The notes under the pieces are model-generated. The model ran no database searches. It was not told the origin of the DNA and worked only from the letters and a program-made list of their open reading frames with translations. A stretch of 64,000 nt of DNA from Candidatus Heimdallarchaeota archaeon (GTDB lineage Archaea > Asgardarchaeota > Heimdallarchaeia > Heimdallarchaeales > Heimdallarchaeaceae): the NCBI GenBank assembly GCA_018238545.1, contig JABCTC010000015.1:15825-79824 (forward strand), written 5' to 3'. Below are positions 1 to 64,000 of this stretch, piece after piece (position 1 is the stretch's first letter; the number at the start of each line of letters is the position of its first letter). The translations under genes were made by a program, and so were the position numbers.

Positions 1-262
1 CTAGATGTGCTGTGAAAGTGATTTTTTCCCTTTTATCTTTGATGAAATCTTTAAACACATCATAGAAATATGGGATGTTAAAGACTATATCATAGTGAGT
101 TAGACCTAAATCATAAGCTGCTTCTAGTATGACCTTAGAATTCTGCTCTCGAGTCATATCATCTGGATTTTGTGTTCTAACTACAAAGTGTTCTATCCCT
201 AAACCAAGAATACTTAATTTCACGCCATTCTTTTCTAATCTATTCATTGAAATGTGCTCCAT
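1..262 (-). CDS. Aldo/keto reductase, N-terminal part (runs off the window edge)
   Basis: Manual translation MEHISMNRLEKNGVKLSILGLG...ILEAAYDLGLTHYD matches an AKR N-terminus; not in the ORF track. Confidence 0.7.
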   Translation of the reverse strand, partial: MEHISMNRLEKNGVKLSILGLGIEHFVVRTQNPDDMTREQNSKVILEAAYDLGLTHYDIVFNIPYFYDVFKDFIKDKREKITFTAHL

Positions 263-356
263 ATAGAACTAGATACTTGAGATTTATGATTGTTTCTTTT
301 CTGGTTTCTAAACAAAAAGAAAACTTAATATCTTTACATACGAGTGAACCGCTAAG

Positions 357-1019
357 GTGGTTGAGATTTTCTCAAGAAAAAAGAATGTTAAAAGCATGAG
401 AGATTTGTTCATAGAGACTAGTAGTTTAACTAAATGTGCTTTTGAAACTATGAGAAATGCTGTTTTAGCGTATGTGGAAGGAAATTTTGATCTTGCGAAA
501 AAAGAAGCTGATATTACAATAGCAACTGAGAAAAAACAGGACAGAGTAAAGGAAGAGGTTTTTGCAAGAATGTTTTCCAGAGAAACAATGGTTTTTTCAA
601 GAGCAGACCGTATCCAAATAATTGAAAATATAGATAAAATCACAGATAAAATCGAAATTGTTGTTAGAAAATTACTTCTTTATCAAGTTGACATAAAAGC
701 CCCTCTTAAGGAAGAAATTAAAGAGTTAGCTGAATTGAACAATCAAATTGGTAAAGAGGTGCATGAGATGGTAATAGCTGTTCTAGATGATTTTGAGAAA
801 GCAAGAGTTCATATCACTGAGATTACAAATTTAAGAAGAAACGTTCGTGAGAAACAGTGGAAACTTCAAAAGATGAACTATGATTATCACGATATTCAAG
901 AAGATTTTCTAGCTTTTAGGTATACTGAGACTTTAATCAAATATTTAATGGAAACTGCTGATAGAGCAGAAATTTTTGCTGATCGTGTTTTCATACTCAT
1001 TAACAAATATGCACCATAA
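357..1019 (+). CDS. DUF47/PhoU-like phosphate transport regulator
   Basis: Helical protein with E..D and D..E motifs, directly upstream of a PiT transporter. Confidence 0.85.
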   Translation: MVEIFSRKKNVKSMRDLFIETSSLTKCAFETMRNAVLAYVEGNFDLAKKEADITIATEKKQDRVKEEVFARMFSRETMVFSRADRIQIIENIDKITDKIEIVVRKLLLYQVDIKAPLKEEIKELAELNNQIGKEVHEMVIAVLDDFEKARVHITEITNLRRNVREKQWKLQKMNYDYHDIQEDFLAFRYTETLIKYLMETADRAEIFADRVFILINKYAP

Positions 1020-1044
1020 TCTAACAATTAATGGAGTAGCGAAA

Positions 1045-2058
1045 ATGGAACCCATAGTTATAATTATTTTAATTTTAATGGTAATTCTATCATTTGGGAT
1101 AGGTGCCAATGATGAAACTATGGCTACATTGGTGGGGAGTCGTGTTCTTAAAACAAAATATGTAATTGTTTTAGCTGCTATCTTATCCTTTGTTGGAGTT
1201 TATTTTCTATCTGATAAAGTAGGTAAAACCATAGGTGAGAATCTTCTAGGAGCAAATGTGGAATATAGTGTAAGCATGCTAATTGCAATTATCATAAGCA
1301 CAACAATATGGCTGATAGTTGCCTCCCTTACAGGAGCACCTATCTCTACAACTCATTCAGTTGTAGGAGCTGTTTTTGGGGTAGCTATTGTTTGGAGTTT
1401 CCAGCCTGGTCAAAGTTTTTTGACTTCACTGGATTGGTCGACCTTAAGACAGGTTGCATTAGGTTGGATTATCTCTCCATTGATGGGATTCTTCGGAGCA
1501 ATTTTGTTTAAATTTATACTGGATAAGTTTTTAGCATCCCAGATGAAAGGTCTAGAACGCTTAGAAAATTTTGAAAGAATCTTCGGATATGTATTGATTT
1601 TAATTGTAGGATGGACACAAATAAGCAGAGGGGGTAATGATTCAGCAAATGCTTTGGGTATAATGTATGGTTTAATTGATTCTGGACAATTAATTGGCGA
1701 TCCACTAACCATAATGTTACTGACTCTTGCAACAGGAGTTGTTTTGGCTCTAGGGATTGTAATCATTGGTAGGAATGTCATAAAAAATGTTGGAAACAAT
1801 CTTATAGCGATGAGACCTTCTGATGCGATTAGTATAGAATTGGCAACAAGCATTACCCTATTCTTAGCTACGATTTTCGGTTTTCCAATTTCTGGAAGTC
1901 ATGTGCTAATTTTTGCTGTAGTGGGTGCAGGAATGATAAAAGGCGAACGCCCAAATAAAAAAGCTTTCAGGCAGATGGTTATAAGCTGGGTGGTAACCTT
2001 CCCGGTAGCAGCTGTTTTGTCAGCTCTGATATACAGTATTTCACTCGTTATTTTCTGA
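1045..2058 (+). CDS. pit: Inorganic phosphate transporter (PiT family)
   Basis: GAND and GGNDSAN signature motifs, PISTTH; likely start ATG 1045. Confidence 0.92.
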   Translation: MEPIVIIILILMVILSFGIGANDETMATLVGSRVLKTKYVIVLAAILSFVGVYFLSDKVGKTIGENLLGANVEYSVSMLIAIIISTTIWLIVASLTGAPISTTHSVVGAVFGVAIVWSFQPGQSFLTSLDWSTLRQVALGWIISPLMGFFGAILFKFILDKFLASQMKGLERLENFERIFGYVLILIVGWTQISRGGNDSANALGIMYGLIDSGQLIGDPLTIMLLTLATGVVLALGIVIIGRNVIKNVGNNLIAMRPSDAISIELATSITLFLATIFGFPISGSHVLIFAVVGAGMIKGERPNKKAFRQMVISWVVTFPVAAVLSALIYSISLVIF

Positions 2059-2074
2059 AGTTGATTTTCAAAAT

Positions 2075-2413
2075 TTATTTAATCAAACGATCTAGCAAAA
2101 ACTCTTTCTTAATTTTAATAGCTCTGATAAGTTTCTTAAGCTCTTTTTCTCCTTTATCATTTAAACAATATAAGTAAGCCACTCTTTTTCCTGTTATTTG
2201 TTCTTCTTGAAATAAAATATTTTCTTCTACCATTCTTTTCAATTCTGGGTAAAGAGTACCTGTTTTGAGCTCAATCCGTCCATCAGTAAATTCTTTAACT
2301 AAATTTATTAGTTTATACCCTGAAGATTTAGGATTGTCTCTTAAGAGAAAAAGTATCAGAGTTCTAACTATGGGTACTGATTCTAAGATGTTTCCTTTAC
2401 TTGTATTACTCAT
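2075..2413 (-). CDS. PadR family transcriptional regulator
   Basis: SGYKL...GTLYPELKRM...Y.L..KG winged-helix pattern. Confidence 0.88.
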   Translation of the reverse strand: MSNTSKGNILESVPIVRTLILFLLRDNPKSSGYKLINLVKEFTDGRIELKTGTLYPELKRMVEENILFQEEQITGKRVAYLYCLNDKGEKELKKLIRAIKIKKEFLLDRLIK

Positions 2414-2474
2414 TATATCACGCTCAAATCGGTTAAATAGAAAGAAGAATGGGTATTATTATTTTACCCTTTAA

Positions 2475-2957
2475 TTACAGAAGTGCTATTACTCCAAGGT
2501 ACGAACTTAGGAATAATACAACAATTGCAAAAATAACATTTGATAACAGAAGTATTTTTGATATTTTGTTGCTTACTTTCTTTTCTATCCCTTTAATCCT
2601 ATCCAATATTGCACTCCTAAAAATAGCAATTAGTGCCATTAGAATGAATAGAATGTGCTTGATTGATAATAATGTAGCAAATGTACTTTCAAAGGATATG
2701 AAATAACTAGTCCCAGATGGGTCTGTAAGTTTTGTCAATAATAATCCTGTTGCCATAAGAACTACAATTGAGACATAAGTAAATATGCTCAGTCTGTTTT
2801 GAATCTTCTTGTTGATTTGCTGAAGTTTCTCTCCTTCAAATTGTTTCTTTAGTATGGGCATTATAACAAATACTAAGAGAAGCATTCCTCCTACCCAAAT
2901 TACAGTAAATAATTCATGTAGAAAGTTGATCAATGTTAACGCTATTGGAATTGCCAT
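2475..2957 (-). CDS. CopD/DUF4149-like 4-TM membrane protein
   Basis: FLH..F.VIWVGG, TG, and L..K motifs. Confidence 0.7.
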   Translation of the reverse strand: MAIPIALTLINFLHELFTVIWVGGMLLLVFVIMPILKKQFEGEKLQQINKKIQNRLSIFTYVSIVVLMATGLLLTKLTDPSGTSYFISFESTFATLLSIKHILFILMALIAIFRSAILDRIKGIEKKVSNKISKILLLSNVIFAIVVLFLSSYLGVIALL

Positions 2958-3092
2958 TTTATTTCACCATTTACGATAGGTAGGTAACCTACATGTTGTT
3001 AATAAATATATTGCTTTACCAAAAATAATAATTAAGAATCATGAGACGTGAAGCTCAAATTAAAACGAATTTGTCTTGTAGTAATATTATTA

Positions 3093-3995
3093 TTACAGTC
3101 GATATGGTGATTCCCTCATGTGTTTGGAAAGCTCGACTAAGGAAACTATCCTATCTACTGCATCCTTTCCATAAAGATTGTAAAACTCAGATAAATCATT
3201 ATTATTTTCAAGGCTGAAAAGTATTTGATCAACAACAGCTGTTTCTCCAACCAATTCTTCCTTATCTGGTATACCTGGCAACACATCTGGGTCCGGAGGT
3301 TTATTTTGTATAACTTCTGGTATTTCAAGATGTTTAGCTATTTCTTCTAATTGACTTCGATAGATATGAATTATAGGCATAACATCCGCACAATGATCAA
3401 CTCCCCATTTACAAAACGTTCCTGTCAACAATTCTGTTTTATTAGCAGCTCCAACTACCATAAGGTTATGACGATCAGCATATTGATAGATCATAATCAT
3501 TCGCATTCTATGCTTGGTAACTGCATAAGCATTTCCTTTTGCAATCCAAGAATTTCCTTCTGGTTTCAGCCTAGCTTCTAAGATTTTATCGCTTGTATTC
3601 TCAAAAAATCTAGCTTTCGCATATTCAATTATTTTTCCACGTAATTTTCTAAAAGGTATTAAATGAATGGGAAGTAATCTATACGTTTTAGATGCTCTTA
3701 GAATCGGTGTAATAGACTTTGTTTTCAACTTCACTCCAAGTTTTTTCGCTAGTAACTTAGCATGATGTTGATGAATAGGTTTACTATCTCTCTCAGGCAA
3801 ATTTAGTAGATGCACCTTATTTGCGCCTATACTACGAACCGTCAATGTTGCTGTTACTGCTGAATCCAAGCCTCCACTCAATCCCATAACTGCTCCCTCT
3901 CGATTTAATTTTGACATTGTTTCATCAATGAATGTTTCAATATTACTGCATATCTCTGGAATATTGTGTTGAAGTTTATGTATTGTCTTTGTCAT
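3093..3995 (-). CDS. nadE: NH3-dependent NAD+ synthetase
   Basis: GLSGGLDS, R.RM, NKTE motifs. Confidence 0.92.
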   Translation of the reverse strand: MTKTIHKLQHNIPEICSNIETFIDETMSKLNREGAVMGLSGGLDSAVTATLTVRSIGANKVHLLNLPERDSKPIHQHHAKLLAKKLGVKLKTKSITPILRASKTYRLLPIHLIPFRKLRGKIIEYAKARFFENTSDKILEARLKPEGNSWIAKGNAYAVTKHRMRMIMIYQYADRHNLMVVGAANKTELLTGTFCKWGVDHCADVMPIIHIYRSQLEEIAKHLEIPEVIQNKPPDPDVLPGIPDKEELVGETAVVDQILFSLENNNDLSEFYNLYGKDAVDRIVSLVELSKHMRESPYRL

Positions 3996-4163
3996 GATAT
4001 AGGCACCAAATGAGTGTAACTAAATATCTCGTTAAACTCTTTTGTTTTAATGAATTAATGAGTTGCTTAAAAATTCTTAATAGATTTTTGCATTCTCTTA
4101 TTTAGATGAGCTCGTCATTGCAATTCTATTTCTTTTAGTGTCGAAAAAGAAGAAAAACTGAAA

Positions 4164-4559
4164 CTAATTTTTTTTGGATGATTTTGTTTCTTTAATTCCT
4201 CCTATAATGAAGAGTATGCCTCCAATCAGAACTAAAATACCAGCAATTCCCCCTGAAATTAAACCAAATACTATTAAAATTATCCCAAGCAATACTCTAT
4301 TTTTAATTGGAGTACCCATCCTTAATCTCAATTGGAGCCAATACCAAACAAAAAGTAGCACAACAAAACCTAAAACAATCATGATAAGTCCATTTAACCA
4401 TGACATTCCTGAAAAGGATAATAGTGAGAGATCACCTACAATACTAGTTATTTCAGATGCAATGGTAAGAATACCTTGAATAATTAACAAAAACCCTCCA
4501 ATCAAGGAATCTATGTATCCTGCACCTGTCCAATTGATTTTGTATACAACAACAGTCAT
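4164..4559 (-). CDS. Hypothetical membrane protein
   Basis: Several Gly-rich hydrophobic helices. Confidence 0.6.
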   Translation of the reverse strand: MTVVVYKINWTGAGYIDSLIGGFLLIIQGILTIASEITSIVGDLSLLSFSGMSWLNGLIMIVLGFVVLLFVWYWLQLRLRMGTPIKNRVLLGIILIVFGLISGGIAGILVLIGGILFIIGGIKETKSSKKN

Positions 4560-4639
4560 GAATGATTTATTGTAGTAATTAATAAAAATTCTACCATTGT
4601 GTTAAATTGTATACTTTATTTTACTTTGGATCATTGATT

Positions 4640-5490
4640 TTAGTTTCCAGACCATTCTTTAGGTGATATAAATGGTGGATGAACATATCTTTTAGAAATA
4701 GTAATTTTGTCAATCTGTTGATGTTCTTCATTGGTGAGCTGAGCATCAATTGCTAAATAATTATCTTTCAAATGTTCAAGACTTGTAGCTTTAGGTATAG
4801 GTATTACATTCTTGCTGATTAACCAGGACAAGCAAACCTGAGCTGGGCTTATTTTATTACTTTCTGCAATTTGTTTAATGATATTATCGCTTAACGCATC
4901 TCCGCGTCCAAGTGGAGAATAAGAGATTAGCGCAATTTTGTTAATTTCCAGATACTTTTGCATTTCTAGTTGTTGTAAGTAAGGATGGTGTTCTATCTGG
5001 TTTGCGAAAATTGGCTTACTAATTGATTCAATTGCGTCTTCCATCATTTTAATTGTAAAATTCGAAACGCCAATATGATTGATAACTCCTTCATCAACAA
5101 GTTCACTAAATACTCCTAATGTTTTTTGTGTGAGTAACCTAAAACAAAGGCAGGGTAATGAACATACATGAGATCAATGTAGTCTAATTTGAGTTTTTTC
5201 AAAGATTTGTAAATAGCTCTCTTAGCAGCTTTTGGTCAAAGACTTAAGGGGAAGACCTTTGTTGCTACAAATAGTTCTTCACGTTTTACAATTCCAGAGT
5301 CTAAAACCTCAGCTAATCCTTCACCTACACCTTTCTCGTTCTTATAAGCTTGAGCTGTGTCAATAAAACGATATCCCATTTTAATTCCTTCAACAGTAGA
5401 GAATTTTGCTGCTTTTGGCTTTAACATCCATGTACCTAATCCAATTGTAGGTAGTTTCAATTCAATCACAGAAAATTTACTTAGAATCAT
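4640..5490 (-). pseudogene. Aldo/keto reductase, disrupted
   Basis: GLGTW, DTAQAY, LDYIDLMYVH, IGVSNF, NQIEHHP, IPKA motifs; in-frame TGA at 5236-5238 and a 1-nt deletion in the A6 run near 5122-5127. Confidence 0.8.
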
Positions 5491-5579
5491 TAATAAAAGT
5501 AATTACCCATTGGAATCTCACATAGTCTATTGAACCTAGGTGTTTTCTTGACTGAAATCTCTCTAGAGTTACAATATAG

Positions 5580-7454
5580 ATGGAAACTATGAGTAATAAA
5601 AAATTAACAATCCTCTTTATTTTGGTTCTTTTTCTCAATTCTTTTTTAATAATCGAACCAAATATTGGTTATGATTTCAATTCTGCTTTGCAGATTGAAA
5701 AAATAGAGAATATCGATATCAACGTTGTATTCATTGGTTTTGATTCCGAATACACAATAGAACAAGGTTATGATGGAATATTAGATTCTGAAGTTGATAC
5801 ATTTGCCTTAATAAATTATCGATTTCCAAATGAAAAATTCCCGCATTCGATTTACAATGTCAATTATAATTTCTCTTCTTTCAGTTCTTTGGAAGAAACA
5901 CAGTTTAATGCTTACATTCAAAGTCTAGCCTCAACGACATCATTAGTTGATTGGGAAGTAAATGTAACAGCTGTGGAAGAATATAGTGTAACAGGTGAAT
6001 ATGACGATCCGCATGATTTGTATGTACCTTGTGAGGGAAAATATATTCCAGTTGAACAAGTTGATTCTTATTTGTTTGAAAATCATTATCAAAATGTAGA
6101 TCCTAATTCTGGTTATACTCTCTATTTGATGAATATGTTTCATCTAGATGATCCAGAAACCAACAGTGAACATGCTTACATCTACAATTTAGTAGATTAT
6201 GACGCTGTAACATTAGACACTAATCATTTTACTGGTGATTTCGATCGAGCTACAATAGGTTGGGGAGGTGATCAGAGATATTGTTTTGTTGATATTTCTG
6301 CAATCTCTTCGAATATGCTTTTATATTCAATGCTGTTTGAAGCGAATTTAAGCAAAGTACCATCTTATACTCTTTATGATTTAGATAACTATGCATCAAC
6401 CTTAAACCTCAGTTCTAATGATGGAAAAGAAGATATGTTAAATTATATCTCACAGTGGATAAATAGCTATACAAAGAATGTGTTTCTCAGTCAAGCAATA
6501 TTTGTTCCCCCGGTGAAGAGCACTTTCGATTTACCAATAGCAGTTATAAGTAATATAACAGATAAAGGCTATCCCCATTCAAGTTTATCTTGGGGCATCT
6601 CCTCAGACCGGATATATTCCTTTATGAAGGATGGTTTTCCTTGGTTTGACTGGAACATCCCTATTGACTATTATGAATTAGATGATTATCCAGACATCTC
6701 AGAATACTTCAGTTCAAATATACAACATGAAGAAAGAGGTTATTTTCTTGATATTGTTGATGTGATAGCTGCAATCGATGATAAACGAGATACATTCTTT
6801 GAGAAAAATGAAGAAAATACACCCCTTCCCACTTTTATCTTCTTAACAGATTATGTAGATTTTAGACTTGAAGATACAACTTTAGGTGGTATAGCTTTAG
6901 GTGAATATCAGATTTTGGTTCGAAATCCCTCTCAAATTTTCTTCGGTGGTGATATTGATCAACCTCTAACTGGGTTAACACACACACTAGTTCATGAAAT
7001 AGGTCATAATCTAGCATTAGATCATCCTCATAATACTGAATACGGCTATGGAGCAATGTTCATTGAAGACGTTATGAGCTATCAGTACACATCACATGGT
7101 TTTAGTATATTTTCACAAGACACTGTTGGTAGATTCCAGTTTAATTATCATTACCTAATAGCTAAGGACAATCTAACAAATGTTGAAAATCAAAACCTAA
7201 TAGGTTTAAACAAAGCCAATGAACTTGTTGTATCGAGTTATGAGAAGTATCTCGAAATGGATTACAATAGTGCTATTAGATTGATGAAAGAAGCTTTGGA
7301 GATAATTAACGATCAAGATAATCCGATGAGAAATCCTGTGATTTTATCAGTAGTAATAATAGGTTGTACAGTAACACTTTCGGTTGGAATAGTTCTAACT
7401 ATCAAATATAAGTTAATTGCAAAAATTAAGCGTTTAGTTACAAAACGAACATGA
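5580..7454 (+). CDS. Secreted, membrane-anchored metzincin zinc metalloprotease
   Basis: Signal peptide, HEIGHNLALDH, Met-turn DVMSY, C-terminal TM helix with basic tail. Confidence 0.8.
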   Translation: METMSNKKLTILFILVLFLNSFLIIEPNIGYDFNSALQIEKIENIDINVVFIGFDSEYTIEQGYDGILDSEVDTFALINYRFPNEKFPHSIYNVNYNFSSFSSLEETQFNAYIQSLASTTSLVDWEVNVTAVEEYSVTGEYDDPHDLYVPCEGKYIPVEQVDSYLFENHYQNVDPNSGYTLYLMNMFHLDDPETNSEHAYIYNLVDYDAVTLDTNHFTGDFDRATIGWGGDQRYCFVDISAISSNMLLYSMLFEANLSKVPSYTLYDLDNYASTLNLSSNDGKEDMLNYISQWINSYTKNVFLSQAIFVPPVKSTFDLPIAVISNITDKGYPHSSLSWGISSDRIYSFMKDGFPWFDWNIPIDYYELDDYPDISEYFSSNIQHEERGYFLDIVDVIAAIDDKRDTFFEKNEENTPLPTFIFLTDYVDFRLEDTTLGGIALGEYQILVRNPSQIFFGGDIDQPLTGLTHTLVHEIGHNLALDHPHNTEYGYGAMFIEDVMSYQYTSHGFSIFSQDTVGRFQFNYHYLIAKDNLTNVENQNLIGLNKANELVVSSYEKYLEMDYNSAIRLMKEALEIINDQDNPMRNPVILSVVIIGCTVTLSVGIVLTIKYKLIAKIKRLVTKRT

Positions 7455-7476
7455 GCTACAGATTAATCTTCTGAAG

Positions 7477-8337
7477 TTATATACCTGCTTTAGCTTTGAG
7501 GAACAACTCAGAGCTATTCCAAGTACTATGATAATTATTGAAGAATTTCTTCAATATTTTTTTTCCAAAAAATCTAACTTGAGATTCATAACATTCTAAT
7601 GCTTCAATTTTGAGATTTTCATATCCTTTAATAGAGTTAGTCTTTAGCTCCCACTCGATATCTAGATATTTTGCAGGAAGTAATTTCTCAATTGAACCTC
7701 CGGAAATCATTGAATTCATAACTGATGTAATCATGAAGAGTTTAAAGCTAGATTTCTCTGGTTTTTTTGTTCCTATAGTGATTAATTTGTTACCCAAGTA
7801 ATGTTTTCTTCGAATTTTTGTACTAATCATTCCATAGAAATCAACATAGAATTGGAATTTCTCGAATATTGCATAATCAACCATATACATTAAGGAAGCT
7901 AAAAACACTTCAACATGATCAAAATGATTGCCTATTGCTAAGGGGGCATAAAATATTGCTTTTGGATATTTTTCGATAAGCTCATCTAATACTGTTTGAA
8001 TCTCAATTAAGTTAGAGAACTGTTTTAAACCTTCTGAGAGATTAATTTTGAAAACATCTGTTGGTTTCTTAAGTAAAGGTTGTCTATAGGCTCTTTCTTC
8101 TATTTCCAACCATTTGTAGTCAACACTGAGTCTGTTGAGAGCTTTTTGATCTTCCTTCTTTCTTTGATCATAAATAGCGAATTTATGAAACTTCTTAGGG
8201 ATTTTTTTGATGTCAGGATTTTTTGTGAAAATTGATACAACAAGAACCTCTTCTCTCTGATATACGAGTTTAGCAATTGTGCCTCCGCAGCTAGCTACTG
8301 CATCATCTAGGTGAGGTGAGAGAAAGATATGCTGCAT
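7477..8337 (-). CDS. PIG-L family deacetylase
   Basis: SPHLDD, R..ED, H.DH, Y.SQ motifs. Confidence 0.88.
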   Translation of the reverse strand: MQHIFLSPHLDDAVASCGGTIAKLVYQREEVLVVSIFTKNPDIKKIPKKFHKFAIYDQRKKEDQKALNRLSVDYKWLEIEERAYRQPLLKKPTDVFKINLSEGLKQFSNLIEIQTVLDELIEKYPKAIFYAPLAIGNHFDHVEVFLASLMYMVDYAIFEKFQFYVDFYGMISTKIRRKHYLGNKLITIGTKKPEKSSFKLFMITSVMNSMISGGSIEKLLPAKYLDIEWELKTNSIKGYENLKIEALECYESQVRFFGKKILKKFFNNYHSTWNSSELFLKAKAGI

Positions 8338-8610
8338 AGTGATTAATTATTCATTAAAATTAATAAGATTATTCCTCTTTAACTTTTATTCCAATATCTT
8401 CTGAGTTTTCTTTGTTAGTTGGTGTTTATCTTTATAGCAGAATGTCTATAACACTTAAGTTCTATCTATAACTATCTGCGGGTATTTTTAATTATAATCT
8501 ATTCATTAAGCTCACCCCAACTGTTATATGTATGACTTTAAACTTTCGATAATTAAGGATAATGTGTTATTACGCATAATAATTGTCGGACAAATTTTAT
8601 TGTGATTGCT

Positions 8611-9042
8611 ATGATTACAAAGAAAAAAGTTATGAAAAAAATCGTTAAGTCTGTTTGGGTTTTTAACTGGTTTAATTCATGTGGTTTCATTGAGATAATT
8701 CCCGTTGTAGGTTCTAGGTGGGATATGGAACGTTTTGGTTTAGTTGCTGTGAATTCTCCAAGGAAAGCAGATGCCCTGTTCATAGCGGGATATCAAACAC
8801 CCAAATCAATGAAAAGAGCTCAACAAATATATGAGCAAATGCCAAGTCCGAAATTTGTTTTTGCGCTTGGATGCTGTACCATGACTGGAGGAATGTATTG
8901 GGATTCTTATAACACAGTTAAACGAATAGATGATTATCTTCCCGTTTTTATGTATATTCCTGGTTGTCCCCCAAGACCTGAAGCAATATTCGATGCAGTA
9001 CACAAAGTTGTCGTGCATGTTGATGAGTTGCCAGATGAGTGA
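8611..9042 (+). CDS. NuoB/MbxJ-like Fe-S small subunit
   Basis: RWDMERFG, SPRKAD, PK.V.A.GCC, YIPGCPPRPE. Confidence 0.9.
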   Translation: MITKKKVMKKIVKSVWVFNWFNSCGFIEIIPVVGSRWDMERFGLVAVNSPRKADALFIAGYQTPKSMKRAQQIYEQMPSPKFVFALGCCTMTGGMYWDSYNTVKRIDDYLPVFMYIPGCPPRPEAIFDAVHKVVVHVDELPDE

Positions 9043-9587
9043 TGAAGATGAGTAGAAAAGATAAACAAAATAAGAATAAATCTATTGAAGAAAAACTAAT
9101 TAAAGATTTAAGCTTAAAATTAGATACCACAGTTCATTATCAAAAGGAACGAAGGTTATGGATATCAATTAATCCTGATCAAATCGTAGAAACATGTTCT
9201 AAAGCGTATGAATTGGGCTTTGAACACCTTTCAACAATATCTGTTACAGATTGGTTAGATGAAGGTAAGCATGAAGTGACGTACCATCTTTGGTCTTATT
9301 CTCATAATCATCTACTAACAATAAAAACAAAAATAGATAGAAAGAAACCTATAATTTCCTCAATTAGCTCAATTTGGGGTGGCAATGCTGAAACCTGTGA
9401 ACGTGAGTGTCATGAACTATTTGGCGTAAAATTTGAAGGTAATCCTAATCTTACTCCATTGTTTCTTGAAGATTGGGAAGGTCCCCCTCCATTTTTGAAA
9501 GATTTCAATTGGCGAGAATTTGTCAAGAAGGATATGTATGACCAAAATAATCCGAGAGAAAAAGTATACTTTGAGGTGAAAAAATGA
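9039..9587 (+). CDS. NuoC/MbxK-like subunit
   Basis: ERE..ELFGVKFEG.P motif. Confidence 0.88.
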   Translation: MMKMSRKDKQNKNKSIEEKLIKDLSLKLDTTVHYQKERRLWISINPDQIVETCSKAYELGFEHLSTISVTDWLDEGKHEVTYHLWSYSHNHLLTIKTKIDRKKPIISSISSIWGGNAETCERECHELFGVKFEGNPNLTPLFLEDWEGPPPFLKDFNWREFVKKDMYDQNNPREKVYFEVKK

Positions 9588-10702
9588 CAAAAATAAAAGA
9601 ACATAATGTGAACAGCGACTTCGCAATGAACTTCGGTCCAGCTCATCCAGGATCAGGAAATTTTGCAATAAAAGTTGAGATGCGTGGGGAACGAGTACTT
9701 AAAGCAACTGCTGATCCAGGATACCTTCACCGTGGGTTTGAAAAAATGATGGAATACCGGGAACCAATGCAAAATGCAGTTATGTCGGATCGAGTATGTG
9801 TTTTGGAACCATTACAATGGAATTTGGTTCATGCTGAAGCAGTTGATTATCTTATGGGTTATGAAATACCTGATAGAGCTAAACATATCCGTGTAATTCT
9901 TGCAGAGCTTTCGAGAATTCAGTCCCATTTCATTTGGTATGCTGTATTATCCTTAGGAACAGGTTTCATGACTGGTTTTAATGTCGCTATAGGATATAGA
10001 GATTATATCTTAGATGTTCTCAACCTAATCACTGGTGGGAGAGTCTATCCTGCAGGTTACATTTGTCCTGGAGGAGTTAGAAAAGATTTTCCAGAGAAAG
10101 CTGAAAATAAAATATTGGAACTACTTCCAAAAATTGACTACATGAGAAAATTCATGCTAAAAGAAAATCCAGCGTGGTTAGCACGTTTCAAGGATGTTGG
10201 CATATTAACAAAAAGGGAGGCTATTAAGTTTGGGGCAACTGGTCCAGTATTACGTGGAAGTGGAGTTGCATCAGATGTGAGGCGTGATGATCCATATGAA
10301 ATATATGATGAACTAGAATTCGAAATTCCAGTTATGGATGAAGGAGATGCTTATGCTCGTTTCAATGTTGGTATGCAGGAAATAGAAGAGAGTATGAAAA
10401 TAATTACTCAAGCTATTGACCGAATACCAAAAGGGGAAGTTAAAACACCAAACCTCAAACCTACAGTAAAATTTCAACAAGCTAAAGGAGAGATCTACAT
10501 ACGTAATGAACTATCTCGAGGAGAAGGTGCTTTTTATATGGTTGCAACAGGTCAGAAAACACCTTATAGGGTGAAAATACGTGGACCCTCTTTTACCCAT
10601 ATGATTCCAATAGTTGAACATCTATTAACAGATGTAGATTATGCAGATGTACCTGCAATTTATTGGAGCTTATATCAGTGTCCCGCAGATGTAGATAGGT
10701 GA
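9584..10702 (+). CDS. NuoD/MbxL-like large subunit without a complete NiFe site
   Basis: FGPAHP, GYLHRGFEK, DRVCVLE (CxxE), C-terminal CPADVDR (CxxD). Confidence 0.88.
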   Translation: MTKIKEHNVNSDFAMNFGPAHPGSGNFAIKVEMRGERVLKATADPGYLHRGFEKMMEYREPMQNAVMSDRVCVLEPLQWNLVHAEAVDYLMGYEIPDRAKHIRVILAELSRIQSHFIWYAVLSLGTGFMTGFNVAIGYRDYILDVLNLITGGRVYPAGYICPGGVRKDFPEKAENKILELLPKIDYMRKFMLKENPAWLARFKDVGILTKREAIKFGATGPVLRGSGVASDVRRDDPYEIYDELEFEIPVMDEGDAYARFNVGMQEIEESMKIITQAIDRIPKGEVKTPNLKPTVKFQQAKGEIYIRNELSRGEGAFYMVATGQKTPYRVKIRGPSFTHMIPIVEHLLTDVDYADVPAIYWSLYQCPADVDR

Positions 10703-10703
10703 G

Positions 10704-11087
10704 ATGATAAAAATGAAATTAGGTATAATTAAAGAAGTATTCAAAAATGTCTTCACAAAACCAATGACAGTACTTTTTCCTTTTGAAAAAATTGAGATTC
10801 CAGAGCGGAATAGAGGCGAACATAGTTTTGACATTGATACATGCATTTCATGTGGAGCTTGCGCTAGAATCTGCCCGAATCTAGCAATAGAAATGATAGA
10901 CGCGCCCCAGGAATTAAAAAAGAAGTATCCCAAAACCTATCCTCAGATAGATATAGGTAAATGTTGTTTTTGCGCATTATGTCAAGATGTCTGTCCAAAA
11001 GGGTCAATTAAACTTACAACTAATGTTTTCTTAGCGACCTTTGATAAAGATGACACAGTAAGAAGTCCTATGTCATGGAATAAGTGA
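10704..11087 (+). CDS. NuoI/MbxN-like 2x[4Fe-4S] subunit
   Basis: Two CxxCxxCxxxCP motifs; T..FPFE. Confidence 0.9.
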   Translation: MIKMKLGIIKEVFKNVFTKPMTVLFPFEKIEIPERNRGEHSFDIDTCISCGACARICPNLAIEMIDAPQELKKKYPKTYPQIDIGKCCFCALCQDVCPKGSIKLTTNVFLATFDKDDTVRSPMSWNK

Positions 11088-11255
11088 AGTTGTCCTCCTT
11101 CCTTATTCCTTCTCTTTTTTTTACAAAGCTCGAAATGATATGTATATTGTTTCTCATATTTAATGAGCTATTTTTCAATAGATAACTTTTAATTGAGTAA
11201 TAATTCACAATTCTTGTTTATCTTATAGACACGTTTTCAAGTTACATAAATACAG

Positions 11256-11720
11256 GTGACAAAAATGAGTTATGGTATAGATAGAAGACCAAGTGGCGGT
11301 CGAGGGAAAGGTGGAGGTCGAAGACCAGGTGGAGGTCGAGGACAAGGTGGGAAAATTGGTATGGGATCAGGAGGTTGGTGTGTCTGCACAGCTTGTGGGC
11401 AAAGAGCTGCTCACCAGCGAGGTGAAACCTGTAATCAGAAGCAATGTTCATCTTGTGGGGAGAGGATGATAAGAGATATAGGAACTCAAGGTTTCCCTCA
11501 ACAAGTAAACTCTAGAACTTCAAATCCTATGCAGAGTAGTTTTCAAAGATTCAAAATCCCGATTGTTGATGAAGGTAAATGCGTTGGATGTTCTTTGTGT
11601 TTAAGTAGTTGCAGATATAATGCAATACACATGGTAAATGGTAAAGCACATATTCAAGAAAACCTGTGCCAGGGGTGTAAGGCTTGTATTCCCTCATGTC
11701 CTCATGGAGCTATATCCTAA
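11256..11720 (+). CDS. Ferredoxin-domain protein with Gly/Arg-rich N-terminus and Cys-rich zinc-binding region
   Basis: GGGR repeats, CxCxxC...C...CxxC, two 4Fe-4S motifs. Confidence 0.75.
   Translation: MTKMSYGIDRRPSGGRGKGGGRRPGGGRGQGGKIGMGSGGWCVCTACGQRAAHQRGETCNQKQCSSCGERMIRDIGTQGFPQQVNSRTSNPMQSSFQRFKIPIVDEGKCVGCSLCLSSCRYNAIHMVNGKAHIQENLCQGCKACIPSCPHGAIS
11282..11352 (+). repeat. Imperfect 18-bp coding tandem repeat (ggtggaggtcgaagacca-like)
   Basis: About 3.5 copies encoding GGGRxx. Confidence 0.7.
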
Positions 11721-11743
11721 ACGTAAATTTTTACAAAGTAATA

Positions 11744-13175
11744 ATGATGCTTATTTGTCTTCTTGTCTTATTAGACAAAGCTAGGTAAATGTCGTGCTTA
11801 GAGGTCATGATATAGGGCGAAGACACTCTATACTCACTCTGAGTGGATACATCACGTATCCTCCTACCCCGTTCACCTTGCGTTTAGGCAAGGCTTTCGG
11901 ATCGCTTTTTATCAGAATATTATATGCAGCATTAACATCAGCATTGATCAAGTGGCCTTGAGCTGAACGAAACAGCCCTCGGTGGATTCTTTTCCCTTTG
12001 TAATTTTTCCGCTTTTTAGGGAACTCATTATCCAGGAAACTGCTTTTAGAGGTGTATTGTTCAGGAATCGTCTCAACTTTTATCCCTCGTTCTGTTCCTT
12101 TGTATTTTAGCAAATCGATGATTTTCAAGAATGGGATGGTGACGAACATCTGGGTGGTTTTTTTCCAAAAATGCATTCCTTGTTTCCATAGCTCATTATA
12201 CCCTATCACCACTTCATGTAGCCCTCGTTCCACCCACAAGTCAACCAGATACTTGGTTAATTTGTGGATAGCATCGTTTAGCTTTTTTCTCCACTTTTCT
12301 TTGAGCTTATAGTAAGCTGGACCATATTTTAGACGATTATTCGATTGCAATTGTTTTCTCTGTTGCTGACTATACTGTAGTTGTAGTTTCTTCTGTTCTT
12401 TCAGATAATACTGTGTAATTGATTTTATCCCTTTCCCTGCGTCTTTGATAACAATCGGTCTTCCTCCGAGGTTATCCACGAAAGCGGCAAGGTTGTCCAT
12501 CCCTAAATCCACAGCTCCTTTTCTGGTCAACTTTTTCCTGAGATTGGGTATACTCTTGAGATAAACAAGTTCAAGGGTATAGTGAGTTCTTCGGGGAATG
12601 ATTCTTACTTCTCTTAACTCTGCTTGAGCTGTTAGCCTTGTCTTGTAAGTGTACTTCACTTTCTTAGGTAACACTAACCATCCATTGACAATACGTGCTT
12701 GTTGATTGGTGAAGATAGCTACTACTTCCCCATCCTTCTTTTTGTAGTTAGGTGGATTAGGCATGGCAAAAAACAATGTTGGGTTCTTCTTCCACTCTTG
12801 TTTCGCTCGGAAAAAGCTCTTCCAGGTTCTAGAAAGGAGTTTGAGAGTTTGTTGGGCAACATGAGCAGGAAGGACTCTGTAGCATTCTTCCTGTTTCAAC
12901 TGTCTGTCAAGATCATAGTAAAAGAGAAGTTTACTTGTTTGCTTCAAGGAGGTTTTTATCAGAAAATTTGCCCAATTATAGAGATTTTTTGCTTGATGAC
13001 AGATTCTGCTCAGTGCTGGATGATACTCCACTTCTATACGCTCTGCTCGCAGTACCTTTGCCATCTTTCGTTGACCCAGAGTTCATTATAAAAACTCCCG
13101 TAATATGCGCTTTAAACACTCCATTTAAACTGATACAATTGTAGCGAATATGACTACAAGACAAAAATTTATTAT
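11744..13175 (-). mobile_element. Non-autonomous TnpB-only IS, copy A
   Basis: Ends defined by alignment to the copy at 61043-62462; right end ...catcat; no transposase gene. Confidence 0.75.
11805..13064 (-). CDS. tnpB: RNA-guided endonuclease TnpB
   Basis: AVDLG (RuvC-I), IGYN..WKQ, EQYTSK, NADVNAAYNI (RuvC-III). Confidence 0.93.
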   Translation of the reverse strand: MAKVLRAERIEVEYHPALSRICHQAKNLYNWANFLIKTSLKQTSKLLFYYDLDRQLKQEECYRVLPAHVAQQTLKLLSRTWKSFFRAKQEWKKNPTLFFAMPNPPNYKKKDGEVVAIFTNQQARIVNGWLVLPKKVKYTYKTRLTAQAELREVRIIPRRTHYTLELVYLKSIPNLRKKLTRKGAVDLGMDNLAAFVDNLGGRPIVIKDAGKGIKSITQYYLKEQKKLQLQYSQQQRKQLQSNNRLKYGPAYYKLKEKWRKKLNDAIHKLTKYLVDLWVERGLHEVVIGYNELWKQGMHFWKKTTQMFVTIPFLKIIDLLKYKGTERGIKVETIPEQYTSKSSFLDNEFPKKRKNYKGKRIHRGLFRSAQGHLINADVNAAYNILIKSDPKALPKRKVNGVGGYVMYPLRVSIECLRPIS

Positions 13176-13300
13176 AAACAAAATACGTGGAATTTTGTAG
13201 TTTTATGTGTCTGTAATAAAGATTTACAAATTCTAAATTTCTGGAGTGTATCATTCTTGTAATACTTGTTTTTAAGAAGCATAAAACGGACTTATTTTTT

Positions 13301-13504
13301 ATGAAATTCTTCAACTATTTCGATGTTCCTGAAGAAGAACTCGAAACAGAAGGTGTTCTAAATTATCTTAAATCAGTTTTTAAAGAGATTGATGCACCAG
13401 AAGGTAGAATTCTTGCTTGGTATAAACTTTCCCACGAGGATAAAGGGATGAGTAGAATCTGTGCTATCTATGAAGTTAAAGACAAAATAAGAAGCGCAAG
13501 ATGA
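13301..13504 (+). CDS. Small hypothetical protein
   Basis: 67-aa ORF in an intergenic gap, protein-like composition. Confidence 0.5.
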   Translation: MKFFNYFDVPEEELETEGVLNYLKSVFKEIDAPEGRILAWYKLSHEDKGMSRICAIYEVKDKIRSAR

Positions 13505-13596
13505 TGTGAAACTTAGCAAAAAATGGTTTTTCTTTATTTCATCTACAGTTTGTTTATTGTTTTTATATGAAAAACACGCAATATTAAAGGGAGAAC

Positions 13597-13860
13597 ATGA
13601 TTAGCATAAGGGAAGAAAAGAAAAGAAATCCAATAAAATTACAGAATAGATACCCTCATCTTGGAAGAGCACTAGATCTTTTAGATTCTCAAACAATTCG
13701 CGATAGAATGATGGGTTATGCTCTCGTTACAACTTGTTTTCATCTTTGCCCAGAAGAAATGAGAGAATTTATACACGAAAAGTGGAAGAATGAAGAGCTA
13801 GTAAAGGGGAGGATAAAAAAAGAATTTATTGAATATTGTATCAAAAAATTTGATGTTTAA
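13597..13860 (+). CDS. Small hypothetical protein
   Basis: 87-aa ORF preceded by GGGAG. Confidence 0.55.
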   Translation: MISIREEKKRNPIKLQNRYPHLGRALDLLDSQTIRDRMMGYALVTTCFHLCPEEMREFIHEKWKNEELVKGRIKKEFIEYCIKKFDV

Positions 13861-13861
13861 T

Positions 13862-14641
13862 TTAATTTTTACTTACATTTTCTGCGACAGGAAAGTATGT
13901 GGGATAGATTAACTTGGCGAAATTTTGATATATTTCTACACTATAATCTTTTGTTTCAATAAGAGATTCTAGTTTTACTATTTCTGATTCAGTATATCCT
14001 TTCATATCTGGAAATGATTCAGGATCACCATAATCTAATATCTTGACTACAAATTCATCTAGTTTAGTCAGCTCAAGATAGGATTCAATTATCAGATGAA
14101 TATGTGGAGTTAGTTTCTCAATAATCTCTTCTTCCTTCACAGAATTTGTAATTCTAATTACTGAAAGAATAGCAGCTCTCTTTGTTATGTAATCTCGAGC
14201 ATATGCTACATTTTTGAGCGGATATAAAACATCTACATCATCTAAGTATCCAATAGCTCTTATGGCGGCATATTGTAAATCATAACCACTTTCTTCGAGC
14301 ATTTTGATGAGATAAGGTTTAGAATCATAATGTTTTAGTTTACCTAATACCTCTAAGATCGTTAGTTTAGTAGATAAAGAACTTCTTTCAACGAGATCAT
14401 GTAGATGAGTTAAAACCTCTTTCTTTGATTCTGGGTATTTGGAAGTAAGAAATAGTATAGAAGAAGCTGCAGCATTTCTCACATTCCATTCCGAATCTTC
14501 TAACAGCGGTAGTAGTTTTTTTACTGTTTTTGCTTTACCCTTAATCTGTTGAAATAATGCAAAGTGAACTCTGTCTAATGGAATCTCACTTTGTAATTTT
14601 TTACCCATGCCTAATCCTTTAAGGAAATTCTCAACACTCAT
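13862..14641 (-). CDS. HEAT-repeat protein
   Basis: LLEDSEWNVRNAAA, LQYAAIRAIG, ITKRAAI repeats. Confidence 0.85.
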   Translation of the reverse strand: MSVENFLKGLGMGKKLQSEIPLDRVHFALFQQIKGKAKTVKKLLPLLEDSEWNVRNAAASSILFLTSKYPESKKEVLTHLHDLVERSSLSTKLTILEVLGKLKHYDSKPYLIKMLEESGYDLQYAAIRAIGYLDDVDVLYPLKNVAYARDYITKRAAILSVIRITNSVKEEEIIEKLTPHIHLIIESYLELTKLDEFVVKILDYGDPESFPDMKGYTESEIVKLESLIETKDYSVEIYQNFAKLIYPTYFPVAENVSKN

Positions 14642-16218
14642 AATTCAAACAGTCCTTCTTTTATTAGATACGCAATTGCACCTCTTTGTGGTTGGGTCAA
14701 TTTGCGTAAATAAGTATAATCAACATTGCTCACATCAACCTTATCTTCAGATTCTTCATCTAAATCAAATTTGTAAGCGTCTTTTCTTTTAGTTACTTGA
14801 ACAGCTCTTGTTACAACCGGTAAATTATACGGAGACAGAGGTTGATGTTTTGTTTTATGAACAGCGAATAGTGTTGAAACGTGAATTCCACCAATCTTCT
14901 TGAATACAATTACATCAGCAAATGCAGGAAGAATCGTCTTGAAATCATCCCTGTACAGTGCCATATGGTTATGAAGTATAACAAGTTGATCTATTCCTAT
15001 TCCATAATCATTAACTTCAAAAACATATACTTTCTTTTGATCAACTTTGACATAGCCTTTGGATTCTATTCTTGGTTTTTCATCTTGTAGCTGACCGAAA
15101 GTTGAAAATTTCTTTCTATATACCTTTCTAGTATATTCATCAATGATTTTCCAACCATATGCATAAACAGACCAGATATCTGTCCATCTACTTCGTGTAG
15201 AGTGCCATTTCTCAACAACACCTTCAGAATGCAGATTTTTATTTACCGCAAGCAAATCCTTTACTTCGTCCCAAGTGAATTCTTCCAACAGATTAATATC
15301 TGATTTATAATTGAATAGTTTGCTGAAAAGCTCTTTTTCATTTTCAACTTTGGTTTCAAGCCTTCTTATTACAGCTAAACTAAATTCACCAATGGGAGGA
15401 GCTAAAAATGATTTCAACTCATTTGGTAATTTTGGTTCTTTATCCTCAACACTTTTCTTGAACTCATAATCGCCTGATTTTATAAGATATTCAATGCCTT
15501 TTGCTTGAACATAATGTGCAAAACCTTCATCAATTAGCTCATGCAGATGCTTTTTCCTTGATACTTTTGCTCTTTCAGATAGATAGTTTATAGCTTCAAT
15601 TGAAAAATTATTGAATAGAGTATATTTTCGTGCAATTTCAGGAGGGATGTAAAAATCTTCTACACCAGCTTCGGTGAACAATCTAATTACACCAATTAAA
15701 TCTTGGAAATATTGCCATGCCCAAGCATGTCCATCAGATGATTCTTTGTTTAATTGAAAAACATTGTTTGTCATTAATTCCTTCAGAACAGTGTCTATCT
15801 GATAAAGTCTTGAGAGTATTTGTGGTGAGTTTGACTCAGTTTTTTCATTCATGTAAGCATGAGCAAAGGCATGAATTAGCATTACTCTAAGAGTGAATTC
15901 CTGTTCTTTGTTAAGTTCATAAGAAGGAGCTGAAAGATAAATCAAAGTAGGTAGAGAATTATAGATTGTTTCTTTTCCAACTGGCAAGAAATCGTTTATA
16001 CGAGCAGACTTAAGATGAGTTATTTGTTCAGCCGTCAAAATAGCTTGTGGGGTACCAGTTATTTCAATAACTCTATTTACCGAAACATGCAAATCTGGGT
16101 TAACAAAAAGCAATGCACGATAGTTTTCAGGAGTTTCGCCTACGAGAGCTTTGAAATCGTCTCTTGCCAAATTATAAACTCGGACTATCTCATCAAATTC
16201 AGTTTCTGTTTTAAGCAT
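14638..16218 (-). CDS. Zincin/SpoVR-like hypothetical protein (HxxxH lacking the catalytic Glu)
   Basis: LIHAFAHAY plus downstream IDEGFAHY. Confidence 0.55.
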   Translation of the reverse strand: MLKTETEFDEIVRVYNLARDDFKALVGETPENYRALLFVNPDLHVSVNRVIEITGTPQAILTAEQITHLKSARINDFLPVGKETIYNSLPTLIYLSAPSYELNKEQEFTLRVMLIHAFAHAYMNEKTESNSPQILSRLYQIDTVLKELMTNNVFQLNKESSDGHAWAWQYFQDLIGVIRLFTEAGVEDFYIPPEIARKYTLFNNFSIEAINYLSERAKVSRKKHLHELIDEGFAHYVQAKGIEYLIKSGDYEFKKSVEDKEPKLPNELKSFLAPPIGEFSLAVIRRLETKVENEKELFSKLFNYKSDINLLEEFTWDEVKDLLAVNKNLHSEGVVEKWHSTRSRWTDIWSVYAYGWKIIDEYTRKVYRKKFSTFGQLQDEKPRIESKGYVKVDQKKVYVFEVNDYGIGIDQLVILHNHMALYRDDFKTILPAFADVIVFKKIGGIHVSTLFAVHKTKHQPLSPYNLPVVTRAVQVTKRKDAYKFDLDEESEDKVDVSNVDYTYLRKLTQPQRGAIAYLIKEGLFEL

Positions 16219-17617
16219 GCATCATACTCTCCCTTAAAATTTGTTCTCCCAGCTTCTTTATTTGAGCAGGATCGATGAGAATGGGTCGTGTTATACCCTT
16301 CAACATCTGTTTTGTGTGAATGAACAACTCCTTATTACGTAGAGATTCAGTTCCCATAAGGAAATAAGAAATGTTCCAATTTCTTGTTCTATCATTTTTA
16401 AGATGTTTGAAAATCCCATTGAGTTGAATCAAACAATCTATTGTTTCTGGTTTCGTTTTGGTTTGAATTTCAGAGAAGTATTTCTGCAACTCCTCATTTT
16501 TCCGATAATTATATGGAAAAGTAGGAACATTGGGCATACCGTCTGTAACTATTGTGAAGTATACATCAATATCTTTATCCACACGTTGTTTTTTTGCGTG
16601 ATCAATAGCAGTCTGAACGGCTTGAACCATGTAAGTCTTACCCTTTGCGTCAGCTGTTAGAAGGTAATTTTCCATTTTACTGTCATCATCAACGACAGTT
16701 GGGTTCTTTCTAACAGGAACTACGGCAAGTTTGAACATGTCAAATCTTTTCCTTTTTCGACGATTCAGTATTTTAAAGTAATAGTATAGACTTAAACTAG
16801 TTAAGAGGGCCCCATCTAGCCTTGACATTTTACCTTCAAAAACAGCCTTCTTCATAGATTGACTCATATCTACAATAAGATACACAAGTGATCGTCTATC
16901 TTTTTTCACACGAATTATATCTTCCTGTTTAACAGAAGTTGGTGGTATATTTTGAGAACTCAAAATTGCGCTTTTATAAGTCTCTCTAAGTCTTATTGTG
17001 CCCCTAGGTCTCTTTTGTACTTCATCGATAGGTGCTACTGATATTTGTTTTAAAAGAAAACGACCAAGAATCTTTCCAAGCAAATCCATAACACTTTCTC
17101 TAGAAATACGCTTCTTCCTACCAAAGGCATCGGTTATTTCAATGTCTATTATCTCTTGTAATTGGTTGAGTTTTTCTGCTAACTGATCTAAATCAACAGA
17201 TCCTTCATATTTAAGATTACGAAGCAGATCTTGTATATACTTGAGAATTTCTTCTAGAGTTTGTAGCTCATTACGATTTACTCTTTCCAATACATCTGGT
17301 AGAATCCTATCACCCATAAACCGTAGAATTTTGAGTTCGTTTAGCAAGCGTTCTTCTTCTGGAGCTGTCAAATATGTTGTCATTATCTTCTGAACAATAT
17401 TCTCCATCGCCACAGCATTTTTTGCAGCAAGAGAAAGAACTGCTCCTTCACGAGAACTTCTTCCTAAATGAGGATTACGCCATAACCTAAGTACTTGAGC
17501 AGCATCTTCAAAATCTAAGATGAATTCAACGTCTCCATATGCTTGAATAGGATCAGTGAATTCTTCTGCTGTTATGAAATTTATTCTATGGGGCATGTTA
17601 TTATCTCCAATGGGCAC
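16211..17617 (-). CDS. VWA domain protein
   Basis: MIDAS motif LIVDMSQSM, GKT, IVTDGMPN; preceded by a I.LR.T segment typical of AAA-associated VWA proteins. Confidence 0.87.
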   Translation of the reverse strand: MPIGDNNMPHRINFITAEEFTDPIQAYGDVEFILDFEDAAQVLRLWRNPHLGRSSREGAVLSLAAKNAVAMENIVQKIMTTYLTAPEEERLLNELKILRFMGDRILPDVLERVNRNELQTLEEILKYIQDLLRNLKYEGSVDLDQLAEKLNQLQEIIDIEITDAFGRKKRISRESVMDLLGKILGRFLLKQISVAPIDEVQKRPRGTIRLRETYKSAILSSQNIPPTSVKQEDIIRVKKDRRSLVYLIVDMSQSMKKAVFEGKMSRLDGALLTSLSLYYYFKILNRRKRKRFDMFKLAVVPVRKNPTVVDDDSKMENYLLTADAKGKTYMVQAVQTAIDHAKKQRVDKDIDVYFTIVTDGMPNVPTFPYNYRKNEELQKYFSEIQTKTKPETIDCLIQLNGIFKHLKNDRTRNWNISYFLMGTESLRNKELFIHTKQMLKGITRPILIDPAQIKKLGEQILRESMMHA

Positions 17618-17630
17618 TAGAAATGCCTGT

Positions 17631-19178
17631 TTAGATGTAATCTACTCTCAACAATTGCTCGTAAGATGGTCTAAGACTCTCAATAATTGTTGCTCGAATT
17701 TTGTCTTTGTATTTATCTAAACCTTCAAACTTTACAATCAAATCTGCTAATTCATTATCACTTAATGCCTTCATCTTTGAAATATCTTCAGAGATATCTT
17801 GTACACTTATAGAAACTTCCGATTCTTTTATAGATGTTCTTAGTAGAATCTTGATTTGTTGAAGAGCATCATTGAGCATCGAAACTGGTATATCATAAGC
17901 ATTCATTGTACTACGCAGCTTCTCTAAAGTTATGACATTGACATCTGTAGCTGTTTCTCTAGCTTGCAAAAGCACTGTTTCACCGATGATATTGTTCATA
18001 GTACGTAAATCGATGTGAGGATTTCTTTGTGGATCATGAATTTCATCAAGACCAGAATAGAAATCGGTACGTGCCATACGACTTTCTGAACGAATGTCCT
18101 TTGATTTTAGGTTGCTAGGTAAAGAATTATTTCCAAGATACGCAAGAAAATCTACTGCAAGTCTGCTAACAAAATCTGTAGTGTCTTTTTCCAATTCATG
18201 TAATTGAATAATGGAAGGATTTGCTGTGATTTTTTTACTTGAAAGAACAATCTGCTCTTCAAACATATCGCGTATAATTTGTTCTCTACTTTCAACAGAA
18301 CGTGCGGGCCACAGTACTTCAGGAATACGATTGATAATAGGTTGACTTTCTTCTCCAAAGACGGTTAATGGCGCGTTAGATGTGAAGATTACAGCTCCAT
18401 CAATGTAAACTGGTTCTCCTTGGATATTGTATTTAATACCCATTGGTTCTTCGAGAAAACCCATCAATGATTCTAATAGTGTTAAGGGGAGCCTCTGAAT
18501 TTCATTTACAACTAATATACCATGGGAAAGAACGCCTACCTTATGCGAAGTAGCGGCATAAGTAGTCTGAGTTTCTTTGCCAAACAACTCTTCTAAGTTT
18601 TCGACACCAGCAAGTAACATATAGAGACTTTCAGGGTCATTTCTTGGATCAAGTTGCGCTCTTCGGACTAGTGTTTTTGTTGCTTCAAGTTTTCCTAGCC
18701 TACTTACTACTTCTTTTGGAGAAATTTCAAGTATACTATTTGTATTATCTAATTGTACAGGACTACCTTCATCAGACAAAATACCTTCGATTTTTTGTCT
18801 GCAGTAAGGACATAGAGATTGCATAACTCTAATTCCAGCAAAAGGATTTGATGGGAAGTTATTGATAATATCTACAATGTATCCAGCGTCTTCTAGGAAT
18901 GGACAACCACCGATGTGATATTTGTTGTTGTTGATTTCTCTAACGATATGGTCAAGCAACACCCTTGCAAAAAGAGTTTTGGCTTCACCTGTTGGACCTG
19001 TGATTAAGACTTTACCACCAACAGCTAATTTATCCATAACAAGTTTTTTTCCAATTTCATTACCACGAACAGTAACGTCTTTAGAAACTCTATCACGGAA
19101 CTCTGGATTCATCAATATTGAACGGACAGAATAACCAGAATAACCATCCTTCATTATATTTCCAATTGAAATTGTCAT
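17631..19178 (-). CDS. AAA+ ATPase (MoxR/Mg-chelatase/PrkA-related)
   Basis: Walker A GPTGEAKT, GCPF...CPYC insert, Walker B LVVNE, sensor-1 FTSN, arginine finger IINR. Confidence 0.82.
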   Translation of the reverse strand: MTISIGNIMKDGYSGYSVRSILMNPEFRDRVSKDVTVRGNEIGKKLVMDKLAVGGKVLITGPTGEAKTLFARVLLDHIVREINNNKYHIGGCPFLEDAGYIVDIINNFPSNPFAGIRVMQSLCPYCRQKIEGILSDEGSPVQLDNTNSILEISPKEVVSRLGKLEATKTLVRRAQLDPRNDPESLYMLLAGVENLEELFGKETQTTYAATSHKVGVLSHGILVVNEIQRLPLTLLESLMGFLEEPMGIKYNIQGEPVYIDGAVIFTSNAPLTVFGEESQPIINRIPEVLWPARSVESREQIIRDMFEEQIVLSSKKITANPSIIQLHELEKDTTDFVSRLAVDFLAYLGNNSLPSNLKSKDIRSESRMARTDFYSGLDEIHDPQRNPHIDLRTMNNIIGETVLLQARETATDVNVITLEKLRSTMNAYDIPVSMLNDALQQIKILLRTSIKESEVSISVQDISEDISKMKALSDNELADLIVKFEGLDKYKDKIRATIIESLRPSYEQLLRVDYI

Positions 19179-19195
19179 TGTATTTTCCTCTTATT

Positions 19196-19792
19196 TTATT
19201 GATTATTTTCTTCTTCTGAAGGAAATTGAACTTTAATAGGTTGTATTTTTTCTAATAATGCTTCTTTTTCTTCCCAAGGTTTAATGTAACCCATATGGAT
19301 TACTTTTTTCATCCATTTCAGAGATTCAATTAATGAATCTACGTCTGGAACCTCAAAAAGGTTCCATATACGATCTGTTAAACGTATGAGAGACATATTT
19401 TCTATTAATTCTCCTCTAGTCAAAGCTCCTTGTAAGTCAGTATTGTAAGCACAGACTGCTATAGGAAGATCGTCTACTTCCTCGTCCCAAATAATTTTTT
19501 CCCAGAAATAATTACGCTCATGTTTAATCATTTCTTCTTTCGTTGCATCAATAAGATAGAGAATTCCTTCAAAAGGGATAAATTGTTTAGGTGCGAATTT
19601 TAGCTTTTCAGCATATGGAAGTTCATTCAAACAGCTATCAATGATAAATTCATTTAAAGAAGTATTAGAACGCATTAGCAAAACACGGTTGCGAGTTGCT
19701 GGAAGGTTGTTTCCCATAACCAATACCGATGTTTCAGGATAGCCAAGCTTTCTACGAATAGTTTGAAATGTTCGTTGGATGAAGTTAGTCAT
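19196..19792 (-). CDS. Degenerate Arf-like small GTPase
   Basis: GILYLIDAT, PIAVCAYNTDL, L.L..L.DR.W, SL.W align to the Arf C-terminal half; G1, G3 and G4 motifs are degenerate. Confidence 0.75.
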   Translation of the reverse strand: MTNFIQRTFQTIRRKLGYPETSVLVMGNNLPATRNRVLLMRSNTSLNEFIIDSCLNELPYAEKLKFAPKQFIPFEGILYLIDATKEEMIKHERNYFWEKIIWDEEVDDLPIAVCAYNTDLQGALTRGELIENMSLIRLTDRIWNLFEVPDVDSLIESLKWMKKVIHMGYIKPWEEKEALLEKIQPIKVQFPSEEENNQ

Positions 19793-19885
19793 TGGGCTTC
19801 GCTAAAGAATTTGGAATATAAATCTTTAAATGTTTTATGAATCCGAAGGAAAAAGTTTTTGATGTTATTTTCTCATCTCATCAAG

Positions 19886-20380
19886 ATGAAAACAGATATC
19901 CTAAATATTGTTGTAGCAGGAATCAGATGGGGAGAAAAGTGGTTATTAATTAATCGTAGTAAAGGAGATTATCAAAAGAAGTGGGCTTTAGTTGGAGGAA
20001 AATTAGAGAAGAATGAAGAATTAAAAGAAGCCATTTTGAGAGAAATTTCTGAGGAAACAGGATTAAAGGTTAAGTGGGAAGGGATTAAAGGAACGTTGAA
20101 TGAAAGATTGATAGAAGTAGAGAAAGAAAACAACGTCAGGCATTTCATAATCATATTATGTCAAGTAAGTACAAAAGAAGGGAAGTTGTCTCCAATGGAT
20201 GAGGGAGAGTTGAAATGGTTCACTTTGAAGGAAATTAATTCAAGTAAGAATCAGATTATTCCTTCCGACTATTACATGATATCAGAACTCTTACTTAAGG
20301 AAAAGAAAACCAAAGCAGTTGAAATAGAGATGGTGCAGAATAAAGAAGAACTAAAGCTAACTAAAATTCATGAATACTAA
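19886..20380 (+). CDS. NUDIX hydrolase
   Basis: GGKLE..E....AILREISEETGL Nudix box. Confidence 0.92.
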   Translation: MKTDILNIVVAGIRWGEKWLLINRSKGDYQKKWALVGGKLEKNEELKEAILREISEETGLKVKWEGIKGTLNERLIEVEKENNVRHFIIILCQVSTKEGKLSPMDEGELKWFTLKEINSSKNQIIPSDYYMISELLLKEKKTKAVEIEMVQNKEELKLTKIHEY

Positions 20381-20389
20381 TACTTTAGA

Positions 20390-21343
20390 TCAGCATAGTA
20401 TTTCTTTCAGTTTCTCTAAACTAATTTTCGCACCACTAATAACTAAAACTACATTTTTCCCTTCAAATTTACTCTTATTATTGAGGTAGGAAGAAACAGT
20501 TAGAGCAGCTGCTCCTTCTATTAACATATGATGGTGCTGAAGCATCAATCTGATTGATTCTTTAATCTCTGATTCTGAAACAAGGATGAAATCATCTACA
20601 TACTTCTGACAAAAATCAAATGTGATGGAGTTCTCTTCAATTCCTCCAGCTGTTCCATCAGATATTGTATCTAAAGAGTCTAAAGTAACAATTTTCCCTT
20701 GTTTTATAGATTCAAACATAATGGCAGAATTAACGGGCTGACAACCGATCACTTCAATATTTTTGTTAATGGATTTTAAATAACCGCCAATTCCGGATAT
20801 CAAGCCTCCTCCACCAACAGGTACAAGGACAACATCTATATCCGCTAATTGCTCAAGAAGTTCTATTCCAATTGTAGCTTGACCAGCGATAATCTCAGAA
20901 TCATTATAAGGAGAAACAAAAACTACTCCTTGTTTTAAAGAGAAATTTCGTGCATAGGTTTCAGTTTGAACACAATCATAGCCATAAAATTCTAGATTTG
21001 TTCCATAGTTTCTGAGAAAAGTAATTTTTGCTTTTGAAGCATTTTTAGGTAGATAGATTGTTCCATCAATATCAAGTTTATCAGTAATATAGGCAAAAGC
21101 TGCTCCATGGTTACCGGAAGAAGAAGTAATAACTCCTCTTTCTCTATCTTCCATTGTGAGAGATAGTATCTTGTTTACAGCTCCACGAATTTTAAATGAA
21201 CCAGTAAGTTGCAAATTTTCTAACTTCAAATAGACCTTATTCTTGCCTTCTTTACTTAGAAATGGAGAATATTCTAAGGGTGTTTTCCTAACATAACCTC
21301 GAATCCTTATTTCTGCTTTTTTAGCCTCCTTTATGAAATCCAT
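20390..21343 (-). CDS. Threonine/serine dehydratase (PLP-dependent)
   Basis: KLENLQLTGSFKIRGA, SSGNHG, PVGGGGL. Confidence 0.92.
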   Translation of the reverse strand: MDFIKEAKKAEIRIRGYVRKTPLEYSPFLSKEGKNKVYLKLENLQLTGSFKIRGAVNKILSLTMEDRERGVITSSSGNHGAAFAYITDKLDIDGTIYLPKNASKAKITFLRNYGTNLEFYGYDCVQTETYARNFSLKQGVVFVSPYNDSEIIAGQATIGIELLEQLADIDVVLVPVGGGGLISGIGGYLKSINKNIEVIGCQPVNSAIMFESIKQGKIVTLDSLDTISDGTAGGIEENSITFDFCQKYVDDFILVSESEIKESIRLMLQHHHMLIEGAAALTVSSYLNNKSKFEGKNVVLVISGAKISLEKLKEILC

Positions 21344-21434
21344 TGCCTCACCATTACTTTCTCAAATATTAAATTCTTTAGGATGATGAAATATAGACGA
21401 TAAAATTAAGAAGTCTGTTTTACTAAAATCAACA

Positions 21435-22271
21435 ATGAAAACTAAGTCCAAAGATAAGAGTAGAACAAAAATCATTTTGCTCGGAACAGGAACACCTAAT
21501 GCCGAACCCAGTCGATCTGGGTCTGCAATTGCTATTATCGTCAACGACGTTCCATATCTTATCGACTTTGGACCTGGAGTTATCCGTAGAGCAAAGGCAG
21601 CAGGAATTGCAGTCAAAGACTTAGAAACAGCTTTTCTTACTCACCTACATTCTGATCACACTGCTGGTTATCCTGATCTCATCTTTACACCTTGGGTTTT
21701 AGGAAGAGATAAGCCACTGAGTGTTTTTGGTCCTCCAGGTATTGAAATGATGACTAAAAGCATTCTAGAAGCTTATCAAGAAGACATAAATGAAAGGATA
21801 AATGGGTTAGAACCAATAAATCAAGTTGGTTATGAAGTTGAAGTGAAGGAGATAGAACCGGGATTAATTCATCAAGATGGCAATATCAAAGTTGAGGCTT
21901 TTAATGTTAAACATGGTTCATGGAAGGCAGTTGGTTACAAATTTTATACACCAGATAGAACGATTGTAATTTCAGGTGATACTGCTCCTTTCGAGGAAAT
22001 GATAGAAGTTTACAAGAATTGTGATGTTTTGATTCATGAAGTTTATTCTATAGAGGGTCTCAAAAACCAATCAAAGGAATGGCGAGAATATCATGTAAAT
22101 GTTCATACTTCTTCACATGAACTTGCTGAGATAGCATCAATTGTAAAACCGAAATTGCTTATCCTATATCATCAACTTCTTTGGGGGGTAAAAGAAAAAG
22201 AACTTCTAACTGAGATAAAGAAAGGTTATAATGGGAAGGTCGTTTCAGGAAAGGATTTAGAAAATTACTAG
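21435..22271 (+). CDS. MBL-fold hydrolase, RNase Z/arylsulfatase-like
   Basis: LGTG.P, THLHSDH, SGDT, HE, HTS motifs. Confidence 0.85.
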   Translation: MKTKSKDKSRTKIILLGTGTPNAEPSRSGSAIAIIVNDVPYLIDFGPGVIRRAKAAGIAVKDLETAFLTHLHSDHTAGYPDLIFTPWVLGRDKPLSVFGPPGIEMMTKSILEAYQEDINERINGLEPINQVGYEVEVKEIEPGLIHQDGNIKVEAFNVKHGSWKAVGYKFYTPDRTIVISGDTAPFEEMIEVYKNCDVLIHEVYSIEGLKNQSKEWREYHVNVHTSSHELAEIASIVKPKLLILYHQLLWGVKEKELLTEIKKGYNGKVVSGKDLENY

Positions 22272-22280
22272 TGAGTTAGT

Positions 22281-23195
22281 ATGAAATACGCAGAAGATCT
22301 AACTGAGCTGATTGGGAATACACCTCTGCTTAGACTCAAACGATTATTCCCTAATTTTGATATTTTTGGAAAATGTGAGTTTATGAACCCCTTAAGCATC
22401 AAAGATCGTCCTGTGCTTCAAATAATTGAAAACGCTGAAAGAGAAGGTAAGTTAAAGCATGGCGATGTAGTAATAGAATGTACAAGTGGAAACACTGGTA
22501 TGGCTGTTGCATTTATATCTGCAATAAAGGGTTATGAAGCTGTTTTAGTTATGTCAGAAATTCAAAGTTTAGAAAGAAGACAGATACTCAAAGCTCTTGG
22601 AGCAGATTTAATTCTAACGCCGGCAGAACTAGGAACAGAAGGAGCAAGACAAAAACTAAAAGAGATTTTACATGAGAACCCAGACTATTTCTATATTGGT
22701 CAACATGTAAATCCATCAAACCCGCAAGCCCATTATTCAACCACTGGTCCAGAGATTTGGGCAGATACTGAAGGAAAAATCGATATCCTAATTGCAGGTT
22801 TAGGAACAGGTGGGACAATCTGTGGTGCGGGGAAGTTCTTGAAGGAGAAAAAGTCGAGTATTAAACTGATAGCAGTTGAACCATTTGAATCTCCTTACAT
22901 CTCGAAAGGGATTTTCCAACCTCATAAGCTGATGGGGACAGCACCAGGGTTTGTTCCAAAAACATTGAACAAAGAGATTATTGATGAAATTATTCTTGTT
23001 AAGGAAACTGAAGCTTTTGCTATGTGTCGTCAAATAGCTGAAAAAGAGGGTCTCATGGTCGGTATATCTTCTGGTGCAACATGTAAAGCTGTAGAAGAGA
23101 TAACCAAAAGGGAGGAAAACAGAGACAAAGTAATTGTGGTAATATTAGCTGATACAGGACAAAGATATCTCAGTGTAGAAGAATTATTTGAATAA
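22281..23195 (+). CDS. cysK: Cysteine synthase A
   Basis: IGNTPL, SIKDR, TSGNTG, GTGGT, DTGQRYLS. Confidence 0.92.
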   Translation: MKYAEDLTELIGNTPLLRLKRLFPNFDIFGKCEFMNPLSIKDRPVLQIIENAEREGKLKHGDVVIECTSGNTGMAVAFISAIKGYEAVLVMSEIQSLERRQILKALGADLILTPAELGTEGARQKLKEILHENPDYFYIGQHVNPSNPQAHYSTTGPEIWADTEGKIDILIAGLGTGGTICGAGKFLKEKKSSIKLIAVEPFESPYISKGIFQPHKLMGTAPGFVPKTLNKEIIDEIILVKETEAFAMCRQIAEKEGLMVGISSGATCKAVEEITKREENRDKVIVVILADTGQRYLSVEELFE

Positions 23196-23520
23196 AGAAA
23201 TATGGTGGGTGGATAAACATTGTTGAGGATAATGAATCCTATCACAAAGCTAGGACTGATTCGATAATTTCAATGATACTTTCCATGTTAATTGTAGCTA
23301 GAAAGAAGAATCTAACATGATGAATACAACTTCTTTGGTGCTTTCACTTAAAGGTGTGGTAATACTGCTGCATTCTTAGTATTTGTCTGCATTTTACACC
23401 CGTAAGTCTAGGAATCAATATCTAGTACTCTTTTTCTTTTACTCAAGAAAGAGAGTTAATATCTTTCCCCCAATAGATTAGTGGAAGAATTTAAAAAGTG
23501 TCTATGGTATATTTTACGGA

Positions 23521-25467
23521 ATGAAAGTAAGAAGAATTTTAGGATTTATTCTAATATTATATCTTACTTTAAATGTAAATGTAATAAAAACCAATAGAAC
23601 AAATCTCGTTCTTCTAAAAATTGATAATCTCCAAACTCAGAGCAATGAACTAACAATATCACTTCAAACTAGTTCACTAATTTTAGATGATGACTCAGAT
23701 TTCATCGCTCTTAACTTACCCGGAAGTGGAACAGAGGGAGATCCTTATGTAATAGAAAACTATCAAATATCCACCACCGATAGAGTACCAGGCATTGATA
23801 TTCGAAAAACAACAAAGCATTTCATTATTCGAAATTGCAAAATTGAAACCGATAGCTGGGGTATTATTGTTAGTGAAATAGCACCAAATACAGCTTCAAT
23901 CATGAACAATGAATTGCTAAATAATGATTACACGGCGATTAGTGTCTACAAATCCCCTGGAATTACAATCTCTAATAATAATTTTAAAAATAATGATGAA
24001 GCCATATTGTTAAAAAAATCAAGCTATTCAGTTATTAGCAATAACTCATTTGAAGGAAATTGGGCTGCATTAACCATATCTGGCACAGATTCATGTAATA
24101 TAGAAAAGAACTTCTTTACTTCAAACGTAAACTCAATGAGTATTACAGCAGTTACAGATTTTATTATCAAGGATAATGTACTTTTGAATAATACAAGAAA
24201 TGGAATAAACCTATATTCTTCAGATAATACTTTGGTTTTGAATAATACATGTAGTGATAGTGGATGGCAAGGAATCCTAGTACGACAGTCACTATTTGTT
24301 ACATTAAACGACAATTCTCTTACTAATGACGGTATTTTGATAGATAATTATTCAGCAGAATATGGTAGTCTCTCAAATAATCAAGTCAACTCTAAAATTC
24401 TTGGTTTTTTCAACAATAAGGATGATTTAGAAATAACGGATCCTATTTATGGTCAGTTAATTCTTTTAGATTGTAAAAGGGGATATATTACTAATCAAAT
24501 TCTATCAAATGCAAGTGTAGGCATCACACTCTACAATAGTGAGAAAACTATCATTATCAATAATACTTGTAATAATAATGATGGTGATGGAATCAAAATT
24601 TATGATTCAGATGAATGCTTAGTTAGTAACAACACTTGTATTAATAATGAAAGAGGAATTAGTATTGCCAACTCCAATTATTGTAATGTTTCGAAAAATG
24701 CCTTGGTTGGAAATTGGCAGAGCATAGAATTTCAACATTCAAATTCAGGCGAGATTAACTTTAACAAGTGTTTACTAAACAAAAACCATGGAATAACGGT
24801 GATGTATTCAGAATCTTTTTTTGTGAACAATAACAATTGTTCAGATAACCATAATATAGGCATTCAAATAATAGATTCAAGATATTTTGTTGTGGCTAAT
24901 AATTCATGTATAAACAATAATAATGACGGAATTTACGTCCCAATAGCAAGCTATTGCATTATCTACAACAATTTCTGCAAAAATAACACAAATGGCATAT
25001 ATGTTGGTCATTCTGGAGAAAGCTGGATACCTGAATATGTGCCTCCACCCCCAGCTGCATATTTTGAAATAGTTGCAAATCAGCTTCAAGAGAATAGAGA
25101 ATACGGAGTTTATCTTGATCGAATGACAGAGGATAACAATATTCACCACAATTCATTTGTCAATAATAGTGAGGAAGGAATAGCACAAGGGTATGATAGT
25201 GGAGAGGGGAATATATGGTTTGATAAAAAGACAAATGAAGGCAATTATTGGTCTAATCATAATGGAGTTGGAACGTATAAAATTGCAGGAGAAGCTAATT
25301 CAATTGACCAATACCCATTAATAGAGCCAAAAAATATAGAAATGCCAGAGATTCCATCAAATTGGACAACTTACCGTACTAAATTAAATCCGCAAATAAT
25401 ATGCATAGGAATAGTAGCATTAGTATTATTACGGCGCAGAAAATCAAAGATTAGCAAAGAAATATAA
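23521..25467 (+). CDS. Secreted right-handed beta-helix (NosD/PbH1) protein
   Basis: Signal peptide, GSGT..DPY.IEN, Asn-rich repeats, GNYWS, C-terminal TM helix with basic tail. Confidence 0.88.
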   Translation: MKVRRILGFILILYLTLNVNVIKTNRTNLVLLKIDNLQTQSNELTISLQTSSLILDDDSDFIALNLPGSGTEGDPYVIENYQISTTDRVPGIDIRKTTKHFIIRNCKIETDSWGIIVSEIAPNTASIMNNELLNNDYTAISVYKSPGITISNNNFKNNDEAILLKKSSYSVISNNSFEGNWAALTISGTDSCNIEKNFFTSNVNSMSITAVTDFIIKDNVLLNNTRNGINLYSSDNTLVLNNTCSDSGWQGILVRQSLFVTLNDNSLTNDGILIDNYSAEYGSLSNNQVNSKILGFFNNKDDLEITDPIYGQLILLDCKRGYITNQILSNASVGITLYNSEKTIIINNTCNNNDGDGIKIYDSDECLVSNNTCINNERGISIANSNYCNVSKNALVGNWQSIEFQHSNSGEINFNKCLLNKNHGITVMYSESFFVNNNNCSDNHNIGIQIIDSRYFVVANNSCINNNNDGIYVPIASYCIIYNNFCKNNTNGIYVGHSGESWIPEYVPPPPAAYFEIVANQLQENREYGVYLDRMTEDNNIHHNSFVNNSEEGIAQGYDSGEGNIWFDKKTNEGNYWSNHNGVGTYKIAGEANSIDQYPLIEPKNIEMPEIPSNWTTYRTKLNPQIICIGIVALVLLRRRKSKISKEI

Positions 25468-25543
25468 GTGTAGCCGATACATCAATCCTAATTTTGCAAA
25501 CTGTTAGAATGCCTTTGCCATTTGAGAAGCGAGGAGATTGTTA

Positions 25544-25720
25544 CTATAATACGTCAAGGAGGTATGGTGAGATTTGAATCTCAAATCTATATTTATCAGT
25601 TTTAAACCTAATTTGGTTTATAACAGAAAGGATACACCACATATCCTCCTACCCCACCCACACTCCGCATAGGAAGTGCTTGTGGATCGCTTTTCAACAA
25701 AATATTATAGGCAACGTTTA
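25544..25720 (-). ncRNA. Predicted omega RNA of TnpB (scaffold overlapping the ORF 3' end, plus guide)
   Basis: 3' CDS nucleotides shared with the other TnpB copies (ggata(t/c)gtg(g/a)tgtatcc hairpin); hairpin at 25568-25588; boundaries approximate. Confidence 0.45.
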
Positions 25721-26825
25721 CATCAGCATTTATTCGTACCCCATTTGCTGATTGAAATACACCTCTTTTGATTCTCTTTCCTTTATAGATAGTGTGTTTC
25801 TTTATTGGTTCATTATCTAAGAAACTGCATTTGGAAGTATAATTCTCTTCGATAAGTACTACTTTGATTCCTTTTTCTTCTGCTTTGTAAGTTATTTTTT
25901 CAATTAGCTCTAGAAAAGGAATCTGAACAAAAAGTTGATTGAATTTTCTTCCAAAATTTATTCTTTGCTTCCAGTTCTTATTATATCCAATTACCAATGT
26001 CCCAATACTTTTTTTGCTGCATTCTTGGATTATGAAACTACTTAGTTTATGAAGTTGATTCAACTTCTTAAGCTCAAACTTTCTCTTTAGTTGATGAAAT
26101 TTCTTTCCATTCGTGCTTAGGTTAGAACTATAGCAGCGTGAAAGTTCAGATGATTTCTTATTGAAATACTGTACAATTGATTTTATTCCTTTACCATTAT
26201 CTTTGACAATAATTGGTCTAGATCCAATATTGTCTACTAAAGTTATAATGTTAAGGTATCCTAAATCGATTGCAGCTTTTCTGCTGCTTGGAAGGCTAAT
26301 AATTGTTAGTTTCTTCTGATAAATAATTTCAATAGTATAACCCACACCTTTTGGAACGACTCTAACTTGCTTTAATTGTACATCTTCATTAAATCTAGTT
26401 TTAACTGTAAAATTGACTTTTTTTGGTAACTTTAAGGTACCATCTTTGCGTATGCGGGCTTGATTTGCAGTAAATGTTGCAGTAAACTGTCCATTTGCTG
26501 ATTTGTATTTAGGTATTTTTGGTTTTGTTTGACCTCTTGAAGGATTATGAGTGTATTTTTTGTTAAGTTTAAAGAACGATGTCCAGTTTTCTCTTAATCT
26601 TCTCAATGTTTGTTGAGCTGTGTGTCCTGGCAAATTCGTATATTCCTTACTGTTTTTCATCAAATCCCAAAGATCAATATAACTTGAAACAAAGCCTTTT
26701 TTTGTAAACTCTTGTCTTAGTAGATAATTGGCTTTATTGTACAAATCCTTGACTGAACGACATAAATTACTTAGTTCGACACTTTGTTTAACTTCAATAC
26801 GTTCTGTTCGATAACAGTATGTCAT
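25608..26825 (-). CDS. tnpB: RNA-guided endonuclease TnpB
   Basis: AIDLG, IGYN..WKQ, EENYTSKCS, NADVN. Confidence 0.93.
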   Translation of the reverse strand: MTYCYRTERIEVKQSVELSNLCRSVKDLYNKANYLLRQEFTKKGFVSSYIDLWDLMKNSKEYTNLPGHTAQQTLRRLRENWTSFFKLNKKYTHNPSRGQTKPKIPKYKSANGQFTATFTANQARIRKDGTLKLPKKVNFTVKTRFNEDVQLKQVRVVPKGVGYTIEIIYQKKLTIISLPSSRKAAIDLGYLNIITLVDNIGSRPIIVKDNGKGIKSIVQYFNKKSSELSRCYSSNLSTNGKKFHQLKRKFELKKLNQLHKLSSFIIQECSKKSIGTLVIGYNKNWKQRINFGRKFNQLFVQIPFLELIEKITYKAEEKGIKVVLIEENYTSKCSFLDNEPIKKHTIYKGKRIKRGVFQSANGVRINADVNVAYNILLKSDPQALPMRSVGGVGGYVVYPFCYKPN

Positions 26826-26875
26826 TCAATAACCATATAGCAGTTCGATATATAATATCAAAAATAAGTGTGGTG

Positions 26876-26953
26876 TGGTGGGGTGGGGCGGATTCGAACC
26901 GCCGACTTTCTCCACGTCAAGGAGATATCATAACCGAGCTAGATCACCACCCC
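26876..26953 (-). tRNA. tRNA-Val(GAC)
   Basis: Cloverleaf; anticodon arm tctcc-ttGACgt-ggaga; encoded CCA. Confidence 0.96.
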
Positions 26954-27313
26954 TTTTGGTAATGTTTTCGCTCGTTCTTTTCAGTTTTACTTTCTTTAAA
27001 TATTTTTTGTTATCAATCTACTTAAGATAATTAACTAAAATTTCACCCTTTTTTGGAAGATGAATCAAAAACAAATGTGTCTTGTTAAAAATGATTTCAA
27101 TTAAAGACAAACATTTAACTTTTCAGTTCCATAGAGTTATGGCTTAAAACAAGAGTGTTCAAGGATGTTCAGAAAAAATTCATTTCATTCTTCTACAAAA
27201 TTTATTCCAATGATTGTATTGATTCATCTAAATCGAGACAACATTTATAAAAACTTCAACGAGAGTTAAACAACGAATAGATAATCTGTTCATACACACT
27301 CGAGTGATTTATT

Positions 27314-29920
27314 ATGGATAAAAGTGTAGCACTTTCACTTAAAATTATCGGAGCAATCCTATTATTCTCAGCAGCATTTATACCGTTATACAGCATTGCA
27401 TTTGATTCTACAACAAATGAACCAGAGCCAATAGTTGCATCAGCTACCTTCAGTATTGCAGGTGGAGCAAATGATGTCTTCTACAAGGATGGTATGATTT
27501 ATATTGCTGATGCGAATGCAGGTATGCTCATTTTTAATGCATCCAACCCAACTTCCCCTAGTTTATCAGGGACTTATACTACTGCTGGAGACAGTAAAGG
27601 AATATATGTTGAAGACGGGTACGCATATGTAACAGACACACTTACAGGATTATTGATTGTTAATGTTACGATTGCATCAAGTCCAATATTGGCAGGATAT
27701 TATAATCTCACAGGAGGAGGTAATGAAGTATACGTAAAAGATGGATACGCATACGTAACAGCTGATACAGGACTAACAATTTTAAATGTAACAGATGTAA
27801 CAAATCCAACGTTTGAAGGAAGTTACGAAACAACAGGCATAGCACAAGATGTTTTCATTTATGGGGGTTGTGCGTTTATTCTAGATGAGACAAGTCTAGT
27901 AATATTGAATGTAACAGATGTAACAAATCCAACATTTGAAGGAAATTACAATACAAATGGTGTTGCTAATGATTTCGTCATACAAGGAGGGGTTGCTTTC
28001 ATTGTCGGCGAAAGTTTTGGTTTATCAATACTAAATGTAACAGATGTAACTGCACCAGTTTTGATGGGTAGTCATGATTTAGCTGGAGATGGAGAGGGTA
28101 TATTTATTGAAAATGGATATGCATTTGTCACCGATGCTGAAACAGGATTACAGATTATTTCTGTAGAGGATCCAACAAGCCCTGAACTGAAAGCATCGTA
28201 TGATATAGCAGGAGTACCCAATAGCATTTACATTGTTAATGAATACGCTTACATTGTAGACGACAGTACAGGATTGTTAATATTCCACGTTAGACCAAGG
28301 GTAAACACCGATACCGCAGGGAATCTTGTTCAAGTTATGGGTTTCAGTATTCAATATAGAACCCTCACTTACAATTCTACAGGATACTCAGCAGATGCTC
28401 AACTTCTTAGTGGAGAAGTTCCTGCTAGTGTTGTGATTCTATCTGCAATTATCTGGTTCTTATTGGTATTTGCATTATTATTTACAGTCTTAGGTCAAGT
28501 TTTCCAAAGTGGGGGCTTTAAGTCAAGAGGTCTAACTGCAGACATTGTTGCAGTAATATTATTGCTTAGTGGATTAATTGCGGCGATAATTGCGATGAAT
28601 CGCTCGCTGTACATTTCTGCAGATACCTACGTAGCAATAGTAGATGGTCAAACAGCATTATCATCTGCACCATTAACATTTAATCCAAATGACAGTTCTC
28701 CTTCCTTCTTTAATATTGAGTTAAACGGATCTATTGGTGCTGGTTTCTATCTATTTACTATCGGAATAATAGTGCTTGTAACAGGAATATTTTTACCTGT
28801 TAACTGGCAAAAACCAATTAGTTCTGAAAAAGTAAGAAAAATGGGAGAAACAGGCATTGTCAAATGGATAAAGAATGTTGCTAACTTGCGTTTAACAACA
28901 TATGTTGCCCGTCGTCTAATAACTCTTATTCCGCTATTTATTGCAGTTTGTGTTCTGACGTTTGTAATGGTAAGCGGTTTAGGTGACCCAGTAGCTTTAC
29001 TGTTACTTGGAAAACAAAGAACTACAGAACAGGATCGAATAAATCTAACGCGAAAATTAGGGTTAGATCAACCAATCTATGTACAGTTCATTATGTGGTT
29101 CTACAACCTCTTACATGGAGACATGGGGGACAGTTTCCAATCAGGTCAAGCAATAAACAACATGATTGGTGGTTTAGTCTGGGAAACACTAAAATTACAA
29201 TTATTAGCATTTGTACTATCATTGGTTGTCTCCATCCCATTAGGAGTTTTAGCAGCTAATAATCATAACACATGGATTGACTCAATGTCAAGCTCACTTG
29301 CATTGTTAGGACAATCAATGCCCATATTTGTCTTTGGGTTAATCCTAATCTACATCTTCAGTGGTTATGGATTAGGATGGTTCCCAGCAGCAAAAGCTCA
29401 TAGAGTACCAACACCAACACCAGTATTCAGTGGCACGAATTGGGACTTATTCTGGGGCGGAGAATGGGCAACGTGGTGGGGCAATCTCACCTTGAGACTA
29501 GGTGACTCTCTCATGCATATGGCTCTTCCAACAGTTACATTGTTGTTCAACTTCATGGCAATATATACAAGATTAGTAAGATCAACTATGTTAGAAGTAT
29601 TGAGACAAGACTTTATCTTAGCCGCAAGAGCTAATGGTATATCTGAGAGAATCATTACATGGAAACATGCTTTCAGAAACACATTGGTTCCAGTCGTTAC
29701 CTATGTAGGGTTGTTTTTGGCTACAGCATTAGCTGGAGCTCCTATTACAGAAACACTCTTCACATGGCCAGGACTAGGATTCAAATATGTATCAGCTATC
29801 AGTCTTCTCGACTTCCCGATGATACTCGGCACGGTAGCAATACTGACGATACTAATTCTGTTAGGGAATCTAATAACTGATATAATCTACGTGGCGGTAG
29901 ATCCAAGAATCGAATTGTAG
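27314..29920 (+). CDS. dppB: Peptide ABC permease (DppB/OppB) with N-terminal LVIVD-repeat extracellular domain
   Basis: About 7 YAYV.D...GL.I.NV.D.T.P repeats, then YVARRL, GLDQP, and EAA loop ARANG...KHAFRN. Confidence 0.88.
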   Translation: MDKSVALSLKIIGAILLFSAAFIPLYSIAFDSTTNEPEPIVASATFSIAGGANDVFYKDGMIYIADANAGMLIFNASNPTSPSLSGTYTTAGDSKGIYVEDGYAYVTDTLTGLLIVNVTIASSPILAGYYNLTGGGNEVYVKDGYAYVTADTGLTILNVTDVTNPTFEGSYETTGIAQDVFIYGGCAFILDETSLVILNVTDVTNPTFEGNYNTNGVANDFVIQGGVAFIVGESFGLSILNVTDVTAPVLMGSHDLAGDGEGIFIENGYAFVTDAETGLQIISVEDPTSPELKASYDIAGVPNSIYIVNEYAYIVDDSTGLLIFHVRPRVNTDTAGNLVQVMGFSIQYRTLTYNSTGYSADAQLLSGEVPASVVILSAIIWFLLVFALLFTVLGQVFQSGGFKSRGLTADIVAVILLLSGLIAAIIAMNRSLYISADTYVAIVDGQTALSSAPLTFNPNDSSPSFFNIELNGSIGAGFYLFTIGIIVLVTGIFLPVNWQKPISSEKVRKMGETGIVKWIKNVANLRLTTYVARRLITLIPLFIAVCVLTFVMVSGLGDPVALLLLGKQRTTEQDRINLTRKLGLDQPIYVQFIMWFYNLLHGDMGDSFQSGQAINNMIGGLVWETLKLQLLAFVLSLVVSIPLGVLAANNHNTWIDSMSSSLALLGQSMPIFVFGLILIYIFSGYGLGWFPAAKAHRVPTPTPVFSGTNWDLFWGGEWATWWGNLTLRLGDSLMHMALPTVTLLFNFMAIYTRLVRSTMLEVLRQDFILAARANGISERIITWKHAFRNTLVPVVTYVGLFLATALAGAPITETLFTWPGLGFKYVSAISLLDFPMILGTVAILTILILLGNLITDIIYVAVDPRIEL

Positions 29921-29936
29921 ATAAGGTGGTCAAAAA

Positions 29937-31034
29937 ATGCAGAAAGTAGAAATAAAAAGACAAAAGTTCGGAGAAACTTTGGACACTTATATGAGAGAAA
30001 AGAGACTACCAAAATCTATGGTTTGGGCTGGTTTTATTGCCTGTATATTCATTGCTATCATTGGCTTCTTTAAAAAGCTAAGACAGCTAGTTAGAGGAAA
30101 AGACACAGTAATCATATCTAAGGACGGAACATTGAGAGAGAGAAGTCCATCTCAATGGTCACTAGTATGGGGAAGATATAAGAAAAATAGAATTGCTACA
30201 CTATCAGCTATTTTAGTGATTGGTGTAATTACAATGGCTATTTTCTACCCTATCTTAATGCCATTTAGTCCAATAGGAACAACACCATTGTTCGATGCAT
30301 GGAATGGAGGAGGATCTCTTTCCAACCCCAATCTTAAGTACCCGGGTGGAACAGATATTTTAGGAAGAGATGAATTCTCAAGACTATTAGCAGGCAGTGA
30401 AGTATCTCTAACTGTCGGTCTGTTTTCAAGTGTCCTATCAGTAGCCATAGGAGTTACCTTGGGAGCATTAGCTGGATACTATAGAGGATGGACAGAAGAA
30501 GTCATCATGAGAATCACAGACATGTTCCTCGCACTACCCTTTTTAGTTATAGCAATCCTTGCTGTTTCTTTCATCAGAAGAGGAAGATTAGTATTCCTTC
30601 GTCAAATACCACAATCAATTGTTATTATTCTTGTACTAGGAATATTTGGATGGGCGGGTCTAACGAGACTTGTAAATGCAAATACGAAGCAGATTTATAA
30701 TCTAGATTATGTAAATGCTGCAAGAGTACTTGGTGCAAGTAACCGGAGAATAATTATGGTACACATTATACCAAATATCTTAGCTCCAATAATTGTAATT
30801 GCAACACTAAACATTGCAGGGGGAATCTTGGCAGAGGCAGGATTAACATTTCTTGGTTTAGGAAGTCCGACGACAATATCGTGGGGGCAGATGGTAAATG
30901 ATGCACAAACAGTGCTGAAAACGAATCCAGAATTAGCATTACTACCAGGTTTTGCGATATTCTTTGTAGTATTAGCGTTCAACCTACTAGGCGATGCATT
31001 AAGGGACGCACTAGACCCAAGATTGAGAGAGTAG
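29937..31034 (+). CDS. dppC: Peptide ABC permease DppC/OppC
   Basis: GTD.LGRD, AARVLGAS, H.IPN, FNLLGDALRDALDP. Confidence 0.93.
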   Translation: MQKVEIKRQKFGETLDTYMREKRLPKSMVWAGFIACIFIAIIGFFKKLRQLVRGKDTVIISKDGTLRERSPSQWSLVWGRYKKNRIATLSAILVIGVITMAIFYPILMPFSPIGTTPLFDAWNGGGSLSNPNLKYPGGTDILGRDEFSRLLAGSEVSLTVGLFSSVLSVAIGVTLGALAGYYRGWTEEVIMRITDMFLALPFLVIAILAVSFIRRGRLVFLRQIPQSIVIILVLGIFGWAGLTRLVNANTKQIYNLDYVNAARVLGASNRRIIMVHIIPNILAPIIVIATLNIAGGILAEAGLTFLGLGSPTTISWGQMVNDAQTVLKTNPELALLPGFAIFFVVLAFNLLGDALRDALDPRLRE

Positions 31035-32075
31035 ATGAAAATGGTAAAGCCAATACTAGACGCGCAGGATATTTACACTTATTTTTATACAGAATCTGGA
31101 GTGGTAGAAGCACTAGATGGGGTATCTTTTGATGTTCATCAAGGAGAACCGGTAGGAATTGTAGGAGAATCAGGCTGTGGAAAAACAGTAACAGCGAAAT
31201 CAACTCTGAGAATTCTTGACAAAAACGGTAAAACAGTAGCAGGTAAAATTCTCTACAAAGGAGTAGATCTGCTAGCTCTTCCAGATTTGCAAATGAGAAA
31301 AATAAGGGGAAAGGAAATAGCAATGATATTCCAAGACCCAATGACAAGTCTAAATCCAATATTCAAAATAGATGACCAGATGACAGAGGTAATAGCGCTA
31401 CATAGAAACTGTAGTAAAAAGGAAGCGTTGGAATATGCAATAGAAGCATTGGAACAAGTAGGAATAGCAGACGCAGCAGCAAGAGTGAAAGATTATCCAC
31501 ATCAATTCTCGGGTGGACAAAGACAAAGGGTGCTGATAGCAAGAGCTCTAGCACTCCAACCAAGCCTTCTGATCGCCGACGAACCAACGACGGCCTTAGA
31601 CGTTACCATTCAGGCTCAAATCCTCGAACTTATCAAGGATATGCAAAAGAAGCACGGTCTCGCTATGATGCTTATCACTCACAATCTCGGTGTCGTCGCT
31701 GAAACCACCAAACGTGTTCACATCTTCTACGGCGGTCGAGTCGTCGAGTCAGGTCCAACTGAAGACATCTTCATTGACCCAAAACACCCTTACACTCGTG
31801 CTCTTTTCGACTCTATCCCAAGTCTCGAAAAAGATAAGCATCGTTTAGCCACCATTCCTGGACTCGTACCAAGACTGATCAATCCTCCCAAGGGTTGTCG
31901 GTTTCATCCTCGTTGTAAGTTCGCTACTGAAATCTGTATGCGTGAACGTCCTCCTGATGTTATTATCGATAAACAAAAAGCTCGCCGTGTTCAATGTCAC
32001 CACTTTGATGAATTAGATTTACATGTTGATGAATTGACTATGAACGAAAGAACACACATTAAAGAGGAGGCCTAA
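31035..32075 (+). CDS. dppD: Peptide ABC ATPase DppD/OppD
   Basis: [25 protein letters not shown]-terminal Cys domain. Confidence 0.94.
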
Positions 32076-32080
32076 TTACG

Positions 32081-33121
32081 ATGGTAAGTACTTTAAAAGA
32101 ATATGAAACAGTAGATATGTTTTCTGAATGGAATCCTAAAACCGAACCGATTATCGATCTCATCAATTTGAAGAAATGGTTCCCCATTAGCGAGCAATCT
32201 ATTCTCTTTTCCAGAGTTGTTGCTCAAATTAAAGCTGTTGATGGAGTTAATCTCTTCTTGAACAAAGGAGAAACTCTTGGACTTGTAGGTGAATCTGGTT
32301 GTGGAAAAAGCACCACCGCTAGAGTTACTGTTAAACTTGAAGAACCCACAGAGGGATCTATTTACTTCAAAGGAATAGATATTTTCCAACCTATGACAAG
32401 GGAAGAAGAATTATCGATTAAACGACAATTACAAATGGTTTTTCAAGATCCTTATTCCAGCTTGAATCCAAGAAGAATGGTTCTTGATCTTATCAAAGAA
32501 CCTTTTGACATTCATTTTCCTGATATGACCTATGAGGAAAAAGAAACCAGAGTTCTTGAAATTCTTGCAAAAGTAGGATTAGAAGATTACCATGCTTTGC
32601 GTTATCCTCACGAATTTAGCGGAGGTCAAAGGCAGAGGATAGGCATTGCAAGAGCTTTAGCTATCCATCCTGAAGTAGTTTTACTAGATGAACCAGTAAG
32701 TGCACTCGACGTCTCAGTTCAAGCTCAGATACTCAACCTTCTCCATGATTTGCAGATAGAATTTAATCTGACTTACATGTTTATTGCACATGATTTGAGT
32801 GTTATCAAACACGTTTCTGACCGTGTAGCTGTCATGTATCTAGGTAAAATCATGGAAATGTCACCAACTGGAGAACTGTTCAGAAAAACAGCTCATCCAT
32901 ATGCAGTATCACTTCTATCAGCAATTCCAAGACCTGACCCACGTATAAAAATGGATAGAATCATCTTAGAAGGAGATGTTCCAAGTCCAATTAATCCTCC
33001 ATCAGGATGTCCATTCCACCCAAGATGTTACAAAGCACAAGAAATATGTTCGAAGGTAACACCAGTTTTGGAAGAATTGGACCCAAATCATTTCGTGGCA
33101 TGCCACTTTCCAGAAATATAA
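32081..33121 (+). CDS. dppF: Peptide ABC ATPase DppF/OppF
   Basis: [29 protein letters not shown]. Confidence 0.94.
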   Translation: MVSTLKEYETVDMFSEWNPKTEPIIDLINLKKWFPISEQSILFSRVVAQIKAVDGVNLFLNKGETLGLVGESGCGKSTTARVTVKLEEPTEGSIYFKGIDIFQPMTREEELSIKRQLQMVFQDPYSSLNPRRMVLDLIKEPFDIHFPDMTYEEKETRVLEILAKVGLEDYHALRYPHEFSGGQRQRIGIARALAIHPEVVLLDEPVSALDVSVQAQILNLLHDLQIEFNLTYMFIAHDLSVIKHVSDRVAVMYLGKIMEMSPTGELFRKTAHPYAVSLLSAIPRPDPRIKMDRIILEGDVPSPINPPSGCPFHPRCYKAQEICSKVTPVLEELDPNHFVACHFPEI

Positions 33122-33218
33122 TTTCTCTTTTTTCTTTCTTTTTATTCTTATTTTGTAAAATACTCTAATGGTGCTACAAGGTAAAATATTTATCTTCTAT
33201 ATCTTCTGTGAACAAATC

Positions 33219-33803
33219 ATGCTAGCAAGTCAGTATTTTAAGAAACGGACCTATGGATTCAGAAGTTTTTTCCATGATGCATTCAAAGTAATGAAAAGCT
33301 CCTCCCAAATTCGAGAAGTAATGAGATCCAGTAGAATAAGCGAACAATTCAGAGAGAGGATTATGCTGGCTGTTACTGCTGTCTATGGTTGCATATATTG
33401 CGAATGGACACATACTAAAGCTGCATTAAGTTCTGGATGTGCAGAAGAAGAAATTGTCGATATTATGGAAAATGATTTTGGTTCATGTGATCCAGAAGAA
33501 ATTATAGCTCTAGCTTTCGCACAACACTATGCAGAAACAAATGGAAATCCAACTGATGAAGCATGGAATAAACTTGTTGAACAATATAGTAATCAAAAAG
33601 CAAATGACATTGTTTTGTTTATCAAAATGGTTACCGTGGGTAATTTGTTGGGTAACACGGTTGAAGCATTTAGAAGTAGATTCAAAGGAAAACCACCAGA
33701 AAATGGATCATTATTATTTGAATTATTTATCTATGTGTTTGGTTGGCCATTCATCCTAATTTTGAATAGGAAAATAAAGAAGAAAATAAAACGAATTGAT
33801 TGA
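33219..33803 (+). CDS. Carboxymuconolactone decarboxylase/AhpD-like protein
   Basis: ERIMLAV....GC.YC...H motif. Confidence 0.85.
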   Translation: MLASQYFKKRTYGFRSFFHDAFKVMKSSSQIREVMRSSRISEQFRERIMLAVTAVYGCIYCEWTHTKAALSSGCAEEEIVDIMENDFGSCDPEEIIALAFAQHYAETNGNPTDEAWNKLVEQYSNQKANDIVLFIKMVTVGNLLGNTVEAFRSRFKGKPPENGSLLFELFIYVFGWPFILILNRKIKKKIKRID

Positions 33804-33804
33804 A

Positions 33805-34845
33805 TTAATAGCCTTCATCTATATTTACTTCATTTAGAAACTCTTTTTCTCCTCTAGCAAATCTACTTATGTTTTCTATTTGTTCATCCCATCGTGTCAA
33901 AACACTGAATGGTGAGGCGGCTCTATGGGGGGAGAGAATAACATTATCTAACTCATGAAAAGGATAGCTGGAAGGATGCTTTTCCCCTTTTTCATCGGGT
34001 TCTGGTCTATAGTCATACCAGACATCAATAGCTGCGCCTAGGATTTTCCTTTCTTTTAATACGTGATAAAATGATTCTTCATCAATCACTTCTCCCCTAG
34101 CCATATTAACAATTAACCCTTCACTACCTAACAACTCTAGCTCTTGTTTTCCTATCATATCTTTCGTCTTTGCTGTAAGTGGAACAGCTACAATAAGTGT
34201 ATCAATTGCTTTCAGAAACAAAGGAAACTCTTCAGGTTTATATTGTTTAACAAGCGTAGGGAGAGGATAAGATTGTTTTTTCCAATCTCTTCTCAGGACA
34301 GAAAACTCTACATCAAATCCTGATAATAATCTATGTACCTTTCTATTAACTGCTCCATAACCTAGAAAGCCTATTTTTCTTCCTCGCAAAGGAAGGGAAA
34401 CTGCTTCAGTATCTCCTTTTCGCCAATGTCCTTCTTTCATCCAATTATGATGTAAAACAACTTTGTTCGTTAAAGCTAATAAGAGAGCAACAGCATGTTG
34501 AGCAGTATTGTCAGCATTACCATGGCCATTAACTAAAGTCATAGATCGTTCTTTGGTAACTTCTTGGAACAAAGAGATAAGATGTTGCACACCAGCACCA
34601 GGATTGATAAAAAGTTTAACTTTCTTTGCCGTTTGAAGCAACTCTTTGGTTGGTCTCCAACCCATTATTATGTCTGCATCTGGAGCTAATTTTAAAAAAG
34701 TCTCTTCCTCTGTATCAGGAGGGAAGATCAAATTAACCTGGGGATAGTCTTTCAAACCTAGAGTAAGATACTGTTTTAGTTCGTCATTTGGCTGCCAAAT
34801 ACAAAGAACATTAACACTCTTTTCTTTTTGCATGGTCAAATTCAA
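33805..34845 (-). CDS. D-2-hydroxyacid dehydrogenase
   Basis: GYGAV, PLT..T, N.ARG, DVW, SPH. Confidence 0.9.
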   Translation of the reverse strand: MNLTMQKEKSVNVLCIWQPNDELKQYLTLGLKDYPQVNLIFPPDTEEETFLKLAPDADIIMGWRPTKELLQTAKKVKLFINPGAGVQHLISLFQEVTKERSMTLVNGHGNADNTAQHAVALLLALTNKVVLHHNWMKEGHWRKGDTEAVSLPLRGRKIGFLGYGAVNRKVHRLLSGFDVEFSVLRRDWKKQSYPLPTLVKQYKPEEFPLFLKAIDTLIVAVPLTAKTKDMIGKQELELLGSEGLIVNMARGEVIDEESFYHVLKERKILGAAIDVWYDYRPEPDEKGEKHPSSYPFHELDNVILSPHRAASPFSVLTRWDEQIENISRFARGEKEFLNEVNIDEGY

Positions 34846-34926
34846 AAGAAAGTAAAGAAATAAAAACTTTTACAACAAATGACAGGAGATTAAACGACTT
34901 GATTAAAGAAGAGAGTTAAAAGAGAA

Positions 34927-35003
34927 TGGCGCCGCTGACAGGATTCGAACCTGTGACCGATTGATTAACAGTCAATTGCTCCACCGGACTGAGCTACAGC
35001 GGC
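34927..35003 (-). tRNA. tRNA-Asn(GTT)
   Basis: Cloverleaf; attga-ctGTTaa-tcaat; encoded CCA. Confidence 0.96.
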
Positions 35004-35071
35004 AACTTTCTTTCGCGCTTTTTACATTTCTTGTGTTTTTAAACCTTTTTTTCTTTGTATACTAAAAATCA

Positions 35072-35764
35072 CTAAAATTTTCTGTGTTCTTTTGAACAAT
35101 GTAATCTATATTTTTTTCTAATTAGGGTAAAGACTAATATCCCAAACATTGTCGATGCTACAAAGAAGTAGGTTTGGGTTGGTGTTGGAGTAGGTTCTTC
35201 TGGAAAAGTAAATGTTTCATTATCACCATTATGGGTTATTTGAATGTCTGAACCATTAACCGCTATTTCAGATGTAAAATTAATGTAATTATGTCGTTCT
35301 TCAGAGTCATCAAGATACATCCAAACGGTGTAGTTACCATCAGGAAGAGCTTCCAAAGTATCATTCACAGAGAGGTTAATAATTAATATTCCTTCAGTTA
35401 TTCCAGGATCAATAGTGTGATTGGTAAAAGCATCTCCACATGCACTTGGTCCCCATACTTGTCCAATATACTGCTTATTCTCAAAAGATAGATTGGCATT
35501 CACAAAAACAAGACAAGTGGTATGGCTTATTATATACAAAATTCTATTTGAGGGATTAATTATCTCAAAACTGTATTCGAACTCAAAGAAAGTCCAATTA
35601 GGGTACGGTTCTCTATAAACCAATTCTGGAGGAAGAACTATTTCTGTCATACGAGTATATATTGTATGTTCAGAAACATCTGCGTAAGGATAAAACAAGG
35701 GAGAATGGAAAATAACTAAGATGATAAAACAGACAGATTGAAGATATTTGTACAGTTTTTTCAT
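35072..35764 (-). CDS. Secreted, membrane-anchored hypothetical protein (Ig-like?)
   Basis: Signal peptide, LPDGNYTV, PT linker, C-terminal TM helix. Confidence 0.65.
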   Translation of the reverse strand: MKKLYKYLQSVCFIILVIFHSPLFYPYADVSEHTIYTRMTEIVLPPELVYREPYPNWTFFEFEYSFEIINPSNRILYIISHTTCLVFVNANLSFENKQYIGQVWGPSACGDAFTNHTIDPGITEGILIINLSVNDTLEALPDGNYTVWMYLDDSEERHNYINFTSEIAVNGSDIQITHNGDNETFTFPEEPTPTPTQTYFFVASTMFGILVFTLIRKKYRLHCSKEHRKF

Positions 35765-35883
35765 CTACAAAACTAAGTATTATTCATTATTAAATCTAAT
35801 CACAAAAAAAATATTCTTTTCTCTGGCAACATTCTTAAGAAGAGTTATGTTAATTTAATCTCAATCGGTCAAGGTAATTCCAT

Positions 35884-36552
35884 ATGGACCAAGCTGAAGT
35901 GTATAAGAGGAATTGGAACAAATATAGCCGAATTATTAGAGACGGTTTAATCTCTCATCTGGATGATAACTATGTTCGGTTAGGTAAGAAGGTGCATGAT
36001 AGGACTAATCCACCTTTCCTTGCTAGTATTGTTAAGGTTGATTCTAGTCTTTGGAAGAAAATTCAGCAAATACAGTCAGATATTGATAGAATTGATTCAA
36101 GACAAGAATTTTTTCACCCAACCTATTTTCACATTACTCTAAGTGAATTTGGTTGGAAAGATCAAGTTGATTACAACAAAATTAAACAAAAAATGGAAGA
36201 TGTTCTTCTAGATTTTTCGCCTTTCAAATTGGAGATTAAGGGGTTAAATTGTTTTGAAAGGATAATTTATGCTCAGGTTTTTGATAAAAAACAAGTTTTG
36301 AGGAGTATTTACTATAGGATGTTAGAAGAGTTTCCTTTTCTAGAAAAACGTTTTCCTGAATATATTCCCCATATTTCTATAGTCAAAATTAACTCAGAAG
36401 AAGCAAAAGATGTAATAGATCAGGTTGAACATAAGTATAGAGAAGTGAGTATAGGTGAAATGTCAGTAGATAATATCCAAATTGTTTCAGTAAGACCATA
36501 CTTAAGCGTTGGAAGGATTAAGATGGAAGATAAGATAGTTCTAAGTGATTAA
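35884..36552 (+). CDS. 2H phosphoesterase (2'-5' RNA ligase family)
   Basis: Two HxT/S motifs: FHITL and PHISI. Confidence 0.85.
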   Translation: MDQAEVYKRNWNKYSRIIRDGLISHLDDNYVRLGKKVHDRTNPPFLASIVKVDSSLWKKIQQIQSDIDRIDSRQEFFHPTYFHITLSEFGWKDQVDYNKIKQKMEDVLLDFSPFKLEIKGLNCFERIIYAQVFDKKQVLRSIYYRMLEEFPFLEKRFPEYIPHISIVKINSEEAKDVIDQVEHKYREVSIGEMSVDNIQIVSVRPYLSVGRIKMEDKIVLSD

Positions 36553-36625
36553 TACTCATACAAAACAAATTAGTTACAATCAAAATATTTTTTATATGCT
36601 TACGCTCAAAACTCTTTGCAGAATA

Positions 36626-36700
36626 GCCTCGGTAACTCAGCGGCAGAGTGATTGACTTGTAATCAATTAGTCGGGGGTTCAATTCCCCTCCGAGGCTCCA
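36626..36700 (+). tRNA. tRNA-Thr(TGT)
   Basis: Cloverleaf; attga-ctTGTaa-tcaat; encoded CCA. Confidence 0.96.
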
Positions 36701-36725
36701 TAAACATTTTTTCTATTATTTCAGT

Positions 36726-37808
36726 TTAATAAATTGGTTTTTTTCTCATCCGTTTGATATTAAATAACACTACGAAAGCTGATATAAAAATAATGAAACT
36801 ATATCCTGATGTTTCTCTCAATCTATCTAAACCGCTTATTTCTAGTATTTCTAGTCCTTCAGATGAATCTGTAACGTAAATTAGATTATCGATAACTTCT
36901 AGATCTTGAGGGCTACCAACATCAACAAACTCTCCAACTTTTTTTATTGCTGTGGGGTTAATTACGTCATAAACTTGTACTCCAGCTATTTTGTTAGCCA
37001 GATAAACTAAACTATCTTCAACATATAGATTCTCGATTTTTCCTTCCAAATCCTCTGAACTTAATAACTCTATATTAGAAGGATCAGTAACGTTCAGAAG
37101 CATTATTCCATCTTCTTTGTTTGCAATATAAGCTACTCCTTCCTCCACAGCTATGTCGTGAGCGAGCAGGTTTACATCGTAGCTTCCTAAGACCACCATG
37201 TTTTCAATATCACTTATGTCCATTATATTCAACCAAGATCTTCCATCAACTCTGAAAATAATTGTATAAAGTATCTCCTCTTGAATGAGAACATCACTAA
37301 CTCCACCTTCTTCATCATATTGTGCGATTTCAATAGGATTGGTGATATTGCTCACATCTATTATTTCTAGGCCATCATCTACATCCGCAACATAAACAAG
37401 ATTATCAACAATAAAGAGGTCGCCAACTGTTCCCCCATCATTGATTTGAGAGATTAGGGTAGGATTTGTGGGGTCGCTGATATTTAGAAGTTTCAATCCT
37501 AAATTCTCATCGGTAATATAGGCAATATCATCTTTTATCCAAAACTGATGACCACGATACAAAGGAAAACTGGAAATTTCAGTTATATCACTTGGATCAC
37601 TAATGTTAAGCAAATAGAAATCACCGCATGTTACGTATGCTATATCGTCTACAACCTTTACAGCGTAGGTATACCCTAAAAAATCAAATTGACCAATCTC
37701 CGTTATTTCTAAAACATACTCATCCGAAGCATCAATAGATAACGGATTGAGTACAAGAATTGCTAATGAGATAAAGAGTAAACAAGATTTTTTTCGGTTT
37801 AATTTCAT
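36726..37808 (-). CDS. Secreted LVIVD-repeat protein with C-terminal anchor
   Basis: Repeats of AY.AD...GLEI.DIS.P; signal peptide; TM helix followed by KRMRKK. Confidence 0.87.
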   Translation of the reverse strand: MKLNRKKSCLLFISLAILVLNPLSIDASDEYVLEITEIGQFDFLGYTYAVKVVDDIAYVTCGDFYLLNISDPSDITEISSFPLYRGHQFWIKDDIAYITDENLGLKLLNISDPTNPTLISQINDGGTVGDLFIVDNLVYVADVDDGLEIIDVSNITNPIEIAQYDEEGGVSDVLIQEEILYTIIFRVDGRSWLNIMDISDIENMVVLGSYDVNLLAHDIAVEEGVAYIANKEDGIMLLNVTDPSNIELLSSEDLEGKIENLYVEDSLVYLANKIAGVQVYDVINPTAIKKVGEFVDVGSPQDLEVIDNLIYVTDSSEGLEILEISGLDRLRETSGYSFIIFISAFVVLFNIKRMRKKPIY

Positions 37809-37921
37809 TTTATTTCCCCATTACAAGTATTTTGATAACTATTAAATGAACAGAACTTGGAACACTTATTAATCGAACTAACAAATCAATTTTTATAATT
37901 ATTCCATTTTTTGAGGCTATA

Positions 37922-38254
37922 ATGATAAGTTTTCATGATTTTGAGAAAGTTGACATACGAGTTGGGAAAGTTACTCAAGTTGAAGATTTTCCTGAAGCAA
38001 GAAAACCATCCTACAAATTACAAATAGATTTTGGTGAGAAGATAGGTGCAAAGAAATCTAGTGCGCAGCTTGTTTCTAATTATACCAAAGAGGAGCTTCT
38101 AGACAGATATGTCCTTTGTGTTATTAATTTCCCCCCAAGACAGATAGGTCCCGTTATGTCTGAAGTTTTAGTAGTAGGTGTCCCAGACGAATCAGGTGAA
38201 TGTATTTTGATCAAGCCCGACAACGATGTTCCGTTAGGTGGAAAGCTATATTGA
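37922..38254 (+). CDS. csaA: CsaA/Trbp111 tRNA-binding chaperone
   Basis: DIRVG, ARKP.Y, KKSSAQ, NFPPRQIG..SEVL. Confidence 0.9.
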   Translation: MISFHDFEKVDIRVGKVTQVEDFPEARKPSYKLQIDFGEKIGAKKSSAQLVSNYTKEELLDRYVLCVINFPPRQIGPVMSEVLVVGVPDESGECILIKPDNDVPLGGKLY

Positions 38255-38776
38255 AAGATCTTGTCTAGCTTTTTCGAGTATTCTTCTAATGAAATCAGAT
38301 TTACTTTCAGTGTACTTTTCCCTATCAAGTTCATACTTCTTTAGCAGGGTTTGCTTCAACTTAGAATACTCTTGTGCATCTTTAGGGTGTTTTCTGAGAT
38401 AATCTCTAAATAGAATATGTTTGGGCCATTCTGAATGTTCTTTTTCTACTACATGAAGATGGTGAGTTCTATAATCCTCTCCCCCTTTAACAAAAAGATA
38501 TCTGTCAGGAATTCCTTGCTCACCACGATAAATATAACCGAGAGTTTTCAATGGAACGATTATTTTTACTATGTTAGACAAAGAGTTTATAGCTGCGAGA
38601 ATATCAATAATTGGTTTCGAAACAATATCAGGTATTGCTGTGCTCCCTATGTGTTCAACATCAACAATAAAATCTTCAGCTGCAGAAAAAATAAGCGCAG
38701 ATTCTTCTTCAAAAAGAGTTTTCCACTTGGGATTATACTTGCTTAACTTCACAACACCACGTTTTAAACCAATCAT
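38246..38776 (-). CDS. GrpB family nucleotidyltransferase-like protein
   Basis: HIGSTAIP..SKPIID, FRDYLR, Y..LK. Confidence 0.92.
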   Translation of the reverse strand: MIGLKRGVVKLSKYNPKWKTLFEEESALIFSAAEDFIVDVEHIGSTAIPDIVSKPIIDILAAINSLSNIVKIIVPLKTLGYIYRGEQGIPDRYLFVKGGEDYRTHHLHVVEKEHSEWPKHILFRDYLRKHPKDAQEYSKLKQTLLKKYELDREKYTESKSDFIRRILEKARQDLSI

Positions 38777-38880
38777 AGTATCGAAACAAAGAAACCTATT
38801 TTTGTTTATATTTTTATCTTTTAGCTAGAAAAAAATGTATCATTGCAAAACCATAATTATCTGATGCAGCGATATTCCCT

Positions 38881-39426
38881 ATGGAAACCTCAAACATGAG
38901 AACTAAAAAGTTGAAAATTTATGATGAGCTAACCTCTAGAGTTTCCTATTATTATTCTATGCTGCAAGAAGTTAGAGAAAGATTACTAATTATTATAGAC
39001 GATTTAGATGAAGAAATGCTTGATTTCACTCCAGATGAAAGAAACTTTGAAACAATCGGAACGCTTCTGTTTCATATTGCAGCTATAGAATGGAGTTGGG
39101 TGTTCGAAGATATTGATGGGCTAGAGATGGATTATGAGAAGTTTAAACATGCATTTGCTTTGAGATCTGATGTAGACATTCCCCAACTGAAAGGTAAGAA
39201 AAAGTTATTTTATCTAAATCAATTGAAGGAAGTAAGAGAAGAGGTATTCATAAGATTAACCAAGTTTTCAGATGAAGATTTGGATAAAATCGTTGAATCT
39301 GATACAGAAAAATTTAGTATAGAATGGATTCTATTTCATATTCTTGAACATGAAACCATGCACATAGGTCAAATACTACTACTAAAGAGACTTTATGAAA
39401 AACAAAGTTTAGGAAGGTTTACTTAA
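38881..39426 (+). CDS. DinB family protein
   Basis: IG.LL.HIA..E..W; H..EHE..H.GQ. Confidence 0.9.
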   Translation: METSNMRTKKLKIYDELTSRVSYYYSMLQEVRERLLIIIDDLDEEMLDFTPDERNFETIGTLLFHIAAIEWSWVFEDIDGLEMDYEKFKHAFALRSDVDIPQLKGKKKLFYLNQLKEVREEVFIRLTKFSDEDLDKIVESDTEKFSIEWILFHILEHETMHIGQILLLKRLYEKQSLGRFT

Positions 39427-39452
39427 TATATTATCATAATAATTGAAACTAT

Positions 39453-40325
39453 ATGAATCCAAAGGAAGAAATCGAATCTGAAGTACAAAAACTGCATAAT
39501 TTTGGATTATTACTAAAAAATGAATCAATTTCAGATATAAGAAACGATTTACATTCTTCAGAGATGTGGGCATATGTTTTCTGGAGAAGAAGAAAAAACC
39601 ATGCTAAAAGAAATGATCCTGAGATTCAATTCCTATTTGAAAATAATCCAAAAACAATACTAGAAATTGGTACAGCCTATGGACGCGTTCTAAACAAGAT
39701 TGCAATAGAAAACGAAAAACAAACTAACAAAGCAAAATTATTTGGGATTGAGATTTGTAAACACTGTGAGAAATACTTCCAAACTTATTCAAAAAAACAC
39801 CCTTTGTTAGAGAATAACACTATTCTTTTTGATGATTTCTTAAAAAACAACAATGTGTTTCAAAAACAATTTGATGTAATAGTTTTACCAATGAATACCT
39901 TCCCCAGTTTTCCTATTTCAATGTTGGATGATCTATTCTCAGCTGTTAGAAAACACTTGAATCCTAATGGTTTATGGTTTTTTTCAACCTACAAACCAAA
40001 AGCAACTGATAACAAGTTCAATTCAGAAAGTTCAACATGGAATCACAGTGGGGAGTTATTAGTAGACCTAGGCAAAGACATTATTGCTGGTGAACATTAT
40101 CAATTTCCAGCAGTTAAGAAGGACTATGGAATGCGAGCAATCACTTATTTCTCATATACCAGACTAACACGAGATTACAAATTAAAAGAAAGGATAGTTT
40201 ATAGAAACACGAGGGAGTTTATTAATCCTGATGATTTGAAGAAAATAATAAGTGACTATGACTTTCATATTAAATTCATAGACACCTCAAGCCATTCAGC
40301 AGTATATTGCTTGTCAATAACTTAG
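39453..40325 (+). CDS. Class I SAM-dependent methyltransferase
   Basis: ILEIGTAYGR, FDVI, HL.PNG. Confidence 0.82.
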   Translation: MNPKEEIESEVQKLHNFGLLLKNESISDIRNDLHSSEMWAYVFWRRRKNHAKRNDPEIQFLFENNPKTILEIGTAYGRVLNKIAIENEKQTNKAKLFGIEICKHCEKYFQTYSKKHPLLENNTILFDDFLKNNNVFQKQFDVIVLPMNTFPSFPISMLDDLFSAVRKHLNPNGLWFFSTYKPKATDNKFNSESSTWNHSGELLVDLGKDIIAGEHYQFPAVKKDYGMRAITYFSYTRLTRDYKLKERIVYRNTREFINPDDLKKIISDYDFHIKFIDTSSHSAVYCLSIT

Positions 40326-40431
40326 ACTTGTATAGTAGTAGTGGTTAGTCTATCAGTTTAACATGTATAAATTAGAATTCCCTTCCCTTTTAACTAACCT
40401 CAAAATGAAGTTAGGAAAAACAGGTAAGTGA

Positions 40432-40752
40432 TTAGGAGCATTCAGCAGTAACTATTTCCATTAATCCCAAGATTTCTAGAAGTTTTTTTTCTAGATCTAT
40501 ACCGACAATGCCCGCGAGGGCTAAAGTGCTCAAAAGACTTTCGACTAGCTCATCTTCAATTGTTGGATCACATTCTAATCCTTCACAGTCATCTAAGATT
40601 TGACTGGCAAAAGCATTAAGCATTTTTTCTCCCATAATCCTACTTGGAGTTTTTGGAACGTTCATTACATCTAGTTGTTTCACACTGTTTCTGCTGTTAA
40701 TGAGTTCAAGCAGTTTTCTTTGTGCTTCGTTTATTGTTACCATTTTCGTCAC
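40432..40752 (-). CDS. Hypothetical protein, possibly MazG-like all-alpha fold
   Basis: TINEAQ...IEDEL...L.LA...GIDLE pattern. Confidence 0.5.
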   Translation of the reverse strand: MTKMVTINEAQRKLLELINSRNSVKQLDVMNVPKTPSRIMGEKMLNAFASQILDDCEGLECDPTIEDELVESLLSTLALAGIVGIDLEKKLLEILGLMEIVTAECS

Positions 40753-40833
40753 TTACCTTACGAGTTTTTCCTATTTATACAGAGATAATATTTACTTATA
40801 AAGAAATCTAATATATTCAGCATTTACTACATT

Positions 40834-41012
40834 GTTCCAGTAGAAATTTGATTAATGTGACATGAGTCTGATGATGTCGTGATTCGTGGGAACTGGGGGG
40901 TCTAGCTTGAGAAAACGCCAATTTCCATTGGAAACCATGGGGAGGGGCTTTTAGACGCCCTAAAGAAAAATATCGTGAGAAATGGGCTTATTGTCGGGAC
41001 TCTGTGAAGGGG
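40834..41012. promoter_or_regulatory. Candidate replication origin with ORB-like boxes
   Basis: TTCCATTGGAAACCATGGGGAGGGG (40923-40947), GTTCCAGTAGAAAT (40834-40847), TTCGTGGGAACTGGGGGG (40883-40900) in a non-coding gap. Confidence 0.6.
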
Positions 41013-41181
41013 TTTTTGTCGGAGAATGTAATACCAGAACAATATTTGTGAATCAGAAATTTTCCGATTTTCCAAATAAAAGACGTATATTTGGGAGAAA
41101 TACAAGATACTGCAGGATTTTTCTTTTTGTATAGAAACTTTAAAAAACTCAAGATTAGAACTCATCCTAATCGTTTACAAA

Positions 41182-41310
41182 GGGCCGATAGTTCAGCTGG
41201 AAGAACGCTTCGCTTGCAAGAACTAAACTAGTTCCAAGTTCCGAAGAGGCCTCGGGTTCAAGATTCAGTTTCTTGTGGGAAATTGAGTGAATATCCCGAT
41301 CGGTCCACCA
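41182..41310 (+). tRNA. tRNA-Ala(TGC) with two introns (37/38: 41219-41240; 59/60: 41263-41293)
   Basis: Removing both BHB-flanked inserts gives a canonical cloverleaf with a G3:U70 pair and CCA. Confidence 0.9.
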
Positions 41311-41382
41311 TCCTTTTTTTTATGACTTTATATTCTGACTTATATTATATTCAATAATGAGAAAAACGTAGTTTGATAATAA

Positions 41383-43887
41383 ATGATGAATGATGGTAAA
41401 TCAATAAGTATAGCACCAAGAGATCAACAAGTTAGTTTAGCATCATATTCAAAGATTATCTCACAACAAAATCAGATGGCTAGTATCTTTACAGATAAAT
41501 TAGTCAAACAACTAAGTTTGTCATCTAAAAGCTCACTAGATGACTTTGTAAAAAACTTGAAAAAACTAGTTGAAGGCAAGAATTTTGGTAAAAATAAACT
41601 AAAAAACATAATTCCAAAAAGGAAAGCTAAAGAAGTTATTGACAAAATATTAATGCTTAGAAAACAAGATGGTGCAACAAAAGAACTCTTCATAACTTTT
41701 ATACTCATGATTTTGGGAGATATTGAAAAGAAAACTAAGAATCGTACAATAAAATACTTAGTAGATTATGTTGACAGGTCTAACATTGTAGCGGGTTTTG
41801 GTAAAACGCATGGAAGAAGGCAGGGGTTTGATATTCTCATTATTAAGATGAACAAAGAGAAAAATATGGTTTCAAGTATTAGTTTTGGAGAACTAAAATA
41901 CAGATACAATTTAGAAACAATATTAAGCCGAAGTCAATTACCATTCTCTAAAAGTAGAAAGAAGAAAATAAAAGAGTTAAAAGAGAATAAGCTAGGTCCA
42001 TATCTAACCTTTGATAACTCATTAGAATATCTACCAGACACAGGCTTCTCTTTCAATTCCACTTACAACAGAGGGAACGATCTAATAATCAAAATGACGA
42101 GTTGGGATAAACATATTCATGAAATTATTGCAAGTGATAACACACTCACGTTAAATAATAAAATACTTACAAAAAAACTTCCAAATGGAAAACTATTCTA
42201 TCAAGCACTTAAGGAGGCTATCCTAGAACAAGCATACTTAGAAGCATTGTGTGAAAATGGATTAATCTTTGATGAAGAAGGAAAAATCAAGACTGAACAC
42301 ATATTTAGCTTTATAGAAAAAGGTTTCAAAATTAATATAACTTCAGAAGATTTTGAAACACGCAAATTATACCAAAAAGATGAAACCGGGAGATATGTCA
42401 CATTTAATCTTGTTAATAGAATTAATGACGAGTTTCCAAGTATTCTAAAAGAACATAAAGATAGATATAAGGTATACATATCTGAAGGATCTGTAAATGC
42501 ATTTAGTATTTGCAAAGAAAGTCACAAAATTGTTACATCAGAAGATTATTACAAACAAAACAAACAGAAGTTAATTGCAGAGATTAAAACTCGCTTCATT
42601 AATGATTTTAGGGATTTTAAGCTTCTTTCACAATGGAAAAATATAATTGAAGTTGAAGCTGAGATTAGAAGTGATCTCTTATTTGTTACAAGTTCTCCAA
42701 AAGAAACACCAAATAGAAATGGATGGAGCATCTGGGAAAATATGAAAAGAGGAAAAGAAGAAAATTTACTTTTTGGACCAGATAGAGTTTATCAATATGC
42801 TCTGAAACCACCAATAAGCAATAAATTAGCTTTGAAGAGCAAATGGTTTTTAGAATTAAATGAAGTATTTGAAGGTAAAAAAACAGATGTAAGAAAACAG
42901 GGGAAAAAACACAAATTATCAAGACTAAATAAGAAAAAAGAGGGGGATGTTTGTAGAAGTTATAGGGAATTGCGTAAAAGATGGCACAAATCAGGTTATC
43001 CAAATATATGTAATTATGGTAAAATAAATCCCGAAAGCCTCTTTGGATCAGGTATTAGCAACAAAGTAAGCATTGCTACTGAATGGTCGAAGCTTAAAAT
43101 AGGGAAGGAGTATAGAGAAGAAAATCGGATTGTAAAAATTAAATCAATATTTGTAGAACCTGACAGTTTCCATGACAGTTATTTAGATTTCCAGGTTGTA
43201 TTGATCCAAAAAAATGGTTCAAATCAAAAATTGATTTTAGAAGAACTAGAATCGAAGCCTCTAATTATCCATGATATTACAATACCAAAACAACACACTA
43301 GTTTATTTCCTTATCCAACAGAGAAAGTGAGAAATAGTAAACTAAATACTTATTTTAGAAGAGGTTTTGTGGATAGAAACGTCTTAGAAAAAACCTATCA
43401 AGTTCTGAATAGAAGTGAATTTGTTTGCGACAGTGATAGATTAGTCTTAGATGACCTTTACGGGATATGGGATTCTAATCTATCAAAAAAGGGAAAAGTA
43501 GAAGTATTATTCAATTCAATTGAAGCTACAATTCTTCTGATAGAAACATTAAAAATAATGGAAAACCTAACTAAACATTCTTTTAAACGTTTGAAATCAA
43601 ATAAAAAACTTCTAAAACATTTCAGAATTTCTTCAAGATTTCCGTTTTATATTACTTCATGGAAATCTTTCAAAAAACATTATGGGTTTGGTTTAATATC
43701 AAAAAGCACGTCTAACCACAAGAAACTTGTTGTTTATGAACTTCTAGGTGATGATTTACTTAATTTCCTTGTATTGATAAGAACAAGGTTAGATATGATG
43801 TTAAAATATTACAAGGAGTATAGATGGACAAAATCAGTTAAGAAAATAACAAGGGAACTTAAACAGTTTTTAAGAAAACACGATTGA
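41383..43887 (+). CDS. Large Lys-rich hypothetical protein with a possible PD-(D/E)xK nuclease motif
   Basis: GFDILII...FGELKY; very AT-rich; directly 3' of a tRNA. Confidence 0.5.
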   Translation: MMNDGKSISIAPRDQQVSLASYSKIISQQNQMASIFTDKLVKQLSLSSKSSLDDFVKNLKKLVEGKNFGKNKLKNIIPKRKAKEVIDKILMLRKQDGATKELFITFILMILGDIEKKTKNRTIKYLVDYVDRSNIVAGFGKTHGRRQGFDILIIKMNKEKNMVSSISFGELKYRYNLETILSRSQLPFSKSRKKKIKELKENKLGPYLTFDNSLEYLPDTGFSFNSTYNRGNDLIIKMTSWDKHIHEIIASDNTLTLNNKILTKKLPNGKLFYQALKEAILEQAYLEALCENGLIFDEEGKIKTEHIFSFIEKGFKINITSEDFETRKLYQKDETGRYVTFNLVNRINDEFPSILKEHKDRYKVYISEGSVNAFSICKESHKIVTSEDYYKQNKQKLIAEIKTRFINDFRDFKLLSQWKNIIEVEAEIRSDLLFVTSSPKETPNRNGWSIWENMKRGKEENLLFGPDRVYQYALKPPISNKLALKSKWFLELNEVFEGKKTDVRKQGKKHKLSRLNKKKEGDVCRSYRELRKRWHKSGYPNICNYGKINPESLFGSGISNKVSIATEWSKLKIGKEYREENRIVKIKSIFVEPDSFHDSYLDFQVVLIQKNGSNQKLILEELESKPLIIHDITIPKQHTSLFPYPTEKVRNSKLNTYFRRGFVDRNVLEKTYQVLNRSEFVCDSDRLVLDDLYGIWDSNLSKKGKVEVLFNSIEATILLIETLKIMENLTKHSFKRLKSNKKLLKHFRISSRFPFYITSWKSFKKHYGFGLISKSTSNHKKLVVYELLGDDLLNFLVLIRTRLDMMLKYYKEYRWTKSVKKITRELKQFLRKHD

Positions 43888-44025
43888 TAAATATAACAGA
43901 AATTATTTCCTGCTTAGTCCTCAATTTTCGTTTTTTATTTAATTGATTTTTCCTGCGTTCTTGATTACGTTGTTAATGTATAGGAAAAGATTTTTGATTT
44001 AGAGATATTAAAATACTTTACCCAT

Positions 44026-44964
44026 ATGATTTCCGTAGTTATCCCTGTTTACAATGAAGAAGGAAATGTCATTCCGCTACATACTGAATTAAAAGAAGTT
44101 CTCTCTTCTCTTTCACAAAAGTATGAAATAATCTTCATTGACGATGGATCAACTGACAACACACTAGCAAATCTCTGTTCATTGTTGGAAGAAGGAGAGA
44201 GGAATTTGAAAATTATACAGTTACGGAAACGATTTGAAAAAAGTGCAGCACTTGTCGCAGGTTTCAGATTAACAGTGGGAGACATTATCATAACACTTGA
44301 CGGAGACGGACAAGATGACCCACATAACATACCACAGCTCCTTGAGAAGCTAACAGAAGACATAGATGTTGTATGTGGGTGGAGGTATAATAGAAAAGAT
44401 TCTTTTCTTTTCAAAAAACTACCTTCCTGGATTTATAACAAACTTAACCGTGCATTCAATAAAGTCAATCTGCATGACAACGATTGCATGCTTCGTGTTT
44501 ATCGAAAAGAAGCTATATCAGAAATTGTTCTCCTTGGAGGAGATCACAGATATATTCCAGCTATCCTTCTTAATAGAGGTTTCAAGTTTGCTGAAGTAAA
44601 AGTTAATCATCGTAAAAGGTATAGCGGGAAATCAAAATATGGTGTTAAGAGAATATTCACAGGATTCTCAGATCTTATTACTTTTCGGTTTCTTTTCAGA
44701 TATGGGCATCGTCCCATGCACTTATTCTCAAGCATGGGTATTTTATCAATACTTCTCGCCCTTGCTTCTGGAATATATTTGTTAGTCGTAAAATATGCTT
44801 ATGGTGAGGATATAGGCACAAGACCACTGCTTCTTCTAACAATTCTCCTTGGTGTTGCAGGTTTTCAGTTTCTCTTTACGGGTTTTCTCGCTGAACTCAT
44901 TGTAAGACAAAAAACAACCGCTTCTTCACTTTATAGCATAAAAAAAGTGCATGAAAATAAGTGA
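44026..44964 (+). CDS. GT2 glycosyltransferase (DPM/ArnC-like)
   Basis: VIPVYNEE, DDGSTD, DGDGQ, two C-terminal TM helices. Confidence 0.93.
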   Translation: MISVVIPVYNEEGNVIPLHTELKEVLSSLSQKYEIIFIDDGSTDNTLANLCSLLEEGERNLKIIQLRKRFEKSAALVAGFRLTVGDIIITLDGDGQDDPHNIPQLLEKLTEDIDVVCGWRYNRKDSFLFKKLPSWIYNKLNRAFNKVNLHDNDCMLRVYRKEAISEIVLLGGDHRYIPAILLNRGFKFAEVKVNHRKRYSGKSKYGVKRIFTGFSDLITFRFLFRYGHRPMHLFSSMGILSILLALASGIYLLVVKYAYGEDIGTRPLLLLTILLGVAGFQFLFTGFLAELIVRQKTTASSLYSIKKVHENK

Positions 44965-44984
44965 AAGAAGATTGAACAAAAGAG

Positions 44985-46034
44985 CTATAATTCATAGTTT
45001 TGTTTCTTTTTCCTTCTTATAATAAGCACAAATATTCCCCCGACCAGTGCGGGTATCAGCATATTGAATACAGTTTGGATGATTGAAGCGCTAAAAGCAT
45101 ATTCCGATTGTATCAACAAACTATAGTAGACTAAGAAAGTAATAGTAAAATCTCTGATTCCAATGCCACTCAAGCTAATTGGTAGCAAAGAAACAATAGC
45201 TGCTATAGCCATAATACCAATTATTGCTAGAGTGTTCTGAAAACTCATTACTGTTGAACTCAAAGAAAAGATAAGCAAACTCACTTGAGTGCCTAACAGA
45301 ATCCAGAAACTGAAAGAAAGAAATGAAAGGATGGAATAGCTTCGCAAATTAAAGGAACTAAGATGGGAGTAATAACCCTCAATGTACTTTATTGCTTTTG
45401 GTTCATTCTCTTCTCCTTCAATGTTTTTCTTTCTCCTTAATCTCACAAGCAGAAAAACAATTTTCTTGATTATTTGTTTATTAAACGTAAAAAAGACGAT
45501 AATAGCAACAATAGCCAACCCTCCTGCAATTCCCCATTTGATAATGTTCCCTAATCCAGCAAAATAGAAAGGTAAAGCAATGATACTGAAAACACCTATA
45601 CTTATCAAGTCCATTACACGATCAAGGATTACACTGAAAACGCTAGATGATTCTTTTGTATCTGTCCATTTTGAAAGATAAAGGGCTCTAAGAACATCAC
45701 CAATTTTTGCTGGAGTCACTGAAGCACCAAAAGAACCTATGAAAATAAGCTGAAGAGTCTTCCAAAAACTGATGTTAATGTCAAGTTTCCTGAGAATATA
45801 CTTCCAGCGAATAACCTTGATGAGGATCATTAGGATAGAGATAAAAAATGCTACAAGTAATATCCAAGGATCGATTTGTATAATCGTTTCTACAAATGTT
45901 TTAGGGTTTACATAATATATGAGATAAGCTAGAAGGCATAGGGTAACCAATATTGCGGCGACATTCCTTATAACCCGAAAAGATTTGCTTGCTATTATCT
46001 GGCTAATTAAACCATTTTTTCCTCTTTCATCCAA
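44985..46034 (-). CDS. Lysylphosphatidylglycerol synthase TM-domain (flippase-like) protein
   Basis: RW..IL, TPAKIGD..R, DR..D, P.S.SGIG.RD. Confidence 0.87.
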   Translation of the reverse strand: MDERGKNGLISQIIASKSFRVIRNVAAILVTLCLLAYLIYYVNPKTFVETIIQIDPWILLVAFFISILMILIKVIRWKYILRKLDINISFWKTLQLIFIGSFGASVTPAKIGDVLRALYLSKWTDTKESSSVFSVILDRVMDLISIGVFSIIALPFYFAGLGNIIKWGIAGGLAIVAIIVFFTFNKQIIKKIVFLLVRLRRKKNIEGEENEPKAIKYIEGYYSHLSSFNLRSYSILSFLSFSFWILLGTQVSLLIFSLSSTVMSFQNTLAIIGIMAIAAIVSLLPISLSGIGIRDFTITFLVYYSLLIQSEYAFSASIIQTVFNMLIPALVGGIFVLIIRRKKKQNYEL

Positions 46035-46996
46035 CTGTAAGCATCCTCAAACATTTCTTTGAGTCCAAACTTGGGCTTAAAACCTACAATTTTCTCTAGT
46101 TTTGAGATATCGTATGTTCTGGTTGTTGAAAATTGATGGACTCTTCTTCTTGTAATTTTGGGTTTGGATTTGGTTATCTTAGCTACAAACTCACTTAGTA
46201 TTGCTAAAACATATGCTGTACCAAAACCTATTTTGAGAAAGCTGGGTTCTTTGTTACAAACCTTTCCAAGCATTTCGAAAATCTCTTTCACTGAAGAAGA
46301 AGAACCTGCAATGTTAAATGCCTCTCCGTTTGCTTTCTCCTCTTTACTACAAGCAATAAGAGCTTGAGCTACATCGCGGTGATGGACGAAAGAGAGAAGA
46401 GCTTTCCCACCCTTGATTAAAGGTATTTTCTTATCATTTAGAAGGAAATAGAAAAGCTTGGGAGTCATTTGCCTATCTCTTGGACCAACAATATAGGGAG
46501 GACGAACAGCACTAGCAAAGAAATCGTGCTCTTTTGCTTGTTTGAAAACCTCTTGTTCAGCATACCATTTGCTAAGATGATAGGGGTTAGAACCTTTTTT
46601 AGGATAATCTTCCTTGATAGGTTCTTTATAGGTTTGATAACCAAAAATACCAACAGTACTGACATGTAAAAACTTCTTACCGCCATTTTTCACAAATGCC
46701 TCAAGTAGATTTTTTGTGCCTAGTTGGTTCACAGTATAATATAGATCATCGGGTACATTTTCTCTTGCCTCACCTGCAGCATGGTAAACAATATCCACAC
46801 CCTCAAGAGCTGTCTCAAGCGAGAGTTTGTCTGTCAAATCTCCTTTAACAAAAGAAAAACCCATCTTCTTAAGATGTTCAGGTGGTTCATCAGAACGAAT
46901 GAGGATTTTGATATTTGCTTTCTTGTTTTCCAAAGCTACTTCTTCAGCAATAAAATACCCAACGGCACTAGTTGCACCAGTAACTAATATAGTCAT
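46007..46996 (-). CDS. NAD-dependent epimerase/dehydratase
   Basis: VTGAT, Y..SK...E, RP..I.GP.D. Confidence 0.9.
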   Translation of the reverse strand: MTILVTGATSAVGYFIAEEVALENKKANIKILIRSDEPPEHLKKMGFSFVKGDLTDKLSLETALEGVDIVYHAAGEARENVPDDLYYTVNQLGTKNLLEAFVKNGGKKFLHVSTVGIFGYQTYKEPIKEDYPKKGSNPYHLSKWYAEQEVFKQAKEHDFFASAVRPPYIVGPRDRQMTPKLFYFLLNDKKIPLIKGGKALLSFVHHRDVAQALIACSKEEKANGEAFNIAGSSSSVKEIFEMLGKVCNKEPSFLKIGFGTAYVLAILSEFVAKITKSKPKITRRRVHQFSTTRTYDISKLEKIVGFKPKFGLKEMFEDAYSWMKEEKMV

Positions 46997-47121
46997 TATT
47001 GTCGTTTGCAGATAAGTAAGGTAGTATATATTTTTTTAGACGTACAATTTTGCATGAAGTCAAAAAAAATTAACTTCTGAGGAAGCGAAACGCTTTTTTA
47101 AGCAAGTTTTGATGTTGACTT

Positions 47122-48552
47122 ATGATTAAGGTTTACAATACACTCTCGAGACAATTGGAAGAATTTGAGACAATTGAACCGGGTGTTGTACGCTGGTACA
47201 ACTGTGGTCCTACAGTAAATGGGTTGATGCACCTAGGTCACGCAAGATCAGCGGTAGCTTTCGATATAATCCGCCGTTACCTTGAATACCGAGGATACAA
47301 GGTCCGCTATATCATGAACTTCACAGATATTGAAGATAGAATGATAGAAGTAGCAACAAATGAGAAAAGGTCTGTGTTAGAGGTTGCGGAAGAGTATTTA
47401 CGAGGATTCCGAAGAGATATGAGTGCGTTGAATCTAAAAGAGGCTACAATAAATCCAAGAGCTATGTTGCACATCAATCAAGTGATAGAATTTATCCAAA
47501 AATTAGAAAAGAAAAATTATGCTTACGAAAGCAATGGTGATGTATACTTTGATGTGAAAAAATTCGAAGAGTATGGAAAACTATCAAACCAGAAACTGGA
47601 TAATATTCTGCAAGAAGGAACAGAAGATGCGAAAAACCCCAACAAGAGGTTTGCAGCAGATTTTGCCTTATGGAAAAAGAAGAAGCCAGGGGAACCATAT
47701 TGGCCATCACCATGGGGAGAAGGAAGGCCAGGTTGGCACAGTGAATGTGTACTTATGTCTAGTTTATACCTTGGGGAAGTAATTGATATCCACAGCGGTG
47801 GTCAAGATCTTATTTTTCCTCATCATGAAAATGAAATCGCTCAAGCTGAAGCTCTTAACAACAAACCATTTGTCAATTATTGGCTCCATAATGGTTATAT
47901 CAACATCGATAAAGAAAAGATGAGCAAATCGCTTGGTAATTTTACTAATATTATTGATTTACTAAAACAATATTCTGCAGATGCTGTTAGAATATTCATT
48001 GCACAAACCCATTATCGTAGTCCTATTGATTTTACAGAGGATATTATTGATCAAGCACAAGCTACTGCAAACAGACTGTTTGAGATATTTCTTTTAGTAA
48101 AATGGTTTTCAAAGAAAGAAGATACTGATAGTTCATTAGTAGAAATTGATAATGAAATGCTAAAAACTGTTGAACAATCACGAACAGCTTTTGTTGAAGC
48201 AATGAATGAAGATTTCAACACATCTAATGCTTTCGCAGTTATTTTCAATCTTACAAAGGAAGCAAATGACTACATCCGCAAATCTGATGAAATAAATCTA
48301 AAAGTCATACACTCCATAGACAAATTCTTCGATGAAATCCGTTCAGTCTTTGGTATTTTCGAGAATATTGAGGAAGATGATTCAACGAAGACAATTGGCA
48401 CTTTAGTTGACTTGCTAATAGAACTCCGCCAAAACTTCCGAAGTGAGAAAAACTGGGAAATGAGTGATAAAATCAGAGATGATCTAAAGAAAGCTGGTAT
48501 TGTTTTGGAGGATACACCTAAGCGAATATTATGGAAGATAGAAGAAAAATAA
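47122..48552 (+). CDS. cysS: Cysteine--tRNA ligase
   Basis: CGPTV, HLGH, GRPGWH.EC, KMSKS. Confidence 0.97.
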   Translation: MIKVYNTLSRQLEEFETIEPGVVRWYNCGPTVNGLMHLGHARSAVAFDIIRRYLEYRGYKVRYIMNFTDIEDRMIEVATNEKRSVLEVAEEYLRGFRRDMSALNLKEATINPRAMLHINQVIEFIQKLEKKNYAYESNGDVYFDVKKFEEYGKLSNQKLDNILQEGTEDAKNPNKRFAADFALWKKKKPGEPYWPSPWGEGRPGWHSECVLMSSLYLGEVIDIHSGGQDLIFPHHENEIAQAEALNNKPFVNYWLHNGYINIDKEKMSKSLGNFTNIIDLLKQYSADAVRIFIAQTHYRSPIDFTEDIIDQAQATANRLFEIFLLVKWFSKKEDTDSSLVEIDNEMLKTVEQSRTAFVEAMNEDFNTSNAFAVIFNLTKEANDYIRKSDEINLKVIHSIDKFFDEIRSVFGIFENIEEDDSTKTIGTLVDLLIELRQNFRSEKNWEMSDKIRDDLKKAGIVLEDTPKRILWKIEEK

Positions 48553-48763
48553 GTGCGTGAGTGTTATTTTACTCATAATAATTTGTATTGTAGACAGGTC
48601 TAGACCCTCTCTGTTCGTGATATGTTTTTTTATAATCTGTTGTTGTATTTTTCCTTGAACTATTATTGAATCACTAACGCACATATTACATGGCCACCAA
48701 AACTAGCTATGGCTTATATATTGACAAACGAATCTAACAGAAAAACAGCTTGAGAGAACTGAT

Positions 48764-50476
48764 ATGAAGCAAATCATTAATTATCTGAGATTAAAGAGAA
48801 GAGCGCTTACAGCCTTCTTCTTGATAATAATCTTTGCTTCAGTAAACATCTCACACACAAACTCAATGAGTAATGAAATTTATTCTCCGATAGAATTAAC
48901 CGCACCTCCTTATTTTGAGATTGAGTCAGATGATGATTTTGTCTCCTATGGTTTCCCAGGTTCAGGAAATCTTACAGATCCATATATTATAGAGAATTAC
49001 ACTATTTCAGGTAATTATGGCTCAATCATCGAGATAATTTCCACAACCAAACACTTCATTATCCGTAATTGTAATTTTACTGGGGGAGGTATTCGAATTG
49101 TGCATGTGGGTGTCGGTACAGCAATCATCACAAATAATACTATTGATGGTAGTTACATAGGTGTAGATGTTGGTTATGCTGATAATTGTACGATTACCTT
49201 TAATGAATGTAGAAACAATTATGGTGTGGGTATTTCGATTAATAATTGTAATTTCGCTTACGTAGTGAATAATACGTGTATTGACACAGATTATTATGGG
49301 ATGGGATTAATTTTTTACTATTCTCCTTACTCTACAATAGTAAATAACACCATTATAGATGGTGGAATGGTTGGATTGGATTTCAAATCTTCTACATTTA
49401 GCAATATCATCAATAATTCTTTTACAAATGGTGGTTTTAGATGCACGGATTGGGATAATTATGAATTATATAACGTTCAGAGCAACACGATAAATGGCAA
49501 ATTAATAGGATTCTTTGGCAATCAGAGTGACCTCGATTTATCAGATGAAGTCTATGGACAGTTCTTACTTTCTTCATGTGATAATGTGGCCATAAGAAAT
49601 CAGGATTTTAGTAATGCTCAGTATCTCCTTTATGCTGTGCACTGTGTTAATTTAACAGTTTCAGATTGTAATTTCAGTCAGGGTTATTTCACTTTACGGA
49701 TATTTCGCTGTCCCAATCTACTTTTTGTTAACAATCACATGTTTGAGAATCATGATGCAGGGAATATCGATTATGTCGACGGAGCCAGTATAACAAACAA
49801 CCATTTAGCAAATAATGAAAGAGGAGGGATCTATATTACCAGAAGTGATGATTTACTCATTAGTAACAATACTTGTAATGATAATCTAAGTGGAATAAGT
49901 GTTTATGAATCGGATTTTATTACATTAGAAAACAATTATTGCAATAATAATACCAGACAGGGGATAATTGTAAGTGAAAGTACAAACAGTAAGTTAGTGA
50001 ATAACACTCTTTCAAAAAATCACGGTAATGGTCTTAATTTGGTCAATTCCAGCAATTGTTTGATAATTTATAATCAGTTTCTTGATAATACAGGTTATGG
50101 GGTCATGATTGATGACACCTCTTCAAACAATCTTGTTCATCACAATGCCTTTGTTAAAAACAGATTTGGCAGCATATCTCAAGGATATGATGCAGGTCAG
50201 AACAATACTTGGTACGAGGAAGTAACACAAGAAGGCAATTATTGGTCGAACTGGAACGGAACAATCAGTTATGAGATTGCAGGTTTTGCCTTTTCTTCAG
50301 ATCTCTATCCCCTTTCTGAACCACCTGAATATCCACCAACTATACCCCCTGAGGAACCCACTGTTTTCGATAAAAGTAATTATTGGTATTTTATGTTCCT
50401 TTTGGCTATACCAATTTACGGTGGAATATATTACTATGTTATTAAAAAACTAAAAAAAGATAGGAAAGTGCTCTAG
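48764..50476 (+). CDS. Secreted NosD/PbH1 beta-helix protein
   Basis: Paralog of 23521-25467; GNYWS; C-terminal TM helix. Confidence 0.88.
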   Translation: MKQIINYLRLKRRALTAFFLIIIFASVNISHTNSMSNEIYSPIELTAPPYFEIESDDDFVSYGFPGSGNLTDPYIIENYTISGNYGSIIEIISTTKHFIIRNCNFTGGGIRIVHVGVGTAIITNNTIDGSYIGVDVGYADNCTITFNECRNNYGVGISINNCNFAYVVNNTCIDTDYYGMGLIFYYSPYSTIVNNTIIDGGMVGLDFKSSTFSNIINNSFTNGGFRCTDWDNYELYNVQSNTINGKLIGFFGNQSDLDLSDEVYGQFLLSSCDNVAIRNQDFSNAQYLLYAVHCVNLTVSDCNFSQGYFTLRIFRCPNLLFVNNHMFENHDAGNIDYVDGASITNNHLANNERGGIYITRSDDLLISNNTCNDNLSGISVYESDFITLENNYCNNNTRQGIIVSESTNSKLVNNTLSKNHGNGLNLVNSSNCLIIYNQFLDNTGYGVMIDDTSSNNLVHHNAFVKNRFGSISQGYDAGQNNTWYEEVTQEGNYWSNWNGTISYEIAGFAFSSDLYPLSEPPEYPPTIPPEEPTVFDKSNYWYFMFLLAIPIYGGIYYYVIKKLKKDRKVL

Positions 50477-50660
50477 CCAAAAGAGAATAGAGTAGTAAAA
50501 TAATATGAATAAGATTTCTCCTTTGTTCTTGTTGTAGAACAATTTAAGTTCTATTAGTTCCTTAAGAAAAGAGGAAACGAATAACTATATTATATTTTTT
50601 TTCTTTTTTTTACAATAATAATCTGAAAGAGTTTATATGTTATGAGCCAAAATTAGTTTT

Positions 50661-51071
50661 ATGTCTCCTATGAGTGTTCCTGAAGAATATAACTGGTATA
50701 TCTATCCCGCTATAGGTATAATGATTGTTGGAGTAGTTGCCTTCGTTGCATCTTTATTTATGGAGAATGAAATCTTATTATCTACGAGCGCCATCGCTAT
50801 TGGGTGTGGTTTCTTTGTTGCTGCGGGTGTAGGTTTTATTATCATTAGAAGAAAAAGGAAACACAAAGGGGATGAAGTTACAACCACAAGTAAAATTATA
50901 ATAATCGCGGCTTATCTGGCAAGTGTTATTTTCATTGCTGATGCAGCTATTATCACAGCAGATCCTGGCATTAATAATACTGCAATGGTTGTTATTCAAT
51001 GGAGTATATTTGCTGCATTAGTAATCGGATTAATCATTTTCTTTGTAATATTGGATAAGAGAAATGCATAA
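50661..51071 (+). CDS. Hypothetical 4-TM membrane protein
   Basis: Four hydrophobic segments. Confidence 0.65.
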   Translation: MSPMSVPEEYNWYIYPAIGIMIVGVVAFVASLFMENEILLSTSAIAIGCGFFVAAGVGFIIIRRKRKHKGDEVTTTSKIIIIAAYLASVIFIADAAIITADPGINNTAMVVIQWSIFAALVIGLIIFFVILDKRNA

Positions 51072-51147
51072 TAAACGATGAGATACTTTGTTTTCTTCCA
51101 TCTTTATTCCCGAAATTTTATTTATAAGTTAGAGAAAATTGTATCAT

Positions 51148-51966
51148 ATGCCTAAAGAGAAGAATTTTCACATTAGGAAATTTTCCCCTACAAGAAGGAT
51201 TCTCGCGGATTATAATGACGTTGCTGCTTCTTTGAATAGAGTTCATGGTTTAATAGAGATTGATGTTACTGAAGCATTAGAGAAAATAGAAAAGATTGAG
51301 AAAAAAGACAATTATAAAGTATCTTTCACTGGTTGGGTAACTAAATGTGTCAGTCAAGTTGTAAGTGAAGATAAACGGTTGAATTCTTATCGTAGAGGAG
51401 GAAGGAAAATAGTTGTTTTCGATGACATTGATATTAGTATTATAGTCGAGTTAACTTCAAAATCTGGTAAAAAGGTTCCTTACAACTATGTTATCCGGAA
51501 AGCAGAAACAAAAAGTGTTAAGACAATTACTGATGAGATTCGAGCAGCTCAGTATAAGAAGATAGGGGGAGAGGATCAACTTACCAGAGATACTTCTACC
51601 TACAGACCACTTTATTCAATCTTACCTAGATTCTTCCGCAGGTTTATTATTAGAACACTAATTTCTAACCCTTTTTACTTAAAGAAACTTATTGGAACCG
51701 TTGGAATAACCTCTCTTGGAATGTTCATTAAAGGTCAAGGAGGTTGGGCTGTGCCTTATCCAGACAAAACATTGAATATTGCTCTCGGAGGAATCAAAGA
51801 TGGTGTAGTGGTTAGAGATGGTAAAATAGAAGAAAGAAAACTGCTCTGTACAACTGTTCTCATGGATCACAATATAATAGATGGTGCTCCTGCAGCAAGA
51901 TTCATTTCCAGATTGTCAGAATTGATGAGAGATACAGCTTATCTAGATGATTTAGACAAGATTTAA
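51148..51966 (+). CDS. Stand-alone 2-oxoacid dehydrogenase E2-type acyltransferase catalytic domain
   Basis: DHNIIDGAPAARF; no lipoyl domain. Confidence 0.88.
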   Translation: MPKEKNFHIRKFSPTRRILADYNDVAASLNRVHGLIEIDVTEALEKIEKIEKKDNYKVSFTGWVTKCVSQVVSEDKRLNSYRRGGRKIVVFDDIDISIIVELTSKSGKKVPYNYVIRKAETKSVKTITDEIRAAQYKKIGGEDQLTRDTSTYRPLYSILPRFFRRFIIRTLISNPFYLKKLIGTVGITSLGMFIKGQGGWAVPYPDKTLNIALGGIKDGVVVRDGKIEERKLLCTTVLMDHNIIDGAPAARFISRLSELMRDTAYLDDLDKI

Positions 51967-52004
51967 CATATATTTTCAACTTCCCTATTTCAAACTATTT
52001 ACTC

Positions 52005-52739
52005 TTACTTTATTTCTTTAGCTAAAATCATATTTACGAGATAGTATGGCACTTCTATTATCTTTCCTTCTCTATTTTTCAGTTTCATGTCTAAATCATA
52101 GTGGAGAGACCATTTTTCTATTTTAACGCCCTCTCTTTCTTTAATTGAAACTATTTCCAAATTCTGTTCGGGTTTCAATCCTTTTTCCTCTAATTCAACA
52201 TATATTTCCTGCAAGGTGGCTTCTTGTGGGAAGTGTCTTGCGATCGCTCTTTCGATTATCTCAGTTATTTCGATAGTTTGTCCTGTTTGATGAAGTGCGA
52301 GTGGTTTGCTTTCAGGAATTATCGATATTGTTCCATCATTTTTTGGGATAAGAGCGCCATAAGGAGTTCTGATTGGCTTGATTTTCTCTTCTATCATCGT
52401 CGCTATCTCGTCTGTGAGAATGTGCTCCCACTTGCAAGCTTCCTCATGTATTTTAGACCATGGAAGACCTAGCCACTCCAGAAAGCTTTCGGACAATCTA
52501 TGTTTTCTCACGACTTTAATAGCAACTTTTTCTCCCTTAGCAGTTAACTTAGCACCGTAGTATGGCTTATAATCAATAAATTCTTTCTTAGCTAATTTTT
52601 TTAACATTGAAGTAACAGTTCCTGGATCAACATTCATCATCTCAGCTATTTGATTTGTTTTGACATGTCGGTTTCCGTATTCTAGGAACCAGAAGAAAGT
52701 TTCTAGATATTCTTCTTCTGCGTGTGTTACCTTACTCAT
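52005..52739 (-). CDS. DtxR/MntR metal-dependent regulator
   Basis: EEYL, TVT.M.K.L, RKHRL.E.FL, EAC..EH. Confidence 0.92.
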   Translation of the reverse strand: MSKVTHAEEEYLETFFWFLEYGNRHVKTNQIAEMMNVDPGTVTSMLKKLAKKEFIDYKPYYGAKLTAKGEKVAIKVVRKHRLSESFLEWLGLPWSKIHEEACKWEHILTDEIATMIEEKIKPIRTPYGALIPKNDGTISIIPESKPLALHQTGQTIEITEIIERAIARHFPQEATLQEIYVELEEKGLKPEQNLEIVSIKEREGVKIEKWSLHYDLDMKLKNREGKIIEVPYYLVNMILAKEIK

Positions 52740-52764
52740 GACTATTCAGCTCATTTCTCAAAAT

Positions 52765-53562
52765 CTATTTACCCTTGAATTCTGGTTTTCGTTTCTCAAA
52801 TATCGCTGCTATTCCTTCTCTGATATCTTCTGTTTCGAAACAAATTTTAGATCCTTCAACTTCTGCATTAAGTCCCTCTTCTAAACTAGCATTCACACCC
52901 CTGTTAATAGATCTCTTAGCTTCTTGAACAGCTATTGGAGCATTATTAGTTATTTGCTCAGCTAACTCAATAGCCTTTTCCTTTAACTTCTCAGGGGGAT
53001 AGATTGCACTAACCAAACCGATCTTGAGAGCCTCATCAGCAGGGAATTTTCTACCTGTTAGAATCAGTTCTTTTGCTATGCCTAGACCAACTGTTTTAGA
53101 TAAACGATATGTTGCGCCCCAACCTGGAGCTAAGCCAACAGTTGTTTCTGGTTGACCAAACAATGCTTTTTCTGATGCGATACGTATATCACAAGCTAAA
53201 GCAAGTTCCATTCCTCCTCCGAGAGCATAACCATTTATTGCTGCGATGACAGGAAAATGAGCTTCATCTAGCAAGGCAAAAGCTTCTTGACCAAGTTTGA
53301 TTAATTTATTTGCTTCCTTACCAAAAGATCCCATCCATTTTAAATCTGCACCCGCACACCAACTTTTACCTTCAGCATAGACGATAACCACTCTTACACT
53401 TTTATCATTCTTTAACGAAATTAGTGCATCTTTCAGTTGACAAAGCATTTCTTCGTTTAGTGTGTTAAGAGTCTTTTGACGATTAAGAGTAATCAGTGCA
53501 ATGTTATTATTGCTACCAATTTTCTCAACAAGTATTAGTGAGTCAATAGTTTCCATTAACAA
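52765..53562 (-). CDS. Enoyl-CoA hydratase/isomerase
   Basis: CAGADL, GYALGGGMELALACD, FGQPE. Confidence 0.94.
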   Translation of the reverse strand: MLMETIDSLILVEKIGSNNNIALITLNRQKTLNTLNEEMLCQLKDALISLKNDKSVRVVIVYAEGKSWCAGADLKWMGSFGKEANKLIKLGQEAFALLDEAHFPVIAAINGYALGGGMELALACDIRIASEKALFGQPETTVGLAPGWGATYRLSKTVGLGIAKELILTGRKFPADEALKIGLVSAIYPPEKLKEKAIELAEQITNNAPIAVQEAKRSINRGVNASLEEGLNAEVEGSKICFETEDIREGIAAIFEKRKPEFKGK

Positions 53563-53736
53563 GCCATATTGTTTGTGGTATCTAAACTTTTTGGGGTATA
53601 CACTTTCAAATTCTATTTTGTTGTTAAAGAGAGTATAAACTACAGCACAATTATATTCAGATAAAATCTTCCTTACGCAGATAATACGCTTATACTACAA
53701 AACTCTTTCATGTGTTTGTGTGAAAAATAGAAAATA

Positions 53737-55320
53737 TCACTGTTTATTTTCATATCCTCCTCCACCAGGAGTCTCTATAATTATTTTATCGCCTTGCTTA
53801 ATTTTTCTGGTTATTTTAGAAGGCAGATTAATAGTTTCTTCTTTTGTCTCAAGAATGTTCTTCCCTTTTGCCCCATCCATTCCTCCAAATAATCCAAAGG
53901 GTGCATGTTTTCTTCTTTCACTTTGAATAGACAGAACAGCTTCATTTGTTAACAATCTAATTGAGCGACGTATTGAATTACTTCCACACCATTTTCCTAA
54001 ACCACCTGTTTCTGGTATAATTGAATATTCTTCAATTCTTAATGGATAATATCGTTCCAGTACCTCAATTGATGTGTTTCTTGTGTTTGTCATGTGACTA
54101 TGTTTAGCATTTGGTGGAGAATAATTCTTACCAGCGCCTATACCACCTGCAATTGTTTCATAATAAGTAAACATCTCTCCATTGGGTTTCACTCCTCCAA
54201 TAATTGTATTGTTCATGGTACCACTACTGGCAGCTGGTACCTCATCAGGGAAAAGTTGTGAAAATACACCTATCATCACATCAGTTATTCTTTGACTTGT
54301 CTCAACATTTCCTGCCGCTACACCAGCAGGTGGTAAAGGATCTACTAATGTTCCTTTCTTTGTTATGATGTTCAAGGGTTCATACAAACCATAGTTAGTA
54401 GCATATTCTGTGGAAATTAAGCATCTGATAACATAATATGTTGCTGACAAAGTAACAGCATAAGGAGCGTTAATATTACCTTCAACTTGTGAATCTGTTT
54501 TAGAATAGTCGATGACTAGCTGATCACCTTGTCTTTCTACTTCAGCAGTTATTGCTATTGACTTATCATTCACTCCATCGTCATCCATGTAATCAGTATA
54601 AGTAACCTTTCTATTTTCTGGTATCCTCTTTACTAGTTCAAGAGAGGCTTTTTTTGAACGTCCATTAAGAAAGTCTATTATTTGTTGAACTCTACTTAAT
54701 GAATACTTCTTGAGAAGAGCGTGGAACTTCCTTTCACCTATTTTGGTGGATGCTAGCTGTGCTTGAATATCGCCTTTTCTCTCATCGGGTACCCTTATGT
54801 TATCTAAAAACTCTTTAAACCAAGATTGGTTTAAAGTCCCATTCCTTTCCAGAATTGTTGGGTTGATTACGTACCCTTCTTCTTCCAAAGTATATTTACC
54901 ACTTGGCATGGAGCCGGGAACTACTCCTCCAACATCAGCATGATGACATCTATTTGCAATATAGCCTACAATCTGCTTTTCAAAGAAAATAGGTTTTATA
55001 ACCGAAATATCTGGAAGATGAGTTCCACCAAGATAAGGATTGTTTGCTATGTAGATATCTCCGTCAAGAATGTTCTCTTCACCGAAATGAGCGATTATTG
55101 CTTTAACTCCTTCTGGCATAGCCCCTAAGTGAACAGGGATGTGCTCTGCTTGAGCTATTAAACGACCATACTGATCCATAACCGCACTTGAAAAATCTAA
55201 TCTATCTTTTATATTAGGAGAAAAAGCCGATCTTTGTAGAACTATTCCTGTTTCTAATGCTACGTTCTTCAATGATTGATTAATCACTTGAGCTTCTATA
55301 ATACTAAACTTGGAACTCAT
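53737..55320 (-). CDS. Hydantoinase B/5-oxoprolinase subunit
   Basis: SPNIK.R.DFS, HIPVHLG, GGTHLPD, HHADVGG, TPGGGGY. Confidence 0.93.
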   Translation of the reverse strand: MSSKFSIIEAQVINQSLKNVALETGIVLQRSAFSPNIKDRLDFSSAVMDQYGRLIAQAEHIPVHLGAMPEGVKAIIAHFGEENILDGDIYIANNPYLGGTHLPDISVIKPIFFEKQIVGYIANRCHHADVGGVVPGSMPSGKYTLEEEGYVINPTILERNGTLNQSWFKEFLDNIRVPDERKGDIQAQLASTKIGERKFHALLKKYSLSRVQQIIDFLNGRSKKASLELVKRIPENRKVTYTDYMDDDGVNDKSIAITAEVERQGDQLVIDYSKTDSQVEGNINAPYAVTLSATYYVIRCLISTEYATNYGLYEPLNIITKKGTLVDPLPPAGVAAGNVETSQRITDVMIGVFSQLFPDEVPAASSGTMNNTIIGGVKPNGEMFTYYETIAGGIGAGKNYSPPNAKHSHMTNTRNTSIEVLERYYPLRIEEYSIIPETGGLGKWCGSNSIRRSIRLLTNEAVLSIQSERRKHAPFGLFGGMDGAKGKNILETKEETINLPSKITRKIKQGDKIIIETPGGGGYENKQ

Positions 55321-57395
55321 TTTTTCTCCTCCATTACAATATAACCTAAGGAATTTATCTTCCCAATAACCTTAGGAGGAATTATTGTTGTTGTATCTAA
55401 TTGGTCAATAATACAAGGTCCTTCAACCACATTACCACTTAATAGAAGATTTTTGTTGTATACTGGAGCATCTAACCAATTACCATCAAAGTTTACCTTT
55501 CGACTTGTTTTACGTGCTTCCTCAGGAGGTCTATCTGTTCCAACAGGTAGTTTTGTCATCGTTATTCTCGGCACATATCCAACTGCTTCTACTGAGATAT
55601 TTACAAGTTCTACAGTTAAATCCCTATCAATCCAAGAATAGTTTTGATTGTGCAAAGAGTGGAAGTTCTCTATCAAATCATCTAAGGTTGCTTTGTTTAT
55701 TGGGTAAGTCGCTGAAATCGTTAATGAATCAGATTGCCCCATGTAGCGCATATCAACCGAGTAGTTGAAGGCTCTTTGTTCTTCTTCCACATCTTCTTTA
55801 GCCAATACCTTAGCCAATCTCTCCTTGATATCTAACATCTTCTTGTTTATGTCCGCAAATTCTACTTCGTTTGTTGCTTGAAGATAAGATTGTGTCACCT
55901 CATGTTTAATATCAGAACTTACAAGACCAAAAGCTGACCATACACCAGGATAAGGAGGAATAATCACTCCACCCATTTCTAATTCTTTAGCTATTTCCCA
56001 AGATTGCAAAGGTCCCGCTCCACCAAAACCTAATAGAGCAAAATCTCTTGGATCTAGACCTCTTTGAATGGTTACAACCCGTATCGCGTTTGCGATGTTA
56101 TTGTTAAGAATCTTCCTTATTGAAAGTGCTAATTCATCTATTGATTCTATCTCAAGAGAGTAGGTAGAAGAATTAATCTCATCTAGCAATTTTTGTAGAT
56201 AGAACTCCGATTTTCCTATATCAATATCCATGTTCCCAGCAAAATTATCTTCATGAACATAACCGAGAAACAGGTTTGCATCAGTTAATGTCACTTTATC
56301 CCCCCCTAAGGAGTAACATGCTGGACCTGGGTTTGCCCCTTGAGATTCTGGTCCAACGGACAATAATCCATCCTTAAATTTGGCTATGGAACCTCCACCG
56401 CTCCCAATTGTTTCAACATCAACCATACTTGCAATAAGAGGAAAGCCACCAAAATTCCTTGACCTCAAAATTATTGGTTGATCAATAAGAGCAGAAACAT
56501 CTGTTGATGTTCCGCCTATATCTAGAGAAACTAAATTTGTCCTATTCAGGTGTTTCAAACTATCAGCAGCTGCTAACACTCCTCCTGCTAAACCAGAATA
56601 AAGTGTTTGAATGCCTGACCTTCCGATTGTTTTCACGTCTGCCATTCCTGTATTGGATTGCATGATTAATAGTGGTGCTTTGACATCTATTTTCTTCAAT
56701 TGTTTCTCTAATTTACGCAAGTAAGTGTGCACAACTGGACTAACTTTAGCATTTACCAGAGTGGTTACAGCTCTCTCATATTCCTTTATTTGGGGACTAA
56801 TCTCATGTGAAGGAAAGACTTGAATGTTTTTATCATCGAAAAATGAAGAGACAGATTTCTCATTTTGAGGGTTAAGAAAAGAGAATAGCAGTGATACTGC
56901 TACTGTTTGAATTGAGTTTGTTTTTAGTTCAGATAGTAGGGAATCTAAATTAGACATATCGAGTGGTTTGACAACCTTACCATCTCTATCTAATCTTTCA
57001 TCCACCTCAAACAAAATATCCTTTGAAAACGAAATAGGATATTTCTCTCTAAATTTGAAGTTATAAAGTTCAGATCGCTGTTGTCTACCTATTTCTACAA
57101 TGTCTTGAAATCCTTTTGTTGTAACAAATGCTACGGGAGGACACTTATCTTCCAAAAATGCATTAGTCCCAATTGTTGTTCCATGAACAATTAAATCAAT
57201 ATCACCTGCTTGAAAATGAAATACTTTCATTACTTCTTTTAATCCCTCAATTATCCCTATACTTGGATCTGCAGGAGTTGTTGGAACTTTCCATGCATAA
57301 ATCTCACCATTATTAGAGACAATAACATAATCAGTAAAAGTTCCACCGGTATCGATCCCTATTCTTATTGGGCCTTTCAAGCTGTTTAAATTCAA
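55317..57395 (-). CDS. Hydantoinase A/5-oxoprolinase subunit
   Basis: DTGGTFTD, HGTT, DIGGTSTD, GPACY. Confidence 0.93.
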   Translation of the reverse strand: MNLNSLKGPIRIGIDTGGTFTDYVIVSNNGEIYAWKVPTTPADPSIGIIEGLKEVMKVFHFQAGDIDLIVHGTTIGTNAFLEDKCPPVAFVTTKGFQDIVEIGRQQRSELYNFKFREKYPISFSKDILFEVDERLDRDGKVVKPLDMSNLDSLLSELKTNSIQTVAVSLLFSFLNPQNEKSVSSFFDDKNIQVFPSHEISPQIKEYERAVTTLVNAKVSPVVHTYLRKLEKQLKKIDVKAPLLIMQSNTGMADVKTIGRSGIQTLYSGLAGGVLAAADSLKHLNRTNLVSLDIGGTSTDVSALIDQPIILRSRNFGGFPLIASMVDVETIGSGGGSIAKFKDGLLSVGPESQGANPGPACYSLGGDKVTLTDANLFLGYVHEDNFAGNMDIDIGKSEFYLQKLLDEINSSTYSLEIESIDELALSIRKILNNNIANAIRVVTIQRGLDPRDFALLGFGGAGPLQSWEIAKELEMGGVIIPPYPGVWSAFGLVSSDIKHEVTQSYLQATNEVEFADINKKMLDIKERLAKVLAKEDVEEEQRAFNYSVDMRYMGQSDSLTISATYPINKATLDDLIENFHSLHNQNYSWIDRDLTVELVNISVEAVGYVPRITMTKLPVGTDRPPEEARKTSRKVNFDGNWLDAPVYNKNLLLSGNVVEGPCIIDQLDTTTIIPPKVIGKINSLGYIVMEEKK

Positions 57396-57514
57396 ACGTT
57401 ATCAGTATAAAAAAGAAAAAGGAGAATTTAAAGTTTAGTAGATAATGAGTTATTTCCCCGAACGTCTCCGAACAGGAGAAAATTACCACTGTTATCATCT
57501 CTGCTTCGATTGCT

Positions 57515-58723
57515 CTACACAGTCCAACAGTGCGGATGACTCACGGCATCCACTGTCCCGTAGGTAAAGACCATCGGGAATACTTTTCTGCCGATATTAG
57601 CTGCGGCATTACAATCAGCATTAAGCAAGGTACCAGCTTTACTTCTAAATAGACCTCGTTTCACTCGTTTGCCAAGATAGCTAGGATGCTTAGCAATGCG
57701 CTCATTATCGACAAATGAACATTTGGACGTATACTCCTCTGCTATTAAAACAACTTTTATCCCCTCCTCTTCAGCTTTATACTGAAGTTTGTGAACTAAG
57801 CTTAAGAAGGGGATGGAGATGAATGTCTGATTATTCTTCTTCCCCATCTTGCTCTGCTGCTTCCAACTCTTGTTATAGCCAATAACAATTGTATCTATAC
57901 TATGCTTCACACATTGGTTGATGACGATCCTAGAAGCTTGGTGGAGATAGTTTTCTATTCTCTGGTACCGCTTGTCTAACAATTTTTTCATCCTCTGCCC
58001 ATACTCAGCTAATCCTTGTAAATCATATATAGATTGGAGACGGGAACGTTCCTTGTTGTACCACTGGTTGATAGCCTTCATTTTCCTCCCTTTGACGAGG
58101 AACGGAGAAAAGCTGTTACTCACACAAGTCAAGAGATTATTTACTCCTAGATCGATAGCCAAGATATTCTTTGTTTGGAGAGGAGAATTAGCTGTTTTCG
58201 TTACTATTTCTCGTTCGTAAATTATCTCCAAGATAAAACATGTCCCCTTAGGTAGTAGACGAACATGATTGATTTTTGTTCCTTCTTTCAACCTTGTTCT
58301 CACTTTCAATCCTACTTTCTTGGGAAAATGTACCCATCCCTCTTTTTTGATCTTTACCTGATTAGCAGTGAAGTAGATGGTGTGAAACCCTCGTTTCTTC
58401 TTATACTTAGGTGCACGAGGCGGGGAGTGGAAATTCTGGGGATGTTTCTTATATTCTTTCTTTGCTCTGAAATATGCTTTCCAGTTCTTTACCAGAAATT
58501 TTATCGTTTGTTGAGCAGAATGGGCGATAAATTCTGTATAGCACGGATGGTACCGTAGAATATTCACTAACTCATATTCTGAGGTCATGTAATTGTTATT
58601 TTTCAGTTGTTTCTTGATGATATAATTGCCATAATTATAGATATTCTTGCTCTGTCTCGCTAACTGCATAAGCGTGAAACTCTGCTTCACTTTTATCCGT
58701 TCAGTCCGTTTAACGAGCATCAC
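57515..58723 (-). CDS. tnpB: RNA-guided endonuclease TnpB
   Basis: AIDLGVNN, IGYN..WKQ, EEYTSKCS, NADCNAA.NI. Confidence 0.93.
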   Translation of the reverse strand: MMLVKRTERIKVKQSFTLMQLARQSKNIYNYGNYIIKKQLKNNNYMTSEYELVNILRYHPCYTEFIAHSAQQTIKFLVKNWKAYFRAKKEYKKHPQNFHSPPRAPKYKKKRGFHTIYFTANQVKIKKEGWVHFPKKVGLKVRTRLKEGTKINHVRLLPKGTCFILEIIYEREIVTKTANSPLQTKNILAIDLGVNNLLTCVSNSFSPFLVKGRKMKAINQWYNKERSRLQSIYDLQGLAEYGQRMKKLLDKRYQRIENYLHQASRIVINQCVKHSIDTIVIGYNKSWKQQSKMGKKNNQTFISIPFLSLVHKLQYKAEEEGIKVVLIAEEYTSKCSFVDNERIAKHPSYLGKRVKRGLFRSKAGTLLNADCNAAANIGRKVFPMVFTYGTVDAVSHPHCWTV

Positions 58724-59096
58724 TACTTTTTTTGTTTTTCCCTATTTAAACCCCCAATCTCTTTGGTAGCTCACTTTCTCACTTCGCTCTACTTCGGAGA
58801 TTACTTTCATCATTTGACAATTGTAGTGCCCGTAACATTTTATCTGTTCTTTCTTAACCACTAGCTGGTTCTTCTAATCTTTCTCTATTTTTGCAATTCT
58901 TCTTCTATTACTTCTATCTGTCAATATTTTCACCTGTATATTGTTACGTGGCACTCGCTATGTTGTGTAATAAACTCATTCCGCCAACCAAGCGTTCACC
59001 CTCAGTTTCATTATGCATAAAACAATAAAAACACCAAAGAAAATATATTACAAACATCAGTGAAGAAGTAGAAAAAATTAAGGAGATTAAATGAGT

Positions 59097-60080
59097 CTAT
59101 CGTATAGCTTCGTAATCTTGTACCCAATCAGATGCTTCGTCTAATCTTTTAATTTCGTCTTCATCTAATTTCACTTCTAAAGCACCGATATTTTCTTCTA
59201 GCTGTTCAACACTATTTGCCCCAATGATTGGTGCGGTTATGAAATCTTTGTCTATTACCCATGCTAGAGCTACTTGTGTCATCTTAACATCTTTAGAATC
59301 AGCTATCTCTTTCACCATCTCGTGTATCTTCCATCTCTTTTCAGAGAAATATCTTTTTTGAGCACCTTCACTTCGAGGAGTATCAGGTAAAGCGCCATCA
59401 CGCGAGTATCTATCTGTTAAGAAACCACCTGCTAATGGGCTGTAAGATATAACTCCCAGACCGTATTTCTTGATCACGTGAAACATTTGATGTTCAACAA
59501 GCATTCGACGAACAATACTGTAAGGAGGTTGAACTGTATCAAAACGAGCATATCCGTTCTTTTCACTTACCCAAAATGATTCTACTATCATCCATGGATG
59601 AATATTAGAGGCACCAAGATAATTCACAACGCCCTTGTCAACAAGTAAATTTAGCGCGTGTAGAGTTTCTTCTATGGGTGTATCATTATCAAAACTATGA
59701 ATTTGATATAAATCTACCCAGTCAGTTTGTAGCCTTTTAAGACTCGCTGCTATTGCTTGATGAACGTGTCTTCGAGATAATCCTCGATCATTAATGTCAT
59801 CTGACATTGTGCCACGAAGTTTAGTTGCCAGAACCAAATCAGTTCTTGTTCCCCGGTCTTTCAGCCAACGTCCAATAATCTCTTCTGTTTTTCCAGGATA
59901 ACTATTATCTGCCCAATAGCTATAAACATCAGCTGTATCAAAACAATTTATTCCTAACTCTAAAGCTCTATCCATGATTTTGAAGGATTCTTCCTCTTCT
60001 ACTCTCCATCCAAACTGCATAGTGCCAAGCACAAGTGGGGAGATTTTTATCCCTGTTGTACCTAATCTCACGTATTCCAT
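59097..60080 (-). CDS. Aldo/keto reductase
   Basis: LGTMQFG, DTADVY, DLYQIH, YSPLAGG. Confidence 0.93.
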   Translation of the reverse strand: MEYVRLGTTGIKISPLVLGTMQFGWRVEEEESFKIMDRALELGINCFDTADVYSYWADNSYPGKTEEIIGRWLKDRGTRTDLVLATKLRGTMSDDINDRGLSRRHVHQAIAASLKRLQTDWVDLYQIHSFDNDTPIEETLHALNLLVDKGVVNYLGASNIHPWMIVESFWVSEKNGYARFDTVQPPYSIVRRMLVEHQMFHVIKKYGLGVISYSPLAGGFLTDRYSRDGALPDTPRSEGAQKRYFSEKRWKIHEMVKEIADSKDVKMTQVALAWVIDKDFITAPIIGANSVEQLEENIGALEVKLDEDEIKRLDEASDWVQDYEAIR

Positions 60081-60118
60081 AAAATAATATTTACTTAAGT
60101 AAGATAAAAGAATTCGCT

Positions 60119-60706
60119 TCAATCAATATTTTTCGAAGCTATTTCTTGGTATTTGAAGCAGTAAGTCATATGATCATTTACCATACCTACAGCCTGCATG
60201 AAAGCATAAATTATCGTGTTTCCTACAAAATTCATTCCCCGTTTCTTCAAGTCTTTAGATATTTTATCAGATAAATCGGTTTTAGCAGGAACCTCTTTCC
60301 AAGTTTTGAAACCATTATTTATTGGTTTGTTGTCAATATAAGCCCAGAGATATTTGTCAAAAGAACCAAACTCTTCCCGAATGGCTATGAAGGCTTTAGC
60401 GTTTTGAATAGCAGAACGCACCTTCAACTTATTTCTAACTATGCCTTCATCATTCAATAATCTCTCAACGTCTTTCTCGCCATACTTTGCAACTTTGTTA
60501 AAGTCAAAATTATCTAGAGCTTTTCTATAGTTCTCCCTTTTGTTAAGAATTGTATTCCAATTCAAACCAGCTTGAGCTCCCTCTAAGATTATAAACTCAA
60601 AAAGAACTTGGTCATCATGAACAGGAGTTCCCCACTCATCATCGTGATAAGCTCTTGAAAGTTCACTCTTATCTCCCCAACATCTTTTAACATCCATAAT
60701 TATCAC
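60119..60706 (-). CDS. tag: DNA-3-methyladenine glycosylase I
   Basis: RC.W, YHDDEWG, EGAQAGL.W, NDH...C. Confidence 0.95.
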   Translation of the reverse strand: MIIMDVKRCWGDKSELSRAYHDDEWGTPVHDDQVLFEFIILEGAQAGLNWNTILNKRENYRKALDNFDFNKVAKYGEKDVERLLNDEGIVRNKLKVRSAIQNAKAFIAIREEFGSFDKYLWAYIDNKPINNGFKTWKEVPAKTDLSDKISKDLKKRGMNFVGNTIIYAFMQAVGMVNDHMTYCFKYQEIASKNID

Positions 60707-60756
60707 TTTGTAATGTTAGAACTTTGAAGATTTTATCTTTTCTATAGAACAAAAAA

Positions 60757-61017
60757 TTAGTTTTTTGAGTTAGTCTTCTCTTTAACAAATTTCTCGCGAA
60801 TCGAGGAAAAAACTTTCGAGAGAAGAGAATTTGTATCGTCACTTACAGCATTTTTAATTATAGTATCTCTGTTGCTGTGATAAAACCTGTGCTCTCCTAT
60901 ACAGTGTGGATGTAACATTACCTTGCATATTTTGCACACCGCAAAACTTGCTCCACAGGTTTTCTTACCTTGCCCTAATGGTTTTCCACAGTGACCGCAC
61001 TTACCGAATATAGACAT
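60757..61017 (-). CDS. Small Cys/His zinc-finger protein (B-box/C1-like)
   Basis: CxxC...CxxC-x4-H-x2-C-x3-H-x3-H. Confidence 0.6.
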   Translation of the reverse strand: MSIFGKCGHCGKPLGQGKKTCGASFAVCKICKVMLHPHCIGEHRFYHSNRDTIIKNAVSDDTNSLLSKVFSSIREKFVKEKTNSKN

Positions 61018-61042
61018 ATATGACTACGCAACATAGACACTT

Positions 61043-62462
61043 ATAATGTTTTTTTGTCTTTTTGTCTTATTAAGTTGGAAATTGAGTAGCATTTTAGAGA
61101 TAGTATGGGTGTTTTTATAGTGAACTCTGGGTAAACTATAGATGGTAAAGGTACTGCGTGCAGAGCGTATAGAAGTGACGTATCATCCAGCACTGAGCAG
61201 AATTTGTCATCAAGCAAAAAATCTCTATAATCGAGCAAATTTTCTGTTAACAAATTCTTTAAAGCAAACAAACAAACTTCTCTTTTACTATGATCTTGAC
61301 AAACAATTGAAACAGGAGGAGTGCTACAAGGTCCTCCCAGCTCATGTTGCTCAACAAACGCTCAAACTTCTAAGTAGGAACTGGAAAAGCTTTTTCCGAG
61401 CTAAACAAGAGTGGAAAAAGAATCCTACATTGTTTTTTGCCATGCCTAATCCACCTAACTACAAGAAGAAGGATGGGGAAGTAGTAGCCATCTTTACCAA
61501 TCAACAAGCACGTATTGTCAATGGTTGGCTAGTGTTACCGAAGAAAGTGAAATACACTTACAAGACACGGTTAACAGCTCAAGCAGAGTTAAGAGAAGTG
61601 AGAGTCATTCCCCGAAGAACTCACTACACCCTTGAACTTGTTTATCTGAAGAGTATACCAAATCTCAAGAAAAAGTTGATTAGAAAAGGAGCGATAGATT
61701 TAGGGATGGACAACCTTGCCGCTTTTGTGGATAACCTCGGAGGAAGACCGATTGTTATAAAAGATGCAGGGAAAGGGATAAAATCCATTACGCAATATTA
61801 TTTGAAAGAACAGAAAAAACTACAACTACAGTATAGTCAGCAACAGAGAAAACAATTGCAAAAGAAGAACAGACTCAAGTATGGTTCAACTTACTACAAG
61901 CTCAAAGAGAAGTGGAGAAAAAAGCTAAACGATGCTATCCACAAATTAACCAAGTATCTGGTTGACTTATGGGTCGAACGAGGGCTCCATGAAGTGATAA
62001 TAGGTTACAACCCATTGTGGAAACAGAATCTCCATTTTTGGAAGAAAACCACTCAGATGTTTGTCACCATCCCCTTCCTGAAAATCATTGATATGCTAAA
62101 GTACAAAGGAGCAGAACAAGGGATAAAGGTGGAGACCATCCCTGAACAATACACCTCCAAGAGTAGTTTCTTGGATAATGAATTCCCTAAAAAGAGAAAA
62201 AAATACAAGGGAAAAAGAATCCACCGAGGGTTGTTCCGTTCTGCTCAAGGTCATTTGATTAATGCTGATGTTAATGCCGCTTACAATATTCTGCTAAAAA
62301 GCGATCCGAAAGCCTTGCCTAAACGCACGGTGAACGGGGTAGGAGGATACGTGATGTATCCCCTCAGAGTGATTATAGAGTACCTTCGCCCTATATCATG
62401 ACCTCTAAGCACTACATTTACCTAGCTTTGTCAAATAAGACAAGAAGACAAATAGACATCAT
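61043..62462 (+). mobile_element. Non-autonomous TnpB-only IS, copy B
   Basis: Homologous to copy A; imperfect ~30-bp inverted termini. Confidence 0.78.
61142..62401 (+). CDS. tnpB: RNA-guided endonuclease TnpB
   Basis: Close paralog of 11805-13064, same length (419 aa). Confidence 0.93.
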   Translation: MVKVLRAERIEVTYHPALSRICHQAKNLYNRANFLLTNSLKQTNKLLFYYDLDKQLKQEECYKVLPAHVAQQTLKLLSRNWKSFFRAKQEWKKNPTLFFAMPNPPNYKKKDGEVVAIFTNQQARIVNGWLVLPKKVKYTYKTRLTAQAELREVRVIPRRTHYTLELVYLKSIPNLKKKLIRKGAIDLGMDNLAAFVDNLGGRPIVIKDAGKGIKSITQYYLKEQKKLQLQYSQQQRKQLQKKNRLKYGSTYYKLKEKWRKKLNDAIHKLTKYLVDLWVERGLHEVIIGYNPLWKQNLHFWKKTTQMFVTIPFLKIIDMLKYKGAEQGIKVETIPEQYTSKSSFLDNEFPKKRKKYKGKRIHRGLFRSAQGHLINADVNAAYNILLKSDPKALPKRTVNGVGGYVMYPLRVIIEYLRPIS

Positions 62463-62516
62463 GAAGCTAGTTTCATAGGAGATGAAAAAGAAAAGATAAA
62501 AAAATGGGTCTAAAAT

Positions 62517-63983
62517 TTACAGATCCATTTTCTTAAGTTGTTGTTTAATTTCAGCTACTTTCTCCTTGTTCAAAGTATTAAGTTTCCAGAAAACAAGTGC
62601 TCCAATTATGACCAATATAGCAGGTATTAGTGCTAGATGGATATTGATTCCCCATAGAGCTAGAGGTGTCTGAGAGGTAGCATCGGGGGCAGAATCGAAA
62701 CCTGTAAGTTCATGTATAGCCCAGAAGGATAGACCTTGGACAGCATAAGATAAACGTCCAAAAAATGCTCGAAAACCTAAGAATATACCATCATTTCGTT
62801 TCCCTGTTTTCACGACTATCTCGTCTATCGAATCAGCCATAGCTGGAGTCATGATAAGCCAAAAACCACCAAAACTCATTCCCCAGAAAGCTAAAGCGAT
62901 AATAAAACCAATTTGACTTCGAAGGAAAATCATCGGGATGAAACAAGCTCCAATTAGCAGAGCTGCTATCGTAATCATCTTCTGATTGTCTTGAACCCTT
63001 TTAATGAAGTAGAGCCAGATAGGAATTGAGATTAAAGCTCCAACTAGCATAGCGGCAAAAATAGGCGTTGTTTTTCCCACGTCCCCTAAGAAATATTTCC
63101 CAACATAGTGTATACTTCCTGTTAGTGACATAGTAGCAGCTTGATAGAAGAAGAAAAGTAGAATGAAAGCGAGGAAGTTTTTATGAGTAAAAGCTTTTCT
63201 TAACTGTTTGAAGAATCCCTCCTTTTCCTCAGATTCAACGCTTTTCATGTACCGTTCGATCATCTTAGGAGTTTCTTTAACCCCTGGAATCATTGTAAAT
63301 ATCAATAGAAAACCTGCAATAGAGAATACCCATCCATTGGTGATAAAAGTGGTAGAATTATCAATATATACGGGTATAAACTCACTGTATTCTACTATGA
63401 ATGTTGGAAGTAAAGCTCCAGCAGCAATACCTATTACTCCGATGACAATTGCGATACTTGCAGCTTTGTTACGAACTTTGTGACTTCTAAATTTATCAAC
63501 AAAGGTGCTTTGATAATTCACTTCCCAAACAGAGTAAAGGGCATCATACAAACAAATTGTCAAAACCATCCAAGCAAAAAGTGCACCATCACTTGACCTT
63601 ACAGCTGTAGGGACAGTAAATATTAGAACAAAGGAGAAGACCCAGACGAGTGCACCAAAAATAATCCATGGAAAACGTCTTCCAAGTTTCTTGGAAAGGA
63701 AAGTTGGTTTCTCAGTAAGAAAGCCGATAACAGGATCGTTCACAGCGTTCCAAATAGAATAAAGAACAAGAGCAAGAGCCGCAAGCCATGTTTTCAAACC
63801 AAGCTCGGTCTCGAAATAGAAGAAAACAAGAGCACCAAAAGCACCTGTAAAGAATTCAGCTAGGAACTTTCCAACACCATATGAAGCCATGACTCCAGTA
63901 GCTCGAAGATTAGACTGTGGCGAAGAGACCGCTGTCTCATCATCAAAAGATGTTGATTTAACAGAATCGTTTTCATTAACCAT
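62517..63983 (-). CDS. MFS transporter, GPH (sugar:cation symporter) family
   Basis: WNAVNDP.IG, GRR.PW, AD.ID....TG.R.DG. Confidence 0.9.
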   Translation of the reverse strand: MVNENDSVKSTSFDDETAVSSPQSNLRATGVMASYGVGKFLAEFFTGAFGALVFFYFETELGLKTWLAALALVLYSIWNAVNDPVIGFLTEKPTFLSKKLGRRFPWIIFGALVWVFSFVLIFTVPTAVRSSDGALFAWMVLTICLYDALYSVWEVNYQSTFVDKFRSHKVRNKAASIAIVIGVIGIAAGALLPTFIVEYSEFIPVYIDNSTTFITNGWVFSIAGFLLIFTMIPGVKETPKMIERYMKSVESEEKEGFFKQLRKAFTHKNFLAFILLFFFYQAATMSLTGSIHYVGKYFLGDVGKTTPIFAAMLVGALISIPIWLYFIKRVQDNQKMITIAALLIGACFIPMIFLRSQIGFIIALAFWGMSFGGFWLIMTPAMADSIDEIVVKTGKRNDGIFLGFRAFFGRLSYAVQGLSFWAIHELTGFDSAPDATSQTPLALWGINIHLALIPAILVIIGALVFWKLNTLNKEKVAEIKQQLKKMDL

Positions 63984-64000
63984 GGTTCTTTAAAAAAAGC

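Follow-up and report, generated by a model that had tools for sequence, protein, structure and literature searches.

A five-gene operon of Heimdallarchaeia that probably encodes a very diverged PrkA-YeaH-SpoVR module with HEAT-repeat and Arf-derived partners

In a Heimdallarchaeia genome, of which a stretch of 64,000 nucleotides (the window) was analysed, five co-oriented genes on the minus strand form an operon at 13862-19792 (ORF list and sequence), whose core is probably a Heimdallarchaeia-specific, very diverged PrkA(YeaG)-YeaH-SpoVR(YcgB) module, equipped with a dedicated HEAT protein and, across most lineages, with an Arf-fold protein that is nucleotide-blind, and used for remodelling or turnover under starvation. 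The module of PrkA/YeaG (PF08298 and PF06798), YeaH/YhbH (DUF444) and SpoVR/YcgB is known in bacteria, haloarchaea and Thermus phages. It is widespread and poorly understood, although YeaG has lately been linked to starvation-induced bulk proteolysis, for which it is needed (PMC13684143); prkA, yeaH and spoVR are co-fit in six bacteria (10.1101/072470), and the biochemistry of PrkA is disputed, neither kinase nor protease activity having been found (PMC13001217). The AAA-vWA-SpoVR gene order of the operon equals that of bacterial prkA-yeaH-spoVR, and the two share a 31-residue CP..ED...LCP insert, the MIDAS, and the SpoVR fold with H..H..E but no catalytic Glu, whereas the operon proteins stay below all cut-offs for AAA_PrkA, DUF444 and SpoVR and are joined by two extra genes, HEAT and pseudo-Arf. 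The first-pass annotation of the window had proposed a possible new system, and a literature search (of incomplete coverage) found no description of the five-gene operon; nevertheless, it is a known module in diverged form with added genes and not a system of a new category.

In the coding direction the order is Arf-like gene, ATPase, vWA, SpoVR-like gene and HEAT, and the junctions between the annotated ORFs (gaps of 17 and 13 nt, overlaps of 8 and 4 nt) were reproduced from the coordinates exactly as first reported. The earlier domain calls also recurred, by Pfam for Arf, Sigma54_activat/AAA_5, VWA_2 and HEAT_2 and by fold for SpoVR/gluzincin. Because orthologs of the vWA protein are 461 aa long and begin with MPHRI, and because GGAGA lies upstream, the ATG at 17596 is probably the real start of the vWA gene, which would then encode 461 aa, and the gap to the ATPase gene would therefore be 34 nt, not 13. 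The NUDIX and threonine-dehydratase-like genes at the flanks, like a convergent 87-aa ORF, were rejected as parts of the unit because they are conserved only within the family. A scan for sigma-70 promoters and terminators at the operon was uninformative, its signals being below shuffled levels.

The ATPase is present in 55 of the 82 genomes of the class Heimdallarchaeia, and a search of the other 317 Asgard genomes gave no ortholog; HEAT orthologs occur in 53 of the 82, and both the Arf-like and the HEAT genes follow the distribution of the ATPase within the class. The five-gene set was seen in no group but the Heimdall Asgard archaea, which stand closest to eukaryotes. In 48 fetched loci, which represent related genomes and not independent samples, neighbouring genes were adjacent wherever both were present for AAA>vWA (44/44), vWA>SpoVR-like (41/41) and SpoVR-like>HEAT (40/40), and in 40 of 41 cases for Arf-like>AAA. 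This linkage holds down to about 51% ATPase identity while the flanking genes change, and adjacency so nearly complete across changing flanks is not due to chance. The conserved operon suggested at first pass is therefore supported at the level of gene order, which is kept in nearly all relatives, with the qualification that the four-gene core stays linked and the Arf-like gene does so only in part.

The fourth gene (14638..16218, minus strand) encodes a SpoVR/YcgB-like protein of 526 aa with a predicted gluzincin fold and no Pfam match. With its AF2 model (pLDDT 79.5, pTM 0.82), an Atlas search returned SpoVR as the only family (TM 0.54/0.58, 379 aligned, residues 7-523), a match of predicted models on both sides; the PDB copy contained no SpoVR structure. 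The top PDB fold rows were zincins, among them M1, M32 and M4 (Z up to 8.8), and Foldseek of the same model against the PDB gave nothing significant; the SpoVR fold and the zincin neighbours together agree with the SpoVR/zincin-like label this gene had received. Its likeness to the gluzincin metallopeptidases (M1, M32, M4) lies in the fold of residues 2-347 and, in the window copy, in HxxxH with a downstream E, whereas the SpoVR-like members lack the catalytic Glu and do not conserve the metal ligands. The window copy carries the ligand triad as HAFAH (116-120) plus E231; among 25 diverse members, the triad H116-H120-E231 is intact in 12 and the catalytic Glu is found in none, position 117, its site, being A/S/L/V/T in all SpoVR-like members. 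Since the catalytic Glu is absent, an active protease was rejected as unlikely. True SpoVR also shows H...H...E without the catalytic Glu, but its metal ligands are invariant, whereas half of the SpoVR-like members have lost them. The sequence-profile match to SpoVR is weak (13-15%), no protein exceeds the Pfam SpoVR (PF04293) cut-off, and no canonical SpoVR above this cut-off was found in 200 Asgard genomes.

The second gene (17631..19178, minus strand) encodes a PrkA-like clade-7 AAA+ ATPase of 515 aa, recognised by Pfam Sigma54_activat/AAA_5 and by hhalign to PrkA. It has a Walker A (GPTGEAKT), a Walker B with Asp changed to Asn (VVNE, compared with EFxE in PrkA) and a Cys-bearing CP..ED...LCPxC insert; in the 39 aligned members, K67 is conserved in 38 (the other having a gap) and N225/E226, R284 and R392 in all. 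hhalign matches the family to PrkA (96.8%, E 2e-10), the alignment stopping at residue 309, and the C-terminal domain of PrkA (PF06798) has neither a Pfam match nor hhalign coverage in the ATPase. Against AAA_PrkA (PF08298) the window protein has no match, and 2 of the 39 members match below the cut-off (best E 0.0013). The insert follows Walker A with a spacing of 31 in 30 of the 39 members and in 6 of 10 PrkA, the pattern not having been parsed in the other 4, which are proteobacterial; in ChlI-like controls the spacing is 11 or less, and MoxR has no insert. In a tree that sampled PrkA, ChlI-like and MoxR sequences, without the Rv0958 type, the ATPase family joins PrkA (support 93/79, unstarred) where long branches meet, and an AU test did not reject its grouping with the ChlI-like family (p-AU 0.196). 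The best phage matches, weak at E 0.03-0.05, are PrkA 'serine kinase' genes in yeaH-spoVR-prkA clusters. Foldseek of the ATPase model against viral models gave nothing significant. The solved PrkA entries 9xip/9xiq/9xir were absent from the fold lists of the ATPase and from the HMM search; the fold library may not include them.

The third gene (16211..17617, minus strand; 468 aa as annotated) encodes a vWA/MIDAS adaptor with a YeaH-like position and layout, a long helical N-terminal part preceding the vWA domain (Pfam VWA_2 E 0.002). Its MIDAS residues D250-S252-S254, T328 and D359 are invariant in 33 of 33 members, and the earlier proposal of an AAA+/vWA module is supported. The hhalign match to YeaH is weak (31%, E 5e-4, 174 columns), and DUF444 (PF04285) has no Pfam match in this protein.

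Could the pair instead be a chaperone of the MoxR, chelatase or Rv0958 type, which matures or reactivates one client (a metalloenzyme or a complex), the likeness to PrkA reflecting shared clade-7 ancestry and the zincin-fold, HEAT or pseudo-Arf proteins perhaps being that client or its holders? We regard this as unlikely, although it accounts for several observations: the ATPase model (pLDDT 79) has its nearest solved folds in RavA (Z 10.5) and ChlI/BchI (Z 9.3-9.9), hhalign matches the archaeal ChlI-like family as well as it does PrkA (97.3%), and the Atlas features point to AAA_5/Mg_chelatase and Rv0959-type clusters, the Rv0959-type vWA being listed for the vWA protein. The Walker B NE and an N-terminal TxxxLxxxGY motif presumably also recall Rv0958; the comparison with Rv0958/Rv0959 is otherwise one of Atlas features only. 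MoxR/RavA-ViaA, ChlI/ChlD, archaeal ChlI-like (NEQ401-type) and Rv0958/Rv0959 pairs indeed share the clade-7 AAA+ fold and an adjacent MIDAS-vWA partner, but the operon differs from them in its long PrkA-type insert (31 residues, not the 11 of the ChlI-like controls), its 515-aa ATPase and a SpoVR-fold gene whose place in the prkA-yeaH-spoVR order a chaperone would leave unexplained, and no conserved client gene occurs in the flanks of related loci. Of the three families first suggested, PrkA-YeaH-SpoVR is accordingly favoured, whereas MoxR proper, whose profile match spans 43 aligned columns only and which forms a separate clade in the tree, is not.

The first gene (19196..19792, minus strand) encodes an Arf-derived pseudo-GTPase of 198 aa, assigned by motif columns and a Pfam Arf match above the cut-off (E 7e-7) that covers the C-terminal half only. 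With the family profile, the best 60 PDB matches are all Arf/Arl (Arl3 ranks first, with E 6e-11, and the Arf GTPase entries 8ouk/8oul are among them), and by this measure Arf/Arl ancestry is clear. G1 reads GNNLPATR, DxxGQ is missing, NKxD has become YNTD, and the switch/interswitch is shortened; G1 GxxxxGK(S/T), G3 DxxGQ and G4 NKxD are absent from all 30 aligned members, whereas W97, L124, L135, R137, D140 and W160 are invariant. The designation as a pseudo-Arf is thus upheld. With Asgard ArfR/AArf and eukaryotic Arf/Arl the protein shares the C-terminal half (helices, L..L.DR.W motif) and, in one family, an N-terminal amphipathic helix, but it lacks G1/G3/G4 and has a shorter switch region in every member examined, and it lies in an AAA+ operon; the available text of the Asgard Arf papers mentions neither operons nor pseudo-GTPases (10.1101/2024.02.28.582541, PMC11914678).

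It is rather unlikely that the Arf-like gene is a passenger, a neighbour that one clade inherited along with the four-gene core but that is functionally unconnected to it. It has moved out of the operon in genomes G010, G048 and G051-G054, is weak in G042, was not found in G040/G041, and is not beside the deepest-branching copies (loci L057/L059/L087/L088), an observation at the level of the locus, not of the genome. The 171-178-aa neighbours in L057/L059/L088 and the 192-aa gene that precedes the ATPase in L086/L087/L090 were rejected as not Arf-like. Yet it is kept as a single-copy ortholog when moved, lies immediately upstream in the same orientation in each of two gene orders whose flanks otherwise differ, and was not found in the 24 class genomes without the core, although independent loss events are few; an Arf match in one core-lacking genome (family f5, G067) was a canonical Arf and was discarded. 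Being retained when moved, and lacking beside the deepest copies, the Arf-like protein is an accessory of the module, and its standing as an obligatory part is not established.

The last gene (13862..14641, minus strand) encodes a HEAT_2/PBS-lyase-like protein of 259 aa (Pfam HEAT_2 E 4e-13) in an operon-specific ortholog family; the genome also carries roughly ten or more HEAT paralogs. A scaffold or eukaryote-type coat solenoid, as first envisaged, is not established for a protein so short, of common prokaryotic type and with many paralogs, and neither is a membrane adaptor role of the Arf-like protein, which has a strong basic amphipathic N-terminal helix in the window's own family only (muH 0.72-1.03 in its genus) and a weak one in two other families (muH 0.24-0.61, from mechanically called starts). 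A complex prediction for the SpoVR-like and HEAT proteins scored 0.00 and gave no verdict, counting neither way. A single complex of all five proteins, with the pseudo-Arf (or, for the deep lineages, a HEAT protein anchored in the membrane) tethering a PrkA/YeaG-type bulk turnover machine to the membrane, is improbable; if it existed, an Arf-fold and alpha-solenoid pair would serve starvation proteolysis in the closest archaeal relatives of eukaryotes. Likewise improbable is a proto-coat-like pair serviced by the AAA+ motor, with the pseudo-Arf anchored to the membrane by its helix and recruiting the HEAT solenoid: Arf ancestry, the helix, the membrane binding of Asgard ArfR by such a helix (10.1101/2024.02.28.582541, PMC11914678) and the N-terminal hydrophobic segments (KD19 2.0-2.5) that the HEAT protein has instead in the deepest copies without an Arf-like neighbour speak for it, but the pseudo-Arf has no nucleotide switch to expose the helix, and its gene, often moved, is never adjacent to the HEAT gene.

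From the observed gene set, order, distribution, motifs and predicted folds, we infer complex formation, clients and physiological role of the PrkA-YeaH-SpoVR-like module as follows. The ATPase, a clade-7 AAA+ protein whose Walker A, catalytic Glu and arginine finger are intact, would form a ring. As in MoxR/chelatase pairs, the MIDAS of the vWA protein may hold on to an acidic residue in a partner or client, which would thereby be coupled to the ring; and the SpoVR-like protein might bind peptide in its zincin cleft rather than cut it, given that the catalytic Glu is missing and half of the members have lost the metal ligands. The HEAT protein and the pseudo-Arf could serve as non-catalytic subunits for binding, choosing clients or placing the machine. 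If E. coli YeaG is a guide, the module would most likely use ATP to remodel or turn over proteins of the cytoplasm during starvation or stationary-phase stress. The diverged archaeal copy has kept the motor, the insert, the MIDAS and the zincin scaffold, whereas the C-terminal 'kinase' domain of PrkA, as recognisable sequence, and the SpoVR metal site have proved dispensable, a pattern that favours a remodelling machine over a kinase pathway and supplies testable residues for the module. The repurposing of an Arf paralog as a pseudo-GTPase in Heimdallarchaeia is a caution against reading every Arf-like eukaryotic signature protein as a switch. In public records the five genes are mostly labelled hypothetical, and the analysis gives them an annotation. 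The sole significant viral fold match of the 526-aa SpoVR-like model was an unnamed 617-aa protein; the annotated SpoVR of phage phiLo has the same length, the two being tied by length only.

On re-reading the window, the gene layout reported in the first-pass annotation was borne out: five ORFs lie on the minus strand at 13862-19792, encoding a pseudo-Arf protein (198 aa), an AAA+ ATPase (515 aa), a vWA protein (468 aa), a SpoVR-like protein (526 aa) and a HEAT protein (259 aa), with junctions of 17, 13, -8 and -4 nt. The vWA protein probably starts at ATG 17596, 21 nt further on, because its orthologs are 461 aa long and begin with MPHRI. Each gene is single-copy in this genome, and close relatives belong to Heimdallarchaeota, with both complete Candidatus Heimdallarchaeum genomes among them. 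Public records mostly label the proteins as hypothetical, and a literature search found no paper describing the operon. An 87-aa ORF (13597-13860, plus strand) runs towards the HEAT gene, the two stop codons being separated by 1 nt; it keeps its position within the genus, has a paralog on another contig (C29) and matched no family.

Among 48 fetched loci, where both genes were present, the ATPase gene was adjacent to the vWA gene in 44/44, vWA to SpoVR-like in 41/41, SpoVR-like to HEAT in 40/40 and Arf-like to ATPase in 40/41, although, as loci and genomes are related, these and the following conservation counts are not independent events. The ATPase profile matched 55 of the 82 genomes of the class Heimdallarchaeia: families f1-f4 almost fully, f7 in 10/12, f5 in 0/22 and f6 in 0/2 (f1 being Heimdallarchaeaceae and f4 Kariarchaeaceae, judged from the names of matching proteins); in 317 genomes outside the class it returned one weak non-ortholog and no ortholog. 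HEAT orthologs (53/82) and the Arf-like gene parallel this distribution. Only 20 proteins of the 526-aa family were found in a scan of 1.84 billion representatives, and the four traced to contigs all sit in the same gene cluster.

The operon fairly likely encodes a diverged PrkA-YeaH-SpoVR machine, in which the ATPase would form an ATP-driven ring, the vWA protein would act as its MIDAS adaptor, the SpoVR-like protein would be a peptide-binding pseudo-zincin, and pseudo-Arf and HEAT would be two non-catalytic accessories. It probably descended from the PrkA-YeaH-SpoVR module and, by analogy, may work like it; by strict criteria its proteins are not members of the Pfam PrkA, DUF444 or SpoVR families. 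In bacteria, the three genes prkA-yeaH-spoVR work together (10.1101/072470); the non-specific breakdown of cytoplasmic proteins that starvation induces in E. coli requires YeaG (PMC13684143), and purified B. anthracis PrkA alone showed no kinase or protease activity (PMC13001217). We infer that the starvation role of YeaG might carry over to the archaeal operon.

The family alignment of the ATPase shows an invariant Walker A lysine, an invariant Walker B Glu and an invariant arginine in each of the finger and sensor-2 positions, with the Walker B Asp replaced by Asn in 39/39 members. The model (pLDDT 79) is a clade-7 AAA+ with RavA and ChlI/BchI as the nearest solved folds (Z 9.3-10.5), which speaks for a rather unlikely alternative, that of a client-specific MoxR/chelatase-type chaperone; against it, only 43 columns aligned to the MoxR profile. 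Profile comparison gave a tie between PrkA (96.8%) and an archaeal ChlI-like family (97.3%), but PrkA is preferred because of an insert that follows Walker A: its CP..ED and LCP elements stand at a spacing of 31 in 30/39 members and likewise in Bacillota and Thermus-phage PrkA, whereas the spacing in the ChlI-like family is at most 11. The tree unites the family with PrkA (93/79), but this node brings long branches together, and the AU test does not reject a grouping with the ChlI-like family instead (p-AU 0.196). No PrkA C-terminal domain was detected in the operon ATPase, and Atlas features hint at an Rv0958-type affinity. Among phage genes, the ATPase is matched best by PrkA genes that neighbour spoVR and a YeaH-like gene. 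Thermus phages (L053, phiYS40, 1459-7584; L054; L064) group yeaH-like, spoVR and prkA together; in phiYS40 the latter two are separated by an additional hypothetical gene of 616 aa. In Ca. Borrarchaeum, a ChlI-like ATPase with a CxxxC...CPxC insert adjoins an 806-aa AAA-vWA fusion (L106:5969-9448; L109:3556-6509), a chelatase-like pair widespread in archaea and present in some bacteria.

As to the other core members of the putative PrkA-YeaH-SpoVR machine, the MIDAS of the vWA protein (D250/S252/S254/T328/D359) is invariant (33/33), and its weak match to the YeaH profile (31%) begins in the segment preceding the vWA core. The 526-aa protein had no match in Pfam; its confident model retrieves SpoVR clusters only (TM 0.54/0.58, 379 residues), and against the PDB zincin peptidases fill the top rows, with individually middling Z scores up to 8.8. 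The invariant H...H and EG of SpoVR are paralleled by HAFAH (116-120) and EG (231-232), the SpoVR profile match spans the EG helix, and neither family has the catalytic Glu. Since only 12/25 diverse members keep all three ligands, the family is unlikely to have a conserved peptidase activity. Proteins of ~1300 aa in two small Asgard families (L108:6247-10158, Ca. Borrarchaeum; L049-L052) have, near the C-terminus, a short segment similar to the EG helix of SpoVR and possibly hold another zincin-like domain.

The Arf-like gene is more loosely tied than the core genes: in G010, G048 and G051-G054 it occupies a different contig or strand, its match in G042 is weak, and searches of G040/G041 did not find it. 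That it is a passenger, which is compatible with the main reading and with the other two alternatives, is unlikely. The Arf/Arl ancestry of its product is clear (Pfam and profile matches), but 30/30 members have lost G1, G3 and G4 and have a shortened switch region; conserved positions cluster in the C-terminal half, consistent with a binding role. A membrane-anchored Arf-HEAT machine is quite improbable. Pseudo-Arf has a strong basic amphipathic N-helix in the window's family only, whereas genuine Asgard ArfR proteins need this helix and GTP to bind membranes (10.1101/2024.02.28.582541; PMC11914678). In one genus of the Kariarchaeaceae group, a conserved ~194-aa protein (L031:9623-10207; L033:9010-9591; L045:8203-9006) with CxxC...CxxC and a helical C-terminus stands upstream of the ATPase, replacing the moved-away pseudo-Arf.

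The HEAT protein, which is short and of HEAT_2/PBS-lyase type, has many paralogs in this genome and belongs to an operon-specific ortholog family. In the deepest-branching copies (ATPase identity 35-46%; filed as Hodarchaeota, Promethearchaeota or Heimdallarchaeota), the ATPase gene either runs divergently from vWA-SpoVR-HEAT or sits ~45 kb away, and no pseudo-Arf adjoins the core at these loci. Their longer HEAT genes (377-424 aa; L057:9511-10785, L059:7258-8391, L088:5894-7069) encode one or two N-terminal hydrophobic segments, which suggests that HEAT may be membrane-anchored where no pseudo-Arf adjoins.

A 419-aa TnpB/Cas12f-like ORF, of IS200/IS605 type by sequence features, lies 800 nt downstream of the operon (11805-13064, minus strand), and fragments of its relatives occur beside the operon in two other loci (L014, L028). 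A compact plus-strand cluster (8602-11087) resembles subunits of group 4 NiFe-hydrogenase/complex I (like NuoB, C, D and I); after it comes a ferredoxin-like ORF (11256-11720) whose N-terminus is rich in Gly and Arg.

Follow-up and report, generated by a model that had tools for sequence, protein, structure and literature searches.

What is a tnpB gene doing immediately behind a tRNA-Val gene whose anticodon arm is almost copied at the 3′ end of the predicted omega RNA? This question is raised by a locus in a 64,000-nucleotide stretch of DNA (hereafter the window) from the genome (G000) of a Candidatus Heimdallarchaeota archaeon. An initial annotation had placed tnpB 50 nucleotides downstream of the tRNA gene, which is correct (26825-25608 and 26953-26876, both on the minus strand), and had reported that nucleotides 25551-25565 match 26914-26928 of the tRNA at 14 of 15 positions. 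This match is genuine, as evident by the fact that no such match occurs in 100 shuffled versions of the window. Two of the 15 matched nucleotides (AT) close the RNA scaffold in the one partner and the putative TAM in the other, and the match confined to the guide covers 12 of 13 nucleotides (25563-25551 against 26926-26914), with the mismatch at guide position 2. The chance of such a match is ~4e-5 per locus. None of the 3′ flanks of 25 other tnpB genes in this genome reaches 12/13 to a tRNA of normal length; two flank matches of 12/13 fall in a spurious tRNA call of 2.4 kb.

Table 1. Features of the tRNA-Val(GAC)-tnpB locus, numbered by window position.
Feature	Position	Strand	Remark
tRNA-Val(GAC), intronless, the carrier's own allele	26876..26953	-	
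tnpB, 405 aa	25608..26825	-	Start 50 nt past tRNA-Val(GAC)
Predicted TAM ATGAT	26927..26931	-	tRNA positions 21-25; putative TAM
Near-target in the carrier's own gene, 12/13 to guide	26914..26926	-	tRNA positions 26-38; mismatch at guide position 2
T-run past the tRNA, then TATA-box-like motif	26848..26868	-	Presumed function
Omega-RNA scaffold, conserved portion	25564..25690	-	Overlaps the tnpB 3′ end
Scaffold pseudoknot	25640-25635 with 25569-25564	-	Terminal
Last hairpin of scaffold	25588-25570	-	
13-nt guide	25551..25563	-	Equals tRNA-Val(GAC) 26-38 of G010 and 17 other family genomes
Cargo: 648-aa beta-helix (NosD-like) protein	23521..25467	+	
Decayed repeat of the tRNA 3′ end	23203..23212	-	Far boundary of the insert
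cysK-like gene	22281..23195	+	Conserved right flank of the locus (homology arm)
ABC permease with LVIVD repeats	27314..29920	+	Conserved left flank of the locus (homology arm)

The insert spans 3.67 kb (about 23210-26875) and is lacking in genome G010. A TATA-like box is located 28-29 nucleotides ahead of the tnpB start codon in all five lineages described below, and tnpB probably has its own promoter and is leaderless. A mark of integrase-type islands, namely a far boundary that repeats the tRNA 3′ end, is present in the window and at loci L137, L138 and L142, and is absent at L136; no integrase gene was found among the cargo genes of the island. The beta-helix cargo is also found without tnpB at the same tRNA gene in G012 and G023.

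The window's tnpB belongs to a monophyletic clade (tree support 100/99) of five lineages, within which its own branch is long. These are the window (with L144, a 99% twin), P0003 (L136), P0004 (L137), P0005 (G012; L138-L141) and P0006 (L142). Close homologs of the window's TnpB bear Heimdallarchaeia names. Other members are 55-58% identical to it, and a gap in profile scores sets the clade (747-812 bits) apart from 516 bits. P0002 was excluded as an apparent chimera at its 5′ end: the 5′ part of its locus (L145) is unrelated, its tnpB is otherwise 96-99% identical, and the contig is probably chimeric. In all five lineages tnpB starts 50-69 nucleotides past a tRNA-Val gene, which is tRNA-Val(GAC) in the window and tRNA-Val(TAC) in the other four. 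The cassette occurs in two of 82 genomes of the class, and profile searches, scans of metagenomes and genomes, and pattern searches across the class and phylum yielded no sixth lineage. The top-scoring non-member (L290:1355-2560, G021:C96; 531 bits, 50-53% identity) is a short solo TnpB that has neither an adjoining tRNA nor repeat-rich ends; it is not among the sequences of the tree and is a candidate sister lineage. In a neighboring genus, an N-terminal tnpB fragment (L294:664-900, G040:C16) is located ~330 nucleotides before tRNA-Val(GAC).

The window's protein matches PF01385, PF07282 and NF040570 above cut-off, and its structural model (pLDDT 86; TM 0.64-0.67 to the TnpBs of ISDra2 and ISFba1) predicts a fold like that of TnpB/Cas12f. 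The RuvC site is rearranged, with D187, a glycine (G280) at the usual RuvC-II glutamate position, an alternative glutamate (E327) and D368, and the Cys4 finger is lacking. D187, E327 and D368 are kept in all clade members, G280 and E327 are invariant in 52 sequences, and the catalytic residues are intact. Pairwise dN/dS for tnpB is 0.12-0.22, with dS saturated between most lineages, and the gene is under purifying selection.

To what extent can the border between scaffold and guide be trusted? An alignment of the five 3′ regions yields six helices and 33 pairs, with 97% of cells paired and seven pairs carrying two-sided changes, in a fold that rests on only five sequences, two of them close. 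The terminal pseudoknot joins a hairpin loop to the final six bases of the scaffold and has two two-sided changes, and the scaffold ends at CAT. This border, as defined by covariation, coincides with the homology-defined right end of the genome's mobile tnpB copies, which also finish in CAT as noted previously. An alternative fold for the naked RNA pairs the guide back onto the scaffold. No Rfam family matches the scaffold. A register in which TTAT serves as the TAM and the guide begins at CAT was rejected, because CAT is invariant against GAT or GAC targets and is paired in the scaffold. A guide copying the full stretch of tRNA positions 26-43 would fold on itself (-5.1 to -7.7 kcal/mol), and this closing of the anticodon stem by a guide that reaches position 43 may explain why guides stop at 38-41. 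At L137:1681 and L140:3059, the stop and last codons of a convergent PLD/DrmC-like gene overlap the guide, which is therefore under two constraints at these loci.

The TAM can be approached through the mobile relatives of the clade. There are ~30 related tnpB copies and fragments in the genome, with full-length copies being 39-47% identical. The window holds three mobile copies (11814-13064 and 57524-58708 on the minus strand, 61142-62365 on the plus strand) and G000 about 25 more, and the solo copies have imperfect inverted-repeat ends, an AT crossover core and no target duplication. Empty sites reveal NTAT ahead of the insertion point for group 1 (copies A and B), the next AAT being part of the element. 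The likeness that had been drawn between TTATGAT before the tRNA target and TTATAAT at the left ends of copies A and B is therefore out of register, since three bases of the latter are part of the element. In group 2 (copy D, 57524-58708), insertion follows WGAT (five copies; empty site AATGAT), and the ATGAT ahead of the tRNA target fits this group. Every perfect target discussed below is preceded by ATGAT or ATGAC. The clade and group 2 also share an FTANQ motif, which may touch the TAM as it does in ISDra2, and which is FTNQQ in group 1. The closest mobile group uses NTAT, unlike TGAY, and TvTnpB, which has the same rearranged site, cuts at NTGAC (PMC10530073). It is thus plausible from these motifs that the TAM of the clade is TGAY.

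In all five lineages, the 13-16 nucleotides past the scaffold end copy positions 26-38 (or up to 41) of the neighboring tRNA-Val, and because the copied gene is the neighboring isoacceptor (GAC or TAC), the guide changes with the anticodon. The DNA after the guide is unrelated between lineages. This recurrence strongly supports the earlier proposal of a guide in this flank that is directed at the anticodon arm of tRNA-Val. Against the carrier's own gene, the guide matches 12/13 positions in the window and 11/13 in G012 and L137, and the match is split by introns in L136 and L142. The same tRNA gene in nuclease-free sister genomes carries the perfect target, with matches of 13/13 in three lineages and 16/16 in two. 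What the initial annotation missed is that the predicted perfect target is the allele of a sister lineage, the carrier's gene being always mismatched or interrupted by introns.

For the window, the guide matches G010 at 13/13. G010 is the closest empty site (~90% nucleotide identity), and its tRNA-Val(GAC) differs from that of the window solely at the paired stem positions 27 and 43 (26925 and 26909). Eighteen of the 29 family genomes carry the perfect GAC target behind ATGAT; G000 lacks it. The putatively immune allele of the window is common to three nuclease-free genomes (G002, G016 and G021), and so may predate the nuclease. In G016 (L025:5110-5646), just the 5′ portion of the gene for the beta-helix cargo comes after this allele, perhaps a decayed version of the insert seen in the window. 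The target of the G012 and L137 guides is perfect in G011, G017, G007, G009 and G008 (16 nucleotides checked for G011). ATGAY followed by the genome's own guide is absent from G000 and G012. Perfect targets occur once per genome, and every one examined is the orthologous tRNA gene; in the empty sites of G010, G004/G018 and G011 the target is located inside the tRNA, upstream of the insertion point. At the level of sequence only, the own allele in five lineages lacks a perfect site that the rival allele at the same locus carries.

In L136 and L142, two introns interrupt the carrier's gene: one of 31 nucleotides separates positions 25 and 26, at the exact junction of putative TAM and target, and one of 30 nucleotides lies at 37/38, within the target. 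Position 37/38 is the usual site of tRNA introns. Removal of both introns in silico yields the tRNAs of G018 and G004 (that of G018 for L136), which the guides match at 13/13. By MFE folding, the precursors with two introns do not show both splice motifs, and splicing is therefore assumed from the identity of the exons with intronless relatives. Introns at 25/26 and 37/38 are also present without the nuclease in G013 and G019.

Would such differences protect the carrier? ISDra2 TnpB needs ~12 TAM-proximal base pairs, and double mismatches at positions 1-12 abolish cutting, those at 13-16 merely reducing it (PMC10097598), while editing by ISDge10 declines from 14 nucleotides and is absent at 10 (PMC13507860). 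Given these guide-length data, the sister alleles should be cut, perhaps weakly. By the same analogy, a match of 13 base pairs is expected to be near the lower limit for cutting, and alleles with two mismatches or with introns should be safe. That the single mismatch in the window would give safety is the least certain step.

Several loci bear what look like traces of allele replacement. The 1.1 kb upstream of tRNA-Val(TAC) in G012 is 97.8% identical to G011, though the tRNA itself differs from that of G011 at 12 positions; it has no differences from that of G005, where the flank is 85.3% identical. The G012 guide matches the G011 allele. From these identities the tRNA gene of G012 has visibly been swapped, it would seem, and alleles are distributed as a mosaic among the genomes. 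L137 presents a second case of tRNA swapping in the same clade, with a tnpB at a dS of 0.5 from that of G012. L136 is 97.7% (G004) and 94.4% (G018) identical to empty sites upstream and differs from them by the two introns plus the cassette, rejoining them ~13 nucleotides past the guide. This difference may be either a gain in L136 or a loss in G004 and G018. The first intron of L136 is identical to that of G013 at 29 of 31 positions, and the G013 flank is 81% identical. Next to the L136 guide are tRNA bases 44-48, without the intervening stem strand 39-43, and relic tRNA bases are present in L137 as well.

Guides may also be replaced. In G012 (L140:3933-3961, G012:C47), a second scaffold end and a 13-nucleotide guide of the L142 type are found ~900 nucleotides downstream, behind a PLD cargo gene, and this second guide aims at another allele. 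It is possible that this relic is older and records guide turnover; most simply, an old cassette gave way to one with a new guide against the allele of the clade to which G012 itself belongs. The anticodon-arm alleles in the genus number six for Val(TAC), three for Val(GAC), three for Asn and two for Thr, which is suggestive of an arms race at TAC without being decisive.

We consider it likely, though well short of certain, that the cassette is a free-standing RNA-guided homing (allele-exclusion) nuclease at tRNA-Val, which would cut the rival allele and so spread or protect the cassette together with an immune tRNA. An ancestor probably inserted at tRNA position 25/26, whereby the guide arose. 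TnpB, devoid of transposon ends, would be expressed from its own promoter behind the tRNA, with an omega RNA whose guide of 13-16 nucleotides equals positions 26-38(41) of the sister-lineage allele behind an ATGAY TAM. When carrier and non-carrier DNA are present in one cell, TnpB would cut the sensitive allele, and repair from the carrier would copy in the immune tRNA with its stem substitutions or introns; a repair tract reaching the far flank would copy the nuclease and cargo too. In a carrier, cutting of incoming empty alleles would guard the cassette against loss by recombination. Exchange of DNA between cells of these archaea is assumed throughout. With phage Seg enzymes, inheritance of the nuclease requires that resection extend to the far homology (PMC2988022). 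Resection-limited inheritance of this kind would leave immune alleles without tnpB, and such alleles are present in G013, G019, G005, G023, G002, G016 and G021, although they may also simply predate the nuclease. Because the cassette is rare and the sensitive GAC allele is common, any drive would be weak.

Some of these observations could be accommodated by a domesticated defense system, in which TnpB cuts viruses or integrative elements that carry tRNA-Val or a long attP covering positions 21-38, and the self-mismatch serves to avoid autoimmunity. Self-avoidance, purifying selection and the retained older guide fit immunity as well, both tRNA-Val loci are hotspots for cassettes, one neighbor is PLD/DrmC-like, and a cassette that replaces a whole tRNA is present at L021 (see below). 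However, viral contigs, of which 2.9 million were searched, yielded no tRNA-type target: three pattern scans of IMG/VR returned three matches, none of which is of tRNA type (a phage capsid gene and two unrelated stretches), and a profile scan of viral contigs recovered distant TnpBs only. This blank is weak, since Asgard viruses are poorly sampled. Moreover, the single perfect targets examined in other genomes are all orthologous tRNA genes, the local repeats cover only the last ~24 nucleotides of the tRNA and exclude the target, and the swapped tRNA of G012 is not predicted by defense. We judge this explanation unlikely, and the earlier suggestion that TnpB guards against integrative elements finds no support in the viral search or in the cassette repeats. 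It is quite unlikely, too, that the guide is an insertion scar at 25/26 whose carriers are survivors with a resistant spare tRNA, and that there is no inheritance bias. Mobile kin do insert after an AT core, ATGAT lies at 25/26, some guides are followed by relic tRNA bases and the cassette is rare. Nonetheless, transposon-end repeats are gone while tnpB has kept its low dN/dS over saturated dS, the guide has stayed exact next to DNA that is unrelated between lineages, the ATGAC targets of three guides lack the AT core, and the G012 guide appears to have been replaced toward the allele of the clade of G012 itself. The initially proposed insertion into a relic att duplicate could plausibly have given rise to the guide, given the relic bases in L136 and L137, and leaves the upkeep of the guide unexplained.

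A role as a non-cutting regulator in the manner of TldR, which would bind its own tRNA gene by partial match and lower the transcription of either that gene or tnpB, seems very improbable. The near-target in the window (12/13 with ATGAT) would suit such a role, and short guides can bind without cutting (PMC13507860), but the catalytic residues are intact, the guides of G012 and L137 fit a foreign allele better than their own, and introns destroy the DNA target in L136 and L142. Binding to the carrier's own tRNA gene by partial complementarity, another of the initial proposals, cannot be general given the two loci with introns across the target. Finally, the start of the guide can pair with a GGAGG tract of the scaffold, so that the match might be due to chance or the guide fixed by this pairing only. 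This is scarcely credible, as five lineages are exact to their cognate alleles, including changes that break the pairing, and the chance probability is that given above for each locus.

The homing nuclease that we favor has precedents in part. The homing described for TnpBs of IS200/IS605 and IS607 elements (PMC10055086; PMC10097598) shares the TnpB fold, an omega RNA overlapping the gene end, a guide from the 3′ flank and a 5′ TAM, and would share the inheritance bias by breaking and copying. In the published case (PMC10055086) the target is the element's empty junction, whereas here it lies ~90 nucleotides upstream in an essential gene. In further contrast to IS200/IS605 and IS607 elements, an altered essential gene is kept, and the cassette is present in single copy at a fixed locus without transposon ends; specifically, clade tnpB genes lack the inverted-repeat-like ends (TTGTC/GACAA) of the mobile group-1 and group-2 copies. 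A Y1 TnpA was found neither in G000 (no PF01797 match; 92% complete) nor adjoining any clade member, and a search for the transposase of the mobile kin yielded no Y1 and one short Cas1-like match. No serine recombinase was found upstream of tnpB, and the genome's IS607 resolvases go with another TnpB that is longer. Within the tests available, the cassette is neither an IS200/IS605 nor an IS607 element, as it has no Y1, no upstream serine recombinase and no empty-junction target.

Synthetic Home-and-Rescue and Cleave-and-Rescue drives are engineered Cas9 systems in insects. They share with the cassette a guide against an essential gene and a linked recoded copy, with the difference that the arrangement here is natural and prokaryotic and that tRNA introns are one form of recoding. 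Free-standing phage homing endonucleases, with SegB and with intronless and collaborative homing as examples (PMC2988022; F-CphI, PMC6083498), share the placement of the nuclease gene outside the cut site and beside tRNA genes, and also the logic of cutting a rival while one's own site is resistant, for which an intron can supply immunity. These enzymes recognize DNA as proteins and act in co-infections, whereas the present system would be RNA-guided, chromosomal, archaeal and apparently retargetable. The active site resembles that of the rearranged TnpB2/RIIr proteins (TvTnpB, PMC10530073; RIIr-5, PMC10691335) in the glycine at the RuvC-II glutamate position and the alternative glutamate 47 residues on, and G280 and E327 make the window's TnpB a member of this type by the published definition. 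TvTnpB (PMC10530073), which we liken by active-site layout, is archaeal too and its TAM resembles ATGAY, but it sits in an IS605 element with TnpA, unlike the clade here. Cas12k CAST (10.1101/2021.02.06.429022) also uses a short, truncated guide to the att site of a tRNA gene, and TldR (10.1101/2023.11.30.569447) a guide to a host gene. Both effectors are nuclease-dead and match the host's own site, whereas the clade has an intact active site and neither Tns genes nor an array, and its guides avoid the carrier's site. Identity with TldR was rejected on the basis of the three acidic residues kept in all members.

The tRNA-Val-aimed TnpB cassette is real, conserved and apparently undescribed, and its weak points are its rarity and its restriction to five lineages in draft assemblies. 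A survey of TnpB exaptation (PMC10691335) does not mention tRNA, and we found no published description of a tRNA-targeting TnpB in a search that was thin on subscription journals. A recent census of Asgard tRNA introns regards their arrival and retention as the central open problem and mentions neither TnpB nor homing (10.64898/2026.10.13.758758). The present loci offer a testable route for the spread and retention of archaeal tRNA introns, rather than for the first origin of intron sequences, in that one intron position falls precisely between the putative TAM and target of a linked nuclease and another within that target, with near-identical empty alleles as ready controls. They also represent a TnpB exapted with its active site intact and aimed at an essential host gene, and natural pairs of sensitive and immune alleles for measuring the seed rules of rearranged-site TnpBs. 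We entertain more tentatively, as something that may well prove otherwise, the wider view of a natural drive of the home-and-rescue kind, RNA-guided and located at an essential tRNA gene, in which introns and recoded anticodon stems would have moved between Asgard lineages as immunity alleles, guide cassettes would have been swapped and older guides left as a record. If this is true, then, taken with IS607-type cases such as L021 (below), tRNA-targeting TnpBs would be a general selective force for intron gain in Asgard tRNA genes.

Both tRNA-Val genes are followed by tandem gene cassettes, without an integrase, that are spaced by repeats of the ~24-nucleotide tRNA 3′ end (L137:3723 and 4968; L138:7455 and 8153; L142:4611; L021:3300-3322; window 23203-23212), and L137 shares one cassette with G007 at 99%. 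At L021:5336-7709 (G012:C65), tRNA-Val(GAC) is interrupted after gene base 54 by a 630-aa TnpB of IS607 type, which has a predicted guide antisense to the intact gene. This TnpB is followed by a second promoter and a full replacement tRNA with a 31-nucleotide intron and an altered T arm. This locus is predicted to follow the same cut-and-rescue logic as the clade loci, with a TnpB of another family.
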